Assembly: GCA_964291655.2 (NCBI GenBank)
Contig: OZ219802.1
Coordinates: 1,312,001 to 1,376,000, forward strand
Source: Chloroflexota bacterium
GTDB taxonomy: Bacteria > Chloroflexota > UBA11872 > VXOZ01
Direction: 5' to 3'
DNA: 64,000 nucleotides
Below the pieces are notes generated by a model. It had not been told where the DNA came from, did not search any database, and saw only the letters and a list, made by a program, of their open reading frames with translations. This document shows, in pieces, positions 1-64,000 of the stretch (its first letter is position 1; each line of letters starts with the position of its first letter). The translations under genes were made by a program, and so were the position numbers.

Positions 1-453
1 TTCGACGTCAGCATCGACGTAAATCCTGGCGATCTCTCGTGTGCCTTCCGGCAGTTGCAGCGGCTCGTAGTTGTCCACCGGCATGTGGGTCTGGATCGAC
101 TCATGCGGCACGCCGGCGCTAATGGCATTGCCCGGCAGCGGCCGCACGTAGGCCGGATAGGCGGCGGTGTCCGTCGGCGCCAGACCAAGCTCCACAGCGA
201 GCACGCGTGAAGGACGCAGCGCGATCAGCCGCCCGCCCGCCTTCACATAGGCCACAAGCCGCTCCACGTAGGCGCGTCGCGGCAAACTGGGCGTCAGGAC
301 AACCGCATCATAGGCGTCAAGCCGCGCCAGAGCATCCTGGCCGATGGGCTGCACGTCGAAGTCCGCAAAACCCTCCGCCTTTAGTACTTCAGACGTATAC
401 GGTCCATAAGTATTGGCGCGGCTACCCGGTTGGGTGAGAATCAGCATGCTCAC
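1..453 (-). CDS. Hypothetical protein, partial (runs off the window start)
   Basis: Open minus-strand frame from GTG at 453 (AGGAGG upstream) to base 1: MSMLILTQPGSRANTYGPYTSEVLKAEGF...LVAYVKAGGRLIALRP; absent from the ORF track because it has no stop in the window. Confidence 0.7.
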   Translation of the reverse strand, partial: MSMLILTQPGSRANTYGPYTSEVLKAEGFADFDVQPIGQDALARLDAYDAVVLTPSLPRRAYVERLVAYVKAGGRLIALRPSRVLAVELGLAPTDTAAYPAYVRPLPGNAISAGVPHESIQTHMPVDNYEPLQLPEGTREIARIYVDADVE

Positions 454-762
454 GGGGGACAACCTCCTGGCTTCCAGTAACGCTGTTTTTCAGAGTTTAC
501 CAGAGGAGGATGGGCGTTGCCTGTCCTTGGCATCTGAGCCAAGAGCTCGTACAGAGTCTCCAACCGCGCTTCCGCGCGAGAGGAAATGCAACAATGTCAG
601 AATGGCGCAGTGTCCTACCCAAGCAAGATCGTCCGCCCACCCTCACGTTTCCTCACCTTGTGACTTACTCGAAACGACGTTTCCAGGAAGGTAGACACGT
701 CCAGTTGTAGCTAGTACTCTGGACGCTACGACAGTGGGAGCATCGAGGAGGATGCGCTTGGC

Positions 763-2292
763 ATGTTGACCGCGTGGGTGCTCATCGTCTTCTTAGCCTA
801 TTTTGCGGCGCTCATTGGCATTGCGGTCTTTCGCAGCCGCCAGATGCAGGAGATGTCGGACTACGTGCTCGCCGGCCGTAAGGTTGGCAGCTTTACCTCG
901 GCGTTAAGTTCCAGTTCGTCTTCTACCAGTGGGTGGACTATGCTCGTCTTCCCGGCGCTGGCATTCATGAATGGCGCCGTGGAGTTCTGGACGGTATTTA
1001 GCATAGTCTTTGGCTTTTGGTTGACGTGGGCCATTTATGCCAAGCGGCTCCGCCGGTATACGATCGCGACGGACAACTCACTTACCTTTCCTGAGTTTTT
1101 CGAGAAGCGCTTTGGGGACAAATGGGGCGTGCTGCGCACGCTTTCAGCCGCGATTGCCCTTTTCTTCATCATCTTTTACATTAGCTCCGGCCTGATCGCC
1201 GGATCCAAGCTGCTGAATACGGTATTTGGCCTCGAGGGCATTGTGGGTATTTTGGTGACTCTCGTGGCTGTCGCATCGTATACCTTCATTGGCGGTTTTC
1301 TCGCCGTTTCCCGCACCGACGTCTTCCAAGCCATTATCATGTTGGCCGGCTTCATCATCTTGCCAATTTCGTTGCTATTCCTCACCTCCGATCCTTTACA
1401 GGGCCTGGAGGGCACGGCCGCCGGCTTTTGGAATCCGTTTACAGACGCGTCCGGCGAGGGCGTCACGGTCACCTTCCTGCTTTCGACAGCCGGCTGGGGC
1501 TTGGGCGCCTTTGGCTCGTTGCGCATACTGCAGCGCTTCATGGCGGTGGAAAGCGAAAGGCGTATACGGCCCAGCCGCGATATCGGCACGCTTTGGGCAT
1601 CGCTCATCTTCATGTTTGGCCTCATGCTGGGGCTGGTAGCCTTGCCGGCCCTTGGCGAAGTTGGGAGGCTCGATGAAGTCACCGCCGATCCGGAGCGCCT
1701 CTATCTAGTCGCCGCGACCGCCTTCTTCCCGCCGATCATTGCGGGGGTCCTGCTGTCGGCCGTAATCGCCGCCGTCATGAGTACGGCGGACTCACAACTG
1801 CTCTTGGCCTCGGCCATGGCGACTGACGACTTACCGTTCATCCGGCGCTACGCCTACGCCAAACGGTACGTCTTCGTGCTCGGCGCCTTTGCACGCGTCT
1901 GGTTGGGCCGCTTCCTGCTGGTCGTGGTCGGCGTCATCGCGGCCCTCTTGTCCATCTTCAACCCCGATTCGGTGTTCAATCTGGTTTCCTATGCCTGGGG
2001 CGGCATGGGCGCGGCCTTCGGACCCCTGCTCTTGCTCGCGCTTTATTGGCGCCGCTTCAACTTTTGGGGAGCACTCACGTCCATGCTCACCGGCACGGTC
2101 GTTGCCTCGATTTGGGGCTACTCTTCCGGCGGCCCCGGCGGCATTATGGACATCCAACCCGCCACACCGGGTTTCCTCATCGCCATTCCCTTTGCCGTCG
2201 TTGTCACGTTGCTCACGGCCAAACCTTCTGAAAAGATGACAGAAGTGTTCGACGACGTGGCTACCGGCTGGTCCGCTGCGCGCGAGACCTAA
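763..2292 (+). CDS. putP: Sodium/proline symporter (SSS family)
   Basis: 509 aa, many TM helices, DYVLAGR, SGW, FFEKRF, AAVMSTADSQLL, WGGMGAAFGP motifs; GAGGAGG RBS. Confidence 0.85.
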   Translation: MLTAWVLIVFLAYFAALIGIAVFRSRQMQEMSDYVLAGRKVGSFTSALSSSSSSTSGWTMLVFPALAFMNGAVEFWTVFSIVFGFWLTWAIYAKRLRRYTIATDNSLTFPEFFEKRFGDKWGVLRTLSAAIALFFIIFYISSGLIAGSKLLNTVFGLEGIVGILVTLVAVASYTFIGGFLAVSRTDVFQAIIMLAGFIILPISLLFLTSDPLQGLEGTAAGFWNPFTDASGEGVTVTFLLSTAGWGLGAFGSLRILQRFMAVESERRIRPSRDIGTLWASLIFMFGLMLGLVALPALGEVGRLDEVTADPERLYLVAATAFFPPIIAGVLLSAVIAAVMSTADSQLLLASAMATDDLPFIRRYAYAKRYVFVLGAFARVWLGRFLLVVVGVIAALLSIFNPDSVFNLVSYAWGGMGAAFGPLLLLALYWRRFNFWGALTSMLTGTVVASIWGYSSGGPGGIMDIQPATPGFLIAIPFAVVVTLLTAKPSEKMTEVFDDVATGWSAARET

Positions 2293-2431
2293 CGCGAAAC
2301 GGCGTTGAGGGAAAGATTGCACAGGCAGCTTTGGGCACTCCGTAGCGGCCAGGACTCCATCTTATAGAACAACACCCGCCTTGCGGCGGGTGATTGCTAT
2401 ACAAGCATCGCTTCGAACTGGCGCTTGCCCT

Positions 2432-3448
2432 TTAGTGTCTCAGCGACCTGATAATCGGACCCTCTGCCAACATCTGCGCGAGTTGCCCGGCGCGGTCAAC
2501 CCGTCCGAAATAGTTGCAGGGAATGACGTCGAACGGCTCCAGGCGGCGCATGAGTTCATCGAGCAGCAAGTTCTGGCCGATATTGTCAGTGGCGTAGTGA
2601 GGCAAACGCACCAGGGCGATGCCGTGCTCGCGGCAGGCCGCTACTGTCTCCGACCCCGCCGAGACTTGCACCACAGTTTGCACGCCAGCCTTTGCCAGCA
2701 ACGGAAATGCGCTGGGCGGATAGGCGTAGCCGCCGGCAAACTTCGCGTGCATGCGTCCGGTGAGCTGCGCCGGGTCGCCCGTCATGATACGGGGCACCGC
2801 GCCGATGCGCGCGGCTTCCTGCATTTCCGGTAGCGTCAGCATGAGTTCTACGACGTCGCCGACGGTCTCCGGCTCTTCGCGCGCAAAGAGCGCGTTGATG
2901 TATTGCCGGTGCGCATAGTCAACCGGTGTATGAATGCATGCCAGCGGATACCCAAGCAACTGCGCGGTATCGGGCCCGATGCGGTGCATGTCTTCGTGCT
3001 CCCGCAAGCGTGCCGCCATGAAGTCGAAGATGCAGGCGCGCGCCTCAGTTTCGGGTACACCTTCCCAAATGAGATAGTCGGCGTTGACCTCCATGAAGTC
3101 GGCGACGAGCGAAGCTGAGATGCCGACACTGTTCGTATGGTGGGAAATGAATGCGTCTATTGGGGTGCCCTTTGCCGCCAGTTGTACCCCAAGCAGCATC
3201 TCTTGCACGTGCAGGTTAATGCCGACGAGCGCAGTGCGAATCGGTGTTTCTGCCGGGCCGTGGGATATGCGCACGTCGCCGTAGGGATTACGAAAGCGCT
3301 CCTGATCGTAGAGTGCCTGCTGCCAAGCAGGCAGAGCGGCATACTCGTCGCGGCGTCGCTGTAGTTGGCGCTCTATGGCCGCCTGACCCCTGGGGTCAAG
3401 CTCGCGGCCGATTTCGATGGACGTCTCGTACAAATCACGTAGAGTCAT
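2432..3448 (-). CDS. NIF3-like (NGG1p interacting factor) metal-binding protein, paralog 1
   Basis: MTLRDLYETSIEIG..DPRG, ERFRNPYGDVRI, SHH, CIHTPVD, PHYATDNIGQNLL; clearly homologous to 12736..13701 and 13698..14666. Confidence 0.75.
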   Translation of the reverse strand: MTLRDLYETSIEIGRELDPRGQAAIERQLQRRRDEYAALPAWQQALYDQERFRNPYGDVRISHGPAETPIRTALVGINLHVQEMLLGVQLAAKGTPIDAFISHHTNSVGISASLVADFMEVNADYLIWEGVPETEARACIFDFMAARLREHEDMHRIGPDTAQLLGYPLACIHTPVDYAHRQYINALFAREEPETVGDVVELMLTLPEMQEAARIGAVPRIMTGDPAQLTGRMHAKFAGGYAYPPSAFPLLAKAGVQTVVQVSAGSETVAACREHGIALVRLPHYATDNIGQNLLLDELMRRLEPFDVIPCNYFGRVDRAGQLAQMLAEGPIIRSLRH

Positions 3449-3566
3449 TCATGTGCTCCCATGCCCCAGCCCAATCGCTATACCGCGCTCATGCCCGTCT
3501 CACTGCAAGATCGAAACTATGCGTCGAAGAAGGCGTACAATCACCCTCTCCCCAATCCACTCCCAC

Positions 3567-3576
3567 AGTGTACACT
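3567..3576. promoter_or_regulatory. Palindrome AGTGTACACT, candidate operator
   Basis: Perfect 10-bp palindrome in the divergent intergenic region; identical copy at 6640..6649. Confidence 0.4.
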
Positions 3577-3719
3577 CCCATCTGTACAATGGGTGAGTGC
3601 CTCGACTCCGGTTAGAGGGACCAATGAGGATGCTATTCTTACCCGCGTTTCGCATCCTGACCGGACGGCAGGCCACGGAAACCCGACAGGAAGCCATCGT
3701 TTCCGGCGAGGCAGGGAAG

Positions 3720-5078
3720 ATGTTGCGGCGAGTTGCGATTGTTGGCGGAGGTATTTCAGGTCTGGCCGCCGCCTGGGCGCTTAGTCATCACCCGGACCGC
3801 TTTGACTTCCGGCTGTACGAGGCGCAGGCCCAGATTGGCGGGAATGCGATTACGGCCGATATGCCGCAGGAAGACGGCTCCTCAATCCCTTTCGACATTT
3901 CCGTCACCGCCTGTATCCCGTCGGTCTACCATCACATTCTCTTGCTGATGGAGCAATTTGGCATTGATCTGATCGATACCAAGTTTAGCTACAGCGTGAA
4001 ATACCGCGGCCAAGTGTATGCCCACGACTTCGATTCCGAAATTAGAGAGCAACTGCGGTTCGAGATCCAGAAGTTCCAGCAACTCCTGCGGCGTCTCCAC
4101 TGGTTTGGCGGGCTGACTCGTTCCCAGTCGAAGCTGCTCAACGCTCTCAACCCCTTCAACTACCTAAGCATGGGGACGCTGCTGAATTGGGGAGCCTATT
4201 CCGGTGATTTCAGATTCAAGATTCTGAAGCCGATGTTCGTCAATTTTCTCATGGCGACGAACGTGTTCGATATGCCCGCGTCGCTCTTTGCGCGGTATCT
4301 TGAATTCTTCGACATCGAGAGCGCCACGCCGATGCAGACGTGGGACCAGGGAACGCGGCGTATCTACGAGAATCTATCGGCTGGTTTCCAAGACAAGATC
4401 TACCTCAGTAGGCCGGTACGCAAGGTGTGTCGACAGGAATCCCGCGTCGTGGTGGAGGACGAAGCCGGTGGCCGAGAGGTCTACGATGAAGTCATCTTCG
4501 CCTGCAACGCGAACCAGACGCTGATGATCCTCGACAAGCCCACGTTTCTGGAGCGGTATATTCTCTCTTCAATTCGCTACGAGAGCGAGCTGCACAACCA
4601 CACCGTCGTCCACTCGGATTCCTCAGTCTTGCCGGACAACGAGGTGAAGCCTCTGACAACCCGGAGCAATCACATCGAACAGTACGGCGCCAGGCCGGAC
4701 AACTATGAAATCACGTACATCATGCACAACCAGCAACCGTGGGCTAATCGCTCGGATAAGCCGTGCCTGGTGACGTATAACCCGATCAGTCCCATCGATG
4801 AGCGAAAGGTCGTGAAGAAGTGGTGGTTTCAGCACATCGTCCACGACGTGCGTCACGTCGCGTGGCTCGTGAACATCTTTCGCTTCATTCAGGGCAAGCG
4901 GCGGACGTGGCACTGCGGCGCGCACACCCTGGTCAACAGTCAAGAGACCTGCTTCGTGACCGGGCTCGCAGCGGCACGGCAGCTCGGTGCGAACTACCCC
5001 TTTGACAATCCCGGGGCAAGGCGCATGTTCAACTACTACGGCAGGATCATGTACGGTTGGCGCTTCAGGAAGGCGTAG
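3720..5078 (+). CDS. FAD-dependent oxidoreductase, COG2907-like (predicted lipid desaturase/reductase)
   Basis: N-terminal VAIVGGGISG dinucleotide motif, YEAQAQIGG, C-terminal IQGKRRTWHCGA...SQE; ATG 3720 preferred over the ORF-track start 3597. Confidence 0.75.
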   Translation: MLRRVAIVGGGISGLAAAWALSHHPDRFDFRLYEAQAQIGGNAITADMPQEDGSSIPFDISVTACIPSVYHHILLLMEQFGIDLIDTKFSYSVKYRGQVYAHDFDSEIREQLRFEIQKFQQLLRRLHWFGGLTRSQSKLLNALNPFNYLSMGTLLNWGAYSGDFRFKILKPMFVNFLMATNVFDMPASLFARYLEFFDIESATPMQTWDQGTRRIYENLSAGFQDKIYLSRPVRKVCRQESRVVVEDEAGGREVYDEVIFACNANQTLMILDKPTFLERYILSSIRYESELHNHTVVHSDSSVLPDNEVKPLTTRSNHIEQYGARPDNYEITYIMHNQQPWANRSDKPCLVTYNPISPIDERKVVKKWWFQHIVHDVRHVAWLVNIFRFIQGKRRTWHCGAHTLVNSQETCFVTGLAAARQLGANYPFDNPGARRMFNYYGRIMYGWRFRKA

Positions 5079-5206
5079 GGCTGCATGCCGCGGCTGCTCC
5101 TGAGTGTCTCAACCCTGTCAGCGAGTCTTGCCGCGACACCGCCCGCTAGCAAACCGTAGCACGGAAGCTTGTCCCCCGCTGGAGCGGCTGCGCCAGGGCG
5201 GAGAAG

Positions 5207-5430
5207 ATGGATTCCCGCGTGCGCGGGAATGACGGATGCGGTCAGCTTCCGTGGCAATGACGGATACTGCCCGCTTCCGCCGTGGCACGGCAATGACCGA
5301 TGCTCTCCGCTTCCGCCGTAGCGCGGGGGCTTGTCCCCCGCTCTTGTGCTTGAGCACGAAGGCTGAAGACCCGGTGGTGAAATGTGGTTGCGGGAAAGAG
5401 AAGATGAATTCCGGCTTGCACCGGAATGAC
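5207..5430. repeat. REP-like palindrome cluster
   Basis: ATGGATTCCCGCGTGCGCGGGAATGAC 5207..5233, GTAGCGCGGGGGCTTGTCCCCCGC 5318..5341, a further GGAATGAC copy ending near 5430. Confidence 0.8.
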
Positions 5431-5532
5431 GGACTGGGGTGTTGCCTGGTTTAAAGAGCTGGCGGGCCGATTCTTAAAGAGTCGACACAACCGATTACGC
5501 AACTTGGGGCTGTGCAAACTCCCGCTGAGGCA

Positions 5533-6585
5533 TCAAGAAGTCGCGTTGCCGTTTTCGCTCACGTCGGAATAGAATTGGGCGCAGTAGCGACGGTACCTGG
5601 TGATCTCGCCGTCGGAACGGCAGAGGCGCGGGCGGGACTGATACCGTTTGCGGCTCCAAATGACCTCATCTTGCCGTACTTCCCATACTTGCTGCGACGC
5701 GGTAAACCAGTTCATGATTGGCGCGCGCATGCCCACCGGCAGAAATCCCAGGCCTGCGAGCCAGCGTTTCGGCTTGCGCAACTCCCGCACTTGCGAGGCC
5801 AGCGACATGTCGATGAACGTGCCGTCCACCGGTGTCGCCAGCACCCAGAGACGCATGTCCATACCGATCGAGTGTTCGCGAATGTCCACGAATGAGTAGC
5901 CAAGCCCGTGGACATGCGTGTCGGCGGTAAGATCAAACGTGAGTTTTGCGACTCTCGCAATCGAACGGGTGGACCTGAAGTTGAAACGGCTCCTCAGATA
6001 GGGACCGTCCACAGACACCGGCTCAATACGTTCCACCTTGCCAAAGCCGTGGATGTAGCGCAGGTGGGCCAGGTCCACCGCGTTTTCCGAAGTCTCCTGG
6101 GGATGGCCGGCAAAGCGCACCGTGCGGATCGCGAGATCGCACCAATCGTCATCGTCGGACGCAACCGCGGGTAGGTGCCATTGCGGCTCCCGATCTTGAA
6201 TGCCATACCACGCAAAGATCATGCCGACGATCTCCTGCGTCTCAAACACCCGCAGGACAGTGTGCCGTGGCGCCGGGGCATACGGCGTGGCCACGCACGT
6301 GCCGGTGGCATCGAACTCATAGCCGTGAAATGGACATACCAGCCGGCCATCACGCACGCGCCCCCCGGCAGCAGGGCTCAGGTCGGAGCCCAGGTGCGGG
6401 CAATAGGCCTCGGCAACGCAGATTTGGCCACTATCGTCGCAATACACGACGATGTTCTCACCCATCCAGGTCTTGTGGATGAGCTTTTCTTTCTCGATGT
6501 CCTTGCGGCTGGCGACGAAGTACCAACCCTCCGGAAATGGAGAAGGTATGGCAGCAGACACGAGCATGGGGGAGGAGGTTTGCAT
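5533..6585 (-). CDS. Rieske non-heme iron oxygenase, sterol-acting type (Neverland/DAF-36, KshA, SdmA-like)
   Basis: FPEGWY; Rieske CPHLG...CPFHG; mononuclear Fe motif ENAVDLAHLRYIH; C-terminal QDEVIWSRKRY..P.LC..DG.I..YRRYCAQFY typical of this subfamily. Confidence 0.85.
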   Translation of the reverse strand: MQTSSPMLVSAAIPSPFPEGWYFVASRKDIEKEKLIHKTWMGENIVVYCDDSGQICVAEAYCPHLGSDLSPAAGGRVRDGRLVCPFHGYEFDATGTCVATPYAPAPRHTVLRVFETQEIVGMIFAWYGIQDREPQWHLPAVASDDDDWCDLAIRTVRFAGHPQETSENAVDLAHLRYIHGFGKVERIEPVSVDGPYLRSRFNFRSTRSIARVAKLTFDLTADTHVHGLGYSFVDIREHSIGMDMRLWVLATPVDGTFIDMSLASQVRELRKPKRWLAGLGFLPVGMRAPIMNWFTASQQVWEVRQDEVIWSRKRYQSRPRLCRSDGEITRYRRYCAQFYSDVSENGNATS

Positions 6586-6615
6586 AACTGAAATCCGGAC
6601 ACACTAAGTTGAGGA

Positions 6616-6649
6616 TTGACATGTGAGTGTCTGTCGGGTAGTGTACACT
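6616..6649 (+). promoter_or_regulatory. Candidate sigma70 promoter with overlapping palindromic operator
   Basis: TTGACA 6616..6621, 17-bp spacer, TAGTGT 6639..6644; AGTGTACACT 6640..6649 overlaps the -10. Confidence 0.45.
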
Positions 6650-6826
6650 TATAATAACATATGTCGTGTACATCCCCTACTGCCGCTAGGTTTACTATTG
6701 CCAGCGACTACATTTCGCTTCCCAATTTTCGCCCTACCCATTGCCCGTGAAGCCGAGTCATCACTTTCCGGTGGTGCGATGCGCCAGGGCGATCTGGACC
6801 AATCCTGACCCCTGGAGGCAACGCAA

Positions 6827-8860
6827 GTGACAATCGCAACCGACCGTGTAACCACCCATGAGCTGACGTTGCCTCAAGAACTCGTCCTGATGCTCCTCAA
6901 TGAGGAGACCGGCTACTTTCGCCAAGTGGCCGGCTGGGACCTCAACTGCGCCATCATCGGCGGCGTATTAGCGGAACTCTCGCTGAGAGCCCGTATTGAC
7001 ACAGACATGGAGTCTCTCAAACTCCTGGATCCGACTCCGACGGACAATCCAGTCTTGGATCCAATTCTGGAAAAGATTGCCGAGGAACCGGAAGCACATA
7101 ACGTGCAGTATTGGATCGAGCGGCTTGTTTTTCGCGCCCCGGCAATCGTCGACCAGATCATGGAACGCTTGGTTGAGTTGAAGATTCTGGACTACCACGA
7201 CGGTGAATTCTGGACGCTGTCCCGGTCTTCGTGGCGGACGGAACTGTACACCGACTTCCGTGAAGTCACTGCGGCGGAGTTCGTCGAGACACGCGTGAGC
7301 CGGGCGATCTTCGATAATGAGATTCCCAGCCCACGGGATGTCATCATCATCGCCCTTCTCAATACGTGCGATGTCCTGCGCTTCATATTTCAACTCGAAG
7401 AGGCCTCAGAGGAGCGAATCCAGACTATCTGTAGGATGGAGTTGATTGGCCGGTCCATCGCGGATGCGGTAGCCAACAACTTTGCCGGAGGCATGCTCCG
7501 GCGCTCCGCCCTTGCCAAATCGATTCCGGTTGTCCCATTGCACAAGGTTTTGCTGAATCCGCATTTGCGCAGCGGCAACATTGCGGCGATCTTTGCGGAA
7601 TTTGGAAATGAGTACGGCCCGGTGTTTCAGTTGCGCCCGCCCTTTTCCGAGCCACTGTATTTCATAGGCGGGCCCCGCGTAAATCAATGGGTGCAACGAA
7701 ACGGGCGGCAGTACCTACGGGCGCGGGATTACTTTGCCGACTTCGAGAAAGTCTTCGGCGCGTCCGGGCTCATACCCGCGGTGGATGGGGCCGACCACTT
7801 CCGGCTGCGCAAGGCCATGTCACCGGGGTATTCACGCGAGAGATTGGAAGCGCAACTGGATGAGGTCTATGGCAACGCCCGCACGTATATGGCGGATTGG
7901 AAGGTCGGTGACTCTTACTCTGCGCGGTCGCTGTGCCGGCGGATGATCAATGCGCAAATTTCGCCGTTCACCGTCAGCATTGATTCACAAGACATCGTCG
8001 ACGATCTCATGGCATACAAAGAACGGGGCCTCTGCACACACGTCGCGCGGGTTCTACCCAAGTTCATGCTCTATACCCCCGGCATGAGACGCCGGGCGAA
8101 AATCGTCAATGAGGTGACGAACCGGGTCCAGCAAGTCCATACGCCCGCCCAGCGCGCGGGTCGTCCACGGGATCTTGCGGATGACCTTCTCAGCCTTCAG
8201 GCCAGCGACCCGCAGTTCCTGCCGGAGTCGAATATGCCGTTCATGCTCTCGGCGCCGCTGCTTGCCAGCATGTACTTGGGCGATGCGCTGAGCTTTGCGG
8301 TCTACGCCATGGCGGCGCAGCCCGAAATCTACGCACGGATACAGAAAGAAGCCGACGCCTTGTTTAGCGATGGCGATCCCCAGGGCAAAGACTTCACCCT
8401 AGAAGCACTGGACGTGACGCACCGCTTCATCATGGAGGTCATGCGCATGTACCCGGTCGTGCCCATGTCTATTCGCAACGTCATGAACGCCTGCGTGGTG
8501 GAAGGCTTTGAGTTGCCGGTGGGCGCGCGGATCCATATTGCTACGACCGCCTCACACTACATGGAGAAGGCCTTTCCCGAACCCTTCAAATTCGACATTG
8601 AACGCTATACGGCGCCGCGCTTTGAGCATCGCAGCCGGGCGTACGCCCCCTACGGCCTGGGTACGCACACTTGTCTCGGCACCCGGTTTATGGAGCGGCA
8701 ACTGACAATCAACCTACTCATGATCGCGCACTACTTCACGCTCGAGGTATCCCCCGATAAGTTCAAGCACAAGCTCACGTTCAGCCCGTTCCCGTCCAAC
8801 AAACCGAGCGGAAAGCTGAAGTTCGTCATTTCCGATCAGAGACGCGAGATAAACGTCTAA
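6827..8860 (+). CDS. Cytochrome P450 with N-terminal GOLPH3/Vps74 (GPP34)-like domain
   Basis: First ~225 aa LTLPQELVLMLLNEETG...GGVLAELSLRARI...PTPTDNPVLD...WIERL resemble GPP34; C-terminal P450 has ExxR (EVMR), FDIERY and heme motif YGLGTHTCLG; GGAGG RBS before GTG. Confidence 0.85.
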   Translation: MTIATDRVTTHELTLPQELVLMLLNEETGYFRQVAGWDLNCAIIGGVLAELSLRARIDTDMESLKLLDPTPTDNPVLDPILEKIAEEPEAHNVQYWIERLVFRAPAIVDQIMERLVELKILDYHDGEFWTLSRSSWRTELYTDFREVTAAEFVETRVSRAIFDNEIPSPRDVIIIALLNTCDVLRFIFQLEEASEERIQTICRMELIGRSIADAVANNFAGGMLRRSALAKSIPVVPLHKVLLNPHLRSGNIAAIFAEFGNEYGPVFQLRPPFSEPLYFIGGPRVNQWVQRNGRQYLRARDYFADFEKVFGASGLIPAVDGADHFRLRKAMSPGYSRERLEAQLDEVYGNARTYMADWKVGDSYSARSLCRRMINAQISPFTVSIDSQDIVDDLMAYKERGLCTHVARVLPKFMLYTPGMRRRAKIVNEVTNRVQQVHTPAQRAGRPRDLADDLLSLQASDPQFLPESNMPFMLSAPLLASMYLGDALSFAVYAMAAQPEIYARIQKEADALFSDGDPQGKDFTLEALDVTHRFIMEVMRMYPVVPMSIRNVMNACVVEGFELPVGARIHIATTASHYMEKAFPEPFKFDIERYTAPRFEHRSRAYAPYGLGTHTCLGTRFMERQLTINLLMIAHYFTLEVSPDKFKHKLTFSPFPSNKPSGKLKFVISDQRREINV

Positions 8861-8899
8861 TGCACCATGGATCGCCCGAGAAACCGGGAAGGAGAGGGA

Positions 8900-9937
8900 C
8901 TAAACGGGCTTAAGAGCCAGGAAACAATATAGCGGCGTGAAGATCCCGGTCTTGCCGCCCGCGACGTAGGCGTTGGCAGTCCGATCCAGCAGCTTGACGA
9001 CACGGGCGGAGCCCGATGGGAACACCCCCAGCACCTCGGCCAACCTGGATGCCCCGAAAACTGCCTTGCGGCCCAGCGGAAGCCTGATAAGGGCGTTGCC
9101 GAGCGTTCCGTGCCGGGTCTCCATGGGCCGATACCACGGCGTGGTCGGACCGTTCTCCCCAACAGCCCGATCCCTCCCTTCTATGACCTGAAAACCCGCC
9201 GTTTCGAGGTCGCGGTTTACCTCGTCCATCGTCGCTATTTCTTTGAGCGCGATCCCGTGCATCAGTTCTTTCTCAATAGCTCGATGTCGCTCGTCACCGG
9301 GATTGAACTTGCTCGTCATGCACATTTCCTGGCCCCAGAACAGGGCCCCGGGTTTCAGCACGCGGTAGATCTCGGCAAACGCGCCCGCCTTGTCCGGCGC
9401 ATGGCACGTCGATTCAATCGCGTACCCCCGGTCGAATGTGTCGTCCGCGATAGCGTCCATGTTCATGAAGCTACACGCGAGGTAGTCGATCGCATGGTCG
9501 AGTCCCGCCTCGGCGTCCAACGATCTCGCCTTGTCCAACTGGATTTCGTTGCTATTGACCCCGACTACCCTGACTCCGGCCTCCCGGACGACGCGGCGCA
9601 GCGGGCCGCCGACCCCGCAACCGACATCGATCACCGTCATGCCCTCGCGCAACTCCAACTTGGCGATCATCAGCCGCTGGTGACGGATCTTGGAGTCCTC
9701 CAGGCTTTCATGGGGCGACAGCGGTGCGAAGTGAAGGGACTCACCCCAACCGAACTCCATGAACTCGCCGCAGAGGTCGTAGTATTCCTTGACGGTTTCG
9801 GTGTGGTCGTAGCCCGTCGGGACGGCGTCCTCCACGTGTGCTTTGTCCATCCAGCCATCGAAGCGATTCACGCGACTGTGGACATCCGTTCCACGGTATT
9901 GAGCCTTCAGCCGGTTGGATAGTTTGCGGATTTGCAA
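8900..9937 (-). CDS. Sterol 24-C-methyltransferase (ERG6/SMT family)
   Basis: YYDLCGEFMEFGWGESLHFAP, IDVGCGVGGP, YAIESTCHAP, IYRVLKPG and Sterol_MT_C-like tail VAGGKTGIFTPLYCFLALKP. Confidence 0.9.
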   Translation of the reverse strand: MQIRKLSNRLKAQYRGTDVHSRVNRFDGWMDKAHVEDAVPTGYDHTETVKEYYDLCGEFMEFGWGESLHFAPLSPHESLEDSKIRHQRLMIAKLELREGMTVIDVGCGVGGPLRRVVREAGVRVVGVNSNEIQLDKARSLDAEAGLDHAIDYLACSFMNMDAIADDTFDRGYAIESTCHAPDKAGAFAEIYRVLKPGALFWGQEMCMTSKFNPGDERHRAIEKELMHGIALKEIATMDEVNRDLETAGFQVIEGRDRAVGENGPTTPWYRPMETRHGTLGNALIRLPLGRKAVFGASRLAEVLGVFPSGSARVVKLLDRTANAYVAGGKTGIFTPLYCFLALKPV

Positions 9938-9964
9938 GGATCTTTCCTTTGCGGAGTACTGTTC

Positions 9965-12424
9965 CTACTCGTAGCGCCGCTGCACGGCCTCGATTTCCAG
10001 GTCCAACTCATCCGCCCAGCGCTTCACCTTGGATCGCAGCCGGACATTCTGGTAGGCGCCCCAGATTGTCATCGCAGGTGGAACCAGCAGAATGGACACT
10101 AACAGCGAGTAGAGGATCGTGATGGATGCCGCAATTGCGAACTGCTGGGAAGCAAGCAGGGGCGAGGCAATTAGCGCGCCAAGTCCGAGCGCCGTCGTGA
10201 GCGCGGAACCCAACAGCGCCGAACCGGTGGTGGCGAGTGTCCGAATTGCCGCTTGCTCCGGGTCCCGACCGCGGGCGTATTCCTCCCGGTAGCGATGAAT
10301 CACGTGGATGGTGTAGTCCACCCCGATACCTACCGAGAGCGCCGTGATGATAGACGTGACGAGCGAATAGGGAATATCCAGCAGCGCCATGGTGCCCAAC
10401 ACCGAGATGAGCACGAGCACAATCGGGCCCACCGCGATGACGGATAGCACCGGCTGGCGCACCGTGATCCAGAAGAAGAGCGCCAGCACGCCGAGGGCCA
10501 CCGCGATGGTGGTAGTAATCGCTTCTGTCTGCCGTTCAGTAATGGCGTCCGTGATTGTGATACCAATGATGCCCTCAGATGTTGCTGCGATAGCGTTGTC
10601 ATCACCGATCCAGAGGTCCTCCAGGGACTCTTGGATTTGCTTCGCCTGATTGGTATCGCCCGAGTAGGCCGGGAACTGGATCAGCATTGCGTCAGTGCCG
10701 GCCGGATCGTTAACCAGGAGATACGAAAGCGTCGGGTCCAGGGATTGGAGCCTGTTGAGGAATTCCTGCATCAACCCGGCATCAAGTCTCAGTCCCGCCG
10801 AGGCTTCTTGGAAAAGGGCGGCAAGTTCAGAATCGTATTTGTCGCCGGGCTGACCGCTGTCGTGTATCCAGTCTCGCACGAGGAGCTCATACGATGCCTG
10901 GATTGGTCCCGCCGCGGCGGCGGGACGGCTCTCTTCGTCCGCGAAGGCAGCGGTCAAGTCCCGCAGGTTCAACAGCGTGCGGGTCTCTGTGGCCTCCGCT
11001 CTGATGAGCACACTAACTATCTCCGTTGAGCCGCCAATTGCCGCATCAATGGTGTCCAAGTCCGCCATCAGGGTGCCCCCTCTGGGCAGAATGTCGCGGA
11101 TGTTGAACTCAGACTTGATCCCTGTGGCTGCGTACCCCAGCGCGAGCGTAACCCCAAGCACAACAATGAGGTACGGCGCAGGCGCGCGCGTGATACTTTT
11201 GCCCAGCACGGTCGCCAATCCCTCGATTCCGGGCAATGCCGTAGCTACCAAGCGAGGCTGCTTAAGATTGCCCCGGGCTTCCCGCTGCCGGTCGATGATC
11301 GTCCGGCCGGCCGGAAGCAGCGTAAGCATCACGATGAGAGTCATGCCCACACCCAGTCCTGCGATCAAACCGAAATCACCAATGATTCCTATAGGGGAAA
11401 ACAGACTCACCAGCAGGCTCACGATTGTCGTGACGGCGGCCAGTACCAGCGGAATGGTGACTTTGCGCAGTCCGATCTGGGCGGCCGGTACCACCGCCTC
11501 GCCTTCGTGACGCTGCTCCCGGTAGTGCGAGACGATCTGAATCGCGTAGTCGACCGTAAGGCTGATTACGATGATCGGCACCATCGCGGTAAGCTGGTTT
11601 GGCGGTCCGGTGATGCCCAGCGCGTAGGGACCCAGCCAGCCTTCCACACCAACGATCCACATCAGCGAAATAAACAGACCGGCCAGCGTGAGCAATAAAT
11701 CAGTCAACGTACGCAGGAAAAGCAGGATTAGCCCCGCGATGAGCAAGAGCGCCAGCCCGATCAACGGCCCCATGCCTTCTTGGGTAGCTTTCTTGTACTC
11801 GTCCTCGATTATCGCGGGTGAAACGCTGCTCACCTGCAGCGTACCCTCAGACGCGGCTGCAAGTTCGTCAATTTTGCGTTCAGCGTCGTCAATGCGCTCA
11901 TCACCCGTGTCCCGCAGACGAACAATGGCAATCGCCACCTCTGTACCATCCGTATCGGTGCCGGTCAGGGCGTCAAGCGCCGCCTGAATCTCGGGTGGGC
12001 CGCGGGCCGCGTTGATTTGCTCCTGTGTGATGGACGTGACGTTGTCCGTTTGGAGCACAGCCTTGATCAACAACACGGGCGCGACGAGGGGATTGACCGG
12101 CGCGAAGAGCTCCTGAACGGCAGGATCGGCGACGATCTCGTTGATCAGGGCATCCATCTGCGCCAGACCGTCAGGCGTCAGCGCGTCTCCACGGAAGATG
12201 AGCGTCACCACATTGGCTTCGCCGGATTCGCCAAAGAGCTCATCGATTTCAGCAATGGCGTCGGCAACGGTACTCCCTGGAGGAAGTATTGCCTCGTCTC
12301 CGGGAGGAGGCGCACGCCGTACCGCCCCGGCAGTCAGGAAAACGGTTATGTTCAGGATGACGAAAATCGTGATCCAAGGGCGGGCTGTAACAAAGCGGCT
12401 CAGCCTACCAAGTTGATTCTCCAT
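9965..12424 (-). CDS. MMPL/RND-family lipid transporter
   Basis: 819 aa with duplicated architecture, SLTVDYAIQ and GIGVDYTIHV TM motifs, two extracytoplasmic loops; ends 27 bp before the SMT start. Confidence 0.85.
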   Translation of the reverse strand: MENQLGRLSRFVTARPWITIFVILNITVFLTAGAVRRAPPPGDEAILPPGSTVADAIAEIDELFGESGEANVVTLIFRGDALTPDGLAQMDALINEIVADPAVQELFAPVNPLVAPVLLIKAVLQTDNVTSITQEQINAARGPPEIQAALDALTGTDTDGTEVAIAIVRLRDTGDERIDDAERKIDELAAASEGTLQVSSVSPAIIEDEYKKATQEGMGPLIGLALLLIAGLILLFLRTLTDLLLTLAGLFISLMWIVGVEGWLGPYALGITGPPNQLTAMVPIIVISLTVDYAIQIVSHYREQRHEGEAVVPAAQIGLRKVTIPLVLAAVTTIVSLLVSLFSPIGIIGDFGLIAGLGVGMTLIVMLTLLPAGRTIIDRQREARGNLKQPRLVATALPGIEGLATVLGKSITRAPAPYLIVVLGVTLALGYAATGIKSEFNIRDILPRGGTLMADLDTIDAAIGGSTEIVSVLIRAEATETRTLLNLRDLTAAFADEESRPAAAAGPIQASYELLVRDWIHDSGQPGDKYDSELAALFQEASAGLRLDAGLMQEFLNRLQSLDPTLSYLLVNDPAGTDAMLIQFPAYSGDTNQAKQIQESLEDLWIGDDNAIAATSEGIIGITITDAITERQTEAITTTIAVALGVLALFFWITVRQPVLSVIAVGPIVLVLISVLGTMALLDIPYSLVTSIITALSVGIGVDYTIHVIHRYREEYARGRDPEQAAIRTLATTGSALLGSALTTALGLGALIASPLLASQQFAIAASITILYSLLVSILLVPPAMTIWGAYQNVRLRSKVKRWADELDLEIEAVQRRYE

Positions 12425-12735
12425 TGCACTCCTCTCAATCTGAGAAAGCCCCGTAACGCGACGGGAACTGCCTCTCGACTCCGACCCAATGTGATACTGC
12501 TACTGCGGTTCGGCACGTCCTTGCCGCAGCTTGTCCCACTATCCCTCTTTAAGCTGCATCCCTGGCGGGCTGGTAGCCCGCCGGCGCCAGCCAAGTGTCG
12601 TCCGGGCGCATTGTCTCTCCGACAGACCACCCTGCCGGTTACCGAATTCCTTCAGCAAGAATGACACAAGATCTACCACCCAATTCGATCATGCGCCATT
12701 CAGTCCCGTACCTGACACCTGGCACTATACCGTAT

Positions 12736-13701
12736 CTAGTTGCGCTTGACGCGCTCGAAGTAGTTACATGCTATGACGTTGAGCGGCCCTAGGCGCTGCT
12801 CAACCTTATCGAGCAATAGGTTGAGACCCACATTATCGCACGCGCCATGGGGCATGCGCACCCAGCCCATACCGAGTTCTTCCGCTATCTTCTGGTGCTC
12901 AGGCGGGCAGCCAATGGTGACGAACGTGCCGACTCCGGCCTCCCTCAGCAGCGGGATCACCTCAAAGGGAAACATCCAACCACCGCCGTCCTGGTGGAAG
13001 ATCCGGCCCGCCGGCTGCTCGGCATCACCTGCCATAATGCGCGGGATCGCGCCAATGCGCGCCGCACCTTGGAACTCCGGGAGCGCCAGCAACGCCTGCA
13101 CCACGTCTCCCACCGTCTCCGCGTTCGCTGCCGCGATGGCGCCGCGCACACCCCGGCCGTGATGGAAGTCGGCGGGCGTATGGATGCACGCCAGCGGAAA
13201 CTCCAGCAGTTGCGCCATGTCGATGCCGTTGCGGTTGAAGTCCTCGGCGTAGTTCCAGCGGTCGGTCATCATGTCCGCGATGTGGGGCTCGGCGTCGGCC
13301 CGGGCAACACCCGCGCCTTCAAGCAGGTCCACGAGATAGGGCACTGTATCATAGATCAGCGTATCCGCCGGTACCCCGATGCCGTTGGTATGGTGGGAGA
13401 TGACGGCATCGATTCGCGTGCCGTTGGCGCGCAGATGGTCCGCCAGCAGAAGCTCCTGCGTGCCGATGTTTATGCCCATGAGGATGGTATCGAGTTCCGT
13501 GTCCTCCGGGCCGTTCACGATGCGCACGTCGCCGTAGGGATTGTTGAAGCGCTCCTGGTCGTAGTACGGCTTGCGCCAGTCCGCCAGCGCTGTATACTCC
13601 TGCCGTCGCCGTTCAAGCTGGCGGTCAAGGGCTTCACGCCCCCTAGGATCGACCTCACGGCCGATTTCGATGGAAGTTTCGTAGAGCTCGCGTAAGGTCA
13701 T
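12736..13701 (-). CDS. NIF3-like protein, paralog 2
   Basis: Same motifs as paralog 1 (SHHTNG, CIHTPAD, PHGACDNVGLNLL). Confidence 0.75.
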   Translation of the reverse strand: MTLRELYETSIEIGREVDPRGREALDRQLERRRQEYTALADWRKPYYDQERFNNPYGDVRIVNGPEDTELDTILMGINIGTQELLLADHLRANGTRIDAVISHHTNGIGVPADTLIYDTVPYLVDLLEGAGVARADAEPHIADMMTDRWNYAEDFNRNGIDMAQLLEFPLACIHTPADFHHGRGVRGAIAAANAETVGDVVQALLALPEFQGAARIGAIPRIMAGDAEQPAGRIFHQDGGGWMFPFEVIPLLREAGVGTFVTIGCPPEHQKIAEELGMGWVRMPHGACDNVGLNLLLDKVEQRLGPLNVIACNYFERVKRN

Positions 13702-14666
13702 CGCTCGTTACGCCTAATTCGCTCGAAGTAGTTGCACGGAATGACATTGAGCGGTCCCAAGCGGCGCTCTACCTCATCCAGCAGTAAATTGATGCCAATG
13801 TTGTCGCACGCCGCGTGGGCAATGCGCACAATCGCTACGCCCGCCCCCTGTGCCGCTAACGCTTGCGTCGGTGTGCACCCAATTTGCACCACGGTGTTCA
13901 CGCCTGCCTTGCCGAGCAGCGTGTACGCGTCCGGCGGCAAGCCGTACCCGCCGCCAAACTTGAGCAGCATGCGCCCGGCAGGCCATCTTGCTTCCCCACT
14001 CATCACACGCGGCTCAACGCCAATATGCGCCGCGCTCTGCACCTCCGGTATCACCATGAGCGCCCGCACCACGTCAGCAACGGTCTCGGGCCTTGCAGCT
14101 TCCACCACAGGCCGGACGCCTTCGCCAATGTAGTAATCTGCCGGCGTATGGATGCAGGCCAGCGGGAAGCCGAGCAACGCTGCCATGTCGGGGCCCATGC
14201 GTGCCGTATCTTCAAGCGCCTGCTCTTTTTCCTCGATGTAACGGTTGATGCACGCCTCGGCGTCTCCGCGCGGCACGCCTTCACCTGCCAGAAAATCTAT
14301 CGCTACCGGCATGAAGTCATGTACCAGCGAGATAGCGATGCCGATACCATTGGTATGGTGCGCGATTACGGCATCGATCTTGGTACCCTTGCTGCGCAGC
14401 CGGTCGGCCAGCAGGAGTTCGTCGAGGCCGATGTTGATGCCGAGCAGGACTGTCTGAAGCTCCACGTCCGCCGGGCCGTTGACGATACGCACGTCGCCAA
14501 AGGGATTGCGAAACCGCTCTTGATCGTAGAAGGGCTGCTCCCAATCGGGCAGGGCTGCGTATTCCGCCCGGCGCTGCTCGAGTTGCTGTTGAAGAGCTGC
14601 CTCTCCCCGCACGTCAAGCGCCATGCCGAGTTGTATTGAAGTCTCGTAGAGTTCTCGCAGTGTCAT
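13698..14666 (-). CDS. NIF3-like protein, paralog 3
   Basis: MTLRELYETSI start aligned with the paralogs; ATGA overlap with paralog 2 (translational coupling). Confidence 0.75.
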   Translation of the reverse strand: MTLRELYETSIQLGMALDVRGEAALQQQLEQRRAEYAALPDWEQPFYDQERFRNPFGDVRIVNGPADVELQTVLLGINIGLDELLLADRLRSKGTKIDAVIAHHTNGIGIAISLVHDFMPVAIDFLAGEGVPRGDAEACINRYIEEKEQALEDTARMGPDMAALLGFPLACIHTPADYYIGEGVRPVVEAARPETVADVVRALMVIPEVQSAAHIGVEPRVMSGEARWPAGRMLLKFGGGYGLPPDAYTLLGKAGVNTVVQIGCTPTQALAAQGAGVAIVRIAHAACDNIGINLLLDEVERRLGPLNVIPCNYFERIRRNER

Positions 14667-14988
14667 GTTGGCACTCTTCGTTTCGCTAACTTGCACCTAT
14701 TGTAGCGCATTGGCAAACCGCAGCCGAAATCGAGGTGCGTAAAGCCCTTGGCAAGGTGAGCAAACAGCTTTCCACCTGGCATTTTGCTTGAGAGAGCACC
14801 CGCTCCACGCAGCCATGGCGGCTCAAGTTGCACACTACGAGCGGCCGGCAGTTGTGCGGTCAGTCCTCATACAGGCTAATGGGGGCAGCAAATCAGCATT
14901 TTGGCGCTCTCACCCGACAAATGCGGGCTCTATCGTTTAGAATTGCGTTGTAGCATGAATGCCGCATCAAACACAAGGATGTGACACG

Positions 14989-15471
14989 ATGCAAATCGCG
15001 AACCAGTATTCGTTCATCTTCATCGGGGTCTTCGTGGTATCACTTTGCATTTTTGCCGCCGCTCAGTGGTTTCCGGGGACCATTGGCTTGCTGGCTATAC
15101 TCCTCTCGCTGGTTGGCTTCATTGCGATTGGCTCGGTCTCGCGGTATCGAGATGACGATACCAGTGGGACTCCGCCGGATGCCCTGATCGGTAGAGGACT
15201 GCCGGTGCTGTTAGCCGTGTATTCTAATTTCTGAGCGGGGTGCCTTGTGGCACGCCCCATCGTCGATGGGATAGAACGCGATCTTGGCGACGCAGTGCGG
15301 GTCATCCGGCTGAACCGGCACACGCCGGCGGGACGGGCGATTACGGCCCGCCTTGGCTTGCGCCTGGTGCCGTCCTTCGTGGTCTTCGACGGGCAGGGCG
15401 AGGTACGGCTGCGCAAGGATGGCATTGTGATCAAGCACCAGCCGGTGCTGGATGCGCTCGGCCACGAGTAG
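14989..15471 (+). CDS. Membrane-anchored thioredoxin-fold probable selenoprotein (UxxC)
   Basis: ORFs 14959..15234 and 15247..15471 share a frame, separated by one TGA (15232..15234): LLAVYSNF-U-AGC-LVARPIVDGIE...LVPSFVVFD; two N-terminal TM helices; 160 aa. Confidence 0.85.
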
Positions 15472-15742
15472 CTGGTCCTCTTCTCGGCCAACGGGACGCG
15501 CGGCGTGATTGCAAATTCGCCGTCCCAGCACCGCTTCTCCGGGCCCTGCCACGGAATCAATAACTCCTGCCGCGACGACGCCCCACCGCCACTCGAGTGC
15601 TGAGTGCGGGAGGGATACGCTGCCTGCATCAAGATGGAGCAAGCATTCCTCCTCGTTTTGGAGTAACGGCCTGATCCCTATTTTCGCAGTGTGCTATAGT
15701 TTCAATACAACAATGGGAAGACGGTCGGAACGGATAGACGCA

Positions 15743-16228
15743 ATGCGGTTCGTCAACCAGTACTCCTACCTCTTATTCGTAGTCTTTGTCCTCCCTGCCA
15801 GCGCGGTGGCAGCCTATTTTTGGTTGCCGGAGGCTGCTGGCTTGGCGCTTGTAACGCTGGTTGGCCTTGGTCTTGTCGCCGTGGCGTACCTCCTGCGCTA
15901 TCGTGAAACGCACCTCACCGACACCGCGGCATTGGATGGGCTCATCGGTAAGGGCTCGCCGGTCATTGTCGTCTTGTTCTCCCACTACTGAGCGAAAAGC
16001 CTCGCGGCACGCCCCACGGTCGATGGGATTGAGCGAGAATTCGGCGAGACTGCGCACATCGTGCGGCTCAGCCAGCATACGCCCGTCGGACGCGCCTTCG
16101 CGGACCGTCTGGATATACACGCGGTGCCATCCCTTGTCGTCTACGACGAGGCGGGCGAGGAGCAACTGAGGTTCATGGAGAGCATCCCCAGCCCGCAGAA
16201 GCTCGCTGCCGCGTTGCAGCAGGAGTAA
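15743..16228 (+). CDS. Membrane-anchored thioredoxin-fold probable selenoprotein (UxxS)
   Basis: MRFVNQYS...IVVLFSHY-U(TGA 15989..15991)-AKS-LAARPTVDGIERE...AVPSLVVYD...LQQE, TAA 16226..16228; full-length paralog of the preceding gene; 161 aa. Confidence 0.85.
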
Positions 16229-16333
16229 GGCACACTCTCTTGCCATGGGCCGCGCTTTGCGTTGCCCGGTACCGTTGCTTGGGCCGCCCCACGGAAACCG
16301 CCCGCCAAGACCAACGTACCCCGTCTGTAGTCG

Positions 16334-17419
16334 ATGAGCGACCCGCGCTATACTGTAGAGAAACTTTCTCTCGCCCTCGAGGAGCATGTCGTGAGCAAGC
16401 AAACAGTGCTGCCGCCGTTGCAGTCCGAAGAACAACTCATGGCGCAGATGACCGCGCCCACGCCGGAAGTGTGTACAGCGGTGCAGGCGCTGGACGGCGA
16501 CATCATGGTGCTGGGTGTGGCGGGCAAGATGGGCCCTACGCTCGCGGAGCTATTGGTGCACGCGGGGGCCAAGCGCGTGATCGGCGTTTCGCGCTTTTCC
16601 TCTCCGGACTCGCGCCGTTACTTGGATAGCGTCGGCGTGGAGACGGTGGCCTGCGACTTGCTGGACGACGCAAGCGTGGCCAAGCTGCCGGATGCGCCGT
16701 ATCTTTACTTGCTGGCGGGGTTCAAGTTCGGCTCCAGCGGCGCGCCTTCCCTGAACTGGGCCATGAATACGCTCGTGCCGGCCAAGCTCATGGAGCGCTT
16801 TCCCAATTCCCGCATGGTCTACGTGTCTTCCGGCAACGTCTACCGCTTCATGCCGGTGGACGGCGGTGGCGCTGATGAAGACGCGCCCCTGGGGCCGGTG
16901 GGTGAATACGCCGAATCCCGCCTGGGCGGCGAGCGCCTGGTGGAATACTACGCAGAAAAGAACAGCACCCCTACCCTCATCGTGCGGCTCTTCTACGCCA
17001 CGGAACTGCGCTACGGCATCATCCTGGATATCGCTACCAAGGTGAATGACCGGACGCCAATCGACCTATCTATGGGCTACGTAAATCAGATTTGGCAGGG
17101 CGACGCCTGCGACATGCTCGCCCGCTCGTTCCCGCTCTGCGCAAGTCCTGCTGACGTGATTAATCTGACCGGCACGGAAACCCTTTCCGTGCAAGCGGTG
17201 GCTGAGGCTTTGGGTGAACGGCTCGGTGTCGCGCCGATCTTCACCGGGAAGCCGGAGGCTACGGCGCTACTGGGCGATGCGACGCGCTACGTGGAGACCT
17301 TCGGCGCGCCCCGCGTACCGGCGGAACAGATTATCGACTGGGTTGCCACGTGGGTCAAGCACGAAGGCGCGACGCTGGGCAAGCCGACGAAATACGAGAG
17401 CAGGACGGGGGATTTCTAA
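16334..17419 (+). CDS. NAD-dependent epimerase/dehydratase family protein
   Basis: LGVAGKMG Rossmann motif, SSGNVY, GEYAESRLG (YxxxR variant). Confidence 0.75.
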   Translation: MSDPRYTVEKLSLALEEHVVSKQTVLPPLQSEEQLMAQMTAPTPEVCTAVQALDGDIMVLGVAGKMGPTLAELLVHAGAKRVIGVSRFSSPDSRRYLDSVGVETVACDLLDDASVAKLPDAPYLYLLAGFKFGSSGAPSLNWAMNTLVPAKLMERFPNSRMVYVSSGNVYRFMPVDGGGADEDAPLGPVGEYAESRLGGERLVEYYAEKNSTPTLIVRLFYATELRYGIILDIATKVNDRTPIDLSMGYVNQIWQGDACDMLARSFPLCASPADVINLTGTETLSVQAVAEALGERLGVAPIFTGKPEATALLGDATRYVETFGAPRVPAEQIIDWVATWVKHEGATLGKPTKYESRTGDF

Positions 17420-17754
17420 GTCCTGCGGGATTGTTGAGAGGCAATTAGATTGAACTCTTGATTGACTGCGTAGGGGCACGATATATCGTGCCCCTACGGC
17501 GTTATGGACCAGCCGAACGCCTTAGGGTCATCAAGCGACCCTCACGTGCCAAGAGTAAGGGGACAAGCCCCCTCGTGATCCGTCATTTCCGCGCGGGCTC
17601 ACCCCGTGCGGGGGCGCGGAGTCCATCTTCTCTGCCCTGTGCATTCTTGATGACCACGGAAACCGAGACCAGCGCCGCGATGTTCCCGTCCCAGAGCGGG
17701 GGACAAGCCCCCGCGCTACGTTGAAGACGCGAACACTAGGCGATTTTGGCAAGC

Positions 17755-18867
17755 TTATTGTCGCGCCTGCAAGACTGCCCGGAGGCGCTCGGCGACGATT
17801 TCCGCTTCGCCGGGCTGGAGGGTCATGGGACTGATGAGTATGCCCTCCTCGTTGAGCCGCACGTCGATTGAGGGTTCACCTTCCCGCAAGGCGCGCGCAA
17901 CGGCGGCGGCCTGTTTGCCGCTCTCACCCCCAAATCTGATCTGCGCGTGGGGCACGATATCCCAACTGGCGCCTTCATCCTTGCGGCGCACTTCTCCGCT
18001 TACGCCTTCCAGGCCGTGCGCGGCTGCCGCAACCGTACGCATCTGTTGTTCCCAGTCATCAAGCTCCGCTGCTTCGTCTTGCGCCAGGTAGAGATCCACT
18101 GCTTTCAGCAGCCCCATAATCTCTTCTTTGCCTACCTTCATACCCCGTCCCACCGCGCTCTGCGGACTGCCGTTCAGGCGCGCCGCTGCCACGAGATCGG
18201 GTCTTCCCAGCACGAGGCCTGTGGCCTGCGGTCCGCGCATGCCCTTGCCGCCGCTGAAGATTACAAGGTCGGCGCCCAGCCCCACGACCTCCGCGAGGTT
18301 GGAGCGAGGCGGCAGTTGGGCGGCGGCGTCCACGATCACCGGCACGCCGCGCTCATGCGCTCCGGCGATGACCTCGATCAACTGTTGCCTGGTCTGTTTG
18401 CCGAGGAAGTGCACCACCGCCGCCGTGCGGTCCGTGATCGCGCCGATCAGTTCCTCTGATGTCACGCCCGTGCTGGTGCCGGCGGCCACCAGTACGCCAC
18501 CAACAACGCGAAAACCCTGATGAACGTACGTGTGCTCGTCCACGTAGCTAATCACAAACTCGTTCTTGCCGCTCGGCACTTCCGGTATTGCACGGATCAG
18601 ATCAGTGTCCGTGCCGGTCAAGCAGGCTGCGGCCGCCACGAGCATACCGCTGGCGGCGCCACAGGCAATAAACGCGGCCGGTACGCCAATCTTCGCTGCC
18701 AGCCATTTGCCCGCCTCTTCGTGCAGCTCGTCAAGTCCGACAAAGCTGCGGGAAGCCTGTACCATGGCCTCCACCACCGGTTCCGGCATCAGGCTGCCAC
18801 CCAGCGTCGTTACGGTGCCGCTGGCGTTGATGAACGTGCCGACTTTCAGATCGTCATACGTAATCAT
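17755..18867 (-). CDS. SelA-like / DgaE-like PLP-dependent enzyme (short form)
   Basis: INASGTVTTLGGS, VDAAAQ, FSGGKGMRGPQ (PLP lysine), GRGMKVGKEEI; start MITYDDL after an RBS. Confidence 0.8.
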   Translation of the reverse strand: MITYDDLKVGTFINASGTVTTLGGSLMPEPVVEAMVQASRSFVGLDELHEEAGKWLAAKIGVPAAFIACGAASGMLVAAAACLTGTDTDLIRAIPEVPSGKNEFVISYVDEHTYVHQGFRVVGGVLVAAGTSTGVTSEELIGAITDRTAAVVHFLGKQTRQQLIEVIAGAHERGVPVIVDAAAQLPPRSNLAEVVGLGADLVIFSGGKGMRGPQATGLVLGRPDLVAAARLNGSPQSAVGRGMKVGKEEIMGLLKAVDLYLAQDEAAELDDWEQQMRTVAAAAHGLEGVSGEVRRKDEGASWDIVPHAQIRFGGESGKQAAAVARALREGEPSIDVRLNEEGILISPMTLQPGEAEIVAERLRAVLQARQ

Positions 18868-19072
18868 GTACCGCTCCTCTTGCTGCTGCGGGTCTCCCTC
18901 GTATCGGGAAGTGCCCATAAAGTTTTCGCGACCATTCGGTAGCCGCTGACAGTTTCCTTGATTGGTTCGTTCTTGTCCATCTCGCCAAGAGGCGGGGGAC
19001 AAGCCCCCACGCTACAGCTTGTGAGAAACCCTTACCATGCATTGCATGCGCACAATTGCCAACGTTCAGCGC

Positions 19073-19945
19073 CTAGATGCGGTAAAGCTTCTCGGCATTT
19101 CTTGAAAACAGCGCAACCTGCTCATCACGGCTGAAGCCTGAGACTATCTCCGTGTAAGCGTCGATCTGGTTGTCGTACGTGCTCCAGAGCCAGTCCACCG
19201 GCCAGTTGGTGCCGAAGATGCAGCGTTCGACGCCAAACGTCTCGATGGACGCGAGCACCCAGCGCCGGATGCTGTTTAACGTCCAGGTCTGGTCGCTCAT
19301 GCCGAGACCGGAAATCTTCCAGCGGATATTGTCGCAGGTGGCTGCAACCTCAAGGCCGCCCTTCCACAGTGCAAAGTACTCGTCCGTGCGCTCCTCTGGG
19401 AGTCCGGTGTGATCAACAACGATCATGACATTGGGGTACTTGCCCGCCAAGTCCCGGAGTTTTCCCATGTCCTGCCACGTTACGGCAATGCTCGACACAA
19501 GGTTGTACTTCTCTAAGTGGGCGAAACCACGCTGAAAATCAGGCGCAACCAGATAGTCACCGTAGGAGAAGTCCCGTATGCCCCGCATGTTAGGAGATTG
19601 ACAGTGCCGCTCCAGCACGGCCTCCACGCCAGGATCGCGCAGATCGGCGTAGGCAACGATGGCGTGAGGGAAACCCGTGCGGTCGGCGGCAGTTTGCAGC
19701 CACTCGGTCTCCGTAACCGGGTCCGGGCTGCCGATGGCGGCCTGCACGTGGATGGCTTTGGTGACGTTGGCGTTGCGGGTCTCGGCGATGTAGTCTTCGG
19801 CAAGATAGTTGCGCTCTGCCAGGCGCTGGATCTGTTCTCCCAAAGCGGGATGGGGTACGCCGGGCTGCCAGTGGCCGTAGACGAGCTCCGGGTGCTGCAT
19901 GTCGTAGAAGTGGACGTGCGCATCGACGAACGCCAGCTTGTCCAT
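19073..19945 (-). CDS. Amidohydrolase_2 family (sugar-lactonase-like)
   Basis: DAHVH, IHVQA, VDHTGLP, KISG, FGTNWPV. Confidence 0.8.
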   Translation of the reverse strand: MDKLAFVDAHVHFYDMQHPELVYGHWQPGVPHPALGEQIQRLAERNYLAEDYIAETRNANVTKAIHVQAAIGSPDPVTETEWLQTAADRTGFPHAIVAYADLRDPGVEAVLERHCQSPNMRGIRDFSYGDYLVAPDFQRGFAHLEKYNLVSSIAVTWQDMGKLRDLAGKYPNVMIVVDHTGLPEERTDEYFALWKGGLEVAATCDNIRWKISGLGMSDQTWTLNSIRRWVLASIETFGVERCIFGTNWPVDWLWSTYDNQIDAYTEIVSGFSRDEQVALFSRNAEKLYRI

Positions 19946-20244
19946 GAACGAAATCTCCTCAGCCCCAGGGCTTCTCTGTGCCACTCAAGAGTTTTCCGTC
20001 GTTCCCGCTTCTCATCAGTCATTCCCAAGAAATAGCACGACGGACTCAGTCATTCCGGCGAAAGCCGGAATCCATCCTCTCTGCGCGCCCTGGATTCCGG
20101 CCCCGTATCGCGTACGGGTCTGGCTCTTCGGCAAGCTCAGAGCAGGCTTTTTGCCGGAAAGACGGGGGTGGGGCGTTTGTTTTCTTGCCAAGGGCGGACA
20201 AGCACGTCGACCGTTCTCCTCGTCGATCACAAGTTGTCGAGCCA

Positions 20245-21312
20245 CTAGCGTAGTGAATCAACTCTCACAGCCCGTCCCGAAGCCGCCGACCGGTACCCCG
20301 CATCCAAGAACTCGACAACCCGCGCGCCCACCTCGCCCGGAGCGCGGTTTTCGCCCACGCCCAAGATGACGTCGACAAGCCCCCGCGCCGGCAAGTGCGC
20401 CGGATAGCGCTCCTCCTCGGAAAGGTCTACAAACTCATCGGCAGTGCCGTCGTTGTACTGGGCCTCTAAGCGGCCTCCGGCCATATCCTGGCGCAGAACG
20501 CCGTTGCTGCCCGTATACACAAACCCCTGATCGAGCCGCTGGTGCGGACGCATGGCGCCGGTGGAGGCCATGGTGCCCATTGCCCCGTTGTCCAATCGGA
20601 AGCTGAACGCGTTGACTATGTCCACTGCCAGATCGTAATTCTCCATGTAGGCAAAAACCTCAACCGCCCGGCGGCCGGTGACCCACAACGCCATGCCCAT
20701 CGGGTGCGTCACCTGCAAGTGTCCCTGACCGCCGCCCGCCATCTGTGGGTCTGAATAGCTTTCGGCCTCAGGGCCGGTCACGGGGAAACCGAAGGCCTCC
20801 GCGTAGTCTTGCGGTCTACCCCGCAGGTAGGATTCGACCCAGGACGTGAAAATGCCGGACACCATCTGCAGTTCGCCAATTTTGCCGGACCGCACGATCT
20901 CCCGCGCCGCCTGCGCATGGCGTGTGAACTGGCTGGTGTAACCGACCATCAGATGCGCCTGATTGCGTTCGGCGCGTTCTACCAAGTCCCAGGCGTCGGT
21001 AGCGGTGAGCGTCATCGGCTTCTCAACGAGCACGTGCACGCCCGCGTCCAGCGCGTCGCGGGCGGCCTCGTAGTGGTAGGCGTGCTGCACGGCGATCACA
21101 ACTCCGTCGACGCCTGCCGCCAGCAGGTCCTGATGACTGTCGTAAGTCCGGGGAATGTCGTAGTAGTCGGCGGCGGTCTTTGCCTTTGCCGGTTTGACGT
21201 CGGCAACGCCGACGAGGTCGGCTTTCGCGTACGTCTTCAGGCTGGGGATGTGATGCTGGGTCGCCCACCAACCGGCGCCAATCACGCCCACTCTCACCTT
21301 CGCCATAGCCAT
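20245..21312 (-). CDS. Gfo/Idh/MocA oxidoreductase
   Basis: VGVIGAG, HVLVEKPM. Confidence 0.85.
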   Translation of the reverse strand: MAMAKVRVGVIGAGWWATQHHIPSLKTYAKADLVGVADVKPAKAKTAADYYDIPRTYDSHQDLLAAGVDGVVIAVQHAYHYEAARDALDAGVHVLVEKPMTLTATDAWDLVERAERNQAHLMVGYTSQFTRHAQAAREIVRSGKIGELQMVSGIFTSWVESYLRGRPQDYAEAFGFPVTGPEAESYSDPQMAGGGQGHLQVTHPMGMALWVTGRRAVEVFAYMENYDLAVDIVNAFSFRLDNGAMGTMASTGAMRPHQRLDQGFVYTGSNGVLRQDMAGGRLEAQYNDGTADEFVDLSEEERYPAHLPARGLVDVILGVGENRAPGEVGARVVEFLDAGYRSAASGRAVRVDSLR

Positions 21313-21687
21313 GCTTTCACCTGACACCAATTGTCTCAGCACGTACTGCTGTCCGTGCATTCACGTACGCCAGCCACACTCAAATTGCTCAACAACGGGG
21401 GCAAAAGCGTCTTGTCATTGCTCTGCGGCCTCTGCGCCCAACGGTAGTCATTGCGTGCCGCCTCGCGCCTCCGCATTGCCAGCGCTCACCTGGCTGGTAG
21501 AAGTGGCCGGTCTATCAAGCGCTTTCACGATGACGCGCTTCGATTCTAGGCCTGTATGCAGGTATCTTACCACGTTGGACAGGCTGCGACGGTTGACGAG
21601 CAGGGCGTCGGATTTACAAGTGATATACTTGGACTGGCTAGGCGGCGTATACAGTGAAAGAGCAGATTCGCAAAAGCGCGTGTGCCC

Positions 21688-22533
21688 ATGCAAAGCGTCA
21701 ATTCTGACCCGTTTCTTAGCAAATTCAATCCACTCGACCGCATCCTCTTTGCCGATAACTTCGACACCGGCATGTGCGGCTGGAGCGAGTTGATCGGCAA
21801 CTACGAGGGCAGCCTGGATACGATTCTGCCGCCCTTCCGCGACCTGCGTCCGCCCATGCTGAGCAGCGCGACCATGTGGGACACCGGCACGGCCGGATCG
21901 CTCTCCGGCACGTACTCGCTCAAGCTCGCCACCCGCGCCCGCGCCGGACATCTGGCGGTGGCGGTTAAGCGCGCGACGTGGCGCAAGAAGGGGCGCGTCC
22001 AAGTGGAGTGCTACTTCGCGGTCAAGCCCGAAGCCAGCGCACTGACGCTGGGTGATCACGACGTCGGCAGCTTTGGGGTCTTCTTCGATCTGCAGGACAA
22101 CGAGCAGCGCGCCATGCCGCATCTGCGCTACTGCAATGTCGAACCGGGCATGCCCCGCTACCAGTGGCAATACCGCGATGAACTACCGTCTCGCCACGTG
22201 GTCGGCCACAGCGGTGAGATAAAGTCCTTCTTTCACCTGGACCGGCGCGGCTGGAAAGACATTCCCAACGCGCAGCAGCGGCTCTGCTACAACGAACTGC
22301 CCACCAAGTTCAACTGGCATTACCTGCGGTTTACGTGCGATCTGCATACCATGAATTACGCCGAACTCCAGTGCAATGACCACACGTTTGCCTTGAGCGA
22401 CCTCTCGCCCATTCGCGCGCCCACCGATGCCGACCTCTGGTGCATGCTGAATACGGCCTTCTTTGTTGAGACGGCTACCGACAGGCGGGCATTCCTTTAT
22501 TTGGATTCGGTGGTCGTTTCGCTGGAGGAGTAG
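21688..22533 (+). CDS. Conserved hypothetical protein (resembles DUF6772)
   Basis: Long ORF with typical codon bias; LIGNYE, LRPPMLS..TMWDTGT, YSLKLATR; family assignment from memory only. Confidence 0.55.
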   Translation: MQSVNSDPFLSKFNPLDRILFADNFDTGMCGWSELIGNYEGSLDTILPPFRDLRPPMLSSATMWDTGTAGSLSGTYSLKLATRARAGHLAVAVKRATWRKKGRVQVECYFAVKPEASALTLGDHDVGSFGVFFDLQDNEQRAMPHLRYCNVEPGMPRYQWQYRDELPSRHVVGHSGEIKSFFHLDRRGWKDIPNAQQRLCYNELPTKFNWHYLRFTCDLHTMNYAELQCNDHTFALSDLSPIRAPTDADLWCMLNTAFFVETATDRRAFLYLDSVVVSLEE

Positions 22534-22983
22534 AGACTGCGATATGCCGCGATGCGAAGTGCTGCTTGGACGTGGCGCGGGGGTTTGTCTCCTGCCTCAG
22601 AATGCTTGACCCGTGCCATCGAGCCAAGAGCCCAAGTCAGTGGCTTCTGAACAAAGACTTTGCTGGCTTGGCGATCAGGCACGCAGGTTGCAAACGTGTC
22701 CTGAGCACTTTGGCAGGCCAGTGCTGAGACTGTCGAAGGGCCTGCGCTACCGGAGCGAAAGCACACGATCCGCCTACTTGCAAGGCGATTACGGCCAAGC
22801 TTGGCAGAGCGCACGAGAGATTGGTATATGGTTTACGATCTCGCACCTGTCAAGAAGATAGGATCAGGTTAGCAAAGGGAATTGCGCTAACAAACTCCGG
22901 CTGCTTGCAAGAGTAATGGCACGACATGTCGTGCCATTACAGTGCAGATTTCATAGTGAGGATAGTAAGGGGTTCTAAGGCAG

Positions 22984-23316
22984 ATGCCGCGACAGGTTTA
23001 CACCGCTGTTGTCGAACGCAACGTCACATGGGAAGGCGCTTACACCACGGAACCTTACGAGGCCGGTTGGGCGGCGGAGGCGCTGATCTTCATTCGCGTC
23101 CTTAAGAGTGGTGCTTCCGGCCACAGCGCGGCAGTGCAGGTTTCGCCGGACGGCATCCGTTGGCTGGATGAAGGCACGCGCATACGGCTTCCAGAGCAAC
23201 CGGACGGGCTGACCATGGCCCGGGCAACGCACTTTGGCAACTGGCTCCGGCTCGCGGGCGAACTTCCACCCGGCCAGTCCTGCACGGTGCTGGTCTACTT
23301 CGTACTCAAGGACTAG
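22984..23316 (+). CDS. Conserved hypothetical protein
   Basis: 110 aa, TEPYEAGWA, QVSPDG..W.DEG, HFGNWLR; plausible RBS. Confidence 0.65.
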   Translation: MPRQVYTAVVERNVTWEGAYTTEPYEAGWAAEALIFIRVLKSGASGHSAAVQVSPDGIRWLDEGTRIRLPEQPDGLTMARATHFGNWLRLAGELPPGQSCTVLVYFVLKD

Positions 23317-23541
23317 GGCTAGGATCTCTGAGCAACCAGCCGTGCTCAGTGGACATTGCAAAGTGCGGCGCCACAGTCAATTGCTGCTTCCACAGACGCT
23401 GCGCGAGATAGCTCGGTACAGGCTGCTTCGACCCTTCGGCAGGCCTGTACTGAGCTTGTCGAAGTGCTCGGGACAGACAGGCTCTGAGCCTGTCGCACGG
23501 TAAACGAGCGGAGAGGGCTATCCTTGTGCGGCGAACTCTTG

Positions 23542-24894
23542 CTACTGTTCCGCGCCGTTATACTCTTCAGTCTGTGCGAGACTGCGTAGTTGGGTAAGGT
23601 ACTCTTCCTTGGAAAGCGGCGGCTTGGTCTCTTCCATCACGCGGTGCGCCGTTGCCGCGCCGTTCGACAGCAGATCGACCGCCGTCTGGGCCATGAGCTT
23701 TGCCGGGTTGATGATAGCGTGGTTGGCGTCGGCAAGCAGGAAGTCGTTGCCGTGGCCGGTACCTGTCGCGCCGCCCGCGGCCGGATGGATGCCGCGCACC
23801 ACGTGCATTACGTCACCCATGTCGGTAGAGCCGGTGCCGTGGTCGCGCGTCTTAATGTTGTCTTCACCCACCAGCGACACCGCGTTCTCCCGGTAGAGAT
23901 CAGCTAGCGGTGTGTGGTGAATCATAGGGAAGTAGCCGGGAAACGTCTCGATATCCACGGTCGCGCCGGTCGCCAGCGCACCCGCCTTCAGCGCGCGCTG
24001 CACTTTTTCATTGGCCTCCAGCATGGCCTCCATGGTCTTGCCGCGCACCTTGCCTTCCATCTGCACAAGGGCCGGGATTACGTTGTTTACTTCGCCGCCG
24101 CGCTTGATGATGAAGTGCGCGCGCACCGTGTCCTCTTCGCGGAAAGTCTCACGCTGGTACTGGATTGCCGTGAAGGCCAGCGTCGCCGCATTAAGCGCGT
24201 TGATGCCCCTATGCGGCGCACCGGCGGCATGCGCCGCGCGGCCGTGGTACGTCACGTGCTTGGCCACCGTGCCGTTGCTCGTCCCCGTCATGCAGACTAT
24301 GCCGTCCTCGGCGCTGCTGGTCGTGTGCACCATCATGGCAAAGTCCACGTCGTCGAACGCGCCGAGGCGGATGAATTCCGGCTTACCGCCCAGAAACTCG
24401 ATTGTGCCCTGGTCGCGGAGCGATTGCCGGAAGCCGACCTCCACATACTCCTCCGCCGGCACCGCGATGAAGACGAGTTTGCCGCAAAGGTTTGCGAGCG
24501 CGCCGGACTGCGTAAGGCCCATGGCAGCGCCCAGCATGGACGCAATCTGGTTGTTGTGGCCGCAGGCGTGGGCGGCGCCGGTTTCAGGATGCGCGTGCGG
24601 GTGATCGGGCACCGGCAGCGCGTCCAACTCGCCCATGATTGCCACGGTCGGCCCCGGTCGTCCGGTGTCGAGCTCGGCCTTTACGCCCGTCACGGCGATG
24701 CCCGTCGCATGGGGAATGTCAAGACGGGTTAGCCACTCGTCTACCACGCCAGCAGTCTCGAATTCCTTGTACCCCGTTTCCGGATGCCGCAAGATGCGGT
24801 CCGCGATGCCCGTAATGGAATCGAATTGCCCGTCAATCGTCTCGCTTACGGTCTGCTTGAGTTGCGCCGGGGATATGCCATTCGTTGCGGCCAT
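23542..24894 (-). CDS. M20 family amidohydrolase/peptidase
   Basis: HPETGYKE, GELDAL, HACGHN, PAEE, GRAAHAA, GSTDMGD. Confidence 0.85.
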   Translation of the reverse strand: MAATNGISPAQLKQTVSETIDGQFDSITGIADRILRHPETGYKEFETAGVVDEWLTRLDIPHATGIAVTGVKAELDTGRPGPTVAIMGELDALPVPDHPHAHPETGAAHACGHNNQIASMLGAAMGLTQSGALANLCGKLVFIAVPAEEYVEVGFRQSLRDQGTIEFLGGKPEFIRLGAFDDVDFAMMVHTTSSAEDGIVCMTGTSNGTVAKHVTYHGRAAHAAGAPHRGINALNAATLAFTAIQYQRETFREEDTVRAHFIIKRGGEVNNVIPALVQMEGKVRGKTMEAMLEANEKVQRALKAGALATGATVDIETFPGYFPMIHHTPLADLYRENAVSLVGEDNIKTRDHGTGSTDMGDVMHVVRGIHPAAGGATGTGHGNDFLLADANHAIINPAKLMAQTAVDLLSNGAATAHRVMEETKPPLSKEEYLTQLRSLAQTEEYNGAEQ

Positions 24895-25109
24895 GTTTCT
24901 TCTCCTCGAAAAGTCATAGGCAGTACAAAAGAGGAATGCCACTTGCTTGCGACGTACACACCCCAGAAGCTAATCCGACACTCTCTGTTGCTCCGCAGCA
25001 TGCCAATTTCCTGGGTGCTCGGAGCAGATGGATTCCCGCTTTCGCGGGAATGACGAGTTTCAAGAGCGCATATTTTGTTGTACGCTGGCAAGCTCAAGGC
25101 TTTCCGCAA

Positions 25110-26384
25110 TTATATACGTGCCGTCGCCATGATGCGCGGGATGGTGGATGAGGCGCGCGGCATGATGCCGATGCGCGGCGGGTCGCCGGCGTCCTGTAGT
25201 GCTAAGTCCAGCGCGTCCTCGACGGTGACCGCGGGCATAAGGTGGAGCTTGCGGGCCTGCTCCGGCGGCACTCCACTCGACACAAGATAGGTCTGCGCCT
25301 TCAGCATGCTGCGGGCAAAGAGAAACGCCTTGTGCGCGCCCATGCGGAAGCCTTCATGCTCGAACCGTGTCACCACGTCCTGCGGAGTCTCTGCTGCGGC
25401 CATCCACGCCTCGTACAGGTCGTCGCCTGCCCCTTCCCGGCACTCCGCCGCCAGAATGACGCTGCCGCCGGGGCGCACCAATTCGCAGGCATGCGCCAGC
25501 GCCTTCTGCGCCTGATAGAGATTGATGTCTTTGGGGTAGCCCCCGGGAGACGCAACAACCACATCCATTGGGTAAGGCACTGCGGTCTCGCAGACATCCT
25601 GCACCAGCGGCACTGCTGCCGCCAGCACATCATGCGGATCGCCCGCAAAGACGCGCACTACGTCATTGGCAGCATTGAGCACGACGTTTACCACAAGGTC
25701 TATCGAGAGGAAGTCGGTGAGTTCATCGATATCCTCCCGCACCGGGTTGCCGTCGCAGACGCCCAGCTTGGCTTCCGGATCGCTGAGCATGGAGTGGTTT
25801 GCGGTGATAGTCTCGCTCCCTGCCAGACCGATGAAGGCGCCCTTACAGCCGCCGGTGTAGCCGACGAATTGGTGGGGGTCGATCATGCCGATGATAATGC
25901 GCGTATCTGCCTCGGCAAACGTACGATTGATGGTTACCGGCGTTCCCCGGCTGGTTTCACCCAGCCGCACAAGCTCCGCCGGATCATCGAACACGTGGGA
26001 GACCACATGGTAGCGTCGCGCTACGTCGGTGCCAATCAGTCCTGGGAATTCGTCGGGGGATGCGGCACGATGGTTGCCGGTGCCGACGATTATCGAAATC
26101 TCTTCTTCCTTGACACCCTTTGCGTGAAGCTCAGCCAGCAGGGGCGGCAGAATAAGATGGTTTGGCACGGGACGCGTGGCATCGCTGATGGCGATTGCCG
26201 TCTTGCCCGGCTGCTGCAGCAGTCCCCCGGCCAATGCCCCGCCCAGGGCCCGCTCCACTTCAGCCGCGGGTTCCGGCACGCCTGCTACCGAGCGCGGCTC
26301 GATTACCGTCACATCCGCCGCGTCTGGCACGGGAAAGGTAAGGGCGCCCGCGCCGTACTTAATCGAGTAGTCAGTTAGTGTCAC
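25110..26384 (-). CDS. larA: Lactate racemase LarA family (nickel-pincer) protein
   Basis: SDATRP, GTGNHR, PHQFVGYTGGCK, GGYPKDINLYQAQKA, AECREG; GTG start after GAGG; substrate not determinable. Confidence 0.8.
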   Translation of the reverse strand: MTLTDYSIKYGAGALTFPVPDAADVTVIEPRSVAGVPEPAAEVERALGGALAGGLLQQPGKTAIAISDATRPVPNHLILPPLLAELHAKGVKEEEISIIVGTGNHRAASPDEFPGLIGTDVARRYHVVSHVFDDPAELVRLGETSRGTPVTINRTFAEADTRIIIGMIDPHQFVGYTGGCKGAFIGLAGSETITANHSMLSDPEAKLGVCDGNPVREDIDELTDFLSIDLVVNVVLNAANDVVRVFAGDPHDVLAAAVPLVQDVCETAVPYPMDVVVASPGGYPKDINLYQAQKALAHACELVRPGGSVILAAECREGAGDDLYEAWMAAAETPQDVVTRFEHEGFRMGAHKAFLFARSMLKAQTYLVSSGVPPEQARKLHLMPAVTVEDALDLALQDAGDPPRIGIMPRASSTIPRIMATARI

Positions 26385-26622
26385 GCAGGACAATCCTCGC
26401 AAGTTTCGCACGGCCGCATCGCTCTCGGGAAGCTCCTACCAAACTTGCACCGGGATGGGCCGAGCCAGGTATCCTCTCTCCCGTAGAGAACATTGTGAAA
26501 CTCTTCAAAACAGACGGATTCTTGGCCTGAACGGCATCCATTTCCCCTCATCCCGGCCCTCTCCTCTGGAGACCTTTGCATAACCCCACCCTCAGGCAGG
26601 GGCACTCCCTCTCCCTGGGGAG

Positions 26623-27887
26623 TGTACAGACCGGGGACATAGGTAACAGATGTTCGGGTAGATAGGTTACACATTTTGTGCTCTGAGGTCTATGGTTTTT
26701 ACTCTTTGGATCGAGAAGTACACGTCCCAGACACCGTCCGTTCGGGTGGGTCGCAGGGCGACTTGCTTGTGCGTGAAGGCCCTGCCCACACGGAGCCGTC
26801 TGCCTTGGAAGGAGATGCGGCCGGAGACATCGACGCTGCGTACGCGGTCGTCGGGAGCGTAGGCGAGGGCAGGCAAGGTCTCTGGGAAAGGGCGAGGACT
26901 AGGCGTGTATCTGGTAATGGGAGTGTCGAGATCGAGGGCATGGTGTGGGCGTTCCAAGTTGTAGAAGTGGCGCCAGGTGTCAAAGGCGCGCTGGCAATGG
27001 TCCAGGTCGGTAAAGGTGGTCCCTGCCAGCAGTTCGCTCTTGAGGGAGCGGTGGAAGCGTTCCAGCTTGCCGAGTGTCTGGGGATGGTAGGGTCGGCTGT
27101 GCAGGACGTTGATGCCCAGCTGCATGAGCCAGACGGTGAGGGGCGTGAAGGGCTGGGCACTGTCGTTACCCCAGGGAGAGCCGTTGTCCATGAGCATGGC
27201 CTGGGGCAAGCCGTAGCGGCGAAAGACAGCGGTGAGGCGGTCTTGGACCGTCTCTCCCCGCTCGTTGGCACAGGCCTGTAACCCGAGGTTGAAGCGGGAG
27301 TGATCGTCTAGGAGGGTGAGAGGATGACAGCGGTTCTGCTGCATGACGAAATGTCCCTTGAAGTCCATCTGCCACAGCTCGTTGGGCTGGGGTCGTTCGA
27401 AGCGCACATGGGGCGTGTGCTTGGCGCTCTGGGCTGGATCGATGAGCCCATGGCGTTTGAGAATGGCATTGATGGTGCTCTTGGCCGGCACGTCGGTGAC
27501 CCCCTGGTCCTGCAGCATCCGGCGCAGCACGTGTGCGCCTTTCTTCGGATGCGCCAGGCGCAAGGCGATGATGCGCTCCTCCAGCGCCGGGCGCGTGCGG
27601 TGCGGACACGTGTGCGGCCGCCGCGACCGGTCGTGCAAACCGTCTTCGCCAGCTTTCGCATACCGCTCCAGCGTCTTGTACGCCGTCTTGCGACTGATCT
27701 CCAGACGGCGACACAGCTCGCTGATGTTGGCCCCTTCCATCAGTGCCAGTGCAATGAACTCCTTGCGTTCAGACACAACCGTACTCTCCTTCCAAGGCAT
27801 GGCGCTCCTCCATCTGTAAGAATCTCCATGCCTTAAGGTGTAACCTATGTGCCCGAACATGTGTAACCCATGTACCCGGTCTATACA
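26623..27887 (-). mobile_element. IS481-family insertion sequence, 1265 bp
   Basis: ~50-bp imperfect IRs TGTACAGACCGGGGACATAGGTAACA.. / ..TGTAACCCATGTACCCGGTCTATACA; 5-bp target duplication GGGAG at 26618..26622 and 27888..27892. Confidence 0.92.
26667..27800 (-). CDS. IS481-family DDE transposase
   Basis: MPWKE..., HTH, WQMDFKG, LLDDHSR, MDNGSPW, HPQTLGKLERFH. Confidence 0.93.
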   Translation of the reverse strand: MPWKESTVVSERKEFIALALMEGANISELCRRLEISRKTAYKTLERYAKAGEDGLHDRSRRPHTCPHRTRPALEERIIALRLAHPKKGAHVLRRMLQDQGVTDVPAKSTINAILKRHGLIDPAQSAKHTPHVRFERPQPNELWQMDFKGHFVMQQNRCHPLTLLDDHSRFNLGLQACANERGETVQDRLTAVFRRYGLPQAMLMDNGSPWGNDSAQPFTPLTVWLMQLGINVLHSRPYHPQTLGKLERFHRSLKSELLAGTTFTDLDHCQRAFDTWRHFYNLERPHHALDLDTPITRYTPSPRPFPETLPALAYAPDDRVRSVDVSGRISFQGRRLRVGRAFTHKQVALRPTRTDGVWDVYFSIQRVKTIDLRAQNV

Positions 27888-28324
27888 GGGAGAGGGTTGG
27901 GGTGAGGGAGTTTCTTGGCTGCAATGGCCTCATAAAGTGTTCGTTGTCTAGATATCTCACTTAGAAATAGGCATGCATATGTAGCGAATGCAGGAGATTC
28001 ACCCTCACCCCCGTATCACGTACGGGGCAGGCTCTAGCCCTCTCCCGTCGAGGGAGAGGGAACTCTCTCGCTTCCGCTAGGGTTACGCAAAGGTCTCCCC
28101 TGGGAGAAGGGGTTTACTCGCCGGTAGGCTTGGGTTGTGCAAAGAACTCCCCAGTTAGAATGGGGTTACTTGCCTGCCGGCTTGGGTTTCACAAGGGTCT
28201 CCACGGGAGAGGCACAGCGTGAGGGCACGTCTTTTAGATCCTCCACACTCCCCCCTGACTCTACGGCAGCACCCGCTGCCTGCCAGCCATGGGCGAGCGG
28301 TACACTCAGATGAGATGGCTCTCT

Positions 28325-29128
28325 CTACGGCCACGTGCCGGCGAGCGCCCGCTTCAACGTATCGCCGCGCATGCCACAGCGCAGCGCCTCCAGCGCCAGG
28401 ATGTCTTCCGGCGGAATGTTGCCCAGGTTGACGTTCGGGCCGAATTCGAGGATAAGCCACTGCTGCTGGTTCTTGATCGGCGCTTCCCAGATGAGGTCTT
28501 CCACATTGTTGATGCCGCCCAAGATTTCTTGCACCATATCGCTCTGCACGTCGCCGCTGGCATCGAAAATTCCGACGCCGTGACCGGACTCCCGCGCCTC
28601 CACGATCACTTTGTCGGCGCCTTGCGCGAGGTCGCTGGCAATCTGCTCGTGCATGGTGGTCGTGGCGATGGCGTCCTTGGGGTCCTTTTTGCCCACCTCG
28701 GTGAGGACCTTGAACCCGGCGTCCTTGGCACGCTTGATGATGTCTGTGCGGGTGGCCGCATCCATTTCGATGGTGCCGTCGGAGACCTCGATAGTATTAA
28801 AGCCAAGCTCCTTGGCGCGCAGCACATACTCTGGCAACTTGCCCTGCGCCACCGCTGCCTCCAAGAACGTCCCGCCGGGGTAAATGTCCACGCCGGCGTC
28901 CTGGACAAGCGCAATCTTTTCCCGCAGCACGCTCTCCTCATAGAAAGCGGAGGTGCCGAAGGTGAGCTTGAGCGAATCGATGACGTGGCGCGCCATCTGC
29001 ATCAAGTCTGCAGTGGCGTACATTCCCAGCCCCTTATCAAGCACCATCGTATATCCGGTAGCACGCGGTTTTTGGTTTACGCGCGTCCGCACCGGCGGAT
29101 CGACAATTCCTTCCCAGGCTTGTGGCAT
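28325..29128 (-). CDS. comA: Phosphosulfolactate synthase
   Basis: TMVLDKG, LKLTFGTS, YPGGT, IEVSDG, EVGKK, VEARESG, WEAP, GPNVNLGNI, LRCGMRGDT. Confidence 0.9.
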   Translation of the reverse strand: MPQAWEGIVDPPVRTRVNQKPRATGYTMVLDKGLGMYATADLMQMARHVIDSLKLTFGTSAFYEESVLREKIALVQDAGVDIYPGGTFLEAAVAQGKLPEYVLRAKELGFNTIEVSDGTIEMDAATRTDIIKRAKDAGFKVLTEVGKKDPKDAIATTTMHEQIASDLAQGADKVIVEARESGHGVGIFDASGDVQSDMVQEILGGINNVEDLIWEAPIKNQQQWLILEFGPNVNLGNIPPEDILALEALRCGMRGDTLKRALAGTWP

Positions 29129-29191
29129 ATGCTAATCTCTCCTCGTTATCAAAGTTATGCATCCATCTGCTTGAACAGTCCATGTTCCCCA

Positions 29192-29315
29192 GGGCGAGCA
29201 GTTCCCCCTCCCAGGGGAGGCGAGCAGTTCCCTCTCCCGGGAGAGGCGAGCCATTCCCTCTCCATGGGGGAAGCGAGCAGTTCCCTCTCCTGGGGGAGAG
29301 GGTTAGGGTGAGGGG
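29192..29315. repeat. Four ~27-bp tandem hairpin units (CCCTCTCCC/GGGAGAGG REP family)
   Basis: GCGAGCAGTTCCCTCTCC..GGGAGAG repeated head to tail, ending GGGTGAGGG; family also near 26545-26620, 27890-28110 and 54830-54975. Confidence 0.75.
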
Positions 29316-29501
29316 GCATCCCGAAGGCATCGCATTAGACACCTTCGCGAAACGCACCGCGCCTCGTGTCCCCCGTAGCGCAGGCCCCTCGACAGAACCT
29401 GTGCTAAGCACTTTGACAGGCTCAGCACTGGCCTGCCGGAGTTCTCAGAACTAGCTTGAAACCTGCGCCGCTTGCGAATCCTGCTCGTCTCTTCTCCTTA
29501 C

Positions 29502-30575
29502 CTACAGTCCTTCCATACAGTTATGCGTGCCTGCCAGGGTGTCCTTGGCACGAATGATCAAAGCGGTGTGGTCGTGGACCAGGCGGTTCATGCCGTCGAG
29601 ACGTTTAGCCGCAATGTCCGGCGCGTCAGTGCTGGCAATTGGAATGCGGTCATACAGCAAGCCCGTACCGCCGATCTTCTCGGAAGCGTTATCGAACAGG
29701 AGCTTGACCATCTTGGGGCCGGGAGCCACGTCTGAGACGACCGCGGTCTCTCGCCCGGATTCGATCTTGGGGAAAAGCAGCGAGAGTCGCGGATTCACAA
29801 TTTCGTCGAACTCCGGCGCAACCGGCGCCAGGTCCACCGCCAGCTTGTGCGACCACACGTTCTTGACATCAGGCAAGTCCAGATCAAGCCGCTCTACCGC
29901 TTCCGGAAAATCATGGACAAAGTTGCCTTGGCGAATGTTGTCCACCAGCGAACCCTTGTGGAAGACCACGTCGCTGCCGCGGAATTCCAAGTGTGTCATC
30001 TCCGTACTGAATACCTGATAGCCGCGCCGCAGCCCTTCCAACAGAAAGACCGTTTTGCCTGCACCGGCCCCGCCGACCACGAGCATCAGCTCGTTTTGCT
30101 CAGGCAGGTACAGGGCGGAGGCATGGAAGCTAAAGATGTTGAACCGGCGTTCCAGCACCACCAGCGCAAAGCGAAAGAACAGTCCCAGGTTGCCGAAGAG
30201 CGAGCAGCGCCGGTCTGAGCACGCGGCCTCCAGTGCGCTGAAGTCAGCCACGGCGATGACCTCGTCCGTACCAACATGCACATACGGTGACGCCTGGGGC
30301 ACGTCCAGGATGAACATGCGGGCATCCAGCGGCTCGGCGTAGGGAATCTCCGGCACCTCGTGCACGTTCGTCACGAGCGACTGGATCACCGTGCGGCTCT
30401 CAAAGAACTCCGGGTTGCTGATAAGCTGCCGGTTGTTGGAGACCAACCCAAACCGCGCCTGCAGGACCCGCACCGCACGCCGGGCCAGGCCTTCGAGCTC
30501 AGGCTTTTTTGCCAAGGATGAACTGAAAGAGTTAGCTTGCTCGACGTTCATTGAGGTGGAATCCCCTATCCACAC
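29502..30575 (-). CDS. Hypothetical P-loop protein, HPr-kinase-like
   Basis: FHASA followed by GGAGAGKT and YQVFSTE; start uncertain. Confidence 0.6.
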   Translation of the reverse strand: MWIGDSTSMNVEQANSFSSSLAKKPELEGLARRAVRVLQARFGLVSNNRQLISNPEFFESRTVIQSLVTNVHEVPEIPYAEPLDARMFILDVPQASPYVHVGTDEVIAVADFSALEAACSDRRCSLFGNLGLFFRFALVVLERRFNIFSFHASALYLPEQNELMLVVGGAGAGKTVFLLEGLRRGYQVFSTEMTHLEFRGSDVVFHKGSLVDNIRQGNFVHDFPEAVERLDLDLPDVKNVWSHKLAVDLAPVAPEFDEIVNPRLSLLFPKIESGRETAVVSDVAPGPKMVKLLFDNASEKIGGTGLLYDRIPIASTDAPDIAAKRLDGMNRLVHDHTALIIRAKDTLAGTHNCMEGL

Positions 30576-30935
30576 GCGGCCGGCCTCAGTGGTCAGCCGA
30601 GCATAGGCAACCGCGCCGCCTCCCGGGTAGCGTAGGTTTGTAACCTACGCTTAGCCGTCGCGGCAGCCGCCCACAGTGCTGCCACTCTAGCACGGCAATG
30701 GGACTCGTACAAGGTGAACGAAGGCTGCCACCGTCCCAAGAAATGGTCCCAATCTCGCGCTAGCAAGTGAGAATTCACGTCGAGGCAGATTAGTGGATGC
30801 CCCTTGGCAGTACATAGACACGCATCACCAATTCTACTTCGTGACCATTCGCAACTTTAGAAACTCGTGCGGTACACTGGTAAGGCAATCTATGCACGGT
30901 CAATTCACTGTCATCAACCCTTCAGGACGGTATCC

Positions 30936-31715
30936 ATGCGTCTTGCGGTCCTCGCCGACATTCACGGCAACATTCACGCCCTTGAAGCAGTGCTCGCGGA
31001 CCTAAAGCAGCAGGGGCCGGACATGGTCGCGGTGTTGGGCGATAGCGTGGTGAAATTTGCGCACAACCGCGCTGTACTGGAGGCGTTGGACGGTATTCCC
31101 CACGTGGGCATTGCCGGGAACATGGAGCGGGGCTTGCAGATGCTGCTTGGCGACGAGTGCGCCGAATTGACGCAGTATGACACCGGCAAAGGGGTGCAGT
31201 ATCTCAAACGGCAGGCGCTCGCGGAGCTCGGGATGGAGCGCGTGGCGCAGTTCCGCGACCTTCCGACCGAACGATCTCTGACTCTGCTGGAGAACCAGGA
31301 TACATTGCTTTGTCACGGCTCGCCTGGATACCTCACTGAGTCTATCTATCCCGCGCCGGATGCCGCGCCGCCGGGTCCGGATCAGCCAACCACGACGGGT
31401 GGCGAACTTCACGACAAACTACAGGATGTCACCGCTCGCCTCGTGCTCTGTGCCCATAGCCACCGGCGCGTGGAACGCCGCTATAATGGAATACTGGTGG
31501 TCAATCCCGGCGGGGTCGCCCATACCTACGAACGGAAGCATGATGCGCGCGCCTGCTACGCGGTCTTGACGCACACCGGCGGCGACTGGGACGTGGACTT
31601 CCGCTTGGTACCCTACGACGGCGATCGCGCGGTGCGGGAGATGCTGGCAGCCGTGCCGCCGGCTGCCGACAGCGCCCGCCGCTACTTGGAACGCATTGCG
31701 GAGTACGTCGTCTGA
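30936..31715 (+). CDS. Metallophosphoesterase family protein
   Basis: ADIHGN, LGDSV, AGNME, CHGSP, CAHSH, NPG. Confidence 0.85.
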   Translation: MRLAVLADIHGNIHALEAVLADLKQQGPDMVAVLGDSVVKFAHNRAVLEALDGIPHVGIAGNMERGLQMLLGDECAELTQYDTGKGVQYLKRQALAELGMERVAQFRDLPTERSLTLLENQDTLLCHGSPGYLTESIYPAPDAAPPGPDQPTTTGGELHDKLQDVTARLVLCAHSHRRVERRYNGILVVNPGGVAHTYERKHDARACYAVLTHTGGDWDVDFRLVPYDGDRAVREMLAAVPPAADSARRYLERIAEYVV

Positions 31716-32094
31716 GTGCCTAAGAGATATGAGAACTCATTTGCCAGTTTCGCGGCTAGTTCCTGTAGGATCCTCGTAGCGCGGGGGCTTGTCCCCCGCC
31801 CTTGGGTGAGACCGGCGTGATGCAGGCCATGGAACCTGTTCTAGCCCATAGCACCCAAACCAGAATAGATTGATTCCGCGCCCCCCGCGCGGGGGCGAGC
31901 GTGCGCGGGAATGACGGATCGCGGCTGTCCATGATTCGTTTGGAGTGCTGCGAGACCCATGGGGTCAAGTGCGGCACGTAGCGCGGGGGCTTGTCCCCCG
32001 CTCTTGGACGGAAACGTCGTCGCGCTAGTCCAGATTCCAGTGGTCATTAGAAACTCACAGAGCACAGAAGATGGATTCCCGCCTGCGCGGGAAT

Positions 32095-32349
32095 TGTAAA
32101 TGTCAGGTAATTCGTTGACAGATTTGGCAGAAGAAACATGGGAGCAGAACTCTGTGCTTGCCTACATACATGTCATTCCAAACGGAGCGTAGCGGAGTGA
32201 GGAATCTAGAGTGCTGAGGCCGTGAAAGTGTGTTGAGCAGGGATCCTAGATTCCGCGAACCCTGTTCGACGCTACGCTCGGAATGACAAGGCCTTGTAGC
32301 GCTTTCTACGGGAAAGCAAATTCTGTCAACGAATTACTCAACACTTACA
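32095..32349 (+). mobile_element. Non-autonomous MITE-like element, copy 1 (255 bp)
   Basis: IRs TGTAAATGTCAGGTAATTCGTTGACAGA / TCTGTCAACGAATTACTCAACACTTACA; GGAAT duplicated at 32090..32094 and 32350..32354. Confidence 0.88.
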
Positions 32350-32443
32350 GGAATGACGGACCACGAGGGGGCTTATCCCCTTCCGGAAAGTACAATCTAG
32401 TCGCCAATTCAGCCTAAACTCCAATTCAACCAAGGTATCGAAC

Positions 32444-33775
32444 ATGCCGGTCACCCGCATCGTCACCGATCTTGCAGAAGCACAAGAGACCGTGCTCAAG
32501 CGCACGCCGCTGGGCAGCGAAGAGGTACCCGCGCCGGTGGCGGCGCGCATTCGCAAGGTATTCGGCGCCGACCTTTCACCCGGTGAAGTGGTCGACCGCA
32601 TTCTGGCGGACGTCCAGGCCGAAGGCGACACTGCCCTGGCACGTTACCTGCAGCACTTCGATGGCGTCGTGCCGGAGCCGTTGGAAGTAACGCCGGAGGA
32701 GATTGCCGCGGCGCGCGAGCACGTGGACGACGCGCTCTGGGAAGTACTGGAGCTCGCTGCAGCTCGGATTGCTGCGTACCATGAACGCCAGCGGCGCAAT
32801 TCCTGGATGGACTTTGCTACAGGCCTCGGCGAGATGGTGCGGCCGCTGCAACGGGTAGGCCTCTATTCGCCGGGCACGGAACGCGTCTATCCGTCGTCGG
32901 TGCTGATGTCGGCGGTACCGGCGCGTGTGGCGGGCGTGGAAGAGATCATCCTCGCCACCCCGTGCCGTCCCGATGGCAGCGTGCATCCGCTCAAGGTCGC
33001 CGCCGCCGCGGTAGCAGGCGTACACAGAATCTTCAAGATCAGCGGCGCGCAGGCCGTTGCGGCCCTGGCATTCGGCACCGCACAGGTGCCCAAGGTGGAC
33101 AAAATCCTCGGCCCCGGCAATATCTTTGTAATTCTGGCGAAGCAAAGAGTGTACGGCCAAGTAGGCATCGACCAACTCCCCGGGCCGACCGAAACAGTCA
33201 TCGTGGCCGATGCCGCGGCTGATCCGGCAGAGGCGGCGGCTGATCTGCTCGCTCAAGCGGAGCATGATTTTCTGGCAACACCGCTGCTCATCACGGATTC
33301 CGCCGCTCTCGCCGCGCGCGTTGAACAAGAGCTGGCTGCGCAACTGGCGAACCTGCCGCGCCAGGCAGAAGCCGCCTATTCGCTGCTGCACAACGGCGGC
33401 ATCGTGGTAGTGGACGATCTGGAGACGGCCGTTGACGCCGCCAGCGCCTTCGCGCCGGAGCATCTGTGCCTGCTCACTCAGGAGCCGTGGCAATGGGTCG
33501 GGAAGATCCGCAATGCCGGCGGCATATTCGTCGGCAGCGCCTCGCCGGAGGTGTTGGGCGATTACATTGCCGGTCCGAGCCACATCATGCCGGTAGGCGG
33601 CACGGCTCGCTTCTCTTCCCCGCTAACCGTCCAGGAATTCTATAAGAGCACCAGCATCGTCGCGCTCGATCCAGAGACCGCTGCTGCCATTGCCGAGCCC
33701 GCCGCCGCGTTGGCCGAGGCGGAAGGCTTCTTCGCACATGCCCAAGCCGCGCGCAGACGGGCGCAACAAACTTAA
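32444..33775 (+). CDS. hisD: Histidinol dehydrogenase
   Basis: YPSSVLM, VDKILGPGN, PGPTE, QAEHD, APEHL, GDYIAGPSH. Confidence 0.95.
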   Translation: MPVTRIVTDLAEAQETVLKRTPLGSEEVPAPVAARIRKVFGADLSPGEVVDRILADVQAEGDTALARYLQHFDGVVPEPLEVTPEEIAAAREHVDDALWEVLELAAARIAAYHERQRRNSWMDFATGLGEMVRPLQRVGLYSPGTERVYPSSVLMSAVPARVAGVEEIILATPCRPDGSVHPLKVAAAAVAGVHRIFKISGAQAVAALAFGTAQVPKVDKILGPGNIFVILAKQRVYGQVGIDQLPGPTETVIVADAAADPAEAAADLLAQAEHDFLATPLLITDSAALAARVEQELAAQLANLPRQAEAAYSLLHNGGIVVVDDLETAVDAASAFAPEHLCLLTQEPWQWVGKIRNAGGIFVGSASPEVLGDYIAGPSHIMPVGGTARFSSPLTVQEFYKSTSIVALDPETAAAIAEPAAALAEAEGFFAHAQAARRRAQQT

Positions 33776-33990
33776 GCGCAGTTTGCGTTTTCCCGTCACG
33801 CTTTTGCGTGGATTCCCTGTCTTCCACACTGGCAGGGGGAAGTCCGTTGTATTAGACTCTCGTTCCCGTGCCCTGGGTTTGGCAATCAGGGCCAATGCAA
33901 GGAGCGTGTGGCAACTTGTGACTACACCTATGAAGTACGTATCATAGGAACAAGCAAAAGATCCGCCAGGCAAGAGAAACGAGGCATACC

Positions 33991-34458
33991 ATGCGCGTGA
34001 TCACCCTCAAGCCGCAGCCACTCACCCCGGAAGGCTTTGCGCCCTTCGGAAATATTCTCACTCTGGATCGCTCCGAGATTGTTTGCACAGATGGTGTGCT
34101 CACGGCGCGCATCACCCATGCGCCATTGCGCGACCTCAGTGCAGAGCAACCGCATTTCCTGAACCGCCACATGGAAGAGACCCAGGTCTTCGTGCCATTG
34201 GGCGGTAAGGACGGCCTCTTCTTCGTAGGGCCGCCGAGTGAGACGCCGGAATCCTTCGATCCCGATAGGGTGGCGCTCTTTCACTTTCCCGGTAGCTGCG
34301 CGATCCGCATGCACGTGGGCACGTGGCACGTGGCCCCCTTTGCAGTGTCAGATCCCATCGACTACATCAATATTCAAGGCGACAAGGTACGTCACTACAC
34401 TGACGGATACGACTTCAAGGAGCGCGACAACCTGGTATTTCAGTTCGACTTGAGTTAA
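33991..34458 (+). CDS. Ureidoglycolate lyase-like cupin protein
   Basis: PLTPEGFAPFG, RH...TQVFVPL, GTWH. Confidence 0.7.
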   Translation: MRVITLKPQPLTPEGFAPFGNILTLDRSEIVCTDGVLTARITHAPLRDLSAEQPHFLNRHMEETQVFVPLGGKDGLFFVGPPSETPESFDPDRVALFHFPGSCAIRMHVGTWHVAPFAVSDPIDYINIQGDKVRHYTDGYDFKERDNLVFQFDLS

Positions 34459-34862
34459 AGGGGGACGCAGGCGGACGCCAGCGGGAACAGTCATCTGTCA
34501 TTCCCGGGCAAGCGGGAATCCATCTTTATCGTGTAGTAGGCCGGAGCAGTGCTGAGATGCGAGCCTCGGTTACGCTACTGAGGAATTGAGATGCCGGTTT
34601 CGGCAGTCCCGCGCCATCGCACGGACACTGTCGTCAGTTGGAAGTTCGCAGAGCCATGCAATTGTCGCCCCGAACAGAGTGCGGGGTCTAAGACGCCGCC
34701 GGTAGGACAGCGGTGGCGGTAAGGGAGAACTCTAGATTCCTCGCTCCGCTCGGCATGACTCGTGAAAAGTGTCGCAGGGTTCGACATGCTGCCGCAACGC
34801 TCCCACACCTAGCTGACTGCTGGGTACTCGTACTGAGAAGAATCGCCGTAGAAAGTGCCCCA

Positions 34863-35456
34863 ATGACACGCGCGGGACAGCACACACGACAGACGCAAGA
34901 GACCAACGTGGCCGTTTCGATTTCGTTGGACGGCGCCGGCACTGCGAGTATTGCTACCGGAATCGGTATGCTCGACCACATGCTCAACCAGCTTAGCACC
35001 CACGGACTCTTCGATTTAGAAGTGCACGCCAGCGGGGACTTGGAGGTAGATTCGCATCATACCGTCGAGGACGTGGCAATTTGCCTGGGTCGCGCGCTCG
35101 ACGCGGCCTTGGGCGACAAGACCGGCATCACCCGCATGGGCTGGGCCTGCGTGCCCATGGATGAGGCTTTGGCCCTGGTGTCCGTGGACCTGAGCGGGCG
35201 CGGAGCGGCGTCCGTGGATGTGCCTTTCACTGGCTATAAGCTCGGCACTTTGCAGAGCGAGATGATCGGCCACTTTCTCGATACCTTCGCGGTGCAGGGT
35301 CAGTTCACGCTGCACGCGCGCCTGCTGGCCGGCGCAATCGATCATCACAAGGCCGAGGCAGTCTTCAAAGCCCTCGCCCGCGCGCTGTCACAGGCCGTCC
35401 AACCAGACCCCCGCCGCCAACACTCCGTGCCCAGCAGCAAGGGATCATTGGAATAG
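34863..35456 (+). CDS. hisB: Imidazoleglycerol-phosphate dehydratase
   Basis: TGIGMLDHML, DSHHTVED, PMDEAL, DHHKAEAVFK, PSSKG. Confidence 0.95.
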   Translation: MTRAGQHTRQTQETNVAVSISLDGAGTASIATGIGMLDHMLNQLSTHGLFDLEVHASGDLEVDSHHTVEDVAICLGRALDAALGDKTGITRMGWACVPMDEALALVSVDLSGRGAASVDVPFTGYKLGTLQSEMIGHFLDTFAVQGQFTLHARLLAGAIDHHKAEAVFKALARALSQAVQPDPRRQHSVPSSKGSLE

Positions 35457-35461
35457 ATGCG

Positions 35462-36682
35462 GTGGATACGCGCTTTCCCGAGCCGCTACCAAATACGCTC
35501 TTGCCACGTGAGTCAGTGGCGAAGCGCTGGGCGCGGCGCGGGCTGCTGCGAACGCTGGCATTCTTTCGCCCATATCGCTTTCCTGCTACTCACGCCGACC
35601 GCATCCTGGTAATTCGCCCCGACCATATTGGCGACGTACTGCTGATCACGCCGGCGTTGCGGCTGCTGCGCCAGGCGTTTCCTGAGACTGAGATTACAGC
35701 GCTGGTGGGTCCGTGGTCGGAAGCGGTGCTGGCACGAAACCCGCAGATCGACCGGCTTGAGGTCTGCCGCTATCCCGGCTTTGAGCGCAGCCAACCGCAG
35801 CAGGGCCTGCACGCCTACACGCAACTCCGGCGTGAAGCCGCGCGCCTGCGTGGAGAGGAATACCAGCTTGCCCTCAACCTGCGAGCGGACTTCTGGTGGG
35901 GCGCGGCGCTGGCCGCGTTTGCCGGTATTCCCTACGTGTGGGGATTCAGCGAGCCGGAGTGCGCGCCGTTTCTCACTCACGCGTTGCCGGTACAGCGTGA
36001 CGAGCATCAGGCAGAATCCAACCTGCGCTTGGTACGCGCCGCTGCGACCGTTGGCATTCCGGTAGAAGATGCCGGCACACACCTGCAGTTCGACGGCACG
36101 CACGACGACGCACAGACGGCTGAGGAGCTTCTGCGCACGGCTAACGTGACTTCAGACGCCACACTTGTCGCCATTCATCCGGGTTCCGGCGCGCCAGTAA
36201 AGCATTGGTCCGCCGCCGGCTGGCACGCTGTAGGCAACGAATTAGCGGAAGACGACCGCGTACACTTTCTCGTCTCTTCCGGTCCCGCTGAGCGAGACCT
36301 TGCCCGGGAAGTCGCCGCCGGTCTGCCGCAAGGTCGCACCGTGTTGGTCCAAGAGACCTCACTCGGCGTTTTGGCGGCGCTCTATGCCCGCTGCTCATTG
36401 GTGATGGGGCCCGATTCCGGCCCCTTGCACCTCGCGGTTGCGGTGGGCGCGCCCAGTGTGACCCTCTACGGTGCGAGCGATCCCGTGCGGTTCGGACCGT
36501 GGGGGCCTGCTGAACGGCACCACACGGTAGCTTCCACCATCCCTTGTCGACACTGCGGATACCTAGCGTTGCCCGCTGCAGCCCTATCGCAGCACCCGTG
36601 CATGCAATTCATTGAACCGGCAGCGGTAACGTCAGTGGCGCGAGAGCTGCTGGAGCAAACCGTAACGAGCACTCACCCATGA
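35462..36682 (+). CDS. Glycosyltransferase family 9 (heptosyltransferase-like)
   Basis: IRPDHIGD, IHPGSG..K.W, DSGPLHLA. Confidence 0.85.
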   Translation: MDTRFPEPLPNTLLPRESVAKRWARRGLLRTLAFFRPYRFPATHADRILVIRPDHIGDVLLITPALRLLRQAFPETEITALVGPWSEAVLARNPQIDRLEVCRYPGFERSQPQQGLHAYTQLRREAARLRGEEYQLALNLRADFWWGAALAAFAGIPYVWGFSEPECAPFLTHALPVQRDEHQAESNLRLVRAAATVGIPVEDAGTHLQFDGTHDDAQTAEELLRTANVTSDATLVAIHPGSGAPVKHWSAAGWHAVGNELAEDDRVHFLVSSGPAERDLAREVAAGLPQGRTVLVQETSLGVLAALYARCSLVMGPDSGPLHLAVAVGAPSVTLYGASDPVRFGPWGPAERHHTVASTIPCRHCGYLALPAAALSQHPCMQFIEPAAVTSVARELLEQTVTSTHP

Positions 36683-37860
36683 GTTCTTCACTTAAACACC
36701 TTGCACGCCGCGCCGCTGGGGTGGTGTTATGGCTCTATTGCGCTGTTCTGGCTATGATCGCCCGGCTCCGCCACGGGCAGGATCCGTATCGACCGGATAG
36801 CGTTGAGCGCATTCTCATCATCCGGCTCGATCTCATCGGCGACCTCCTATTCTCGGTACCTGCTATTCGCAACACTCGTCAGCGGTTTCCGCACGCGAGA
36901 CTTGACGTGCTCGTGGCCCCCAATACGGCTCCGCTCCTCGCCGAGTGCCCCTACGTCAACCATGTCTACACTCTGGACGCCCACACGCTAACCCACCTTC
37001 CCGGCATTCTCTCTCTCAGCCAGTGGCGACAGGCATGGCGGCTCATCCGCACCTTGCGCGCTCAGCGGTATGAACTCTGCTTAAGCCTCTACGGCGTGCC
37101 TGCGGCGACCGTTTGTCTCTTGACCGGCGCGCCGCAGCGAGCGGGCTTCGCCGACGAAGCGCCGCCGGGCAGCTTTACTCTTCGTGCAACGGGTAGTCGC
37201 CTGCCGCAAGACCGTCACGAGGTGCATTGTTCCCTGGTGGTGGCGCAAGCGGCCGGCGCCGCAACCACACCCGACCGCATGGAAGCCTGGGTGAGCGCGG
37301 CCGACCGCGCCTGGGCTGAAGAGAACTTAGCTACCGACGGAGACGCGCTCTGGGTTGCCTGCGGACACGGCGCGCGGAACGGCTATGCTAAGATCTGGCC
37401 GCGGCGCCACTGGATCGGCCTCATAGATCAACTGCAGCAAGCGGGGTATCGTGCCGTCCTCGTGGGTGGGCCTGAGGAAGCCGAGGAGGCGGCGGCAATT
37501 GCGCTTGACTGTGAAAGCGCGCCCCTGGTGCTGACCGGCAAGACGACGCTGGGTCAACTGGCTGCAGTGCTCGCGCAGAGCACGCTTATGGTAGGCAGCG
37601 ACAGCGGACCCCTGCACCTGGCTGTGGCGCTGGGCACTCGCGTCGTCGGCCTGTACGGTGCCACGAGTCCGGTGCGCTACGGACCTTTCGGTCAGCCCGA
37701 CGCCGTGCGGCAACACCCGATATTTTGCAGTCCCTGCTACCGGCCTGAAACCGGCCAACCTGCTACCTGCCGCTACGGCACGGTGGAGTGCATGGAAGAA
37801 CTGGAACCGGAGCAGGTGCTGGCAGGCGTGCCCGCTGCAAAGGGTGATGCAGGTCAGTAG
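36679..37860 (+). CDS. Glycosyltransferase family 9 (heptosyltransferase-like)
   Basis: IRLDLIGD, KIWP, DSGPLHLA, CSPC; ATGA overlap with the previous gene. Confidence 0.85.
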   Translation: MSSSLKHLARRAAGVVLWLYCAVLAMIARLRHGQDPYRPDSVERILIIRLDLIGDLLFSVPAIRNTRQRFPHARLDVLVAPNTAPLLAECPYVNHVYTLDAHTLTHLPGILSLSQWRQAWRLIRTLRAQRYELCLSLYGVPAATVCLLTGAPQRAGFADEAPPGSFTLRATGSRLPQDRHEVHCSLVVAQAAGAATTPDRMEAWVSAADRAWAEENLATDGDALWVACGHGARNGYAKIWPRRHWIGLIDQLQQAGYRAVLVGGPEEAEEAAAIALDCESAPLVLTGKTTLGQLAAVLAQSTLMVGSDSGPLHLAVALGTRVVGLYGATSPVRYGPFGQPDAVRQHPIFCSPCYRPETGQPATCRYGTVECMEELEPEQVLAGVPAAKGDAGQ

Positions 37861-37988
37861 AATAGGATCAGGGCGCGGTGGTGAAGTACTGGCGCCGACA
37901 CTCAATCCGCAGGACATACCTGCAAAAGTACGACAGCCAAACCGATGGAGTGCGGGTCGTTGTCTAAGTATTACAAGACAGCCATGCC

Positions 37989-38350
<362 letters not shown>

Positions 38351-38440
38351 CCTCTTGGGCAGGAAGCAGGCGGGATTGCGGTAACTACAGACGAAAAACT
38401 GGGCAAAGGAAAGACTTGAACCAAAGGAGAAAAGAAAACT

Positions 38441-39466
38441 ATGCGCGCAGCAGTCATGGGCATGCGGCACGGACACATCAGCGAGTTTGTACGGGCCGTT
38501 GAGGAAAACGAGGCGGTAAGCCTTGTCGGTATCGCGGAAGACGAGCCGACGGTTCGTGCCAGAATAGAGTCCGAGCATAGCGTGCCGGTGTACGCGGACT
38601 TTGATGAATTGCTCGACAAAGAGCAGCCGCAAGTTGTCGGTGTCGCCAGGACGAACGCCACGAAATTTCTGGCGCTCACCGCCTGCCTGGAACGCGGCAT
38701 CAACGTGATTGCCGATAAGCCGCTGCTCACGGAGATGGGACAACTTGAGCAGGTGCAGGCTGCATATGCTCTCGGCAAGGCGCGCCTAGGCATGATGCTA
38801 AGCCAGCGCTTCTCCGCGCCCCACCGGGCCCTTAAGGCGCAGGTGGAAGCCGGAGACTTTGGCGAGATCGTGCACATGTACGGCTTCGGCCCCCACAAAC
38901 TACGTCCCCATACGCGCAATCCGTGGGAACTCGACGCGGCGCAGAACGGCGGGGTGCTCGTCGACCTCGGCGTGCACTATTTCGACTCGCTGCGGTGGTT
39001 CTCCGGCCAGGAGCCGGTGCGCGTGGCTGCGGCGCAAGGCAATACGCGCTTTCCGGAGCTGCCCCAACTCTACGACCACGCCCACGCGCTCATGGAATTC
39101 GACGGCGGCATGAAAGGCATCGTGGTCGCCGACTGGCTCACGCCCGACGCTGCGCCTTATCACGGCGACTACCGTCTCTACGTCACCGGCACGCGCGGCA
39201 CGGCAGAGATCGCGACCTCCGGCACACTGGAGCCCTCCGGCCCCAACAAACAGGGCGGCGTGCGTGTGGTGCTGAACGATAAGGAACCCTTCGACCTGGA
39301 CGTCCCACCGCTGCAACACACGCCTACCAGCGACTTTCTGGAGGCGCTTGTAAACGACCGCGAACCCTACGGCAGCGCGGAAGAGGTGCTCCGCACGATG
39401 GAGGTGACGCTGCACGCGAAAGCCGCAGCGGAGAGCGGCGATTGGGTAAATATACCAGCCAAGTAA
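38441..39466 (+). CDS. Gfo/Idh/MocA oxidoreductase
   Basis: VIADKPL, GGVLVDLGVHYFD; AAGGAG RBS. Confidence 0.85.
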   Translation: MRAAVMGMRHGHISEFVRAVEENEAVSLVGIAEDEPTVRARIESEHSVPVYADFDELLDKEQPQVVGVARTNATKFLALTACLERGINVIADKPLLTEMGQLEQVQAAYALGKARLGMMLSQRFSAPHRALKAQVEAGDFGEIVHMYGFGPHKLRPHTRNPWELDAAQNGGVLVDLGVHYFDSLRWFSGQEPVRVAAAQGNTRFPELPQLYDHAHALMEFDGGMKGIVVADWLTPDAAPYHGDYRLYVTGTRGTAEIATSGTLEPSGPNKQGGVRVVLNDKEPFDLDVPPLQHTPTSDFLEALVNDREPYGSAEEVLRTMEVTLHAKAAAESGDWVNIPAK

Positions 39467-39546
39467 AATCTGAGCTGCAAAAGACCACGCATTTCTTGCT
39501 TAGTCATCAAGCGCTGCCGGGACATGCAGACCTCGATTGTCATTCC

Positions 39547-39787
39547 TGTAAGTGTCAGGTAATTCGTTGACAGACTTGAGAACAAAAGCAGCTGAACGCA
39601 GTACTCTACATGAACAGTACACATGTCATTCCGAACGGAGCGCAGCGAAGAGAGGAATCTAAGATGTTGAGCCTATTGGGCGACACGTTGCATGGCCCTA
39701 GATTCCTCGCTCCGCTCGGAATGACATGATCTGTCAACACTGCCAATTTGGGAGAGAATTCTGTCAACGAATTACTCAACACTTACA
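39547..39787 (+). mobile_element. MITE-like element, copy 2 (241 bp)
   Basis: Same IRs; ATTCC duplicated at 39542..39546 and 39788..39792. Confidence 0.88.
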
Positions 39788-40027
39788 ATTCCGAGCGAAG
39801 CGAGGAATCTAGAGTGTGTGCAGTTCATTCTCCACCATGTGGGAAGAAGATCCGGTGAGGGTGAGCGTGCAGGTTTTCGTGGCTGCGTGCTACTTTGCGT
39901 GGCACCGAACAATGGCAACGGATGAAGATGAATTCCCGTTTTCACGGGAATGACGGACTATTCGCTGTTACACTCAGAAGTCAGTGGCAAGCTAACACAT
40001 CCTTTATCTGACAATAGGAGAGTTGCC

Positions 40028-41173
40028 ATGCGCATAACCGCAGTAGATACCTTTATCATGTGGGGGAATCCCCGCAATTGGGTCTTTGTGAAGATCTCCA
40101 CCGACGAGCCGGAGCTGTACGGCTGGGGCGAGGCCACGCTGGAAGGCAAAGACGCCACGGTGCAGACCGCCATCGGACAGCTCGGCGAGACACTCATCGG
40201 CAAGGACCCGCTGGAGACCGAACGCCTCTGGCAGTCGCTCTACAAGGACGGCTTTTGGAAAGGCGGGGTGGTAATCAACACGGCCATTTCAGGTATAGAC
40301 CAAGCCCTATGGGACATTAAAGGCAAGCACTACGGCGCGCCGGTCTATCAATTGCTCGGCGGGCCCGCCCGCGACCGCATTCGCCTCTACACCCACGTCG
40401 GCATTTACGAGGCCCACCGTATAGCGACGGAGGCGCAGCAACACGTGGCGGCCGGCTTCACCGCTCTTAAGACCGGCGCGTGGGCAACCGATGAGCACAT
40501 GGGCGACTTTCAGCACGCGGCACTCTTGGGTGAACGCATTGCCATCCTGCGTCAAGCCGTCGGTCAAGACGTGGACCTCATGATAGACAACCACGGCAAG
40601 AGCCGCCCGGCGCAAGCCATCCGCCAACTGCACGCCGTCAAGGACAGCCAGATTACCTTCTTCGAAGAACCGGTGCCGCCGGACAACATCGAGGCGTTTC
40701 GGCCCGTGCGCGAGACCGCCCGCGAGCTGGGCATAGACCTGGCCACTGGCGAGCGCTACTTCACCAAGTGGCAGTACGCGCCCCTGCTGGCCGGCCAATA
40801 CGTGGACGTGATCCAGCCCGACCTCTGCCACGCGGGCGGCATCACCGAGGTCAAGAAAATCGCCGCGCTGGCCGAGGTGCACCACGTGCTCGTCGCGCCG
40901 CACAATCCCCAAGGGCCGCTCTCCACCGCCGCCGCGGCGCACATCGGCATGAGCGTCCCCAACTACCTCATGCTGGAATACGTCCCCAGCCAACCCTATC
41001 GCGACAAGGTGGTCAAGGAACCGTGGCAAATCGAGGATGGCTACCTGCACGTGCCGGACACCCCCGGCCTCGGCGTCGACCTGGACGAGGACGTCATCGC
41101 CGCCAACCCACCCCGCAGCTTTGCCTACTTCAAGAACCTCCGCGACGACACCGGCGCGGTGATGGATATTTAG
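40028..41173 (+). CDS. Galactonate dehydratase-like, mandelate racemase/enolase superfamily
   Basis: GWGEATLEG, AISGIDQALWDIKGK, DNHG, FFEEP, ATGER, QPDLCHAGGI, PHNPQGP. Confidence 0.88.
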   Translation: MRITAVDTFIMWGNPRNWVFVKISTDEPELYGWGEATLEGKDATVQTAIGQLGETLIGKDPLETERLWQSLYKDGFWKGGVVINTAISGIDQALWDIKGKHYGAPVYQLLGGPARDRIRLYTHVGIYEAHRIATEAQQHVAAGFTALKTGAWATDEHMGDFQHAALLGERIAILRQAVGQDVDLMIDNHGKSRPAQAIRQLHAVKDSQITFFEEPVPPDNIEAFRPVRETARELGIDLATGERYFTKWQYAPLLAGQYVDVIQPDLCHAGGITEVKKIAALAEVHHVLVAPHNPQGPLSTAAAAHIGMSVPNYLMLEYVPSQPYRDKVVKEPWQIEDGYLHVPDTPGLGVDLDEDVIAANPPRSFAYFKNLRDDTGAVMDI

Positions 41174-41370
41174 ATCGGAAGTCCAATAGCCAAGACCATA
41201 GGACGGACATAACCTAGCGCCTGAGTGCCATCACTTGTGGCATTAGGAGTGATGCCTGAGCAAGTTCTCGTTGTAAACTTGCCAAGGACTATTCACTGAG
41301 TGCTGGCATCAGTCACTTTGGATAATCCTGTTGGACTAGGATGCATTGTGGGACGAGGAGAACGACTGAG

Positions 41371-42492
41371 ATGAGCAGAATTACCGTCTCTTTCCTACTT
41401 TGCTTGACCCTCGTCCTCGTTGCTGCCGCGATGGTTGGTTGTTCCCTTCCACCGGAGATGGTCGAGGCTCCTCTGCCAGCGCCCACGGCGAACCCACAGC
41501 CCGAGCGGCCGCTGGTCGCTGACAAACCGGGAGACTTGCTTTGGCGCTACCGGACCGGCGCCGGGGTGTGGTCCTCCCCGGCGGTGGAGAATGGCGTGGT
41601 CTCCGTCGGGTCTGATGACTACCATGTGTACACGCTGGATGCTGCCACTGGCGAACTTCTCTGGCGTTACCGGACCGCAAGCGCTGTGAACTCTCCCCTC
41701 ACAATGAGCGCCGGCACGGTCTATGTCGGCTCAGACGACCACTTCGTCTATGCGTATGATGCCGAGGATGGTGACCTCATTTGGCAATTCCAGACGGGAA
41801 GCTGGTTGAATTCTTCGCCAACTGTAGCGGGTGGCGTGGCGTACGTTGGTTCCAATGATGCCAGTGTTTATGCCCTGGATACCGAGAACGGCGACCTTCT
41901 CTGGAGCTATCAGACGGGTGATGAGGTAAGTTCATCTCCGGCAGTGGGCAACGGCGTGGTATACGTAACCACATTAGACCATCACGTGTACGCTTTGGAT
42001 GTCGAGAACGGCGCGCTGCTCTGGCGCTACCAAACCAGCGCAGCATTAGACTCTTCGCCAACCCTGGCCAGTGGCGTTGTGTATGCCGGTTCGCTCGATA
42101 GGCACGTCTACGCGCTTGATGCCGTCAGCGGCGAACTCATCTGGCGCTACGAGACCGGTGCAGAAATCTGGTCCTCACCGGCAGTGAGCAACGGCGTAGT
42201 CTACATTGGCTCCCGGGATAACGATGTCCACGCCATAGATGCCGACAGTGGCGAACTCGTCTGGCGTTACCGGACTGGCGGACAGGTCAACTCTTCACCT
42301 GCAGTGGCAAACGGCGTGGTGTACGTTGGCTCCTACGATGAATATGTCTACGCCCTTGACGCCGCCACGGGCGAACTCCACTGGCGTTACCGGACGGACG
42401 GCGAAATCTGGTCATCACCGGCAGTTGCCAATGGCGTGGTGTACATCGGCTCGAAAGACGGTTACGTCTACGCGCTGAAGGCCAGTCGATAG
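41371..42492 (+). CDS. PQQ-like beta-propeller repeat lipoprotein
   Basis: Signal peptide with lipobox MVGC; about eight 40-aa repeats G.L.W.Y.T....SSP.V..G.VY.GS.D..VYALD. Confidence 0.88.
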   Translation: MSRITVSFLLCLTLVLVAAAMVGCSLPPEMVEAPLPAPTANPQPERPLVADKPGDLLWRYRTGAGVWSSPAVENGVVSVGSDDYHVYTLDAATGELLWRYRTASAVNSPLTMSAGTVYVGSDDHFVYAYDAEDGDLIWQFQTGSWLNSSPTVAGGVAYVGSNDASVYALDTENGDLLWSYQTGDEVSSSPAVGNGVVYVTTLDHHVYALDVENGALLWRYQTSAALDSSPTLASGVVYAGSLDRHVYALDAVSGELIWRYETGAEIWSSPAVSNGVVYIGSRDNDVHAIDADSGELVWRYRTGGQVNSSPAVANGVVYVGSYDEYVYALDAATGELHWRYRTDGEIWSSPAVANGVVYIGSKDGYVYALKASR

Positions 42493-42890
42493 GATCCCTT
42501 GAATAGAGGAGGGCCCTATCGGGTTTTAGGCAATTACCTACGGAGACCTTTGCACAACCCTTCACCTTTGAGGTGAAGGGTTGGGATGGGGGTGAAATTG
42601 CTTGACATCATGCTATCTTTAGATGTAATAGCGCTCTGGATTCCGGCTTTCGCCGGAATGACGGAGTTACGCAAAGGTCTCCTACGGGAAGAAGACCTGC
42701 ACTGGTTCGCAAGCTATGTGGATCATATTTCATGGCTTGACCAGGTTGAATCCGACGATAGGGTTTACACCAACCAATCGGAAATCCTCGTGCTCAGGCC
42801 TGGATTCAAGTACCTGTGCTCACGAATATTCTCCCCGGCATACCTCAGACACATTTCAAGCCAAGAGTTAGCCTTTGTGCCCAAGCGTCC

Positions 42891-43913
42891 CTACGCCTTG
42901 TAGCAAGCTACTTCTTGCGCTTGGCCTTTGTGTTCCAGGGGCGGGTGGTCGTGGGACTCACAGAAGTCGTCGGCTATGGGGCAGCGCGGGTAGAAGCGGC
43001 ATTGGGCGGGGGGATTCACCAGCGTGGCGATGCCGCCCTTGATCTTGACCGGAGGGCGCGCGACCGTCGGATCGGGCACCGGCACCGCTGAAAGGAGCGC
43101 CTGGGTGTACGGGTGCTGCGGGTGCATTAGGATCTCCTCCGTGTCGCCGATTTCGACGATCTTGCCGAGATACATCAACGCAATACGGCTGCACATGTAG
43201 CGGGCCACCGCCAGATCATGCGTGATGTAGAGGTAGCCGATCCCCAATCCGGCTGCCAAGTCTGCCATGAGACGCATCACGCCGGTTCTCACCGAAACGT
43301 CCAGCATTGAGGTCGGCTCGTCGGCCACGACGAATGACGGTTCGACAATCAGCGCCCTGGCGATTGCGACGCGCTGGCGCTGGCCGCCGGACAATTCGTG
43401 TGGGAATCGGAAGAGGTAGGAGCGTGGTGGCGTCAGGCCGACGAGGGCGAGCATTTCGACTACACGGTCGATGCGGTCCACCAGCGTGCCGATGTCTTGC
43501 ACCTGCAAGGGCTCGGCGATGGTATCGAAGATCGTACGCCGGGGGTTCATGGACTCGTAGGGGTCCTGAAAGATCATCTGCGCGTGTTTCCTGAAATCCT
43601 TCAGCGGCTTGCCGCGCAGCGTCGCGATGTCCGTCGGTTCCCCCGTGCCGTCGTCGAAGATTACGTGCCCGTCGGTGGGGTCGATCAGGCGCACCAGCAT
43701 CTTGCCGGTGGTCGTCTTGCCGCACCCGGATTCACCGACCAGCCCCAGGCTTTCGCCTCTCCCTAGCGTGAAGTTGACGTCGTCTACCGCGTGAATGAAG
43801 CGCTCGTTGCGCCGGAAGCGTGAGGTTGCGGCCGGGAAATGCTTGCGCAGGCCTTCGACCTGAAGCAAGGGGCGATCCTCATTGGAGGAAGTCGGTTGTG
43901 CGGCTGCGGCCAT
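42891..43913 (-). CDS. Peptide ABC transporter ATPase (OppF/DppF-like)
   Basis: [25 protein letters not shown]. Confidence 0.9.
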
Positions 43914-43917
43914 TGCC

Positions 43918-44883
43918 CTAGTCCTCCGGTGGATTCCAGCAGTCGGCCCATTGGTCGCCGCGACGAACTCTGGGCGGCTCCTGCTCGGCGCACACGTCAG
44001 TCGCGAACGGGCAGCGGGGATGGAAGTGGCAGCCGGTTGGCAAGTCCAGAGGATTCGGCGGCTCACCGCCCAGCGTGGCGAGATCGTGTTTCTCACCGGT
44101 CACGCTTGGGAACGCCGACATCAACGCGCGCGTGTAGGGATGTATGGGTCTGGTAAAGACCTCCTCCGCCGTGCCGTACTCGACAATCTTGCCCGCATAC
44201 ATTACGGCAACGACGTCGCTCACCTCGGCAATCACGGCCATATCATGGGAAATGTAGAGCATGCTCATGTTGAGCTCTTTGCGGATGTTGCCAAACTCGC
44301 GCAGAATGTGGTCCTGCACGATGACGTCCAACGCGGTGGTCGGCTCGTCGGCAATGATGAGGTCCGGTTCGCACGCCAGCGCCATGGCGATGATGGCGCG
44401 CTGTTTCATGCCGCCGCTGTATTCGTGCGGGTAGCGCTGAATGAAGCTGTGATTGAGGTTCACGAGATCGTATAGTTCGCCCACACGCTCGACCATCTCC
44501 TGCCGAGCGGAAGAGGTGTGCTGCTCCAGCGCCTCGATGATCTGATCGCCGACCCGGTACACCGGGTCCAGGGCATTCATAGCGGACTGAAAGACCATGG
44601 CTATACGGTTCCACCGATACTTCCGCATCTCTTCATCGGAGAGCGACACCAGATCCACGCCGTCCAGCAGGACCTTGCCACGTAATATCTGGGCATTGTC
44701 CGGCTGGAGTCTTAAGAGTGCCAGGGCGAGAGACGACTTACCGCAGCCGGATTCACCCACCAGTCCCAGCGACTGCCCTCTCTCCAACGAGAGCGAAACA
44801 CCGTCAACCGCGCACACCTCGCCTGCACGGGTTTGGTAGTGCATCGTGAGGTCTTCAACGGCCAGCAGAGGGGAACCGCTCAT
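43918..44883 (-). CDS. Peptide ABC transporter ATPase (OppD/DppD-like)
   Basis: GESGCGKS, YSGGMKQR, DEPTTALD. Confidence 0.9.
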   Translation of the reverse strand: MSGSPLLAVEDLTMHYQTRAGEVCAVDGVSLSLERGQSLGLVGESGCGKSSLALALLRLQPDNAQILRGKVLLDGVDLVSLSDEEMRKYRWNRIAMVFQSAMNALDPVYRVGDQIIEALEQHTSSARQEMVERVGELYDLVNLNHSFIQRYPHEYSGGMKQRAIIAMALACEPDLIIADEPTTALDVIVQDHILREFGNIRKELNMSMLYISHDMAVIAEVSDVVAVMYAGKIVEYGTAEEVFTRPIHPYTRALMSAFPSVTGEKHDLATLGGEPPNPLDLPTGCHFHPRCPFATDVCAEQEPPRVRRGDQWADCWNPPED

Positions 44884-45830
44884 AGGCGCCGCAACCTCGG
44901 GTTGACGATTTCATCCATCGCCCGTCCTACCAAGTAGAACGACGTGCAAAGCAGCGTGATGGAGAGACTGGCAGGAAATATGAGCCACCAGTATTGGCCG
45001 ACTTGCAGCAAGTACCCGGCCGCCTCGGTGGTGTGGATCATGAGACCCCAACTCATACGCACGTCCAGGAGGCCCAAGAAGCTCAGAACCGCTTCCGAAA
45101 AGATGGCGCCGGTGACCGTAAACATCATGTAGAGGAATGACAACGGCAGGAGATTGGGAACGATGTGAATGAAAATAATATGCAACGGGCCGCCGCCGGC
45201 GGCGCGCGCAGCTTCAAGATACGGCTTGACAACCACGGATAGGGCCTGGGACTTCAAGAGGATGCTGGCGCCGCCGAATCCGGAAAGAATGCCGATGATG
45301 AGCGCCAACTCAAAGTGCTCTACGCCGATTAATGCGCTTAAGACGATAAGGATACTGATCCCCGGCATCATGACCATGAGGTCGGCAAAACGCATTAATA
45401 TCGTGTCAACGAAACCGCCGTAGTACGCCGCAATTGCACCGACGGTCGTCCCAATGGTGACCGTAACGACAGCGGCAAGCAACCCGAGCAAGAACTCAGT
45501 CCGCGCGCTGTGCATGAGCTGACTCAGGACATCGCGCCCCAAAGGATCTGTGCCGAGCAGATGGCTGCGGCTGGGCGGCGCGGGTTGGCGGGTCTCATCA
45601 AACGCGTAACCGACAACGGGATCGTAGACGCGCTCCTCCCAGACGGTGTTCATGAGAATCGGATGGGCCAGGGCGAGACCGAGATAAAAGAGGATGATTA
45701 CGAGGCCGATTACGCCAATGCGCGTGCCGAGAAAGAGCGACCAGTTTTCGCGCAGGCTCCGCATGGCCAAATTGAACCGCACCTTCCGGAGCGAAGGCGC
45801 AGCGCTTTGGGGGGCAACATCTACAGCCAC
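44880..45830 (-). CDS. Peptide ABC transporter permease (OppC-like)
   Basis: HLLGTDPLGRD, EAARAAG, HIVPN, EAVLSFLG; GTG start overlapping the upstream TAG. Confidence 0.88.
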   Translation of the reverse strand: MAVDVAPQSAAPSLRKVRFNLAMRSLRENWSLFLGTRIGVIGLVIILFYLGLALAHPILMNTVWEERVYDPVVGYAFDETRQPAPPSRSHLLGTDPLGRDVLSQLMHSARTEFLLGLLAAVVTVTIGTTVGAIAAYYGGFVDTILMRFADLMVMMPGISILIVLSALIGVEHFELALIIGILSGFGGASILLKSQALSVVVKPYLEAARAAGGGPLHIIFIHIVPNLLPLSFLYMMFTVTGAIFSEAVLSFLGLLDVRMSWGLMIHTTEAAGYLLQVGQYWWLIFPASLSITLLCTSFYLVGRAMDEIVNPRLRRL

Positions 45831-46978
45831 TAGTACCTGATCCTTGGGTCCAAGAAGACGTATATCACGTCCACCGCCAAGTGGGCGAGCAAGACGAATA
45901 TGCCTACGAAGACGAACGCGCCCACCGCCAGGGGCAGGTCTTCCGCTACGGCCGCCGACACCAGCGTCTGCCCCATGCCGGGCCACGAGAAGACCGACTC
46001 GATGATGACGCCGCCGTCCACGGCAAACGCCAGGCTGAAAACGAGGCTGGTCACCACCGGCAGCAAAGCGTTGCGCGCCACGTGCTTATCGCGCACGGCT
46101 TTTTCCGGCAGACCCTTGGCGCGGGCCGCCAGCACAAAGTCCTCCCGCATGGTCTCCAGCATGCTATTGCGGGTGAGCAACATAGTACCCGCGAAGCTAA
46201 TCAACGTAAGCGTGAACACCGGTAGGATCATGTGCCTGACAATGTCCCAGGCAAGATGGCCGTGCCCTGTCAGCCGCCAGGCTCCGATCATTATTCCCAC
46301 GCTCACGATGATGCTGCCAAGTTGGATGAGCCGCGCTCCCGAGATTCGGAGCCGCGTTGTAACTAAAAAGACTGCGAAGACGACGATGGAAAGCGCCAGC
46401 GCCGTAAACATCATGCGGCCAAATAAGGTGTTCGCTTCGATCGGCGCGTCCCGCCACAGCACGGGGTCGAGGAACTTGCCGATTGGGAACCATCCTGCTT
46501 TGAAGGCGAAGAGCCAGATCATCATGAGCGCGAACCAGGGCGTGAAAACGGTGTAGAGCGTCACGCCGCCAATGGTGGTGGCATATTCGGTCCAGCCGCC
46601 GCGCTTCCAGGCAATGATCTTGCCCAGGAAGAAACCCAAATAGAATGAAAAGACCGTGGCGGTAAAGAAGAGCGCAACCGTGCGCGGCAGGCGCTCGAAA
46701 ATGACATCGGCGACGCTGCGGGGATAGTGGGTGAAGGAAACGCCGAAGCTACCGGTGAAGACATTCTTGACATAGACGAGGAATTGCTGCCAAAGAGGCT
46801 GGTTGAGGCCGAACTGGTTTTGCAGTCTCTCCCGAGCATCCGGCGGCAGCTCCGGATTCATCGCGTAGACGTTGCTGATATCGCCCGGCTGCGCATTAAC
46901 GATGAAGAAGACAATGCAAATAAAGGCTAATAGCGTCAGCAGTATCTGAATCGTCCTGCTGATCAGATAGGAAGCCAT
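45830..46978 (-). CDS. Peptide ABC transporter permease (OppB-like)
   Basis: ARAKGL, HVARNALLP, ESVFSWPGMG, LDPRIRY. Confidence 0.9.
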   Translation of the reverse strand: MASYLISRTIQILLTLLAFICIVFFIVNAQPGDISNVYAMNPELPPDARERLQNQFGLNQPLWQQFLVYVKNVFTGSFGVSFTHYPRSVADVIFERLPRTVALFFTATVFSFYLGFFLGKIIAWKRGGWTEYATTIGGVTLYTVFTPWFALMMIWLFAFKAGWFPIGKFLDPVLWRDAPIEANTLFGRMMFTALALSIVVFAVFLVTTRLRISGARLIQLGSIIVSVGIMIGAWRLTGHGHLAWDIVRHMILPVFTLTLISFAGTMLLTRNSMLETMREDFVLAARAKGLPEKAVRDKHVARNALLPVVTSLVFSLAFAVDGGVIIESVFSWPGMGQTLVSAAVAEDLPLAVGAFVFVGIFVLLAHLAVDVIYVFLDPRIRY

Positions 46979-47271
46979 CCGCAGGCACCACCCCTTTGTG
47001 ATTGACTATTGCGCTCCATTATTCACGTACACAGCACTGCCGTCAAACAATGTCACGACTCCTAGAGATGCGGCAAGAGATTTATGTTCGTGGCAGCAAT
47101 TGGATCGTACATCCCTTTCAATGCCGGGCGATGTTTGTGGCATCGGCAGAGTGAATGGTACCGAAACTGGAGTCTGCCAGTGAGCGAATGCTGCTACGTC
47201 GAGCAGCTACTTGCAAGAGCGCCGGACAAGAATGAACCTGAGCTAACTCTACGCCTAGCGCAGAAAGAGTG

Positions 47272-47313
47272 AAAAAAGGCGGCGCCAGACGCGTATGCGC
47301 CTGACGCCGCCCT
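47272..47313 (-). terminator. Rho-independent terminator-like hairpin after the SBP gene
   Basis: AAAAAA-GGCGGCG...CGCCGCC stem; U-tract on the minus strand. Confidence 0.6.
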
Positions 47314-47349
47314 TGATTTGGCACTATTGCGCCTCGGACAGCGCGTTAT

Positions 47350-49332
47350 CTACTTGACTTGCACTGCCGTCTGCATGCCTCCCAAGCCTTCCAGTCCGCC
47401 GAGCACCTCTGTGTAAGGGAACTCTATGCCGGAAGGTCGGTAGGAGTCCAGCTTGGGAATGGTGAAGAGCGTTACGTACGGCAGGTCTTCCGCTATGAAT
47501 TCCTGCAGTTGGAACACTTTTTCACGCGCTCCCTCAATTGTTGTCTCGGAAAGTAGGCTGAACGAGATTGCGTCGTAGTCCTCGTTGGCGTAGCCGCCCC
47601 AGTTGTAACCGCCCTCGTTTTCAGGCGCGTGGCGGCCGTTGAAGAAGGTCTCCAGGTAGTCCGGGAAGAGGCTTAGGCTCCAGCCCAGGATCCACATGTC
47701 CAGATCTTCGTCCACGGTCTCGCTGAACAGCACACCCACGATGACGTTGAAACCGGTCAGGTTTGCCCGCACCGGAATGCCGACGTCAGTCAGCCAGCGC
47801 TCGATCCAGATGGCGAAAGTGGCGCGCAAAGGATCATACCCCGCGCTGGGAGCGATGAGTTCCAGCGCCGGCACATCCGAACCATCGGGCATTTTCAGGC
47901 CTTTGCCTGCCCTGGCCACAAAGTTGCCATCTTCGCTGATCTCCGGTTCTTCCTCAAAGGTGAAACCGGCGCTCTTGAGCAACTCCACGGCCTGCTCCAG
48001 CCGCTCGCCTCTAGTCAAGCCCTGGCCGAGGCTGGGAGTATCCGGATTGAACCACGCCGCATTGCCGGGTGCCACCATGGAATATGCAGGAATGGCTGCG
48101 CCTTGCAATACGGTCTGCGTCACAAACTCTTTGTCGATGAGAATCGCCACTGCTTGCCGGAACTCACGCAAGCTCATGGGCTCTTTGCGGACGTTGAACC
48201 CAAGATAGAACATGCCATTGTCCAGGTTGGAGACGATTTCCAAGTCGCCCGCCGACTGAATGCGCTCGCGGAATCCTTTCTCCAGCCCCAAGGGGTTGAA
48301 GACGTAGTCAATGTCGCCATTGGCCAGGGCCAAAATGGCGGCATCCTGGTTGCCATAGATGCTGAAGAGGGTGGACTCCACGTGGGGTCCTACCGTGTAC
48401 TCCAGTTCCTTATCGCCACCAGGCTCACCGAAATACGTGGCGGTGTAGCCCAGCCGCTCGTTTACCTCTTGCAAAGTGCCGCTGGCGAATCGCGTAACCA
48501 CTGAGCCGGTGGCGTAGTAATTCTCAGCCCTACTATTCTCGAAGAATGCGCCCGGCTCCCACTTGCCGAAGGTAAAGCCGCCCAGCGTGGGATCATTGTC
48601 GGGCACGTGCGCCATGAGCGCTTCAATCTGCGCTTCCGCTTCGCCGGCTTTCTTGGCTTCTTCTACCACGGGAGCCCAATAGTGCTCCGGCAGAATCGGC
48701 ATGAAGGCCAACCCGAATTGCCACACGCTCAGACCAGGTGTCTGCGGGTTGCCCTCAGCATCGCTCGCCTTGAAGAAGATCTTGATGCGATGGCTGTCGA
48801 TGGCTTCGATGCGATCGAGGAAGGCGGGATCCACCACGGCGCTAAAGTTGCCGCCGATACCCATGTCAAGCACGGTTTGCGCCGTGAAGATGATGTCATC
48901 TGCGGTCAATTCCTCGCCGTCGCTCCACATGACTCCCGCTCGAATCGGTACCTCAGTGGTCCAGTAATCGGTACCGTCCACTGTCTCTTTCGTCAGATCC
49001 GTCGGAAAGTCGGCTGCCAAACTCGGAATCCACTCGAAATTCTGGTCCGAGTAGCCGTAAAGCGCTCCGGTCCACCCACTCAGGACGTACTGCGTCCATA
49101 CGGAGCCACCGGGACCGCCGTAATAGTTCCAGTAATTGCGCGAAATGGGCTCCTCGAAGATGCCCATGCGGTAGACCTGCGGTGCCATCTCCTCAGGCGC
49201 TTCCACGGCTTCTTCAGCCACCGCCGCTTCCGGCTCGGCAGCAGGAGGCTCCTGCGCGCACGACGCCAGCGCAACCGCCGCGAGAATAGCGACCAAGAAA
49301 ACGGCCGCCCTGATCCACAATGATCTAAACAC
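47350..49332 (-). CDS. ABC transporter substrate-binding lipoprotein (family 5)
   Basis: Lipobox LASC, WSDGEELTADD, FRQAVA..ID. Confidence 0.9.
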   Translation of the reverse strand: MFRSLWIRAAVFLVAILAAVALASCAQEPPAAEPEAAVAEEAVEAPEEMAPQVYRMGIFEEPISRNYWNYYGGPGGSVWTQYVLSGWTGALYGYSDQNFEWIPSLAADFPTDLTKETVDGTDYWTTEVPIRAGVMWSDGEELTADDIIFTAQTVLDMGIGGNFSAVVDPAFLDRIEAIDSHRIKIFFKASDAEGNPQTPGLSVWQFGLAFMPILPEHYWAPVVEEAKKAGEAEAQIEALMAHVPDNDPTLGGFTFGKWEPGAFFENSRAENYYATGSVVTRFASGTLQEVNERLGYTATYFGEPGGDKELEYTVGPHVESTLFSIYGNQDAAILALANGDIDYVFNPLGLEKGFRERIQSAGDLEIVSNLDNGMFYLGFNVRKEPMSLREFRQAVAILIDKEFVTQTVLQGAAIPAYSMVAPGNAAWFNPDTPSLGQGLTRGERLEQAVELLKSAGFTFEEEPEISEDGNFVARAGKGLKMPDGSDVPALELIAPSAGYDPLRATFAIWIERWLTDVGIPVRANLTGFNVIVGVLFSETVDEDLDMWILGWSLSLFPDYLETFFNGRHAPENEGGYNWGGYANEDYDAISFSLLSETTIEGAREKVFQLQEFIAEDLPYVTLFTIPKLDSYRPSGIEFPYTEVLGGLEGLGGMQTAVQVK

Positions 49333-49655
49333 CGTAACTCCTCCCTTACATAACTATCCCGCTACTCTAACAGCACTTCCCGCCGCCAATTCCTGCGCGG
49401 CAAACCCCCTTACGAGAAACTGCTGCAACACTTCCCAATATGAACTTAGTCTACACGCTCCCACACGCTCGTCAAGTGTGCATACTAGTCAAGGAGGTTA
49501 GGCCCCAGTGGCTGTCGCAGCGCGGTTTCACGTACGGATGGTGACGATGCGTCTGTGGCCTGCTAGCATGGTTTGCGAGCTAGGTAGCAGCTGTCCATTG
49601 TGTCCAAATGGGGCACCTACATTAAGAAGGTCACAATTAGACTTGAGCAACGATT

Positions 49656-52600
49656 ATGAATGAGAAAAAGCTTATCACCGCAGTTGAAAGCTACTTTGCC
49701 GACTTGCGGCGGATACGCGCTTCTGGCGGCGCGACTGACGAGCGCTCGCTTTACCCGCCGCTGTCTACTCTTTTGAATGCCGTCGGTGACGCCCTCAAGC
49801 CCAAGGTTCACTGTGTCAGCGACATGGCCAACCAAGGTGCGGGGCACCCCGATTTTGGCCTCTATTTGAAACGTAAGTCTTCTGGCTCGTCCTCGAAAGC
49901 GGGCAAGAAATCGAGCGGAGACTTGCCGGAGCGGGGTGTTGTCGAAGTCAAGTCCCTCGGTGACGACGCCTGGCTCACCGCCGAGAGCGCCCAGGTAAGC
50001 CGTTATTGGGAGCGCTACCGGCTCGTGTTGGTGACCAACTGCCGCGATTTCGTGCTGTTGGGCGAGGATGCGCGGGGTCGGCCGGCTAAGCTGGAAACTT
50101 TTCGACTGGCAGGGAGTGCTGCGGAATTTGAAGAACGGCTGCAGAAGCCCCGCGCTTTTGCCCGCGAGGTCGGCGCGGGACTCGGTGAATACCTCTGCCG
50201 CACGCTTTCACACCGCGCGGTGCTGGCTGAGCCGCGCGACCTTGCGTGGCTGCTCGCTTCCTACGCCCGCGACGGCCTGGCACGTGTTGAGGCGGCAGGT
50301 GACGCGCCGTCTCTGACCGCAGTGCGCAATGCTTTGGAAGAAGCGCTTGGTGTTCGTTTCGAGGGCGAGCGGGGCGCGGCCTTTTTCCGTTCCACGCTCG
50401 TGCAGACGCTTTTCTATGGTGTCTTTTCCGCTTGGGTATTGTGGTCGCGTCAGTTACCGCCGCCGGTGGGCGCATTTGAATGGCGTACCGCCGTTTGGCA
50501 CCTGCGCGCGCCGGTGTTGCGGGCGCTATTCCAACAGCTTTCCGACCCCGCCCGCCTGCAAACGCTGGGCTTGGTCGAGGTGCTCAACTGGACCGCCGCC
50601 GCGCTTGACCGGGTGGACAAGGAAGCCTTCTTCGCCAGTTTCAGCGAAGGCGAGGCGGTTCCCTACTTCTACGAGCCGTTCTTGGAAGCTTTCGATCCCG
50701 TGCTGCGCAAGCAACTGGGCGTCTGGTATACACCCGTAGAGGTGGTGCGCTACATGGTGGCGCGGGTGGACAAGGCGCTTAAGGACGATCTCGGCATCGA
50801 GGACGGATTGGCGGACGAAAGAGTCTACGTGCTCGATCCCTGTTGCGGCACCGGCGCGTATCTGGCCGAAACGCTGCGCCGCATCGCGGAGAATCTCCAA
50901 AGCCGGGGTACGGGCGCGCTCACCGGTGCGCAGGTGAAGCGGGCGGCCACGGAGCGGGTCTTCGGCTTCGAGATCATGCCCGCTCCTTTCGTAGTGGCCC
51001 ACCTCCAGGTCGGCCTCACCATGCAAGCCCTCGACGCGCCGTTAGCGGAGGACGGCGACGAGCGCGCCGGTATTTTCCTCACCAACGCCCTCACCGGCTG
51101 GGAGCCGAAGACGCAGAAGCCGCTGCCCTTTCCCGAACTGGAGCAAGAGCGCGAGCGCGCCGACCTGGTGAAGCAGAACGCGCCTATTCTGGTGGTGCTC
51201 GGCAATCCGCCCTACAACGGCTTCGCCGGCATGGCGGTGGATGAGGAACGGGAACTCTCGGCGGCCTACCGCACCACCAAGCGCGTGCGCCGCCCTGAAG
51301 GCCAAGGGTTGAACGACCTCTATGTCCGCTTCTTCCGCATGGCCGAGCGCCGCATCGCCGAAGAGACCGGCCAAGGCATCGTCTGCTTCATCTCCAACTA
51401 TTCCTGGCTGGACGGCCTCTCCTTCACCGGCATGAGAGAACGCTACCTGGAGGCGTTTGACACCATCCGCATAGACAACCTGCACGGTGACCGCATAATT
51501 TCCGAATATGCGCCCGACGGCCGGACAAGTGAAACAGTCTTTTCAATTCGAGGAAAGTCACCAGGCATAAAGGTTGGCACCAGTATCACGATGCTATCAA
51601 AGAGACTTGCCAATTCATCAGAAGGCAAGCAAATCCTCTATCGAGACTTTGACCAAGCGAGAGCAGATGAAAGACGACAAGCGCTACTGGATAGTTTGAG
51701 CGCTCCCAGGATAGATTCGGGCTATGCAAACTTGGATCCCGAGATTCGGCTTGGGTTGCCGTTCAAACCAATGGCGGTCAGCGAGGACTGGTTCGACTGG
51801 CCTGCGCTGCCCGAACTCTTTCCAGCCTCGTTTCCGGGGGTCAAGACCAGCCGTGACTCGTTCCTCGTTGACGTTGATCTCAATCGGCTGAAGGCACGGG
51901 TAGTGGATTACTTTGACGGGGAACTAAGCCATGAAGAGATTGCGCGGCGCTATCCGGGCGTTATGCGTAGCACATCGGGATTTAATGCTCGCTCCATCCG
52001 AAATGCGCTGCTTGACCGAGGTGGGCCAATTGAGGGCGGATTCATACACTACGCCTACCGGCCTTTCGACACCCGCTGGCTTTACTGCGAAACGGAAGGC
52101 GGACTGCTGGACCGGCCCCGCTCAGAATACGGGCCGCATGTGTTCGAGGGAAACGTGTGGCTTGAAGCTCGAGAAAGAGAAGCCCGAGAAGATTTCTCGC
52201 GCGGCACACTGTGTCGCACTCTCGCGGACAACTTCGGCAACGGACTCTCCAGCTTCTTTCCCGCCTGGCTGCGTGACACCGGACTCGGAGCCGACGAAAC
52301 GACCGTGCAGCGTATTCCCAATCTTTCGCCTGCCGCGCAGCGTTACCTCGACCGTCTCGGATTGGGCGTGGAAGACCTCTTCTACCACGCGCTGGCCGTG
52401 CTCCACGATCCCGCCTACCGCCAGGCCAACGCCGGTGCCCTGCGCATGGAGTGGCCGCGCATCCCGCTGCCCGGCTGGCCTGAGTTATCCGTTTCGTCCC
52501 CCGCTGGTAGGGGCGGTTCGCGAACCGCCCCTACGGTCGTGCCACACGGGGACGCGCCTGCCGCGGACCACTCCGTCGTTCCCTTGAAAACGGGAACCCA

Positions 52601-53219
52601 TCCGGCCTCCGACGCAGCGCACGCCTTGGCCGCCTCCGCCGCCCGCGGCCGGCAACTGGCCCACCTCCTCGACTCCGACACCCCCGTGCCCGGCGTCACC
52701 ACAAGCAACCTGCGGCCCGATATGATCGCCATCGCCCAGCCCGCCACCACCGACGACCGCAACATGACCGGCGACGACTTCGGCCTCACCGCCGGCTGGG
52801 GGCACTTTGGCAGCGGCGAAGCCGTCATGCCAGGCCAGGGCAAGGCGATCGAGCGCCCTTACACCCCAGCCGAACGCGAGGCCCTCAACCATGCGCATCC
52901 CGCCGCTGGCAATGCGGAACGCGACGCCCTAGGCAATGCACAACCCACGTCCGCCACGCCCGCCGGACACGACACGCTAGCCGTCCTCGGCGAAACCACC
53001 TACGACATCTACCTCAACGACCGCGCCTACTGGCGCAACGTCCCCGCCAACGTCTGGCGCTACAAACTCGGCGGCTACCAAGTCCTCAAGAAATGGCTCT
53101 CCTACCGCGAACAAACAGTCCTAGGCCGCCCCCTCAAGTTAGACGAGGTGCTGCATTTCACAGACACCGCCAGACGCATCGGGGCTATACTGCTGGTGAC
53201 GGATTCGGATTTCATGTAG
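49656..53219 (+). CDS. Single-polypeptide restriction-modification protein (Type IIG / Type ISP-like, N6-adenine MTase)
   Basis: N-terminal PDF...EVK nuclease-like motif, LGVWYTP, LDPCCGTG (motif I), GNPPY (motif IV), YRPFD, C-terminal VWRYKLGGYQVLKKWLSYR as in the ISP C-terminal domain; no helicase motifs seen. Confidence 0.85.
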   Translation: MNEKKLITAVESYFADLRRIRASGGATDERSLYPPLSTLLNAVGDALKPKVHCVSDMANQGAGHPDFGLYLKRKSSGSSSKAGKKSSGDLPERGVVEVKSLGDDAWLTAESAQVSRYWERYRLVLVTNCRDFVLLGEDARGRPAKLETFRLAGSAAEFEERLQKPRAFAREVGAGLGEYLCRTLSHRAVLAEPRDLAWLLASYARDGLARVEAAGDAPSLTAVRNALEEALGVRFEGERGAAFFRSTLVQTLFYGVFSAWVLWSRQLPPPVGAFEWRTAVWHLRAPVLRALFQQLSDPARLQTLGLVEVLNWTAAALDRVDKEAFFASFSEGEAVPYFYEPFLEAFDPVLRKQLGVWYTPVEVVRYMVARVDKALKDDLGIEDGLADERVYVLDPCCGTGAYLAETLRRIAENLQSRGTGALTGAQVKRAATERVFGFEIMPAPFVVAHLQVGLTMQALDAPLAEDGDERAGIFLTNALTGWEPKTQKPLPFPELEQERERADLVKQNAPILVVLGNPPYNGFAGMAVDEERELSAAYRTTKRVRRPEGQGLNDLYVRFFRMAERRIAEETGQGIVCFISNYSWLDGLSFTGMRERYLEAFDTIRIDNLHGDRIISEYAPDGRTSETVFSIRGKSPGIKVGTSITMLSKRLANSSEGKQILYRDFDQARADERRQALLDSLSAPRIDSGYANLDPEIRLGLPFKPMAVSEDWFDWPALPELFPASFPGVKTSRDSFLVDVDLNRLKARVVDYFDGELSHEEIARRYPGVMRSTSGFNARSIRNALLDRGGPIEGGFIHYAYRPFDTRWLYCETEGGLLDRPRSEYGPHVFEGNVWLEAREREAREDFSRGTLCRTLADNFGNGLSSFFPAWLRDTGLGADETTVQRIPNLSPAAQRYLDRLGLGVEDLFYHALAVLHDPAYRQANAGALRMEWPRIPLPGWPELSVSSPAGRGGSRTAPTVVPHGDAPAADHSVVPLKTGTHPASDAAHALAASAARGRQLAHLLDSDTPVPGVTTSNLRPDMIAIAQPATTDDRNMTGDDFGLTAGWGHFGSGEAVMPGQGKAIERPYTPAEREALNHAHPAAGNAERDALGNAQPTSATPAGHDTLAVLGETTYDIYLNDRAYWRNVPANVWRYKLGGYQVLKKWLSYREQTVLGRPLKLDEVLHFTDTARRIGAILLVTDSDFM

Positions 53220-53335
53220 AGGAAAGCTTCAGATAGCATCGTCAGTCACGAGTAAGTGCAATTTGCTGAGGCCCAGCAAGAATCTGTTGATAGTTACATG
53301 GAATCGACACAAAGTAGATTGGAGGATACTTTCAA

Positions 53336-54337
53336 ATGACCGAAATCGTTGCGATTGTTGCGAGGACCGGAGTAGTCGAACAAGGTGGTGTCAGGACGCG
53401 GATCACAAAAGAGGCAATTGAATCTATCCCAGAGCAGATCGGTGGAGACTGGGCTATACCCGTGGTACCTGACCATGACCCATTCTGCTTGCCTATCGGG
53501 AAAATAAGGGAAGCTTGGGTTGAACCGCACGGAGACGAGTACGCTGTAATTGCTCGCATGCACATTGAAGATGATCCATCGATTGAAGTGCACATTAGGT
53601 CCGGAGCTGAGCTCGTACACTTGAATTTTGAAGATTGTCCCAAACCTTTCATACAAAGAAGATACGGGCATACAGAGTTACCGACGGTTACCTTGTCAGT
53701 CGACTTGGCGAACTTCGACGATTTGGAAGACTACTCTGAATTCGCAAATGATGTCAGTCTAATAGACAACAGGATTATTTGTGACAGTGCAATAGGGCGA
53801 CACTCACTTGTACCTGAGCCTCTCATAAAGTTCGTGCTATCCGATCCGGAGATGTGCGCGGCCCTAGCGATTGGAGTGTGGGCCCTAAGAAGAGCCGAAA
53901 AATTCGTCCGCTACACTGTTGATGAGACACTAAGGAAGGTGGCAGACGGCATCTCTGACTCTCTAAGTATTAAGATTAGAGATATCTTGAGAGCATACAG
54001 AAGTCATCAATCAGAGCAGAGTAGTTCATCTGTAACCCAAATTGTTATACCAGGCAATACGGAACTGATCCTGCTAGTGAAAACGGACCTTGACGAAGAA
54101 TTCCCAACTCTAGATCTGAAAAAGCTAACGGCAGAGATGGAAATGTATGGTGACCTGTTGCAAGAAGCAAGCAGTGCTACTTTTGCTCGAGTAGGAGTTA
54201 ACGACTGGAAGCTCCAGTACCTAACTACACGAACGGGGAAGGTAGTCGCAACGCTCAACTGCCACGAGAGAACCAAGAAACTGATGCGTGACATGGAACG
54301 AGATCAGTGTTCAATAGATTTCTCTTCGGGAGATTGA
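53336..54337 (+). CDS. Hypothetical protein, AT-richer than flanks
   Basis: 333-aa ORF with GGAGG RBS and atypical codon usage. Confidence 0.7.
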   Translation: MTEIVAIVARTGVVEQGGVRTRITKEAIESIPEQIGGDWAIPVVPDHDPFCLPIGKIREAWVEPHGDEYAVIARMHIEDDPSIEVHIRSGAELVHLNFEDCPKPFIQRRYGHTELPTVTLSVDLANFDDLEDYSEFANDVSLIDNRIICDSAIGRHSLVPEPLIKFVLSDPEMCAALAIGVWALRRAEKFVRYTVDETLRKVADGISDSLSIKIRDILRAYRSHQSEQSSSSVTQIVIPGNTELILLVKTDLDEEFPTLDLKKLTAEMEMYGDLLQEASSATFARVGVNDWKLQYLTTRTGKVVATLNCHERTKKLMRDMERDQCSIDFSSGD

Positions 54338-54426
54338 CTTAGCCTGCGGCTTGCCAGCGGCATACAAGTGAGCGCTTGTGTCAGACCCCCAATGAGGATT
54401 TCACCCCTGTCTGCACCAGAATAGGG

Positions 54427-54594
54427 TTATTTTTTCTTCGGCGGCGGGGGTGGAGGCGGGGGCGGCTTGACGGCTTGCAGGAGATTGGACGAGTCTGCCG
54501 GGTCCTGGGAGCGGCCAAAAGCGGCGCGCTTGCGCGCGGGCTGAGCTTGCAACGCTCTGCGCCTCTTTGGCGAAGGGTTCGGTTCTTTAGCCAT
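54427..54594 (-). CDS. Small basic proline-tailed protein (55 aa)
   Basis: GGAGG RBS 7 nt before ATG; MAKEPNPSPKRRR...KPPPPPPPPKKK. Confidence 0.5.
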   Translation of the reverse strand: MAKEPNPSPKRRRALQAQPARKRAAFGRSQDPADSSNLLQAVKPPPPPPPPPKKK

Positions 54595-54643
54595 GGGTTT
54601 ACCTCCGGACACGTTACACGTTCTCACTGCTGCACCTTTCACG

Positions 54644-54696
54644 TAAAACGCAAAAGCACGCTGGAGTGCAGCGTGCTGACCAGATGCTTTTGCGTT
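54644..54696 (-). terminator. Hairpin downstream of tRNA-Met
   Basis: AACGCAAAAGCA...TGCTTTTGCGTT inverted repeat. Confidence 0.5.
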
Positions 54697-54699
54697 GTG

Positions 54700-54774
54700 T
54701 GGTGGCGGGGGTGAGACTCGAACTCACAACCTAGGGCTTATGAGTCCCCCGCTCTGCCTTTGAGCTACCCCGCC
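54700..54774 (-). tRNA. tRNA-Met (CAT), elongator type
   Basis: GGCGGGGTAGCTCAAAGGCAGAGCGGGGGACTCATAAGCCCTAGGTTGTGAGTTCGAGTCTCACCCCCGCCACCA; G1-C72 pair, CCA encoded. Confidence 0.92.
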
Positions 54775-55093
54775 AAGTCGTGCCTGCGCCTGCTTTGTAC
54801 CTCTGCATCGTAATGACGTCCTGTCGATTCACCCTCACCCCGGCCCTCTCCCTCAGGGAGAGGGGGTCTTCCCTGGTCTTAGCCCTCTCTCAAGGAGAAG
54901 GGTTTTCCCTGAACATAGCTCTCTCCCTCAGAGAGAGAGTTGCCCTGGACACAGCCCTCATCTTAAGGAAGAGGGAGCAAACCCGGAGCTTGGACTTGCG
55001 AGTGGACTACGTTGAAAGGTGCCAAATCACCGCTGCGAATACCGGCAAAGACGGATGCCATCTAGCGGTACCACGGCGGCAGACGCAAACAAG

Positions 55094-55166
55094 TGGGCCC
55101 ACCTGGATTCGAACCAGGGACCTTCTCCTTATGAGGGAGCAGCTCTAACCACTGAGCTATGGGCCC
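55094..55166 (-). tRNA. tRNA with CAT anticodon, probably tRNA-Ile2 (lysidine)
   Basis: GGGCCCATAGCTCAGTGGTTAGAGC..CTCATAA..GGTTCGAATCCAGGTGGGCCCA; GGGCCC acceptor stem typical of Ile2; no encoded CCA. Confidence 0.88.
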
Positions 55167-55418
55167 CGGCCACGCCGCTTTGCAGCACGCGTGACTCCCT
55201 TGCATTATACGAAGCCGTTCACAGCAGCGTCAATTGAGGCGCGCGCTACACAGACGCTACCCAGAATTGCAATGCGTGGTCGGCTTAGCCGGAACGCCTA
55301 TTGGATTCAAGCGTGGTACCATGCTGGCAAAGCGCCGGGACAGGCGCCGGCACGGTATGTGCGTGACTCTCACCAATTCAGGCGCATCAAATGTCAGAGA
55401 ACAAGGGGAGACCTCTCG

Positions 55419-56372
55419 ATGGCTCGGTTTCTTACGGAAGAAGACGTGCGGCAACTACTGCCAATGGATGAAGCGCTGGAACAGGTGGAGGCCTGTTTTC
55501 GTGCGCTCGGCACAGGGCAAGCGCGCAACCAGCCGCGCCGCCGCATCCGCATGCCCGGCGGCATGATGCACGTGATGTCCGCCGGCGACAGGGGGCTCGG
55601 CGTCTTTGGGCACAAGGTCTATACCACCACGCGGCAGGGCGCAAAATTCCTGGTTACGCTCTACAGCACGGAAGACGGCCGGACGCTCGCGGTGCTGGAA
55701 GCCGGACTGATCGGCGCGATCCGCACGGGGGCTGCCAGCGGCATTGCGACCAAGTACCTGGCAAATCCCAATGCGTCGGTGCTGGGCGTACTCGGCACAG
55801 GCAAGCAATCGCCGACGCAGATTCAGGCGATCTGCGCGGTGCGGCCAATCTCGCAAGTGCTCGTGTACAGCCGGAACGCGGAGCGGCGCGAGGCATTTGC
55901 GGCGGAGATGGCGGACGCACTGGGCATTCCGGTGACGGCGGCGAGCAGCGCACAAGAGGCCGTCGAGCCCGCCGACGTGGTGGCGGCCATTACCGCTAGC
56001 AAACAACCGGTGCTGGCAGGCGCGTGGCTCAAACCCGGCGTCCACGTGAACGCTGCCGGCAACAACATGCTCACGGAGCAGGAAGTGGATGCTGATGTCT
56101 TCCGGCGCGCGTGGCTCGTCACCACCGATTCGCTTGAGGGCGCCAAGATCGAATGCGGCGACCTGCTGGCGGCGGTAGACCCGGGCATCGTGCAGTGGGA
56201 GGACGTGATCGAGATCGGCCAGGTCGTGGCAGGACGGCACCCGGTTGATCGCCCGGACGACGCGATTACGGTCTACGAGTCGCAGGGCATCGCGGCGGAA
56301 GACCTCTATGCCGCCGTACATGTGCTGCGCAAGGCGGAGGCACAGGGGATCGGGACAGAACTGCCGTTCTAG
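55419..56372 (+). CDS. Ornithine cyclodeaminase / mu-crystallin family protein
   Basis: [32 protein letters not shown]. Confidence 0.88.
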
Positions 56373-56879
56373 CCGCCGGGCACACGCGGCCTCGTGTGGT
56401 CTTCATGCGAAGCGCGTGGGCCTGGTTAATGCAGCCTTGGGAATGCGTTGCCTTCGATGCAGTCACGCCGTCTTCGACAAGGTCGTTCGATCCTCGCTGC
56501 CAGGACGTTGCCCGGGGGCTTGGCCCCCGCTCCTTGCCGATCACAAGGAGGAGCGGGTTGCCGTGCTTATACGGAGAGGATGGATTCCCGCGTGCGCGGG
56601 AATGACGGACGATGCGCCTCTCCCGTTGGCCTCTCACACTCGTTCATTTGGAGGACTTCTATAGCATAATAATGATGGGCCGGGGACGCAGGTTTGAAAC
56701 CTGCGCTACCAAGACAAGTCATCGCACACGTTAGCGACAAGAATAGGGCGGCTCCTTGTAGCGCGGGGGCTTGTCCCCCGCTCCTTGCCGAGCTTGCTGC
56801 AGATTATCTTGAAAGAGGTGCTTGCCACACCGTTGCCATTCAACGGAGGCAATGTTCGCTGCCTCCGCCGCAGACACTT

Positions 56880-57431
56880 TCAAAGCCCCAATTCGTCGGA
56901 AATTCCCTGCAATGCCGTCAGGTTGATGGCGGCGAATTCCGGCAGCGTAAAGCCGATCCCGCTGCAGGTCTCGATCTCCTCGCGCTTGGCAGAGGCGGCA
57001 AACGCCTTTTCCTTGTACTTGCGCATCACGAATTTTGGCGTGACCGACGCGAGCTTTTTGTCGGGACGCACCAGCGCGCAGGCGATGATGAGGCCGGAGA
57101 GGTTGTCGCAGGCGTAGAGGGCCTTATCCATCAGGCTTTCGCGGGGCACGCCGTGTTCGTCGCTGTGAGCTTGAACGGCATGGATCACGCGGGGATCGCA
57201 GTTGCGCTCCTCCAGCAGTTTCGCCATCAGCAGCGTATGCTGGGCCGGGTCCTTTTCCGTGGCTTCATAGTCAGCGTCGTGCATCAGGCCCGCCAGGCCC
57301 CACAGGTCTTCGTCTTCACCGAAGTGCCGCGCCAACTCACGCATGCACGCCTCTACGGCGAGGCAGTGCTTCACGAGATTCTTGTTCTTGAGCAATTCAA
57401 GGACGAGTTCCATGCCTTCTTCACGAGTCAT
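56880..57431 (-). CDS. HDIG-domain metal-dependent phosphohydrolase
   Basis: KHCLAVE, GLMHDAD, AHS, ALYACD, KAFAA. Confidence 0.85.
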   Translation of the reverse strand: MTREEGMELVLELLKNKNLVKHCLAVEACMRELARHFGEDEDLWGLAGLMHDADYEATEKDPAQHTLLMAKLLEERNCDPRVIHAVQAHSDEHGVPRESLMDKALYACDNLSGLIIACALVRPDKKLASVTPKFVMRKYKEKAFAASAKREEIETCSGIGFTLPEFAAINLTALQGISDELGL

Positions 57432-57755
57432 AGTCTGCGTGCTCCCGTAAGTGTTATCGCGCTACTCGCCTCTCCCGGAGCCCTATTGGCCTTCGGGAAT
57501 GCGGGCAAGCTATCGAGCCAGATAATGCAGGTCAAACGCCGAGTGCAGTATAGCAAGAGATCCGCGCATGCGCAGCCAACCATGCAGATGCAGACGCTTC
57601 ATGCAGGCCGGTTGGTGAGTGCGTACCCGTCGAAGCATCGACGTAGACAATAGGTAACAAAAGAGAGTGGATACTCACACAAATTCACAATCTGGCAACA
57701 ATCCCAAGATAGTTTTAGAGTGAGCACATAGATACTTTACAATCGTAGGGGAGGA

Positions 57756-58493
57756 ATGCGCTTGGATTCACAAACGATGATGAAATTTTCACGTCACTTC
57801 CTCCGACGGAGAGCGCTCCTCATACCGTTGGCGGCGGTGCTGGCAGCATGTAGCGGCCTGGGACGGAATAATACAGAAGAGCGAGCGACCCTATCGCAAG
57901 GGGCCGATGACGCCCCAACACCTGCCGCATCGGCACAAGCGCGGCCGTCTGCTGAGCAGTCGACGGCTGTCACACAGTCCGTCGCTGCAACAAAATTGCC
58001 TGCCACACCGGCATGTGAAGATGACGACGATCCCACGCCACCCCAAACTGCAGGCCCGTTCCACACGCCCAACACGCCGCTACGGACCTCGCTGCTGGAA
58101 TCCGGCTTCGCCGGTACCCGGCTGCTGCTCTCAGGCCAGGTGCTCTCCACGCAGTGCACGCCGCTTGCGGGCGCGCTGCTCGACTTCTGGCACACCAACG
58201 ACGCGGGTGAATACGACAACGAAGGGTACACTTTTCGCGGCCACCAGTTTGCCGACGACGCGGGACGCTTTACGTTGGAAACCATCGTCCCCGGCGTCTA
58301 TCCCGGTCGCACGCGCCACATTCACGTGCGCGTGCAAGCCCCGAACCAGCCTATCCTTACCACCCAGCTCTACTTTCCGGGGGAATCCGGCAACCAGGGC
58401 GACGGCATCTTCGATCCCGCCCTGCTCGTGAAGCTGGCAGATGCGGCGAACGGCAAAGAGGCCCAGTTCACCTTCGTGCTGGACGTGCCGTAA
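57756..58493 (+). CDS. Exported intradiol ring-cleavage dioxygenase-like lipoprotein
   Basis: LRRRALL + LAAC signal; GPF, DFWHTNDAGEY, FRG, PGVYPGRTRHIH, TTQLYF; start may be 57777. Confidence 0.82.
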   Translation: MRLDSQTMMKFSRHFLRRRALLIPLAAVLAACSGLGRNNTEERATLSQGADDAPTPAASAQARPSAEQSTAVTQSVAATKLPATPACEDDDDPTPPQTAGPFHTPNTPLRTSLLESGFAGTRLLLSGQVLSTQCTPLAGALLDFWHTNDAGEYDNEGYTFRGHQFADDAGRFTLETIVPGVYPGRTRHIHVRVQAPNQPILTTQLYFPGESGNQGDGIFDPALLVKLADAANGKEAQFTFVLDVP

Positions 58494-58776
58494 ACACGCG
58501 GGTGCAATGACTATTGTATGGTCGATCCGCAAGCGAGCTGGAGTGTCCCCCACCGCTGGCCTATAACGGTTGTTCCTCTGTCGACACCGCATTGCGCACA
58601 TAAACGCCCCCGTTTGAGCAACCTAGCGGACGCGCAAGAGCACAATGCCGGCGTCTGCGTACAGGCTTGGGTGTGGCTCCCACGGCGGCAAGGTTTACCC
58701 GGTATGCGGTGCTATACTGTAATGAAGTGAGCCAGCAGCAAGTGTTCCAGTCAACGGGGGACAAAGGAGTCGCCGG

Positions 58777-59379
58777 ATGGTCGGACGAATAGTCACGGGT
58801 CTCGTAGTCATCTTGGCGGCGATGGCGCTGGTCGCGTGCGATACGGCATCAACGGCTACGCAATCGGCAGCATCGCAGTCGCCGCTCGCCTCTCTGCCAA
58901 GCCTGGATGAGATCTCCCGGGAGGCAGAGCCCGGCCTTTACACCCAGGCCTTCGTGGCGGAGGCGATACGGCGCTACGACGCCGACGGGCGCGAAGCCAC
59001 GCTCGCGCACTTCAACAATCCGGCAAGCGTGGACGGCGAGTGGTACATGTTCATCATCGGCGAAGACGGTGAAGTGCTGGCGCATTCATCTATTCCGGAG
59101 AACGTCGGGCTCTTTGTAAGGAAGCCACTGGGGGTCGACGCCAACGGCTACGACTTCGGCACAGACATGCTCGCAGCCACCGAACAGGGAAGCTGGGTGA
59201 GCTATGTCTATGAAAATCCGGCCAGAGACAACTTGCTCGAGACTAAGCACGCGTGGGTAGTCAAACATGACGGCTTGATCTTCGCCTCCGGCTGGTATCA
59301 AGTCGACCGCTACGACGCCCCGCCGCAGCAGCGACCGCCGACCGATCCGAATAAGGTGATTGCGCAATCCGGGCATTGA
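58777..59379 (+). CDS. Lipoprotein with Cache-like domain
   Basis: Lipobox LVAC; YMFI, AH, DANG, GSWVSY..ENP, K..WV, SGWY. Confidence 0.7.
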   Translation: MVGRIVTGLVVILAAMALVACDTASTATQSAASQSPLASLPSLDEISREAEPGLYTQAFVAEAIRRYDADGREATLAHFNNPASVDGEWYMFIIGEDGEVLAHSSIPENVGLFVRKPLGVDANGYDFGTDMLAATEQGSWVSYVYENPARDNLLETKHAWVVKHDGLIFASGWYQVDRYDAPPQQRPPTDPNKVIAQSGH

Positions 59380-59655
59380 CGTGCTTGCATGTCCATTGGC
59401 GGACGCCATTCACTCGGATAGATCCCAGCCATTGATTGACGGCCAAGTAGGCGACTCAGTGAATCACAAAGAGTTGGATCCCCGCCTGGCGACGACGCAT
59501 ACGCTGAGCCGAAAGAGCGGTCACTCGCGGACTGAGATACACCGCAGTGCGTAGTGAACGACGCAAGGCCATCCCCAATGACGCTTCCCCAGAGGTGATC
59601 GCGGAGACAATTTCCGCCTCATGCGATTGAACGAGGCGCTGCTAGGAGCAAGGAC

Positions 59656-60126
59656 ATGCCCGGCAAGACATCGAAGAAGCCAGGCAAGACCGCCAAGAAG
59701 CCGTTACCCAGGTCTGCTGACGGCAAGGTAGTCCTGCTTTCCGGCGGCAATCCGCAGATCGCGAAGGCCGATGGCGATGCGCCCGTGCAGAAGTACATTG
59801 CGTATATGCCGGGTTGGAAGAGCGACCTGGGTCGCCGCCTCGACTCGGTCATCGAGCGCGAGGTGCCGAATGTGCAGAAGTGCGTGCGCTGGAATTCGCC
59901 CTTCTACGGCGTTGAGGGCATGGGCTGGTTCCTGAATGTCCACGTCTTCACCCACTACGTCAAGGTGACCTTTCTCAAAGGATCACTGATGGAATCTCAA
60001 CCGCCGGGCTCCGGCAAAGACCCGGACGCGCGCTGGATCGACATCTACGAGGACGCATTCGACGAGGAACAGTTTGCGGAGTGGGTGCGACAGTCAGCGG
60101 CCCTGCCCGGCTGGGACCTGCGGTGA
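59656..60126 (+). CDS. DUF1801-like protein
   Basis: LLSGGNPQIAK.DG, MPGWK, VRWNSPFYG, WVRQSAALPGW. Confidence 0.75.
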   Translation: MPGKTSKKPGKTAKKPLPRSADGKVVLLSGGNPQIAKADGDAPVQKYIAYMPGWKSDLGRRLDSVIEREVPNVQKCVRWNSPFYGVEGMGWFLNVHVFTHYVKVTFLKGSLMESQPPGSGKDPDARWIDIYEDAFDEEQFAEWVRQSAALPGWDLR

Positions 60127-60312
60127 CTCTTAGCGGGTTCTGTGGTTTTTCGTTGCCGGAAAAGTGCCATCTGAGTGAAGAAACACTACGGGTTTTGGCG
60201 CACAGAGTCGCACGGTTCACTTTCCGATCTCCTTGCTGTGTTGGCAGAACGCCCGGTGGATAAATGAAGTACGTCGATGAGCAGCAACGCACATTACCGG
60301 CAGCGCCGGAAT

Positions 60313-60554
60313 TATAAATGTCAGGTAATTCGTTGACAGATTTGAGAACAAAAGCAACTGAACGCAGTACTCTACATGAACAGTACACATGTCATTCCGA
60401 ACGGAGCGCAGCGAAGAGAGGAATCTAAGATGTTGAGCCTACTGGGCGACACGTTGCATGGGCCCTAGATTCCTCGCTCCGCTCGGAATGACATGATCTG
60501 TCAACACTGCCAATTTGGAAGAGTATTCTGTCAACGATTTACTCAACACTTACA
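60313..60554 (+). mobile_element. MITE-like element, copy 3 (242 bp)
   Basis: Near-identical to copy 2; GGAAT at 60308..60312 and 60555..60559; left end reads TATA rather than TGTA. Confidence 0.88.
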
Positions 60555-60633
60555 GGAATGACGGATTGTGCAATCGTCTCCTTGAAGGCGACTAGCCAGA
60601 ACTCTAGACCTGCTGGAAAGGCCAATACGAGCA

Positions 60634-62169
60634 GTGGAGTCACAATCAACCACGACATTTCAACCGTTTCGCGACCAGCTTGAAACGGCGTTCGATCAGT
60701 TTGCGCAGCGGCCGGCGCTGACGTATCAGGACGCGACGTGGACTTATGCCGAGCTGGACGCGCGCACCCGCGCGGCGGCGAGGTACCTGCAAAAGCAGGG
60801 CCTGCGGTCGGGCGAGCGGGTGATCCTCTACACGGCGGACAAGCGCGCGCTGCTGCTGGCGCACCTGGGCGCGATCCGGGCGGGCGGCGTCTCGCTGCCG
60901 CTGAATTCAAAGTTTACGCCGCGCGAGATGGAATACTACGCCCGGGACAGCGGTGCGGTGCTCGCGGTGGGCGGCAACGCCGAATTGCCGGTGCTGCAGG
61001 CGCTGGTGGACGACGCGGAGACCCCGCTCAAAGGCGTGCTACATGCCGATGAATTCCTGGCGTTAGAGCCGCAAGCCACGGTCTCTTTGCCGGATTCCAC
61101 CGCAGCGGACTGGGCGCTGCTGCTCTACTCGTCCGGCACTACCGGCCAGCCCAAGGGCGTGGTGCACACGCACGCCAATCTCGGCGCGGCGGTGCGCTCG
61201 CTGGCTGACTGCTGGGCGTTTACGCCGGACGACGTGCTCGTGAATGTGCTGCCGTTCTTTCATATCCATGGCCTCTCGTTTGCCAGCCACGTGAACTTCC
61301 TCACCGGCGCCCATATGCTGATGGCCGACCAGTTTCACCCGGTGCGCACGTTGGACTTCATCGACCGCGCCACGGTCTTCATGGCCATTCCGCCCATGTA
61401 CTACCAGTTCTTGAACCGGCCGGAGTTTCGCTCCCACGCGGAAAACTGGTCGCACGTGCGGCTGTTTACGTGCGGTTCCGCACCAATTCGTCCCGAAGTG
61501 CTACCGGAACTGGAAGGTATTTTGAAGAGTCCGCTCATTAACCGGTATGGGATGACCGAGAGCCACGTGATTGCCAGCCTGCCCATCGACAAGCCCAGCG
61601 TGCAGGGCTCGGTGGGACTGCCGCTGGACGGCGTCGAAATGACCATGGTCGAGGATGGCTCCACCACCAAGGACGGCCACGCCGTAGGCGAGGTGCACGT
61701 GCGCGGCCCGGTGATCTTCGACCACTATCTCAACCGGCCGGAAGCCACCGCTGAGGCCTTTGCCCACGAGGGATTTTTTGCCACCGGCGACCTAGGTTTT
61801 TTGAATCACCAAGGGTACTTGACGCTCATCGGGAGAAAGGTCGACCTCATCATCACCAAGGGCTTCAATGTCTACCCGCCCATGGTCGAGCGCGTGCTCA
61901 ACGATTGCCCCGGCGTGAAGGAGTCCGCCGTGTTCGGCCTGCCTGACGACCTGCGCGGGGAAAAAGTGGTGGCCGTGGTGGTGAAAGACCCCGAGGCAGC
62001 GCAAGAGGCAACGCCCCGCAACATCCGCGACTTCTGCCGCGAACGCAGCGTGGACTACCAGGTGCCGTCCGACGTCTACTTCGCGGAAGAACTCCCCCGC
62101 AACGCCATGGGCAAGGTGCTGAAACGCGAACTGCGCGACGGCTTGCTGTCGGAGGGTGGCAAGCGGTGA
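60634..62169 (+). CDS. AMP-binding acyl-CoA synthetase (malonyl-CoA synthetase-like)
   Basis: YSSGTTGQPKG, LPFFHIHGL, RYGMTE, TGDLG, PRNAMGKV. Confidence 0.88.
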   Translation: MESQSTTTFQPFRDQLETAFDQFAQRPALTYQDATWTYAELDARTRAAARYLQKQGLRSGERVILYTADKRALLLAHLGAIRAGGVSLPLNSKFTPREMEYYARDSGAVLAVGGNAELPVLQALVDDAETPLKGVLHADEFLALEPQATVSLPDSTAADWALLLYSSGTTGQPKGVVHTHANLGAAVRSLADCWAFTPDDVLVNVLPFFHIHGLSFASHVNFLTGAHMLMADQFHPVRTLDFIDRATVFMAIPPMYYQFLNRPEFRSHAENWSHVRLFTCGSAPIRPEVLPELEGILKSPLINRYGMTESHVIASLPIDKPSVQGSVGLPLDGVEMTMVEDGSTTKDGHAVGEVHVRGPVIFDHYLNRPEATAEAFAHEGFFATGDLGFLNHQGYLTLIGRKVDLIITKGFNVYPPMVERVLNDCPGVKESAVFGLPDDLRGEKVVAVVVKDPEAAQEATPRNIRDFCRERSVDYQVPSDVYFAEELPRNAMGKVLKRELRDGLLSEGGKR

Positions 62170-62618
62170 TGGCTTGTTGGGGAATCCGCGGACTCGATAC
62201 TGAGATGTATTGAAAGGCGAGGTATATAGGGGAGTCCTGTGGAAACCAACTGCCTGGGCTGTCATACCTTCGACTGCGCTCAAGACAGGTCTGAGGAGCC
62301 TTGCGACAAGCCTGTCTTGAGCCTGCCGAATGGCTCAGTCTAAACTCCGCGACGAAGAATATAGAATGCATGCGCTTTAGATTCCGCGAACCCTGTTCGA
62401 CGCTACGCTCGGAATGACATTCCAATGGAACATGGAATCGATAGCTATTCGTAGCGCGGGGGCTTGTCCCCCGCCTCTTGATTCAGACGTGAGGCCAGGT
62501 CGCCAAACGTCCCTCCCTCTACCCCCTATCGCCAATGCAGGCTACACTAGAAAGGTGGCCCGACAACGCAGACGCGGCCCACATTCCAAGAAAGATGGAT
62601 TCCCGCTTTCGCCGGATT

Positions 62619-62860
62619 TGTAGGTGTTGAGTAATTCGTTGACAGAATTCGCTTTACATTCTGAGGAGTTGACGGTGCATGTCATTCCGAGCGGAGCGAG
62701 GAATCTAGGGTCCCTGCTCAACGCACTTTAACGGCTTCAGCACACTAGATTCCTCTCTTCGCTGCGCTTCGTTCGGAATGACATGTGTACATGTCATGTC
62801 TAACTCTGCGAAAGGTTGCTTTTGTTCTCAAATCTGTCAAAGAATTACCTGACATTTACA
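62619..62860 (-). mobile_element. MITE-like element, copy 4 (242 bp, inverted)
   Basis: Reverse orientation of the same IRs; flanks GGATT 62614..62618 and GGAAT 62861..62865. Confidence 0.85.
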
Positions 62861-62935
62861 GGAATGACGGGTTGAGATTGCCACCCATACGAAACTAAAG
62901 ACCAACTGGAACAACCGGCATAACCAACGAAGATC

Positions 62936-64000
62936 ATGAACCAAAAGACCCTAGAACTCCTAGAATTTCCCAAAATCCGCGCTCTGCTTGAAGAGCAGGC
63001 GCACTTTTCCGCCAGCAAGGCGTTGGCGGAGGAGCTCACACCGGCCACGGAGCCGGAGGCCGTAGAGCGCTTGCAGACGGAGACCGCCGAAGCGCGGGAG
63101 CTCTTGCGCCTGCATCCGAATTTCACCATCGGGCCGGCCCACGACGTACGCAGCCTGGTGGACTATGCCGCCCGCGGCGGTGTGCTGGACGCGTCCGCGT
63201 TGCTGGCGGTATCTGACACCATGCGCAGCGGGCGCATGACGCGGGAGATGCTCGTGCGCCGCACCGAGGCATTTCCGCTGCTCAGCCAACTGGCGCGGGA
63301 GATCATGAAGTGCGACCCTTTGCAGGGCGCGATCGAGCAGGCGATTGGGCCGGACGCCGACGTGCTGGATAGCGCCAGCCCGCTGCTGCGCTCGCTGCGC
63401 CTGGACGTGCGCGCGATCCACAACCAACTGCTCGACCGCATGCAGGCGCTCGTGCGGACACCGGAATATCTCGTACATTTACAGGACCCCATCGTCACGC
63501 TGCGGTCGGACCGCTACGTCCTGCCGGTAAAAGCCGAGTTTCGCGGGCGTGTGAAAGGCATCGTCCACGACGAGTCCGCCAGCGGCGCGACGGTCTTCGT
63601 AGAACCGCTGGACGTGGTGGAGATCAACAACCGCTGGCGCAGCGCCCAGCGCGAGGAACAGCGGGAAGTAGACCGCATTTTGCGCGCTCTCTCGACTGAG
63701 GTAGGCGTCTATCAGCAGGAAATCACGGACAACGTGGGGACTTTGGCCGCCATTGACATCATTCTGGCAAAAGCGCGCTACGCCGAGACAATCAAGGCCG
63801 AGCAGCCGACCGTCGTATCCGGCTACCGTTTCTCCTTTCGTCAGGCCAAGCACCCGCTGCTCGCGGGCGAGGTGGTGCCCATAGATGTCTATTTGGGACA
63901 AGACCCCCACCGGGCGCGTGCCCAGCCATTCTATGTGCTCGTCATTACCGGCCCGAACACCGGCGGCAAGACCGTAGCGCTCAAGACCGTCGGGTTGCTG
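62936..64000 (+). CDS. mutS2: Endonuclease MutS2, partial (runs off the window end)
   Basis: MNQKTLELLEFPKI..., DSASP.L, RYVLPVK, GIVHDESASGATVFVEP, AKHPLL, VITGPNTGGKTVALKTVGLL. Confidence 0.92.
   Translation, partial: MNQKTLELLEFPKIRALLEEQAHFSASKALAEELTPATEPEAVERLQTETAEARELLRLHPNFTIGPAHDVRSLVDYAARGGVLDASALLAVSDTMRSGRMTREMLVRRTEAFPLLSQLAREIMKCDPLQGAIEQAIGPDADVLDSASPLLRSLRLDVRAIHNQLLDRMQALVRTPEYLVHLQDPIVTLRSDRYVLPVKAEFRGRVKGIVHDESASGATVFVEPLDVVEINNRWRSAQREEQREVDRILRALSTEVGVYQQEITDNVGTLAAIDIILAKARYAETIKAEQPTVVSGYRFSFRQAKHPLLAGEVVPIDVYLGQDPHRARAQPFYVLVITGPNTGGKTVALKTVGLL

Follow-up and report, generated by a model that had tools for sequence, protein, structure and literature searches.

Why would a bacterium whose genome appears to hold no route to sterols keep a block of genes from sterol-processing families? 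The block lies in the window, a 64,000-nucleotide stretch of a Chloroflexota genome (GCA_964291655.2, OZ219802.1:1312001-1376000), where an initial annotation had assigned five adjacent genes to named families and read them as a module for taking up and remodeling exogenous sterols. Open reading frames and Pfam matches bore out the assignments, that of the flavoprotein at the level of the amine-oxidase family, and every gene was intact (Table 1). The catalytic motifs of the Rieske, P450, and methyltransferase genes were preserved, and all five genes were under purifying selection (dN/dS of 0.07 to 0.20 against a congener that lacks a cyclase).

Table 1. Genes of the island and of its borders (positions in the window)
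Feature	Position	Strand	Evidence
Left border, paralogue 1 (not part of the cassette)	2432-3448	-	No Pfam/NCBIfam match; N-terminus paralogous to right-border genes
FAD flavoprotein, amine-oxidase family	3597-5078	+	Pfam Amino_oxidase 60.4 bits, NAD_binding_8 46 bits, DAO
KshA/Neverland-type Rieske nonheme iron oxygenase, alpha subunit	5533-6585	-	Pfam Rieske 66.9, KshA_C 86.7 bits
GPP34(GOLPH3)-cytochrome P450 fusion	6827-8860	+	Pfam GPP34 98.6 and p450 128.4 bits in one ORF
Sterol-methyltransferase (SMT) family protein, 345 aa	8900-9937	-	Class I methyltransferase domains; Sterol_MT_C 49.9 bits
MMPL/RND (HAE3-like) membrane transporter	9965-12424	-	MMPL 172.9, Sterol-sensing 48, Patched SSD 37 bits
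Right border, paralogues 2 and 3	12736-13701 and 13698-14696	-	Same family as 2432-3448

Conservation, insertion site, and habitat of the island

The five genes are a real unit, grouped beyond chance. The initial annotation had named a lack of co-occurrence elsewhere as evidence against a module; among 80 loci centered on SMT orthologues from other genomes, we found instead that the five families recur together, with the GPP34-P450 fusion near SMT in 64 loci, the RND gene in 61, the Rieske gene in 56, the flavoprotein in 41, all five in 36, and SMT alone in 13 (since the compared genomes are kin, these tallies overstate independence). Gene order was kept across related loci: the fusion was convergent with SMT at a distance of ≤400 bp in 56/64 loci, and the RND gene lay ≤400 bp upstream of SMT on the same strand in 54/61. 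In the window, this upstream gap is 27 bp, suggesting that the RND and SMT genes probably form one operon. De novo clustering of the 1,274 ORFs from these loci and the window returned only the cassette families as widespread (79, 62, 61, 52, and 40 of 81). The next commonest neighbors were an LppX/LprAFG-like lipoprotein (20 loci) and a major facilitator superfamily (MFS) transporter (19 loci), no other family exceeded 20, and the window's own flanking genes recurred in only 0 to 3 of the 80. The fusion and the RND gene are the core pair of the cassette, and the flavoprotein is an accessory member. Linkage was looser among distant homologues: of 23 metagenome loci ≥20 kb long, 3 held the five genes together and 8 held SMT alone.

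The three border paralogues stand side by side with nothing between them in G009, G012, G016, and other genomes, so the left border gene marks an insertion site. At this same site, the island was whole in G008, lacked SMT in G002 and G015, and survived only as P450 or RND fragments in G003, G004, G005, G007, and G013. Near-identical cassettes were found on contigs titled Alphaproteobacteria, Rhodospirillaceae, and Acidimicrobiales, on which cassette G+C was 3 to 7 points under that of both flanks. The 83 relatives in JGI and other metagenome contigs all bore LXNI, LXNJ, MKWU, Ga0209xxx, JGIcombinedJ30088, or JGI24796 names; according to Brown et al. (2023, PMC10070321) and the 2025 preprint of Brown & Welander, two of these prefixes denote metagenomes of the sponges Sarcotragus and Aplysina. 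Contigs from four runs labeled "sponge metagenome" covered all 30 bins of the island, and one 3,761-base sponge-metagenome piece spanned the P450, SMT, and RND genes with 118 differences. The cassette thus appears to be horizontally mobile across phyla and to reside almost only in sponge-associated bacteria.

Sterol and hopanoid genes in the genome and class

The initial annotation saw no squalene synthase or oxidosqualene cyclase (OSC) in the window and discounted de novo synthesis. We likewise found no squalene synthase and no cyclase there, and the observation extends to the whole genome (97.55% complete, not closed), which gave no match to SQHop_cyclase_N, SQHop_cyclase_C, SQS_PSY, or squalene epoxidase (SE). 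Its gene content predicts that this bacterium is unable to make sterols or hopanoids de novo. No cyclase was found in the 16 other genomes of the genus, 10 of them single-contig, and none of 98 genomes of the class matched the OSC model above threshold. Squalene-hopene cyclase (SHC) was carried by 25 of the 35 SMT-bearing genomes of the class; therefore, the cassette is not confined to cells without a cyclase, and the 25 carriers have hopanoids at their disposal. The cyclases of the class are SHC-type, the two tested scoring 770 and 787 bits against the hopene-cyclase equivalog (cut-off, 431), which makes a hopanoid substrate a live rival in these relatives.

Outside the window, 240 kb away, the genome carries two tandem ERG4_ERG24 homologues (G000:C2:1069601-1071849; 126 and 123 bits, cut-off 27; matches in 0/14 control genomes), one of which aligned to the solved Delta14-sterol reductase 4quv (E 1e-32). 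The pair belongs to the same family as the ERG4/ERG24/DHCR7 reductases but is shorter, spanning profile positions 75 to 432, and matched no NCBIfam model. ERG4/ERG24 homologues co-vary with the cassette. Tallied by hand across the class, 31 genomes had both SMT and ERG4/ERG24, 4 had SMT only, 8 had ERG4/ERG24 only, and 55 had neither; in one genus, the pair lies 5 to 10 kb from SMT. The congeners without ERG4/ERG24 (G003, G004, G005, G007, and G009) are all among those without an intact P450 and cassette RND gene. This pair and the confinement of the family to sponge metagenomes are lines of support that go beyond the view taken in the initial annotation.

The encoded proteins and known sterol systems

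The methyltransferase exceeded the Sterol_MT_C cut-off of 21.7 bits and carries the motif DxGxGxxGP. Its closest named 50%-cluster representative was the SMT of the Acidimicrobiia sponge symbiont "Ca. Poriferisocius" (41% identity), followed by a rice cycloartenol-C-24-methyltransferase-1-like (SMT1-like) protein (40% identity over the full length, E 2.2e-70) and then by a fungal SMT (36%). Every Atlas neighbor listed for it was an SMT-type cluster, and the divergent "SLHF" SMT clade had a support of 1.0. The protein therefore groups with SMTs and not with tocopherol or cyclopropane types, a placement that had been raised as a possible objection. Its Region I, the sterol-binding one, reads FMEFGWGESLHF in place of the canonical FYEYGWGxSFHF. 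Departures from GWGxxFHF are family-wide (F89->L, Y81->M, and T78->G/S/N), with G86->S in 13 of the 70 SMT-cluster ORFs that fit the motif pattern (cluster of 82 ORFs, 12 unmatched). The Region I motif is retained in every SMT with demonstrated in vitro activity; thus, the canonical C-24 methylation of desmosterol is no safe prediction.

The bacterial SMTs that Brown et al. (2023, PMC10070321) and Brown & Welander (2025 preprint) describe from environmental and sponge-symbiont metagenomes share Sterol_MT_C and the Region II motif with the island protein, and the residues called essential in the 2025 preprint (H90, D125, G129, P133, and E195) were all found in it by motif-spacing mapping. The island protein differs from them in Region I (SLHF versus SFHF, Y81M, and T78G/S) and is only ~41% identical to the canonical symbiont form. 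The two share a habitat, in that Aplysina and Sarcotragus metagenome contigs hold relatives of the island SMT; none of the contigs named in the main texts of those two papers is among the 80 metagenome loci compared here. The published SMTs lie mostly in de novo clusters with OSC and sdmAB (OSC in the cluster or MAG in 13/24), whereas the island genome has no OSC anywhere. Similarly, the CSG (ERG24-CYP51-LSS; PMC9531527) and the msb locus (PMC7074536) are de novo sterol clusters of sponge symbionts and share sterol-family enzymes with the island; however, both contain a cyclase and CYP51, whereas the island lacks these and adds the transporter, the GPP34-P450 fusion, and the flavoprotein. The initial annotation knew of no characterization of this combination, and our literature search found no paper joining SMT enrichment and the fusion into one cassette. 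Nevertheless, the parts are not new: SMT1/ERG6 enrichment in Ircinia MAGs (PMC9531527) and the fusion (PMC11706023) have been published separately.

Within the fusion, GPP34 spans residues 15 to 216 and p450 residues 245 to 665 (Pfam), with ExxR at 537 and the Cys616 pocket YGLGTHTCLG. The P450 part matched CYP51 and other class II P450s weakly, and comparison with these relatives assigned no subfamily; the GPP34 part showed weak, marginal similarity to GOLPH3/Vps74 (E 0.07). The same architecture, with the same taxonomic and ecological spread including Dehalococcoidia, has been reported as "GPP34_L," expressed and found only in sponge symbionts according to the main text of PMC11706023. As genomic context, that text gives only P450 genes close to short GPP34 genes, and it contains none of the words sterol, MMPL, lipid, and methyltransferase, whereas the island fusion is a fixed neighbor of SMT, a pump with a sterol-sensing domain (SSD), and a Rieske oxygenase. 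GPP34-Rieske fusions are likewise reported there, as expected if GPP34 serves lipid oxygenases as an adaptor.

Like KshA, Neverland/DAF-36, and SdmA, the Rieske protein combines a Rieske with a KshA_C domain and keeps its metal motifs intact (CxH...CxxH and the iron motif DxxHxxxxH). Its best solved relatives were KshA structures (E 1.3e-29), and it is the sole KshA_C gene product of the genome. Identity as the SdmA equivalog was ruled out (42.4 bits against a cut-off of 600; NCBIfam). Unlike KshA and SdmA systems, it has no KshB/SdmB-type reductase gene in the island, nor does the island hold another redox partner for this enzyme or for the P450. The flavoprotein more likely starts at the ATG at 3720 (Met42, nine residues ahead of the GxGxxG motif at residue 50) than at 3597. 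Its nearest solved relative was the amine oxidase LkcE (E 1.6e-27), followed by 2b9w (E 2e-11), a "putative aminooxidase" that we take to be a fatty-acid double-bond isomerase. Identity was 72 to 86% in related loci, with a dN/dS of 0.07 to 0.09.

The RND protein has 12 hydrophobic segments and resembles HpnN, BstA, MmpL3, and NPC1/Patched in MMPL fold, sterol-sensing domain, and number of membrane segments. Among lipid RND proteins, HpnN acts on hopanoids and BstA on sterols in Methylococcus. NCBIfam scores were 213.5 bits for HAE3, 100.9 for HpnN, 22.3 for BstA, and 45.4 for MmpL3, all below cut-offs (751.85, 1400, and 1400 for the HpnN, BstA, and MmpL3 equivalogs), and no island protein passed the SdmA, HpnN, or BstA threshold. 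Unlike the BstA system, no BstB- or BstC-like partners were recognized. RND pumps are typically exporters, a poor fit with the "uptake" of the initial annotation.

Substrate and proposed mechanism

Since these bacteria are apparently unable to make sterols, it is probable that the sponge supplies them with sterols to remodel. We hold with moderate confidence that the cassette serves the remodeling and transport of exogenous sterols from the sponge holobiont, which the bacterium would not itself make. This retains the initial interpretation as regards gene families, co-occurrence, SMT grouping, and the missing de novo route, without taking canonical C-24 methylation as a safe assumption.

An unlikely but serious competitor is a cassette for tailoring and exporting hopanoids or some other nonsterol isoprenoid (such as diploptene, squalene, or polyprenyl chains), with methylation of a terminal isoprenoid double bond by the SMT-family enzyme and transport of the product by an HpnN-like RND protein. 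The SHC-type cyclases of the class, carried by most SMT-bearing genomes with OSC-grade matches in none of the 98, are consistent with this, as is the finding that HpnN models ranked next after HAE3 and MMPL among the named NCBIfam matches of the RND protein. The altered Region I would suit a nonsterol acceptor, and squalene and botryococcene are known substrates of SMT-like methylating enzymes. However, the HpnN thresholds were unmet, the five genes are under purifying selection in a genus whose 17 genomes lack a cyclase (the island genome also lacking SQS_PSY), and KshA_C and the co-varying ERG4/ERG24 are known from sterol enzymes.

It is improbable that a nonisoprenoid membrane lipid is modified, for example, by mid-chain methylation and desaturation of unsaturated fatty acyl chains through CFA/UfaM/BfaB olefin-methylation chemistry, with the flavoprotein as desaturase, reductase, or isomerase. 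The methyltransferase did match Pfam CMAS (57 bits) and, weakly, NCBIfam cyclopropane-synthase models; 2b9w would fit such chemistry, and LprG-like and MFS lipid carriers lie beside the cassette in 19 to 20 loci. Against these points, the methyltransferase is far nearer SMTs than CFA-type enzymes (PDB E ~1e-10 to 1e-12) and carries Sterol_MT_C, and the co-variation of ERG4/ERG24 would be left unexplained.

We give slightly less credence to the proposal of PMC11706023, as set out in its main text, that the fusion is a secreted effector, here one binding host PI4P and blocking phagosome maturation beside functionally unrelated neighbors. GPP34 proteins are, in that account, enriched in sponge symbionts, missing from free-living kin, and expressed, and eukaryotic GPP34 binds PI4P. 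In contrast, the island fusion has no signal-peptide-like N-terminus, its PI4P binding is putative given the marginal GOLPH3 similarity, and it keeps its convergent position by SMT, beside the RND gene, and decays together with the RND and ERG4/ERG24 genes within the genus. A P450 also requires heme and an electron chain, which argues against an effector role.

Opening or degradation of sponge sterols for carbon, by KshA-like 9-alpha-hydroxylation and P450 side-chain oxidation, is very unlikely: the KshA relatives of the Rieske protein and the steroid catabolism genes reported in sponge metagenomes (PMC5790920) point that way, but methylation, sterol reduction, and pumping of the exporter type belong to anabolism or tailoring, KshA_C occurs once in the genome, and the island and its immediate surroundings hold no degradation genes. 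Sterol made by the bacterium itself, via a missed cyclase or one in the unassembled 2.5% of a genome that is not closed, is scarcely credible given the cyclase, SQS_PSY, SE, and OSC searches of the genome, its congeners, and the class.

For the remodeling of exogenous sterols, we infer the following course, including its substrate, step order, transport direction, and use of GPP34. Host or community sterol would partition into the cell membrane or be passed there by the SSD-bearing RND protein, and the GPP34 domain may keep the P450 on the cytoplasmic face of the membrane. Oxidation or desaturation of the sterol would fall to the P450, the Rieske oxygenase of KshA type, and the flavoprotein; the SMT-family enzyme could methylate a side-chain double bond with SAM as donor, and the two ERG4/ERG24-type membrane reductases would reduce the resulting or other double bonds. 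The RND pump would then move the product within or out of the envelope, a task that the LprG-like lipoprotein and MFS pair may share in other genomes. A cassette of this kind bears on the reading of sponge sterol fossils.

Gene content and family assignment of the island

The initial annotation had described a candidate sterol-tailoring island of five adjacent genes, and its description of these genes was borne out: all five are intact, and the island is flanked on each side by a member of a paralogous gene array. The metal, heme, and SAM motifs of the encoded proteins were likewise all intact. The genes for the MMPL/RND transporter (RND) and the methyltransferase (SMT) share a strand and are separated by 27 bp, while the P450 gene is convergent with the SMT gene (gap of 39 bp) and divergent from the Rieske gene (gap of 241 bp). 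Because none of the five proteins passed an NCBIfam equivalog threshold (0/5), we consider all of them distant from curated bacterial families. Predicted promoters (3, versus a shuffled mean of 3.5) and terminators (8 versus 6.7) were not above shuffled expectation. No further sterol-type genes were found elsewhere in the window.

Features of the island, its borders, and its surroundings (window coordinates unless a contig is named; G000 is the window's own genome, C2 one of its contigs, and L180 a fetched locus of that genome)
Feature	Position	Strand	Remarks
Border paralogue, ~320-340 aa	2432-3448	-	flanks island
Amine-oxidase-family flavoprotein	3597-5078	+	likely start 3720; ORF intact
Rieske oxygenase with KshA_C domain	5533-6585	-	ORF intact
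GPP34 (GOLPH3)-cytochrome P450 fusion	6827-8860	+	single ORF, 677 aa; intact
Class I methyltransferase with Sterol_MT_C domain (SMT)	8900-9937	-	ORF intact
MMPL/RND transporter with sterol-sensing domain (SSD)	9965-12424	-	ORF intact
Border paralogue, ~320-340 aa	12736-13701	-	flanks island
Border paralogue, ~320-340 aa	13698-14696	-	flanks island
SDR/epimerase gene	16334-17419		4 kb from island
IS481-type transposase	26667-27860
Type ISP/IIG restriction-modification protein	49656-53219		1187 aa
Two tandem ERG4/ERG24 genes	G000:C2:1069601-1071849 (L180 9451-11852)		240 kb upstream of window

The 454 bp that separate the flavoprotein gene from the Rieske gene (5079-5532) are dense in palindromic repeat units, short and rich in G+C (among them 5201-5236 and 5398-5433, also 5316-5342). 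Blastn gave 155 matches across the genome, and contigs from sponge metagenome runs accumulate and break in this interval, with one bin reaching a depth of 4613. The interval resembles a dispersed element of the REP or MITE kind.

The SMT carries a Sterol_MT_C domain at residues 288-344 (49.9 bits; Pfam cutoff, 21.7) and is the sole such gene in the genome. Among 50% cluster representatives, its nearest named relatives were a sponge-symbiont Acidimicrobiia SMT (41% identity), a rice cycloartenol-C-24-methyltransferase-1-like protein (40%; E 2.2e-70), and a fungal sterol 24-C-methyltransferase (36%). The Atlas neighbors listed for it were all SMT clusters. With nearest named relatives that were all SMTs and only weak matches to CFA and mycolic-acid methyltransferases (E 1e-7 to 1e-12), the earlier expectation that this protein would group with SMTs and not with non-sterol methyltransferases, such as cyclopropane types, held up. 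The protein fell within a distinct clade (support, 1.0), here called the SLHF clade after its altered Region I.

According to the Brown & Welander 2025 preprint, every SMT with in vitro activity shares 25 conserved residues, to which GWGxxFHF belongs. We mapped the residues described as essential in yeast (H90, D125, G129, P133, and E195) via motif spacing and an alignment to SMT representatives, not to yeast ERG6 itself; on this motif-spacing mapping, the SMT keeps about 23 of the 25 residues, including the five essential ones, and does not keep T78 or F89. Region II (DxGxGxxGP) is present as DVGCGVGGP at 104-112, as are H69 and E175. The Region I motif GWGxxFHF in its aromatic-rich YEYGWG context is absent from this protein, which reads FMEFGWGESLHF where the canonical form is FYEYGWGxSFHF (F89 to L, Y81 to M, and T78 to G). 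The SMT cluster contained 82 ORFs; 70 fit the motif pattern, 67 of these being SLHF and 3 canonical paralogues, and the Region I change is family-wide. Because Region I departs from the motif of in-vitro-active SMTs, we classed the protein as an SMT-family member with a putatively altered acceptor site and did not predict that it methylates desmosterol at C-24. One genus carries a canonical SMT paralogue (YEYGWGRSFHF, ~40-43% identical) 6-10 kb from the divergent SMT; the two forms were found together at fetched loci L035 and L040 and one further locus, and in class genomes G074 and G075.

The Rieske protein has the Rieske 2Fe-2S motif, the mononuclear iron motif, and the KshA_C domain, as in KshA/Neverland-type oxygenases, and scored below the equivalog model for SdmA (4beta-methylsterol monooxygenase; 42.4 bits versus an NCBIfam cutoff of 600). 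In the fusion protein, the GPP34 and p450 domains were both above their cutoffs in one polypeptide, as in the published GPP34+P450 fusion GPP34_L (PMC11706023). The GPP34 domain aligned weakly with GOLPH3/Vps74, over residues 12-100 only (E 0.07-0.19), too weakly for pocket mapping. The P450 gave weak, mixed class II matches to PDB sequences (~1e-18; taxadiene hydroxylase, CYP51, CYP120, and CYP3A), and its Atlas neighbors were unnamed bacterial P450 clusters. The canonical acid-alcohol motif of the I-helix ([AG]Gx[DE]T) was not matched in a pattern search of the P450 domain, and the heme signature begins with Y, not F or W (YGLGTHTCLG).

Linkage, insertion site, and spread of the cassette

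From contigs representing one genome per species, we collected 80 loci, each the SMT with 10 kb on either side, picked by methyltransferase similarity alone, and searched them by tblastn with 14 proteins of the window; 7 loci end early at contig ends. Counts by gene were 64 loci for the P450 fusion (orthologues of 59-82% identity), 61 for RND, 56 for Rieske, and 41 for the flavoprotein; each of nine flanking window genes was present in 0-3. All five genes occurred in 36/80 loci and four of five in 19 more, with SMT alone in 13; the SDR/epimerase gene was beside the cassette in none of the 80. Blind clustering of 1274 ORFs returned the five cassette families as ranks 1-5 (79, 62, 61, 52, and 40 of 81 loci), followed by an LppX/LprAFG-like lipoprotein (20 loci) and an MFS transporter (19 loci), with no other family in more than 6 of the 81 loci. 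The RND gene was upstream of the SMT gene, co-directional with it and no more than 400 bp away, in 54 of 61 loci; the P450 gene converged on the SMT gene, again at no more than 400 bp, in 56 of 64. Linkage is looser among distant homologues: 23 metagenome loci of at least 20 kb included the P450 in 14, all five genes in 3, and SMT alone in 8.

The three border paralogues have no Pfam or NCBIfam match. Across the genus, all 17 genomes gave between 2 and 4 matches to their family (13 genomes gave 4), and three of the matching genes are normally in tandem. In G009, G012, G016, and other congeners, the three are directly adjacent, with no insert. At this site G008 carries the island as in the window, G002 and G015 have P450 and RND genes there without SMT, and G003, G004, G005, G007, and G013 retain only P450 or RND fragments. 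From these insertion-site contents across congeners, we therefore read the P450-RND pair as the core of the cassette and the SMT, Rieske, and flavoprotein genes as tailoring additions. In some members of the genus the cassette is decaying and disappearing; a retained island is under purifying selection (dN/dS of 0.07-0.20 for all five genes versus one congener). Remnants in the five fragment-bearing congeners include P450 C-terminal fragments of 241-335 aa and P450/RND pieces with internal stops, and one TAA stop splits the P450 fusion of G008 (C19:65759-67788).

The genome loci were mostly (76/80) titled Chloroflexota, Dehalococcoidia, or SAR202 MAGs. The other 4 were titled Alphaproteobacteria, Rhodospirillaceae, Acidimicrobiales, or Acidimicrobiia, and their SMTs were 75-80% identical. 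Recent horizontal transfer of the island would fit these loci, because in 3 of the 4 the island G+C is 3-7 points below both flanks. Separate and more recent exchange of the SMT than of its island neighbors is also suggested, because its dS was lower (0.32 and 0.58 in two comparisons, about half of the 0.54-0.94 and 1.0-1.26 of neighboring genes) and its cross-phylum protein identity higher (75-80%, versus 61-68% for P450, RND, and Rieske).

A scan of 241 million metagenome records returned 83 relatives, all under a handful of contig name prefixes, two of which belong to Sarcotragus foetidus and Aplysina aerophoba metagenomes (Brown et al. 2023, PMC10070321; Brown & Welander 2025 preprint). 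The contig names given in the main texts of these two papers (LXNI01016685, LXNI01006544, JGIcombinedJ30088_10000835, _100209763, _1000330310, and Ga0114945_...) included none shared with 80 metagenome loci of this SMT family. Contigs from DNA runs labeled "sponge metagenome" covered all 30 island bins, and one contig piece spans P450, SMT, and RND at ~97% identity. SMT1/ERG6 is enriched in Ircinia symbiont MAGs according to PMC9531527. In PMC11706023, GPP34+P450 accounts for 656/663 long GPP34 forms and occurs in sponge symbionts only, expression is reported for GPP34 genes in general, rare GPP34+Rieske fusions are described, and a phagosome effector role is proposed for GPP34+P450; the words sterol, MMPL, lipid, and methyltransferase have 0 occurrences in its main text.

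Sterol synthesis and reductase genes outside the window

The window's own genome (3.47 Mb, 2 contigs, 97.55% complete) had no match to PF13243 or PF13249 (squalene/oxidosqualene cyclase), PF00494 (squalene/phytoene synthase), or PF08491 (squalene epoxidase), and the set that marks a de novo bacterial sterol cluster (oxidosqualene cyclase [OSC], squalene synthase, and epoxidase) was found neither in the cluster nor in the genome. A cyclase was found in 0/16 congeners. Across 98 genomes of the class, 35 have an SMT orthologue (E <= 1e-100), 10 without and 25 with a cyclase. Both cyclases tested among SMT-bearing relatives were squalene-hopene cyclases, and none of the 98 genomes passed the oxidosqualene-cyclase model TIGR03463 (best, 274 bits versus 851), and on these grounds we rejected de novo sterol synthesis in related genomes. 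No OSC-grade cyclase occurs in the 98 genomes; therefore, SMT-family genes exist here without sterol synthesis, which is the rule in this lineage.

The tandem ERG4/ERG24 pair scored 126.2 and 122.9 bits (Pfam cutoff, 27), with no match in 14 control genomes, and one of the two proteins aligned with the solved Delta14-sterol reductase 4quv (E 1e-32, residues 59-402). A hand tally of the 98 genomes, which are kin, so that the counts are descriptive and carry no test, gave 31 with both SMT and ERG4/24, 4 with SMT only (two of them <= 80% complete), 8 with ERG4/24 only, and 55 with neither. In one genus the ERG4/24 pair lies 5-10 kb from the SMT gene, and in the window's genus all five ERG4/24-less genomes belong to the group that has no intact P450-RND pair. 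The ERG4/24 pair of the window's own genome sits among solute-binding-protein genes. A full-length homologue (449-458 aa, 424-436 bits) is present in the complete congeners G001, G012, and G016 and in G027, of another genus; G014 has a truncated copy of this type.

Possible role of the cassette

Bacterial SMTs, sponge-symbiont sterol clusters, and GPP34_L are already known. A limited literature search found no published account of the five-gene union as one conserved, transferable cassette, nor of a cassette without any sterol cyclase, the ERG4/24 tie, or the divergent SMT clade. The cassette joins two separately published signatures of sponge symbiosis, SMT enrichment and the GPP34-P450 fusion, and gives the latter a concrete candidate biochemical role. 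The bacterial cases published so far are de novo clusters with a cyclase among their genes; the cassette points to a second route, in which cyclase-less symbionts of several phyla share a conserved, selected, and apparently horizontally passed gene set (SMT-family enzyme, two oxygenases, flavoprotein, sterol-type reductases, and SSD transporter) and could rework host sterols. Steranes with alkylated side chains (24-isopropyl, 26-methyl) are used as the earliest chemical evidence of animals, and the sterane debate now hinges on bacterial capacity for such sterols. Given its divergent Region I, the SLHF clade is a candidate for the enzymes behind unusual sponge sterol side chains.

We lean, with moderate confidence, toward a mobile cassette by which sterol-auxotrophic sponge symbionts tailor and move holobiont-derived sterols, where we infer the substrate, the direction, and the activities. 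The enzymes would oxidize, desaturate, alkylate, and reduce sterols obtained from the holobiont, these sterols would also be moved, and the GPP34 domain may be the adaptor that holds the P450 at the membrane. The main rival, that the substrate is a hopanoid or other isoprenoid, draws on the squalene-hopene cyclases of relatives and on the altered Region I of the SMT; however, the genes are kept under selection in a cyclase-less genus, and we consider this rival quite improbable. Further and less probable rivals are that the enzymes modify fatty-acyl chains, that the GPP34-P450 is an effector, that the cassette is catabolic, or that a cyclase was missed.

Within sterol tailoring, a more specific joint reading is tentative and on balance doubtful: the GPP34-P450 would be an oxygenase docked on the membrane and belonging to a mobile sterol-tailoring cassette, not a phagosome effector as published, the SLHF SMT would perform non-canonical alkylation, and unconventional sponge sterols would be made by symbionts. 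The SMT might then alkylate a position other than C-24, a candidate being 26-methylation of aplysterol-type sterols; alternatively, it might alkylate a side chain first oxidized by its cassette neighbors. Were this joint reading true, bacteria that lack sterol synthesis would turn host sterols into unconventional sponge sterols, and the "sponge" sterane biomarker signal would come partly from symbiont tailoring.

The initial annotation had proposed that the module takes up exogenous sterols. Uptake is the weakest part of that proposal, because RND proteins are mostly exporters. The transporter has the general MMPL and SSD domains and scored below the NCBIfam cutoffs for HpnN (100.9 versus 751.85 and 68.7 versus 1100), BstA (22.3 versus 1400), and HAE3 (213.5 versus 351.9). 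An RND/SSD paralogue, 67% identical, lies at a second locus of the genome (L181; G000:C1:498001-516000), with no tailoring genes beside it. Its neighbors are a gene fusing LRR and glucose/sorbosone dehydrogenase (a repeat protein of eukaryote-like type), an ORC-CDC6-like and PRTase-CE gene pair, and a DDE transposase. A third RND copy (C1:332586-335033) has an internal TAG.

Follow-up and report, generated by a model that had tools for sequence, protein, structure and literature searches.

A GPP34-cytochrome P450 fusion at the centre of a conserved cross-phylum gene module with a sterol C-24 methyltransferase

The fusion gene and its neighbours

The window, by which we mean the whole 64,000-nucleotide stretch of DNA analysed (Chloroflexota bacterium, contig OZ219802.1), was found to contain a gene in which a GPP34 domain is followed by a cytochrome P450, together with genes for an FAD-dependent oxidoreductase, a Rieske oxygenase, a sterol C-24 methyltransferase (SMT) and an RND transporter (Table 1). 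A single 677-residue reading frame with both domains had been claimed from the letters alone, and both Pfam domains were found far above their cut-offs. GPP34 (PF05719) was matched over profile positions 1-199 of 201 with an E value of 6.3e-28 and 98.6 bits (cut-off 29.1), which bears out the identity given to the N-terminus, and p450 (PF00067) was matched with an E value of 4.4e-37 and 128.4 bits (cut-off 22.8). No NCBIfam family was found for the fusion: the best match reached 67 bits, where the cut-off is 800.

Table 1. Features of the fusion locus (positions in the window).
Feature	Position	Strand	Details
FAD-dependent oxidoreductase (amine-oxidase fold)	3597..5078	+	Pfam Amino_oxidase, NAD_binding_8
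KshA-like Rieske non-haem iron oxygenase	5533..6585	-	Pfam Rieske, KshA_C; divergent from the fusion
Divergent intergenic region	6586..6826	.	241 bp; carries GGAGG ribosome-binding site, 6813-6817
GPP34-P450 fusion gene (P0001)	6827..8860	+	677 aa, single ORF
GPP34 domain	6869..7474	+	residues 15-216 (Pfam); acidic; beta-hairpin at residues 121-131
Linker and proline-rich start of P450 fold	7475..7558	+	residues 217-244
Cytochrome P450 domain	7559..8821	+	residues 245-665 (Pfam)
Non-canonical I-helix motif	8273..8293	+	residues 483-489; acid-threonine pair absent
ExxR motif	8435..8446	+	E537-R540
Haem-thiolate loop	8651..8680	+	residues 609-618, C616
Sterol C-24 methyltransferase (SMT)	8900..9937	-	Pfam Methyltransf_11, CMAS, Sterol_MT_C; convergent, 39-bp gap to the fusion
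RND transporter (MMPL/HAE3 type) with sterol-sensing domain	9965..12424	-	Pfam MMPL, Sterol-sensing, Patched; upstream of SMT

The start codon is GTG, and the GGAGG lies 10-14 nt upstream of it. The GTG was replaced by ATG in relatives (G>A at 6827 in contigs of X5, X8 and X9). The GC content of the divergent intergenic region was 0.52-0.56, against 0.59 genome-wide. In a scan for consensus promoters this spacer was without a site, and a promoter/terminator scan of positions 5000-9200 returned two promoter-like and three terminator-like sites, which were not above shuffles.

The possibility that two adjoining genes were joined by faulty assembly or gene calling is already refuted. The frame is single and stop-free across both domains, and the domain junction, near 7514, was bridged by contigs from four runs of four studies, spanning 6600-8960 with 0 differences (X1, record 1), the whole stretch (X8, record 17), 6764-9000 (X9, record 26) and 6613-7879 (X5, record 9). 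Of 770 stretches matched in species-representative genomes, some of them complete chromosomes, 766 encoded a relative of the fusion, and the number of such loci is therefore at least 766. Both domains were present in 42 of 48 long representatives at 50% identity and, among the matches listed, in 120 of 120 homologues of 644-697 residues.

The FAD-dependent oxidoreductase had its best PDB matches in LkcE (1.6e-27) and 2b9w (2e-11). The best PDB match of the Rieske protein was the 3-ketosteroid 9alpha-hydroxylase KshA (1.3e-29), and its gene is the sole KshA_C gene of the genome. SdmA, the bacterial sterol C-4 methyl oxidase, was rejected as its identity, with NF052579 reaching 42.4 bits (residues 21-179) against 600. 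Neither the fusion P450 nor the Rieske protein was assigned by NCBIfam to a characterised family. The SMT gene is the sole Sterol_MT_C gene of the genome; this domain was above cut-off in the SMT and gave 0 matches in 14 control genomes. The RND transporter matched the HAE3 and HpnN-like families of NCBIfam, both below cut-off. Among genes of at least 100 residues, the module showed neither a ferredoxin nor a reductase. For the open reading frames at 2432-3448, 12736-13701, 13698-14696 and 16334-17419 no NCBIfam family was found. The first three of these, and that at 15063-15632, recurred in only 2-3 of 78 related loci (tblastn) and were therefore placed outside the module.

Structure and sequence of the two domains

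The AlphaFold2 model from an alignment of 115 rows had a mean pLDDT of 91.9 and a pTM of 0.88 over the whole chain, so that the structure prediction proposed as a check on the fusion yielded a confident two-domain model; it superseded a run with a shallow 21-row alignment (pLDDT 58.9, pTM 0.44). The predicted GPP34 domain has a helical core and a projecting beta3/beta4 hairpin formed by strands 121-124 and 128-131. The tip of the hairpin is aromatic, and F128 was invariant in 21 close relatives. A profile of 19 GPP34 domains matched GOLPH3 (3kn1) at 1.9e-8 and Vps74 at about 1e-7 (9e-8). The linker was found to contain P234 in all 41 diverse fusions, and its block 221-230 had a mean pLDDT of 59. 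In microsomal P450s, an N-terminal membrane anchor attaches at the proline-rich start of the P450 fold; the GPP34 domain is attached at the corresponding conserved proline-rich start (P234). The fusion has no hydrophobic stretch like that of a signal peptide or of a further transmembrane helix, the most hydrophobic 19-residue window lying inside the GPP34 core. A free GPP34 domain was found elsewhere in the same genome, between two ceramidase-like genes.

The PI4P pocket of GOLPH3 is formed by W81, R90, R171 and R174 (PMC2806290). In the alignment only one of the four residues was kept: W81 corresponded to W37, whereas R90, R171 and R174 were replaced by I44, P105 and V108, respectively, the region of R171 following an insertion so that the alignment may be off by a few residues there. 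W37 itself was kept in only about 10 of the 41 diverse fusions and was lost in most other fusion subfamilies. With R90, R171 and R174 replaced, the domain carries no PI4P signature. Residues 1-229 had a net charge of -17 (-13 to -25 in the 21 close relatives; median -11 in the 41 diverse fusions), whereas the P450 domain had a net charge of +8 (median +8). The charge of -17 speaks against an electrostatic attachment of the domain to the anionic membranes of bacteria, and binding of PI4P membranes by such an acidic domain appears unlikely from its sequence. A PI4P-based function, which the likeness to GOLPH3 had suggested, was thus not borne out, only W81 (as W37) being kept in an acidic domain. 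A complex prediction between the GPP34 and P450 domains, run without controls, gave scores of 0.01 and 0.00 and no verdict, and is given no weight in either direction. GOLPH3 is described as binding the basic tails of membrane enzymes in a negatively charged groove and as inserting its beta-hairpin into the bilayer (PMC13408441), and the hairpin is reported to mediate oligomers in crystals of Vps74 and GOLPH3 (PMC2806290).

Membership of the downstream domain in the P450 family was seen in the PF00067 match, the ExxR motif and the cysteine-ligand loop FxxGxxxCxG. The quoted motifs EVMR and YGLGTHTCLG were found at E537-R540 and in the haem-thiolate loop, respectively. C616 was invariant in 115 relatives, as was E537, and R540 was present in at least 90% of them; E537 and R540 were both kept in all 41 diverse fusions. 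The I-helix acid-alcohol pair serves oxygen activation in most monooxygenase P450s. The I-helix was found to contain a one-residue deletion and no acid-threonine pair in 8 of the 41 diverse fusions, including the present one, whereas the pair was retained by 28 of the remaining 33. The P450 of this subfamily may therefore not be an ordinary monooxygenase. The description of the domain as a complete P450 thus held for the Pfam match, the ExxR motif and the cysteine loop, and failed for the acid-alcohol pair.

The P450 domain resembles the eukaryote-like P450s of class E. In Foldseek, solved P450s gave target-normalised TM scores of 0.75-0.83, with 0.83 to the Methylococcus CYP51 and 0.78-0.80 to CYP184A1; the top matches included the CYP184A1-oleic acid complex and P450 BM3. 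Among the best PDB sequence matches of the fusion was the CYP51 6mi0 (E 1.5e-17), whereas the true CYP51 of related clusters matched the Methylococcus CYP51 at 3e-104. The fusion P450 and the true CYP51 shared 24% identity across 219 residues. In the three genomes compared for position (G001, G002 and G004), the true CYP51 lay within about 7 kb of the fusion. The fusion was rejected as the sterol 14-alpha-demethylase of the clusters, with this low identity and with a true CYP51 coexisting in six loci that carry a fusion of squalene epoxidase and oxidosqualene cyclase (SE-OSC).

Distribution of the module and sterol-synthesis genes

Gene neighbourhoods were surveyed for this subfamily of GPP34_L and for one paralogue. 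Partners within 10 kb were counted in a sample of 78 loci around relatives of the fusion, drawn from at least eight phyla according to the record titles. A Rieske/KshA_C gene was found in 64 loci, followed by an SMT in 47 and an FAD oxidoreductase in 47 (77-90% identity). The RND transporter was of the MMPL type in 37 loci and of the AcrB type instead in 22, giving 59 with either type. At least one partner class was present in 74 of the 78 loci, and all four in 29. Full flanks were available for 61 loci, of which 25 contained all four partners and 3 contained none. Any sterol-specific partner was found in 47 loci, the SMT being absent within 10 kb in 31, and an ERG4/ERG24 reductase in 11. Rieske, SMT, FAD oxidoreductase and RND transporter genes are grouped around the fusion in a module conserved across phyla, and the sterol context assumed for the P450 was supported by these counts. 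SE-OSC together with a true CYP51 was present in six loci (L018, L030, L041, L055, L057 and L076), where the module also takes in ERG24; 12 further CYP51 matches were cross-matches on the P450 domain of the fusion itself.

In a phylum sample of 401 genomes, the fusion was found in 31 and the SMT in 32; 28 genomes had both, 3 had only the fusion and 4 only the SMT. These counts were made by hand from tables, and the related genomes are not independent. Three same-genus genomes had the fusion without an SMT. The SMT match lay within 60 bp of the 3' end of the fusion in 20 genomes of the sample. The fusion was broken or a remnant in eight (G095, G122, G365, G245, G285, G325, G062 and G373), and the gene is thus dispensable. 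An OSC-grade cyclase match was found in one of the 401 genomes and in one of the 31 with the fusion, and some fusion-bearing genomes contained SHC-like cyclases only. A divergent paralogue of the fusion was paired with a membrane acyltransferase, in a context not related to sterols.

The genome of the present bacterium (two contigs, 97.55% complete, not closed) gave no match to the cyclase profile PF13243 and none to PF08491 for squalene epoxidase. CYP51 was not found in it, the sole other P450 having 26% identity and not being a CYP51, so that the genome lacks the pair of cyclase and CYP51 that marks a de novo sterol cluster. It contained two tandem ERG4/ERG24 reductases, away from the fusion locus. 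The cyclase profile TIGR03463 had no match in all 10 genomes of the same genus, several of which are single-contig, and PF13243 had none in G006-G008.

Proposed function and comparison with known systems

The GPP34-P450 architecture is not new, being in print as GPP34_L (Microbiome 2025; PMC11706023), and is therefore no discovery in itself. GPP34_L was described from sponge symbionts as a protein of 620-700 residues with GPP34 and cytochrome P450 domains. According to the text of that study, the GPP34+P450 proteins were monophyletic, Nitrospirota was named among the phyla with GPP34_L only, and Chloroflexota was among the symbiont genomes analysed. GPP34 was also found fused to a Rieske domain and to an ABC domain, and in 8 of 13 and 17 of 19 genomes a P450 gene was located no more than five genes from short GPP34 genes. 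It was proposed there that the protein binds PI4P and modulates phagocytosis by the host. The related loci examined here add phyla to those given in that text. The word 'sterol' does not occur in its main text and spreadsheet supplement. Sterol clusters of sponge symbionts have been described as ERG24-CYP51-LSS 'CSGs' (PMC9531527) and as bacterial SMT clusters (PMC10070321). In the supplement of the latter the ERG1 and ERG7 queries match one gene id, which agrees with the SE-OSC fusions seen in our related loci. 'P450' does not occur in the main text and the examined supplements of PMC10070321, nor do 'GPP34' and 'Golgi' in PMC9531527. Within the literature searched, neither body of work was found to mention the other, and yet they describe genes that physically adjoin. 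Related sequence was present in sponge-metagenome runs, most other run and genome labels being coded or uninformative; no RNA run was among those listed for the stretch.

The best explanation as a whole, to which we give a probability of about 0.55, is a sterol-tailoring P450 acting on exogenous sterol, with GPP34 as a membrane or partner adaptor. The genome has the module and, apart from it, two ERG4/ERG24 reductases, whereas cyclase, squalene epoxidase and CYP51 were not found in it. This leads us to read the fusion as an oxidase other than CYP51 that tailors host sterols, and the module would have to act on sterols of external origin. What the P450 acts on, which reaction it carries out, where the sterol comes from and what GPP34 contributes are all inferred. 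The fusion would be a cytoplasmic two-domain enzyme and would supply the P450 of a sterol-tailoring module that has spread horizontally; a sponge host is the most likely origin of the sterols. The P450 would hydroxylate or desaturate the sterol, with the side chain as the probable site, in a reaction that either supplies the adjacent C-24 methyltransferase or comes after it, and that is not 14-alpha-demethylation. GPP34 may serve as a membrane or partner adaptor, though not through PI4P: it would hold the enzyme at a sterol-bearing membrane through its hydrophobic beta-hairpin, through an acidic-surface grip on the basic segment of a partner, or both, and this role would be independent of PI4P binding. 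Recruitment to the membrane and presentation of the substrate, the roles given to the domain in the original prediction, are putative.

More tentatively, we suggest as one combined proposal, rather unlikely to hold in every part, that sponge-associated bacteria without sterol synthesis remodel host sterols by means of a mobile five-gene kit. The GPP34-P450, whose oxygen-activation motif is degenerate, the KshA-like Rieske protein and the FAD enzyme would install the unsaturation or hydroxyl needed by the C-24 methyltransferase, the ERG4-like reductases would complete the side chain and the RND pump would return the product. Bacterial GPP34 would then be the prokaryotic form of the client-adaptor function of GOLPH3, its acidic domain docking soluble oxygenases onto a membrane protein or a sterol-laden membrane independently of PI4P. 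If true, the kit would give a bacterial origin, by a route other than de novo synthesis, to the unusual alkylated sterols of sponges that serve as biomarkers.

Several other explanations have to be weighed against the sterol-tailoring reading. It is possible, at a clearly lower probability, that the P450 acts as proposed and that GPP34, rather than being an adaptor, has a structural or regulatory role inside the molecule or brings about oligomerisation, for instance by capping the channel or the redox-partner face or by forming hairpin-mediated dimers as in Vps74. The linker is conserved, the acidic N-domain (-17; median -11) is set against a basic P450 domain (+8; median +8), the whole-chain pTM of 0.88 suggests a fixed packing of the domains in the model, and crystal oligomers of Vps74 and GOLPH3 are reported to form through the hairpin (PMC2806290). 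The domain, however, occurs on its own beside P450 genes and, in other proteins, joined to a Rieske or an ABC domain (PMC11706023), and the present genome has the free copy between two ceramidase-like genes; a portable adaptor fits this variety better than a lid specific to the P450. A non-sterol lipid as the substrate of the module (a hopanoid, a carotenoid-like polyene or a fatty acyl chain), with misleading sterol-like annotations, we consider unlikely. The Sterol_MT_C match of the neighbouring SMT, with 0 matches in the 14 control genomes, argues against it, as do the closeness of the Rieske protein to KshA, the sterol-sensing domain of the transporter, the same fusion subfamily beside SE-OSC and CYP51 in six loci, and the in vitro methylation of sterols reported for related bacterial SMTs from metagenomes (PMC10070321). 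Such a substrate would, however, agree with a genome without a cyclase, with the presence of SHC-like cyclases alone in some fusion-bearing genomes, with an FAD enzyme resembling LkcE and 2b9w, neither of which was named a sterol enzyme by its depositors, with the CYP184A1-oleic acid complex and P450 BM3 among the top Foldseek matches, and with the below-cut-off resemblance of the RND protein to the hopanoid transporter HpnN.

The published idea, in which GPP34_L is released by the symbiont, binds host PI4P and alters phagosome maturation with the P450 as an accessory, is quite improbable for this protein. It would suit a true GPP34 homologue in a family reported from sponge symbionts only, with the short form enriched there (PMC11706023), and the sponge-metagenome-labelled runs did contain 0.29-0.43 of the sampled words of the stretch, the X9 contig spanning 6764-9000. 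The N-terminus, however, is unlike a signal peptide, with its most hydrophobic window in the GPP34 core; the domain is strongly acidic and keeps one of four PI4P-pocket residues, itself lost in most subfamilies; a covalently tied haem enzyme would need haem and reducing partners for ordinary turnover; and sterol enzymes or the transporter flank the gene in 74 of 78 loci. De novo sterol synthesis in this bacterium, with early genes unassembled or replaced by unrecognised analogues, we consider very improbable. Six related loci do lie within full de novo clusters, and the genome, in two contigs and 97.55% complete, is not closed; but cyclase, squalene epoxidase and CYP51 were all not found in it, the TIGR03463 cyclase match was missing from all 10 same-genus genomes (several single-contig) and PF13243 from G006-G008, and only one of 31 fusion-bearing genomes of the phylum sample had an OSC-grade match.

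The sterol-tailoring reading has a bearing on who makes the alkylated sponge sterols. Most carriers of the module are without an oxidosqualene cyclase, and the question of whether symbionts modify host sterols therefore becomes testable. The sole published functional idea, that of a PI4P effector against phagocytosis, fits the sequence poorly, with the pocket lost, the domain acidic and no export signal. For bacterial GPP34 a concrete assay target is gained in sterol-P450 activity and in membrane or partner association.

Compared with GPP34_L as published (PMC11706023), the fusion has the same architecture, a length of 677 residues inside the 620-700 class and overlapping phyla, whereas the family is here tied to sterol genes and its PI4P pocket is not conserved. 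The clusters of PMC9531527 and PMC10070321 share with the module the habitat signal, the SMT family and evidence of cross-phylum transfer, and six of our loci are such clusters; de novo synthesis is discussed in those texts, whereas the module was found mostly in genomes without an OSC-grade cyclase. CYP51, including the natural CYP51-ferredoxin fusion of Methylococcus (6mcw, 7snm), is likewise a P450 of sterol clusters and is among the best structural and sequence matches, but in the present protein the partner is an N-terminal GPP34 and not a redox domain, and the I-helix motif also differs. With GOLPH3 and Vps74 (3kn1, 2zih, 2zii) the protein shares a homologous domain of alpha-helical core and projecting hairpin in which W81 is kept, whereas the bacterial domain is fused to an enzyme, its PI4P pocket is not kept and it has no COPI or Golgi context. 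The microsomal class II sterol P450s similarly carry an extra N-terminal element before the proline-rich start and act on membrane-embedded sterols, as the fusion presumably does, whereas in the fusion a soluble helical domain of 215 residues replaces the transmembrane helix.

The fusion gene and its relatives

The fusion gene contained 677 codons in one open frame with a GTG start, and a GGAGG motif was found 10–14 nt upstream of it. The GPP34 domain was found at residues 15–216 (Pfam; E 6.3e-28, 98.6 bits against a cut-off of 29.1), followed by the p450 domain at residues 245–665 (Pfam; E 4.4e-37, 128.4 bits against a cut-off of 22.8), which contained the ExxR motif (E537-R540) and the haem-thiolate loop (609–618, with C616). 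The original prediction of a single 677-aa protein with an N-terminal GPP34 and a C-terminal P450 was therefore borne out. The domain junction, near nucleotide 7514 of the window, was bridged by contigs assembled from four runs, each belonging to a different study, one identical to the window and one covering the full 2.4-kb stretch. Among the matches listed, both Pfam domains were present in all 120 homologues (644–697 aa, 64–100% identity). When each prokaryotic species was scanned through a single genome, at least 770 stretches matched, and 766 of these encoded a relative. These observations ruled out an assembly artefact. Both domains were also present in 42 of the 48 long relatives tested (50%-identity representatives), with a P450-domain identity down to 26%, so that the fusion belongs to a large and diverse superfamily; of the 48, three contained a P450 and a C-terminal cyclic-nucleotide-binding domain and one had two N-terminal GPP34 domains (872 aa), these four being proteins P0257, P0266, P0268 and P0202.

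A FastTree tree was built from 72 subfamily proteins, restricted to ORFs of 640–860 aa that have the conserved GPP34 motif. All phyla other than Chloroflexota branched together there as a single shallow group within Chloroflexota. The Rhodothermota row was found within Latescibacterota and the Thermodesulfobacteriota row within Binatota. Such a pattern would fit gene transfer across phyla, subject to the known uncertainty in the labels of metagenome-assembled genomes. The GC content fell to 0.52–0.56 over nucleotides 6500–7400 of the window (divergent promoter region and GPP34-coding part), against 0.58–0.59 for the two contigs, a drop that would agree, though only weakly, with horizontal acquisition. 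In eight genomes of an even sample of 401 from the phylum (G095, G122, G365, G245, G285, G325, G062 and G373), three of them from the window's own genus, the fusion carried in-frame stops, was split, or survived only as an N- or C-terminal remnant; the gene is thus dispensable and decaying in some lineages.

Gene neighbourhood and sterol capacity

The neighbourhood was studied in 78 loci around fusion relatives, 61 with full 10-kb flanks, in which partners were scored by tblastn. According to the record titles, the loci span Chloroflexota, Latescibacterota, Nitrospirota, Binatota, Verrucomicrobiota, Gemmatimonadota, Thermodesulfobacteriota and Rhodothermota. Within 10 kb, 74 loci had one or more of the partner classes and 29 had all four; no partner was found in L061, L075 and L077 (full flanks) or in L079 (a 2.9-kb contig).

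Features in the window and in related loci (window coordinates unless a locus or genome is named; loci, number of the 78 with the gene within 10 kb of a fusion relative)
Feature	Position	Strand	Loci	Remarks
GPP34-P450 fusion	6827–8860	+		
Rieske/KshA_C oxygenase	5533–6585	−	64	Divergent from fusion; Pfam
FAD amine-oxidase-fold protein	3597–5078	+	47	Pfam
Methyltransferase (SMT) with Sterol_MT_C domain	8900–9937	−	47	Convergent with fusion; Pfam
MMPL-type RND transporter with sterol-sensing domain	9965–12424	−	37	Pfam
AcrB-type RND transporter			22	Often with membrane-fusion and outer-membrane protein
RND transporter of either type			59	
ORF beside module	2432–3448	−		
ORF beside module	12736–13701	−		
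ORF beside module	13698–14696	−		
SE-OSC frame	L041 14134–17955			
Short free GPP34 gene with neighbours	G000:C2:517074-521068 (L004 8075–12069)			Window's genome
Tandem ERG4/ERG24 reductases	G000:C2:1069601-1071849 (L118 8452–10853)			Window's genome
Divergent paralogue and acyltransferase	L115 9365–12567; L116 1272–4509; L117 7272–10472			
DUF6772 protein	21682–22533	+		Very strong match (E 1.3e-114)
IS481-like transposase	26667–27860	−		rve and HTH domains
Type ISP restriction-modification enzyme	49656–53219	+		1,187 aa

The FAD oxidoreductase was conserved at 77–90% identity across phyla, above the SMT (median 74%), the fusion (about 65%) and the Rieske protein (median 65%). Its nearest matches were LkcE and 2b9w, the latter labelled 'putative aminooxidase', which we take to be a fatty-acid double-bond isomerase. 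The nearest match of the Rieske neighbour was KshA (1.3e-29); SdmA was rejected for it (42 bits against an equivalog cut-off of 600). The three ORFs of 320–340 aa beside the module had no Pfam or NCBIfam match and were seen again in only two of the 78 loci, both close relatives.

Clustering of all locus ORFs showed an ERG4/ERG24 reductase in 11 loci. Squalene epoxidase and oxidosqualene cyclase fused in one frame (SE-OSC; 1,273 aa, 725 bits against the NCBIfam oxidosqualene cyclase model) were found in six, namely L041 and its counterparts L018, L030, L055, L057 and L076, with frames of about 1,270 aa. PMC10070321 lists, in its supplement, a sponge metagenome cluster in which a single gene id is hit by both the ERG1 and the ERG7 query. 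Exactly these six loci also carried a true CYP51, 77% or more identical to the reference copy; the CYP51-query matches in 12 further loci were cross-hits on the fusion's own P450.

The window's genome (3.47 Mb, two contigs, 97.55% complete) gave no match to a squalene/oxidosqualene cyclase domain or a squalene epoxidase domain. It contained one Sterol_MT_C gene and one KshA_C gene, both adjoining the fusion, and one other P450, whose I-helix is canonical and which is 26% identical to CYP51. Two tandem ERG4/ERG24-family reductases were found about 250 kb away, next to solute-binding proteins and peptidases, with no other sterol genes flanking. Having no cyclase, squalene epoxidase or CYP51 at this completeness, the genome is predicted to be unable to make sterols.

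In the 401-genome sample (hand counts, related genomes not being independent), the fusion subfamily was found in 31 genomes and the SMT in 32; 28 genomes had both, three had only the fusion and four only the SMT, and the SMT match lay within 60 bp of the fusion 3' end in 20. Only one genome reached oxidosqualene cyclase grade (G363; 745 bits, 1,277-aa frame), the remaining cyclase matches being hopene-cyclase-like at 298 bits or less; five genomes flagged unpublished were counted only in this overall cyclase tally. None of 10 same-genus genomes had any oxidosqualene-cyclase model match. Ten further fusion-bearing genomes from several phyla contained no cyclase (five), only a hopene-cyclase-like one (three) or SE-OSC (two). 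These counts indicate that the module is present mostly where de novo sterol synthesis is impossible, and the simplest reading is that it acts on exogenous sterols. Since related sequence was present in runs labelled sponge metagenome and the published family is symbiont-borne, we infer that the host is the likely source.

The P450 and GPP34 domains

The fusion P450 fell among class E, eukaryote-like P450s (CYP51, CYP184A1, CYP120, BM3, CYP46A1 and CYP17A1) in a PDB sequence search and a Foldseek search of the model. No orthologue was identified by PDB sequence, Foldseek or NCBIfam search, and NCBIfam gave no family. The I-helix acid-threonine pair, which delivers protons for oxygen activation, was kept in 28 of 33 fusions outside the window protein's subfamily in an alignment of 41 diverse fusions; the subfamily itself (eight of the 41) had a one-residue I-helix deletion and conserved neither residue. 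Absence of the pair is known in substrate-assisted monooxygenases and in peroxide-rearranging P450s without redox partners, and the threonine is likewise not known from sterol C-22 desaturases. As the pair is missing and no orthologue was identified, we limit the reading to a putative sterol oxidase or desaturase, probably acting on the side chain.

By sequence, the GPP34 domain is judged truly homologous to GOLPH3 and Vps74. The AlphaFold2 whole-chain model (pLDDT 91.9, pTM 0.88) suggests that the two domains would be held in a fixed arrangement, and its GPP34 domain contained a helical core and a hairpin at residues 121–131, with an aromatic, conserved tip (F128 invariant in 21 close relatives). 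GPP34 joins just ahead of the conserved proline-rich segment that opens the P450 fold (P234 in 41 of 41 diverse fusions), a position at which microsomal P450s carry their membrane anchor. In GOLPH3, the hairpin inserts into the bilayer and a negatively charged groove binds the basic tails of membrane enzymes (PMC13408441). Junction position, hairpin tip and GOLPH3 precedent remain compatible with an adaptor role.

GPP34 is also found free beside P450 genes, and rare fusions join it to a Rieske or an ABC domain (PMC11706023). A short free GPP34 gene in the window's genome (219 aa, Pfam E 1.2e-45) sits between two genes with a neutral/alkaline ceramidase N-terminal domain, another lipid-enzyme context. 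In three related genomes, a divergent GPP34-P450 paralogue (33% identity; p450 Pfam 222–241 bits), split into frames of 450 and 197 aa in L117, was immediately followed by an Acyl_transf_3 membrane acyltransferase. The domain is portable, and its partners (P450, Rieske, ABC, ceramidase-like and acyltransferase) all act on or in membranes.

Proposed reading, alternatives and known proteins

The GPP34-P450 architecture is already known. Such proteins were named GPP34_L in a 2025 Microbiome paper, where GPP34 plus P450 was counted in 656 of 663 long GPP34 proteins, known in that survey solely from sponge symbionts, and symbiont GPP34 was proposed to bind host PI4P for phagocytosis evasion (PMC11706023). 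The PI4P pocket of GOLPH3 consists of W81, R90, R171 and R174 (PMC2806290), which align with W37, I44, P105 and V108 of the fusion; three of the four are thus replaced, and W37 was present in only about 10 of the 41 diverse fusions. The GPP34 domain was strongly acidic (net charge −17; −13 to −25 in 21 close relatives, median −11 in the 41 fusions), and the P450 domain was basic (+8, also the median of the 41). In the fusion protein sequence, neither a signal-peptide-like N-terminus nor an added transmembrane segment was seen. PI4P binding therefore fits poorly, both as published and as part of the original prediction, of which the sterol context (partner genes in 74 of 78 loci) and the anchor-like position (P234) were upheld.

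We favour, at a probability of roughly 0.55, a P450 that would tailor exogenous sterols joined to a GPP34 domain that may serve as an adaptor independent of PI4P. The sterol-module part is the rather likely one; the adaptor part is tentative. The word 'sterol' had no occurrence in the main text and spreadsheet supplement of PMC11706023, a count outside which falls the flanking-gene figure (PDF supplement) that could bear on the point, and a literature search on GPP34/Golgi phosphoprotein with sterol, SMT, P450 and symbiont terms found no publication tying the fusion to sterols. The link of GPP34_L to sterol tailoring and the lack of a sterol cyclase in most carriers are new here, and both are testable.

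A role of the fusion as 14-alpha-demethylase was rejected. A 490-aa P450 was found in all five SE-OSC-bearing genomes searched, no more than about 7 kb from the fusion in the three compared for position (G001, G002 and G004); it matched Methylococcus CYP51 at E 3e-104 and had 24% identity to the fusion P450 domain. Compared with GOLPH3, the fusion keeps one of the four PI4P-pocket residues (W81 as W37). Compared with CYP51, the fusion P450 is nearest in predicted structure (top target-normalised TM 0.83 in Foldseek, Methylococcus CYP51), yet it differs at that 24% identity and coexists with a true CYP51 in the six SE-OSC loci.
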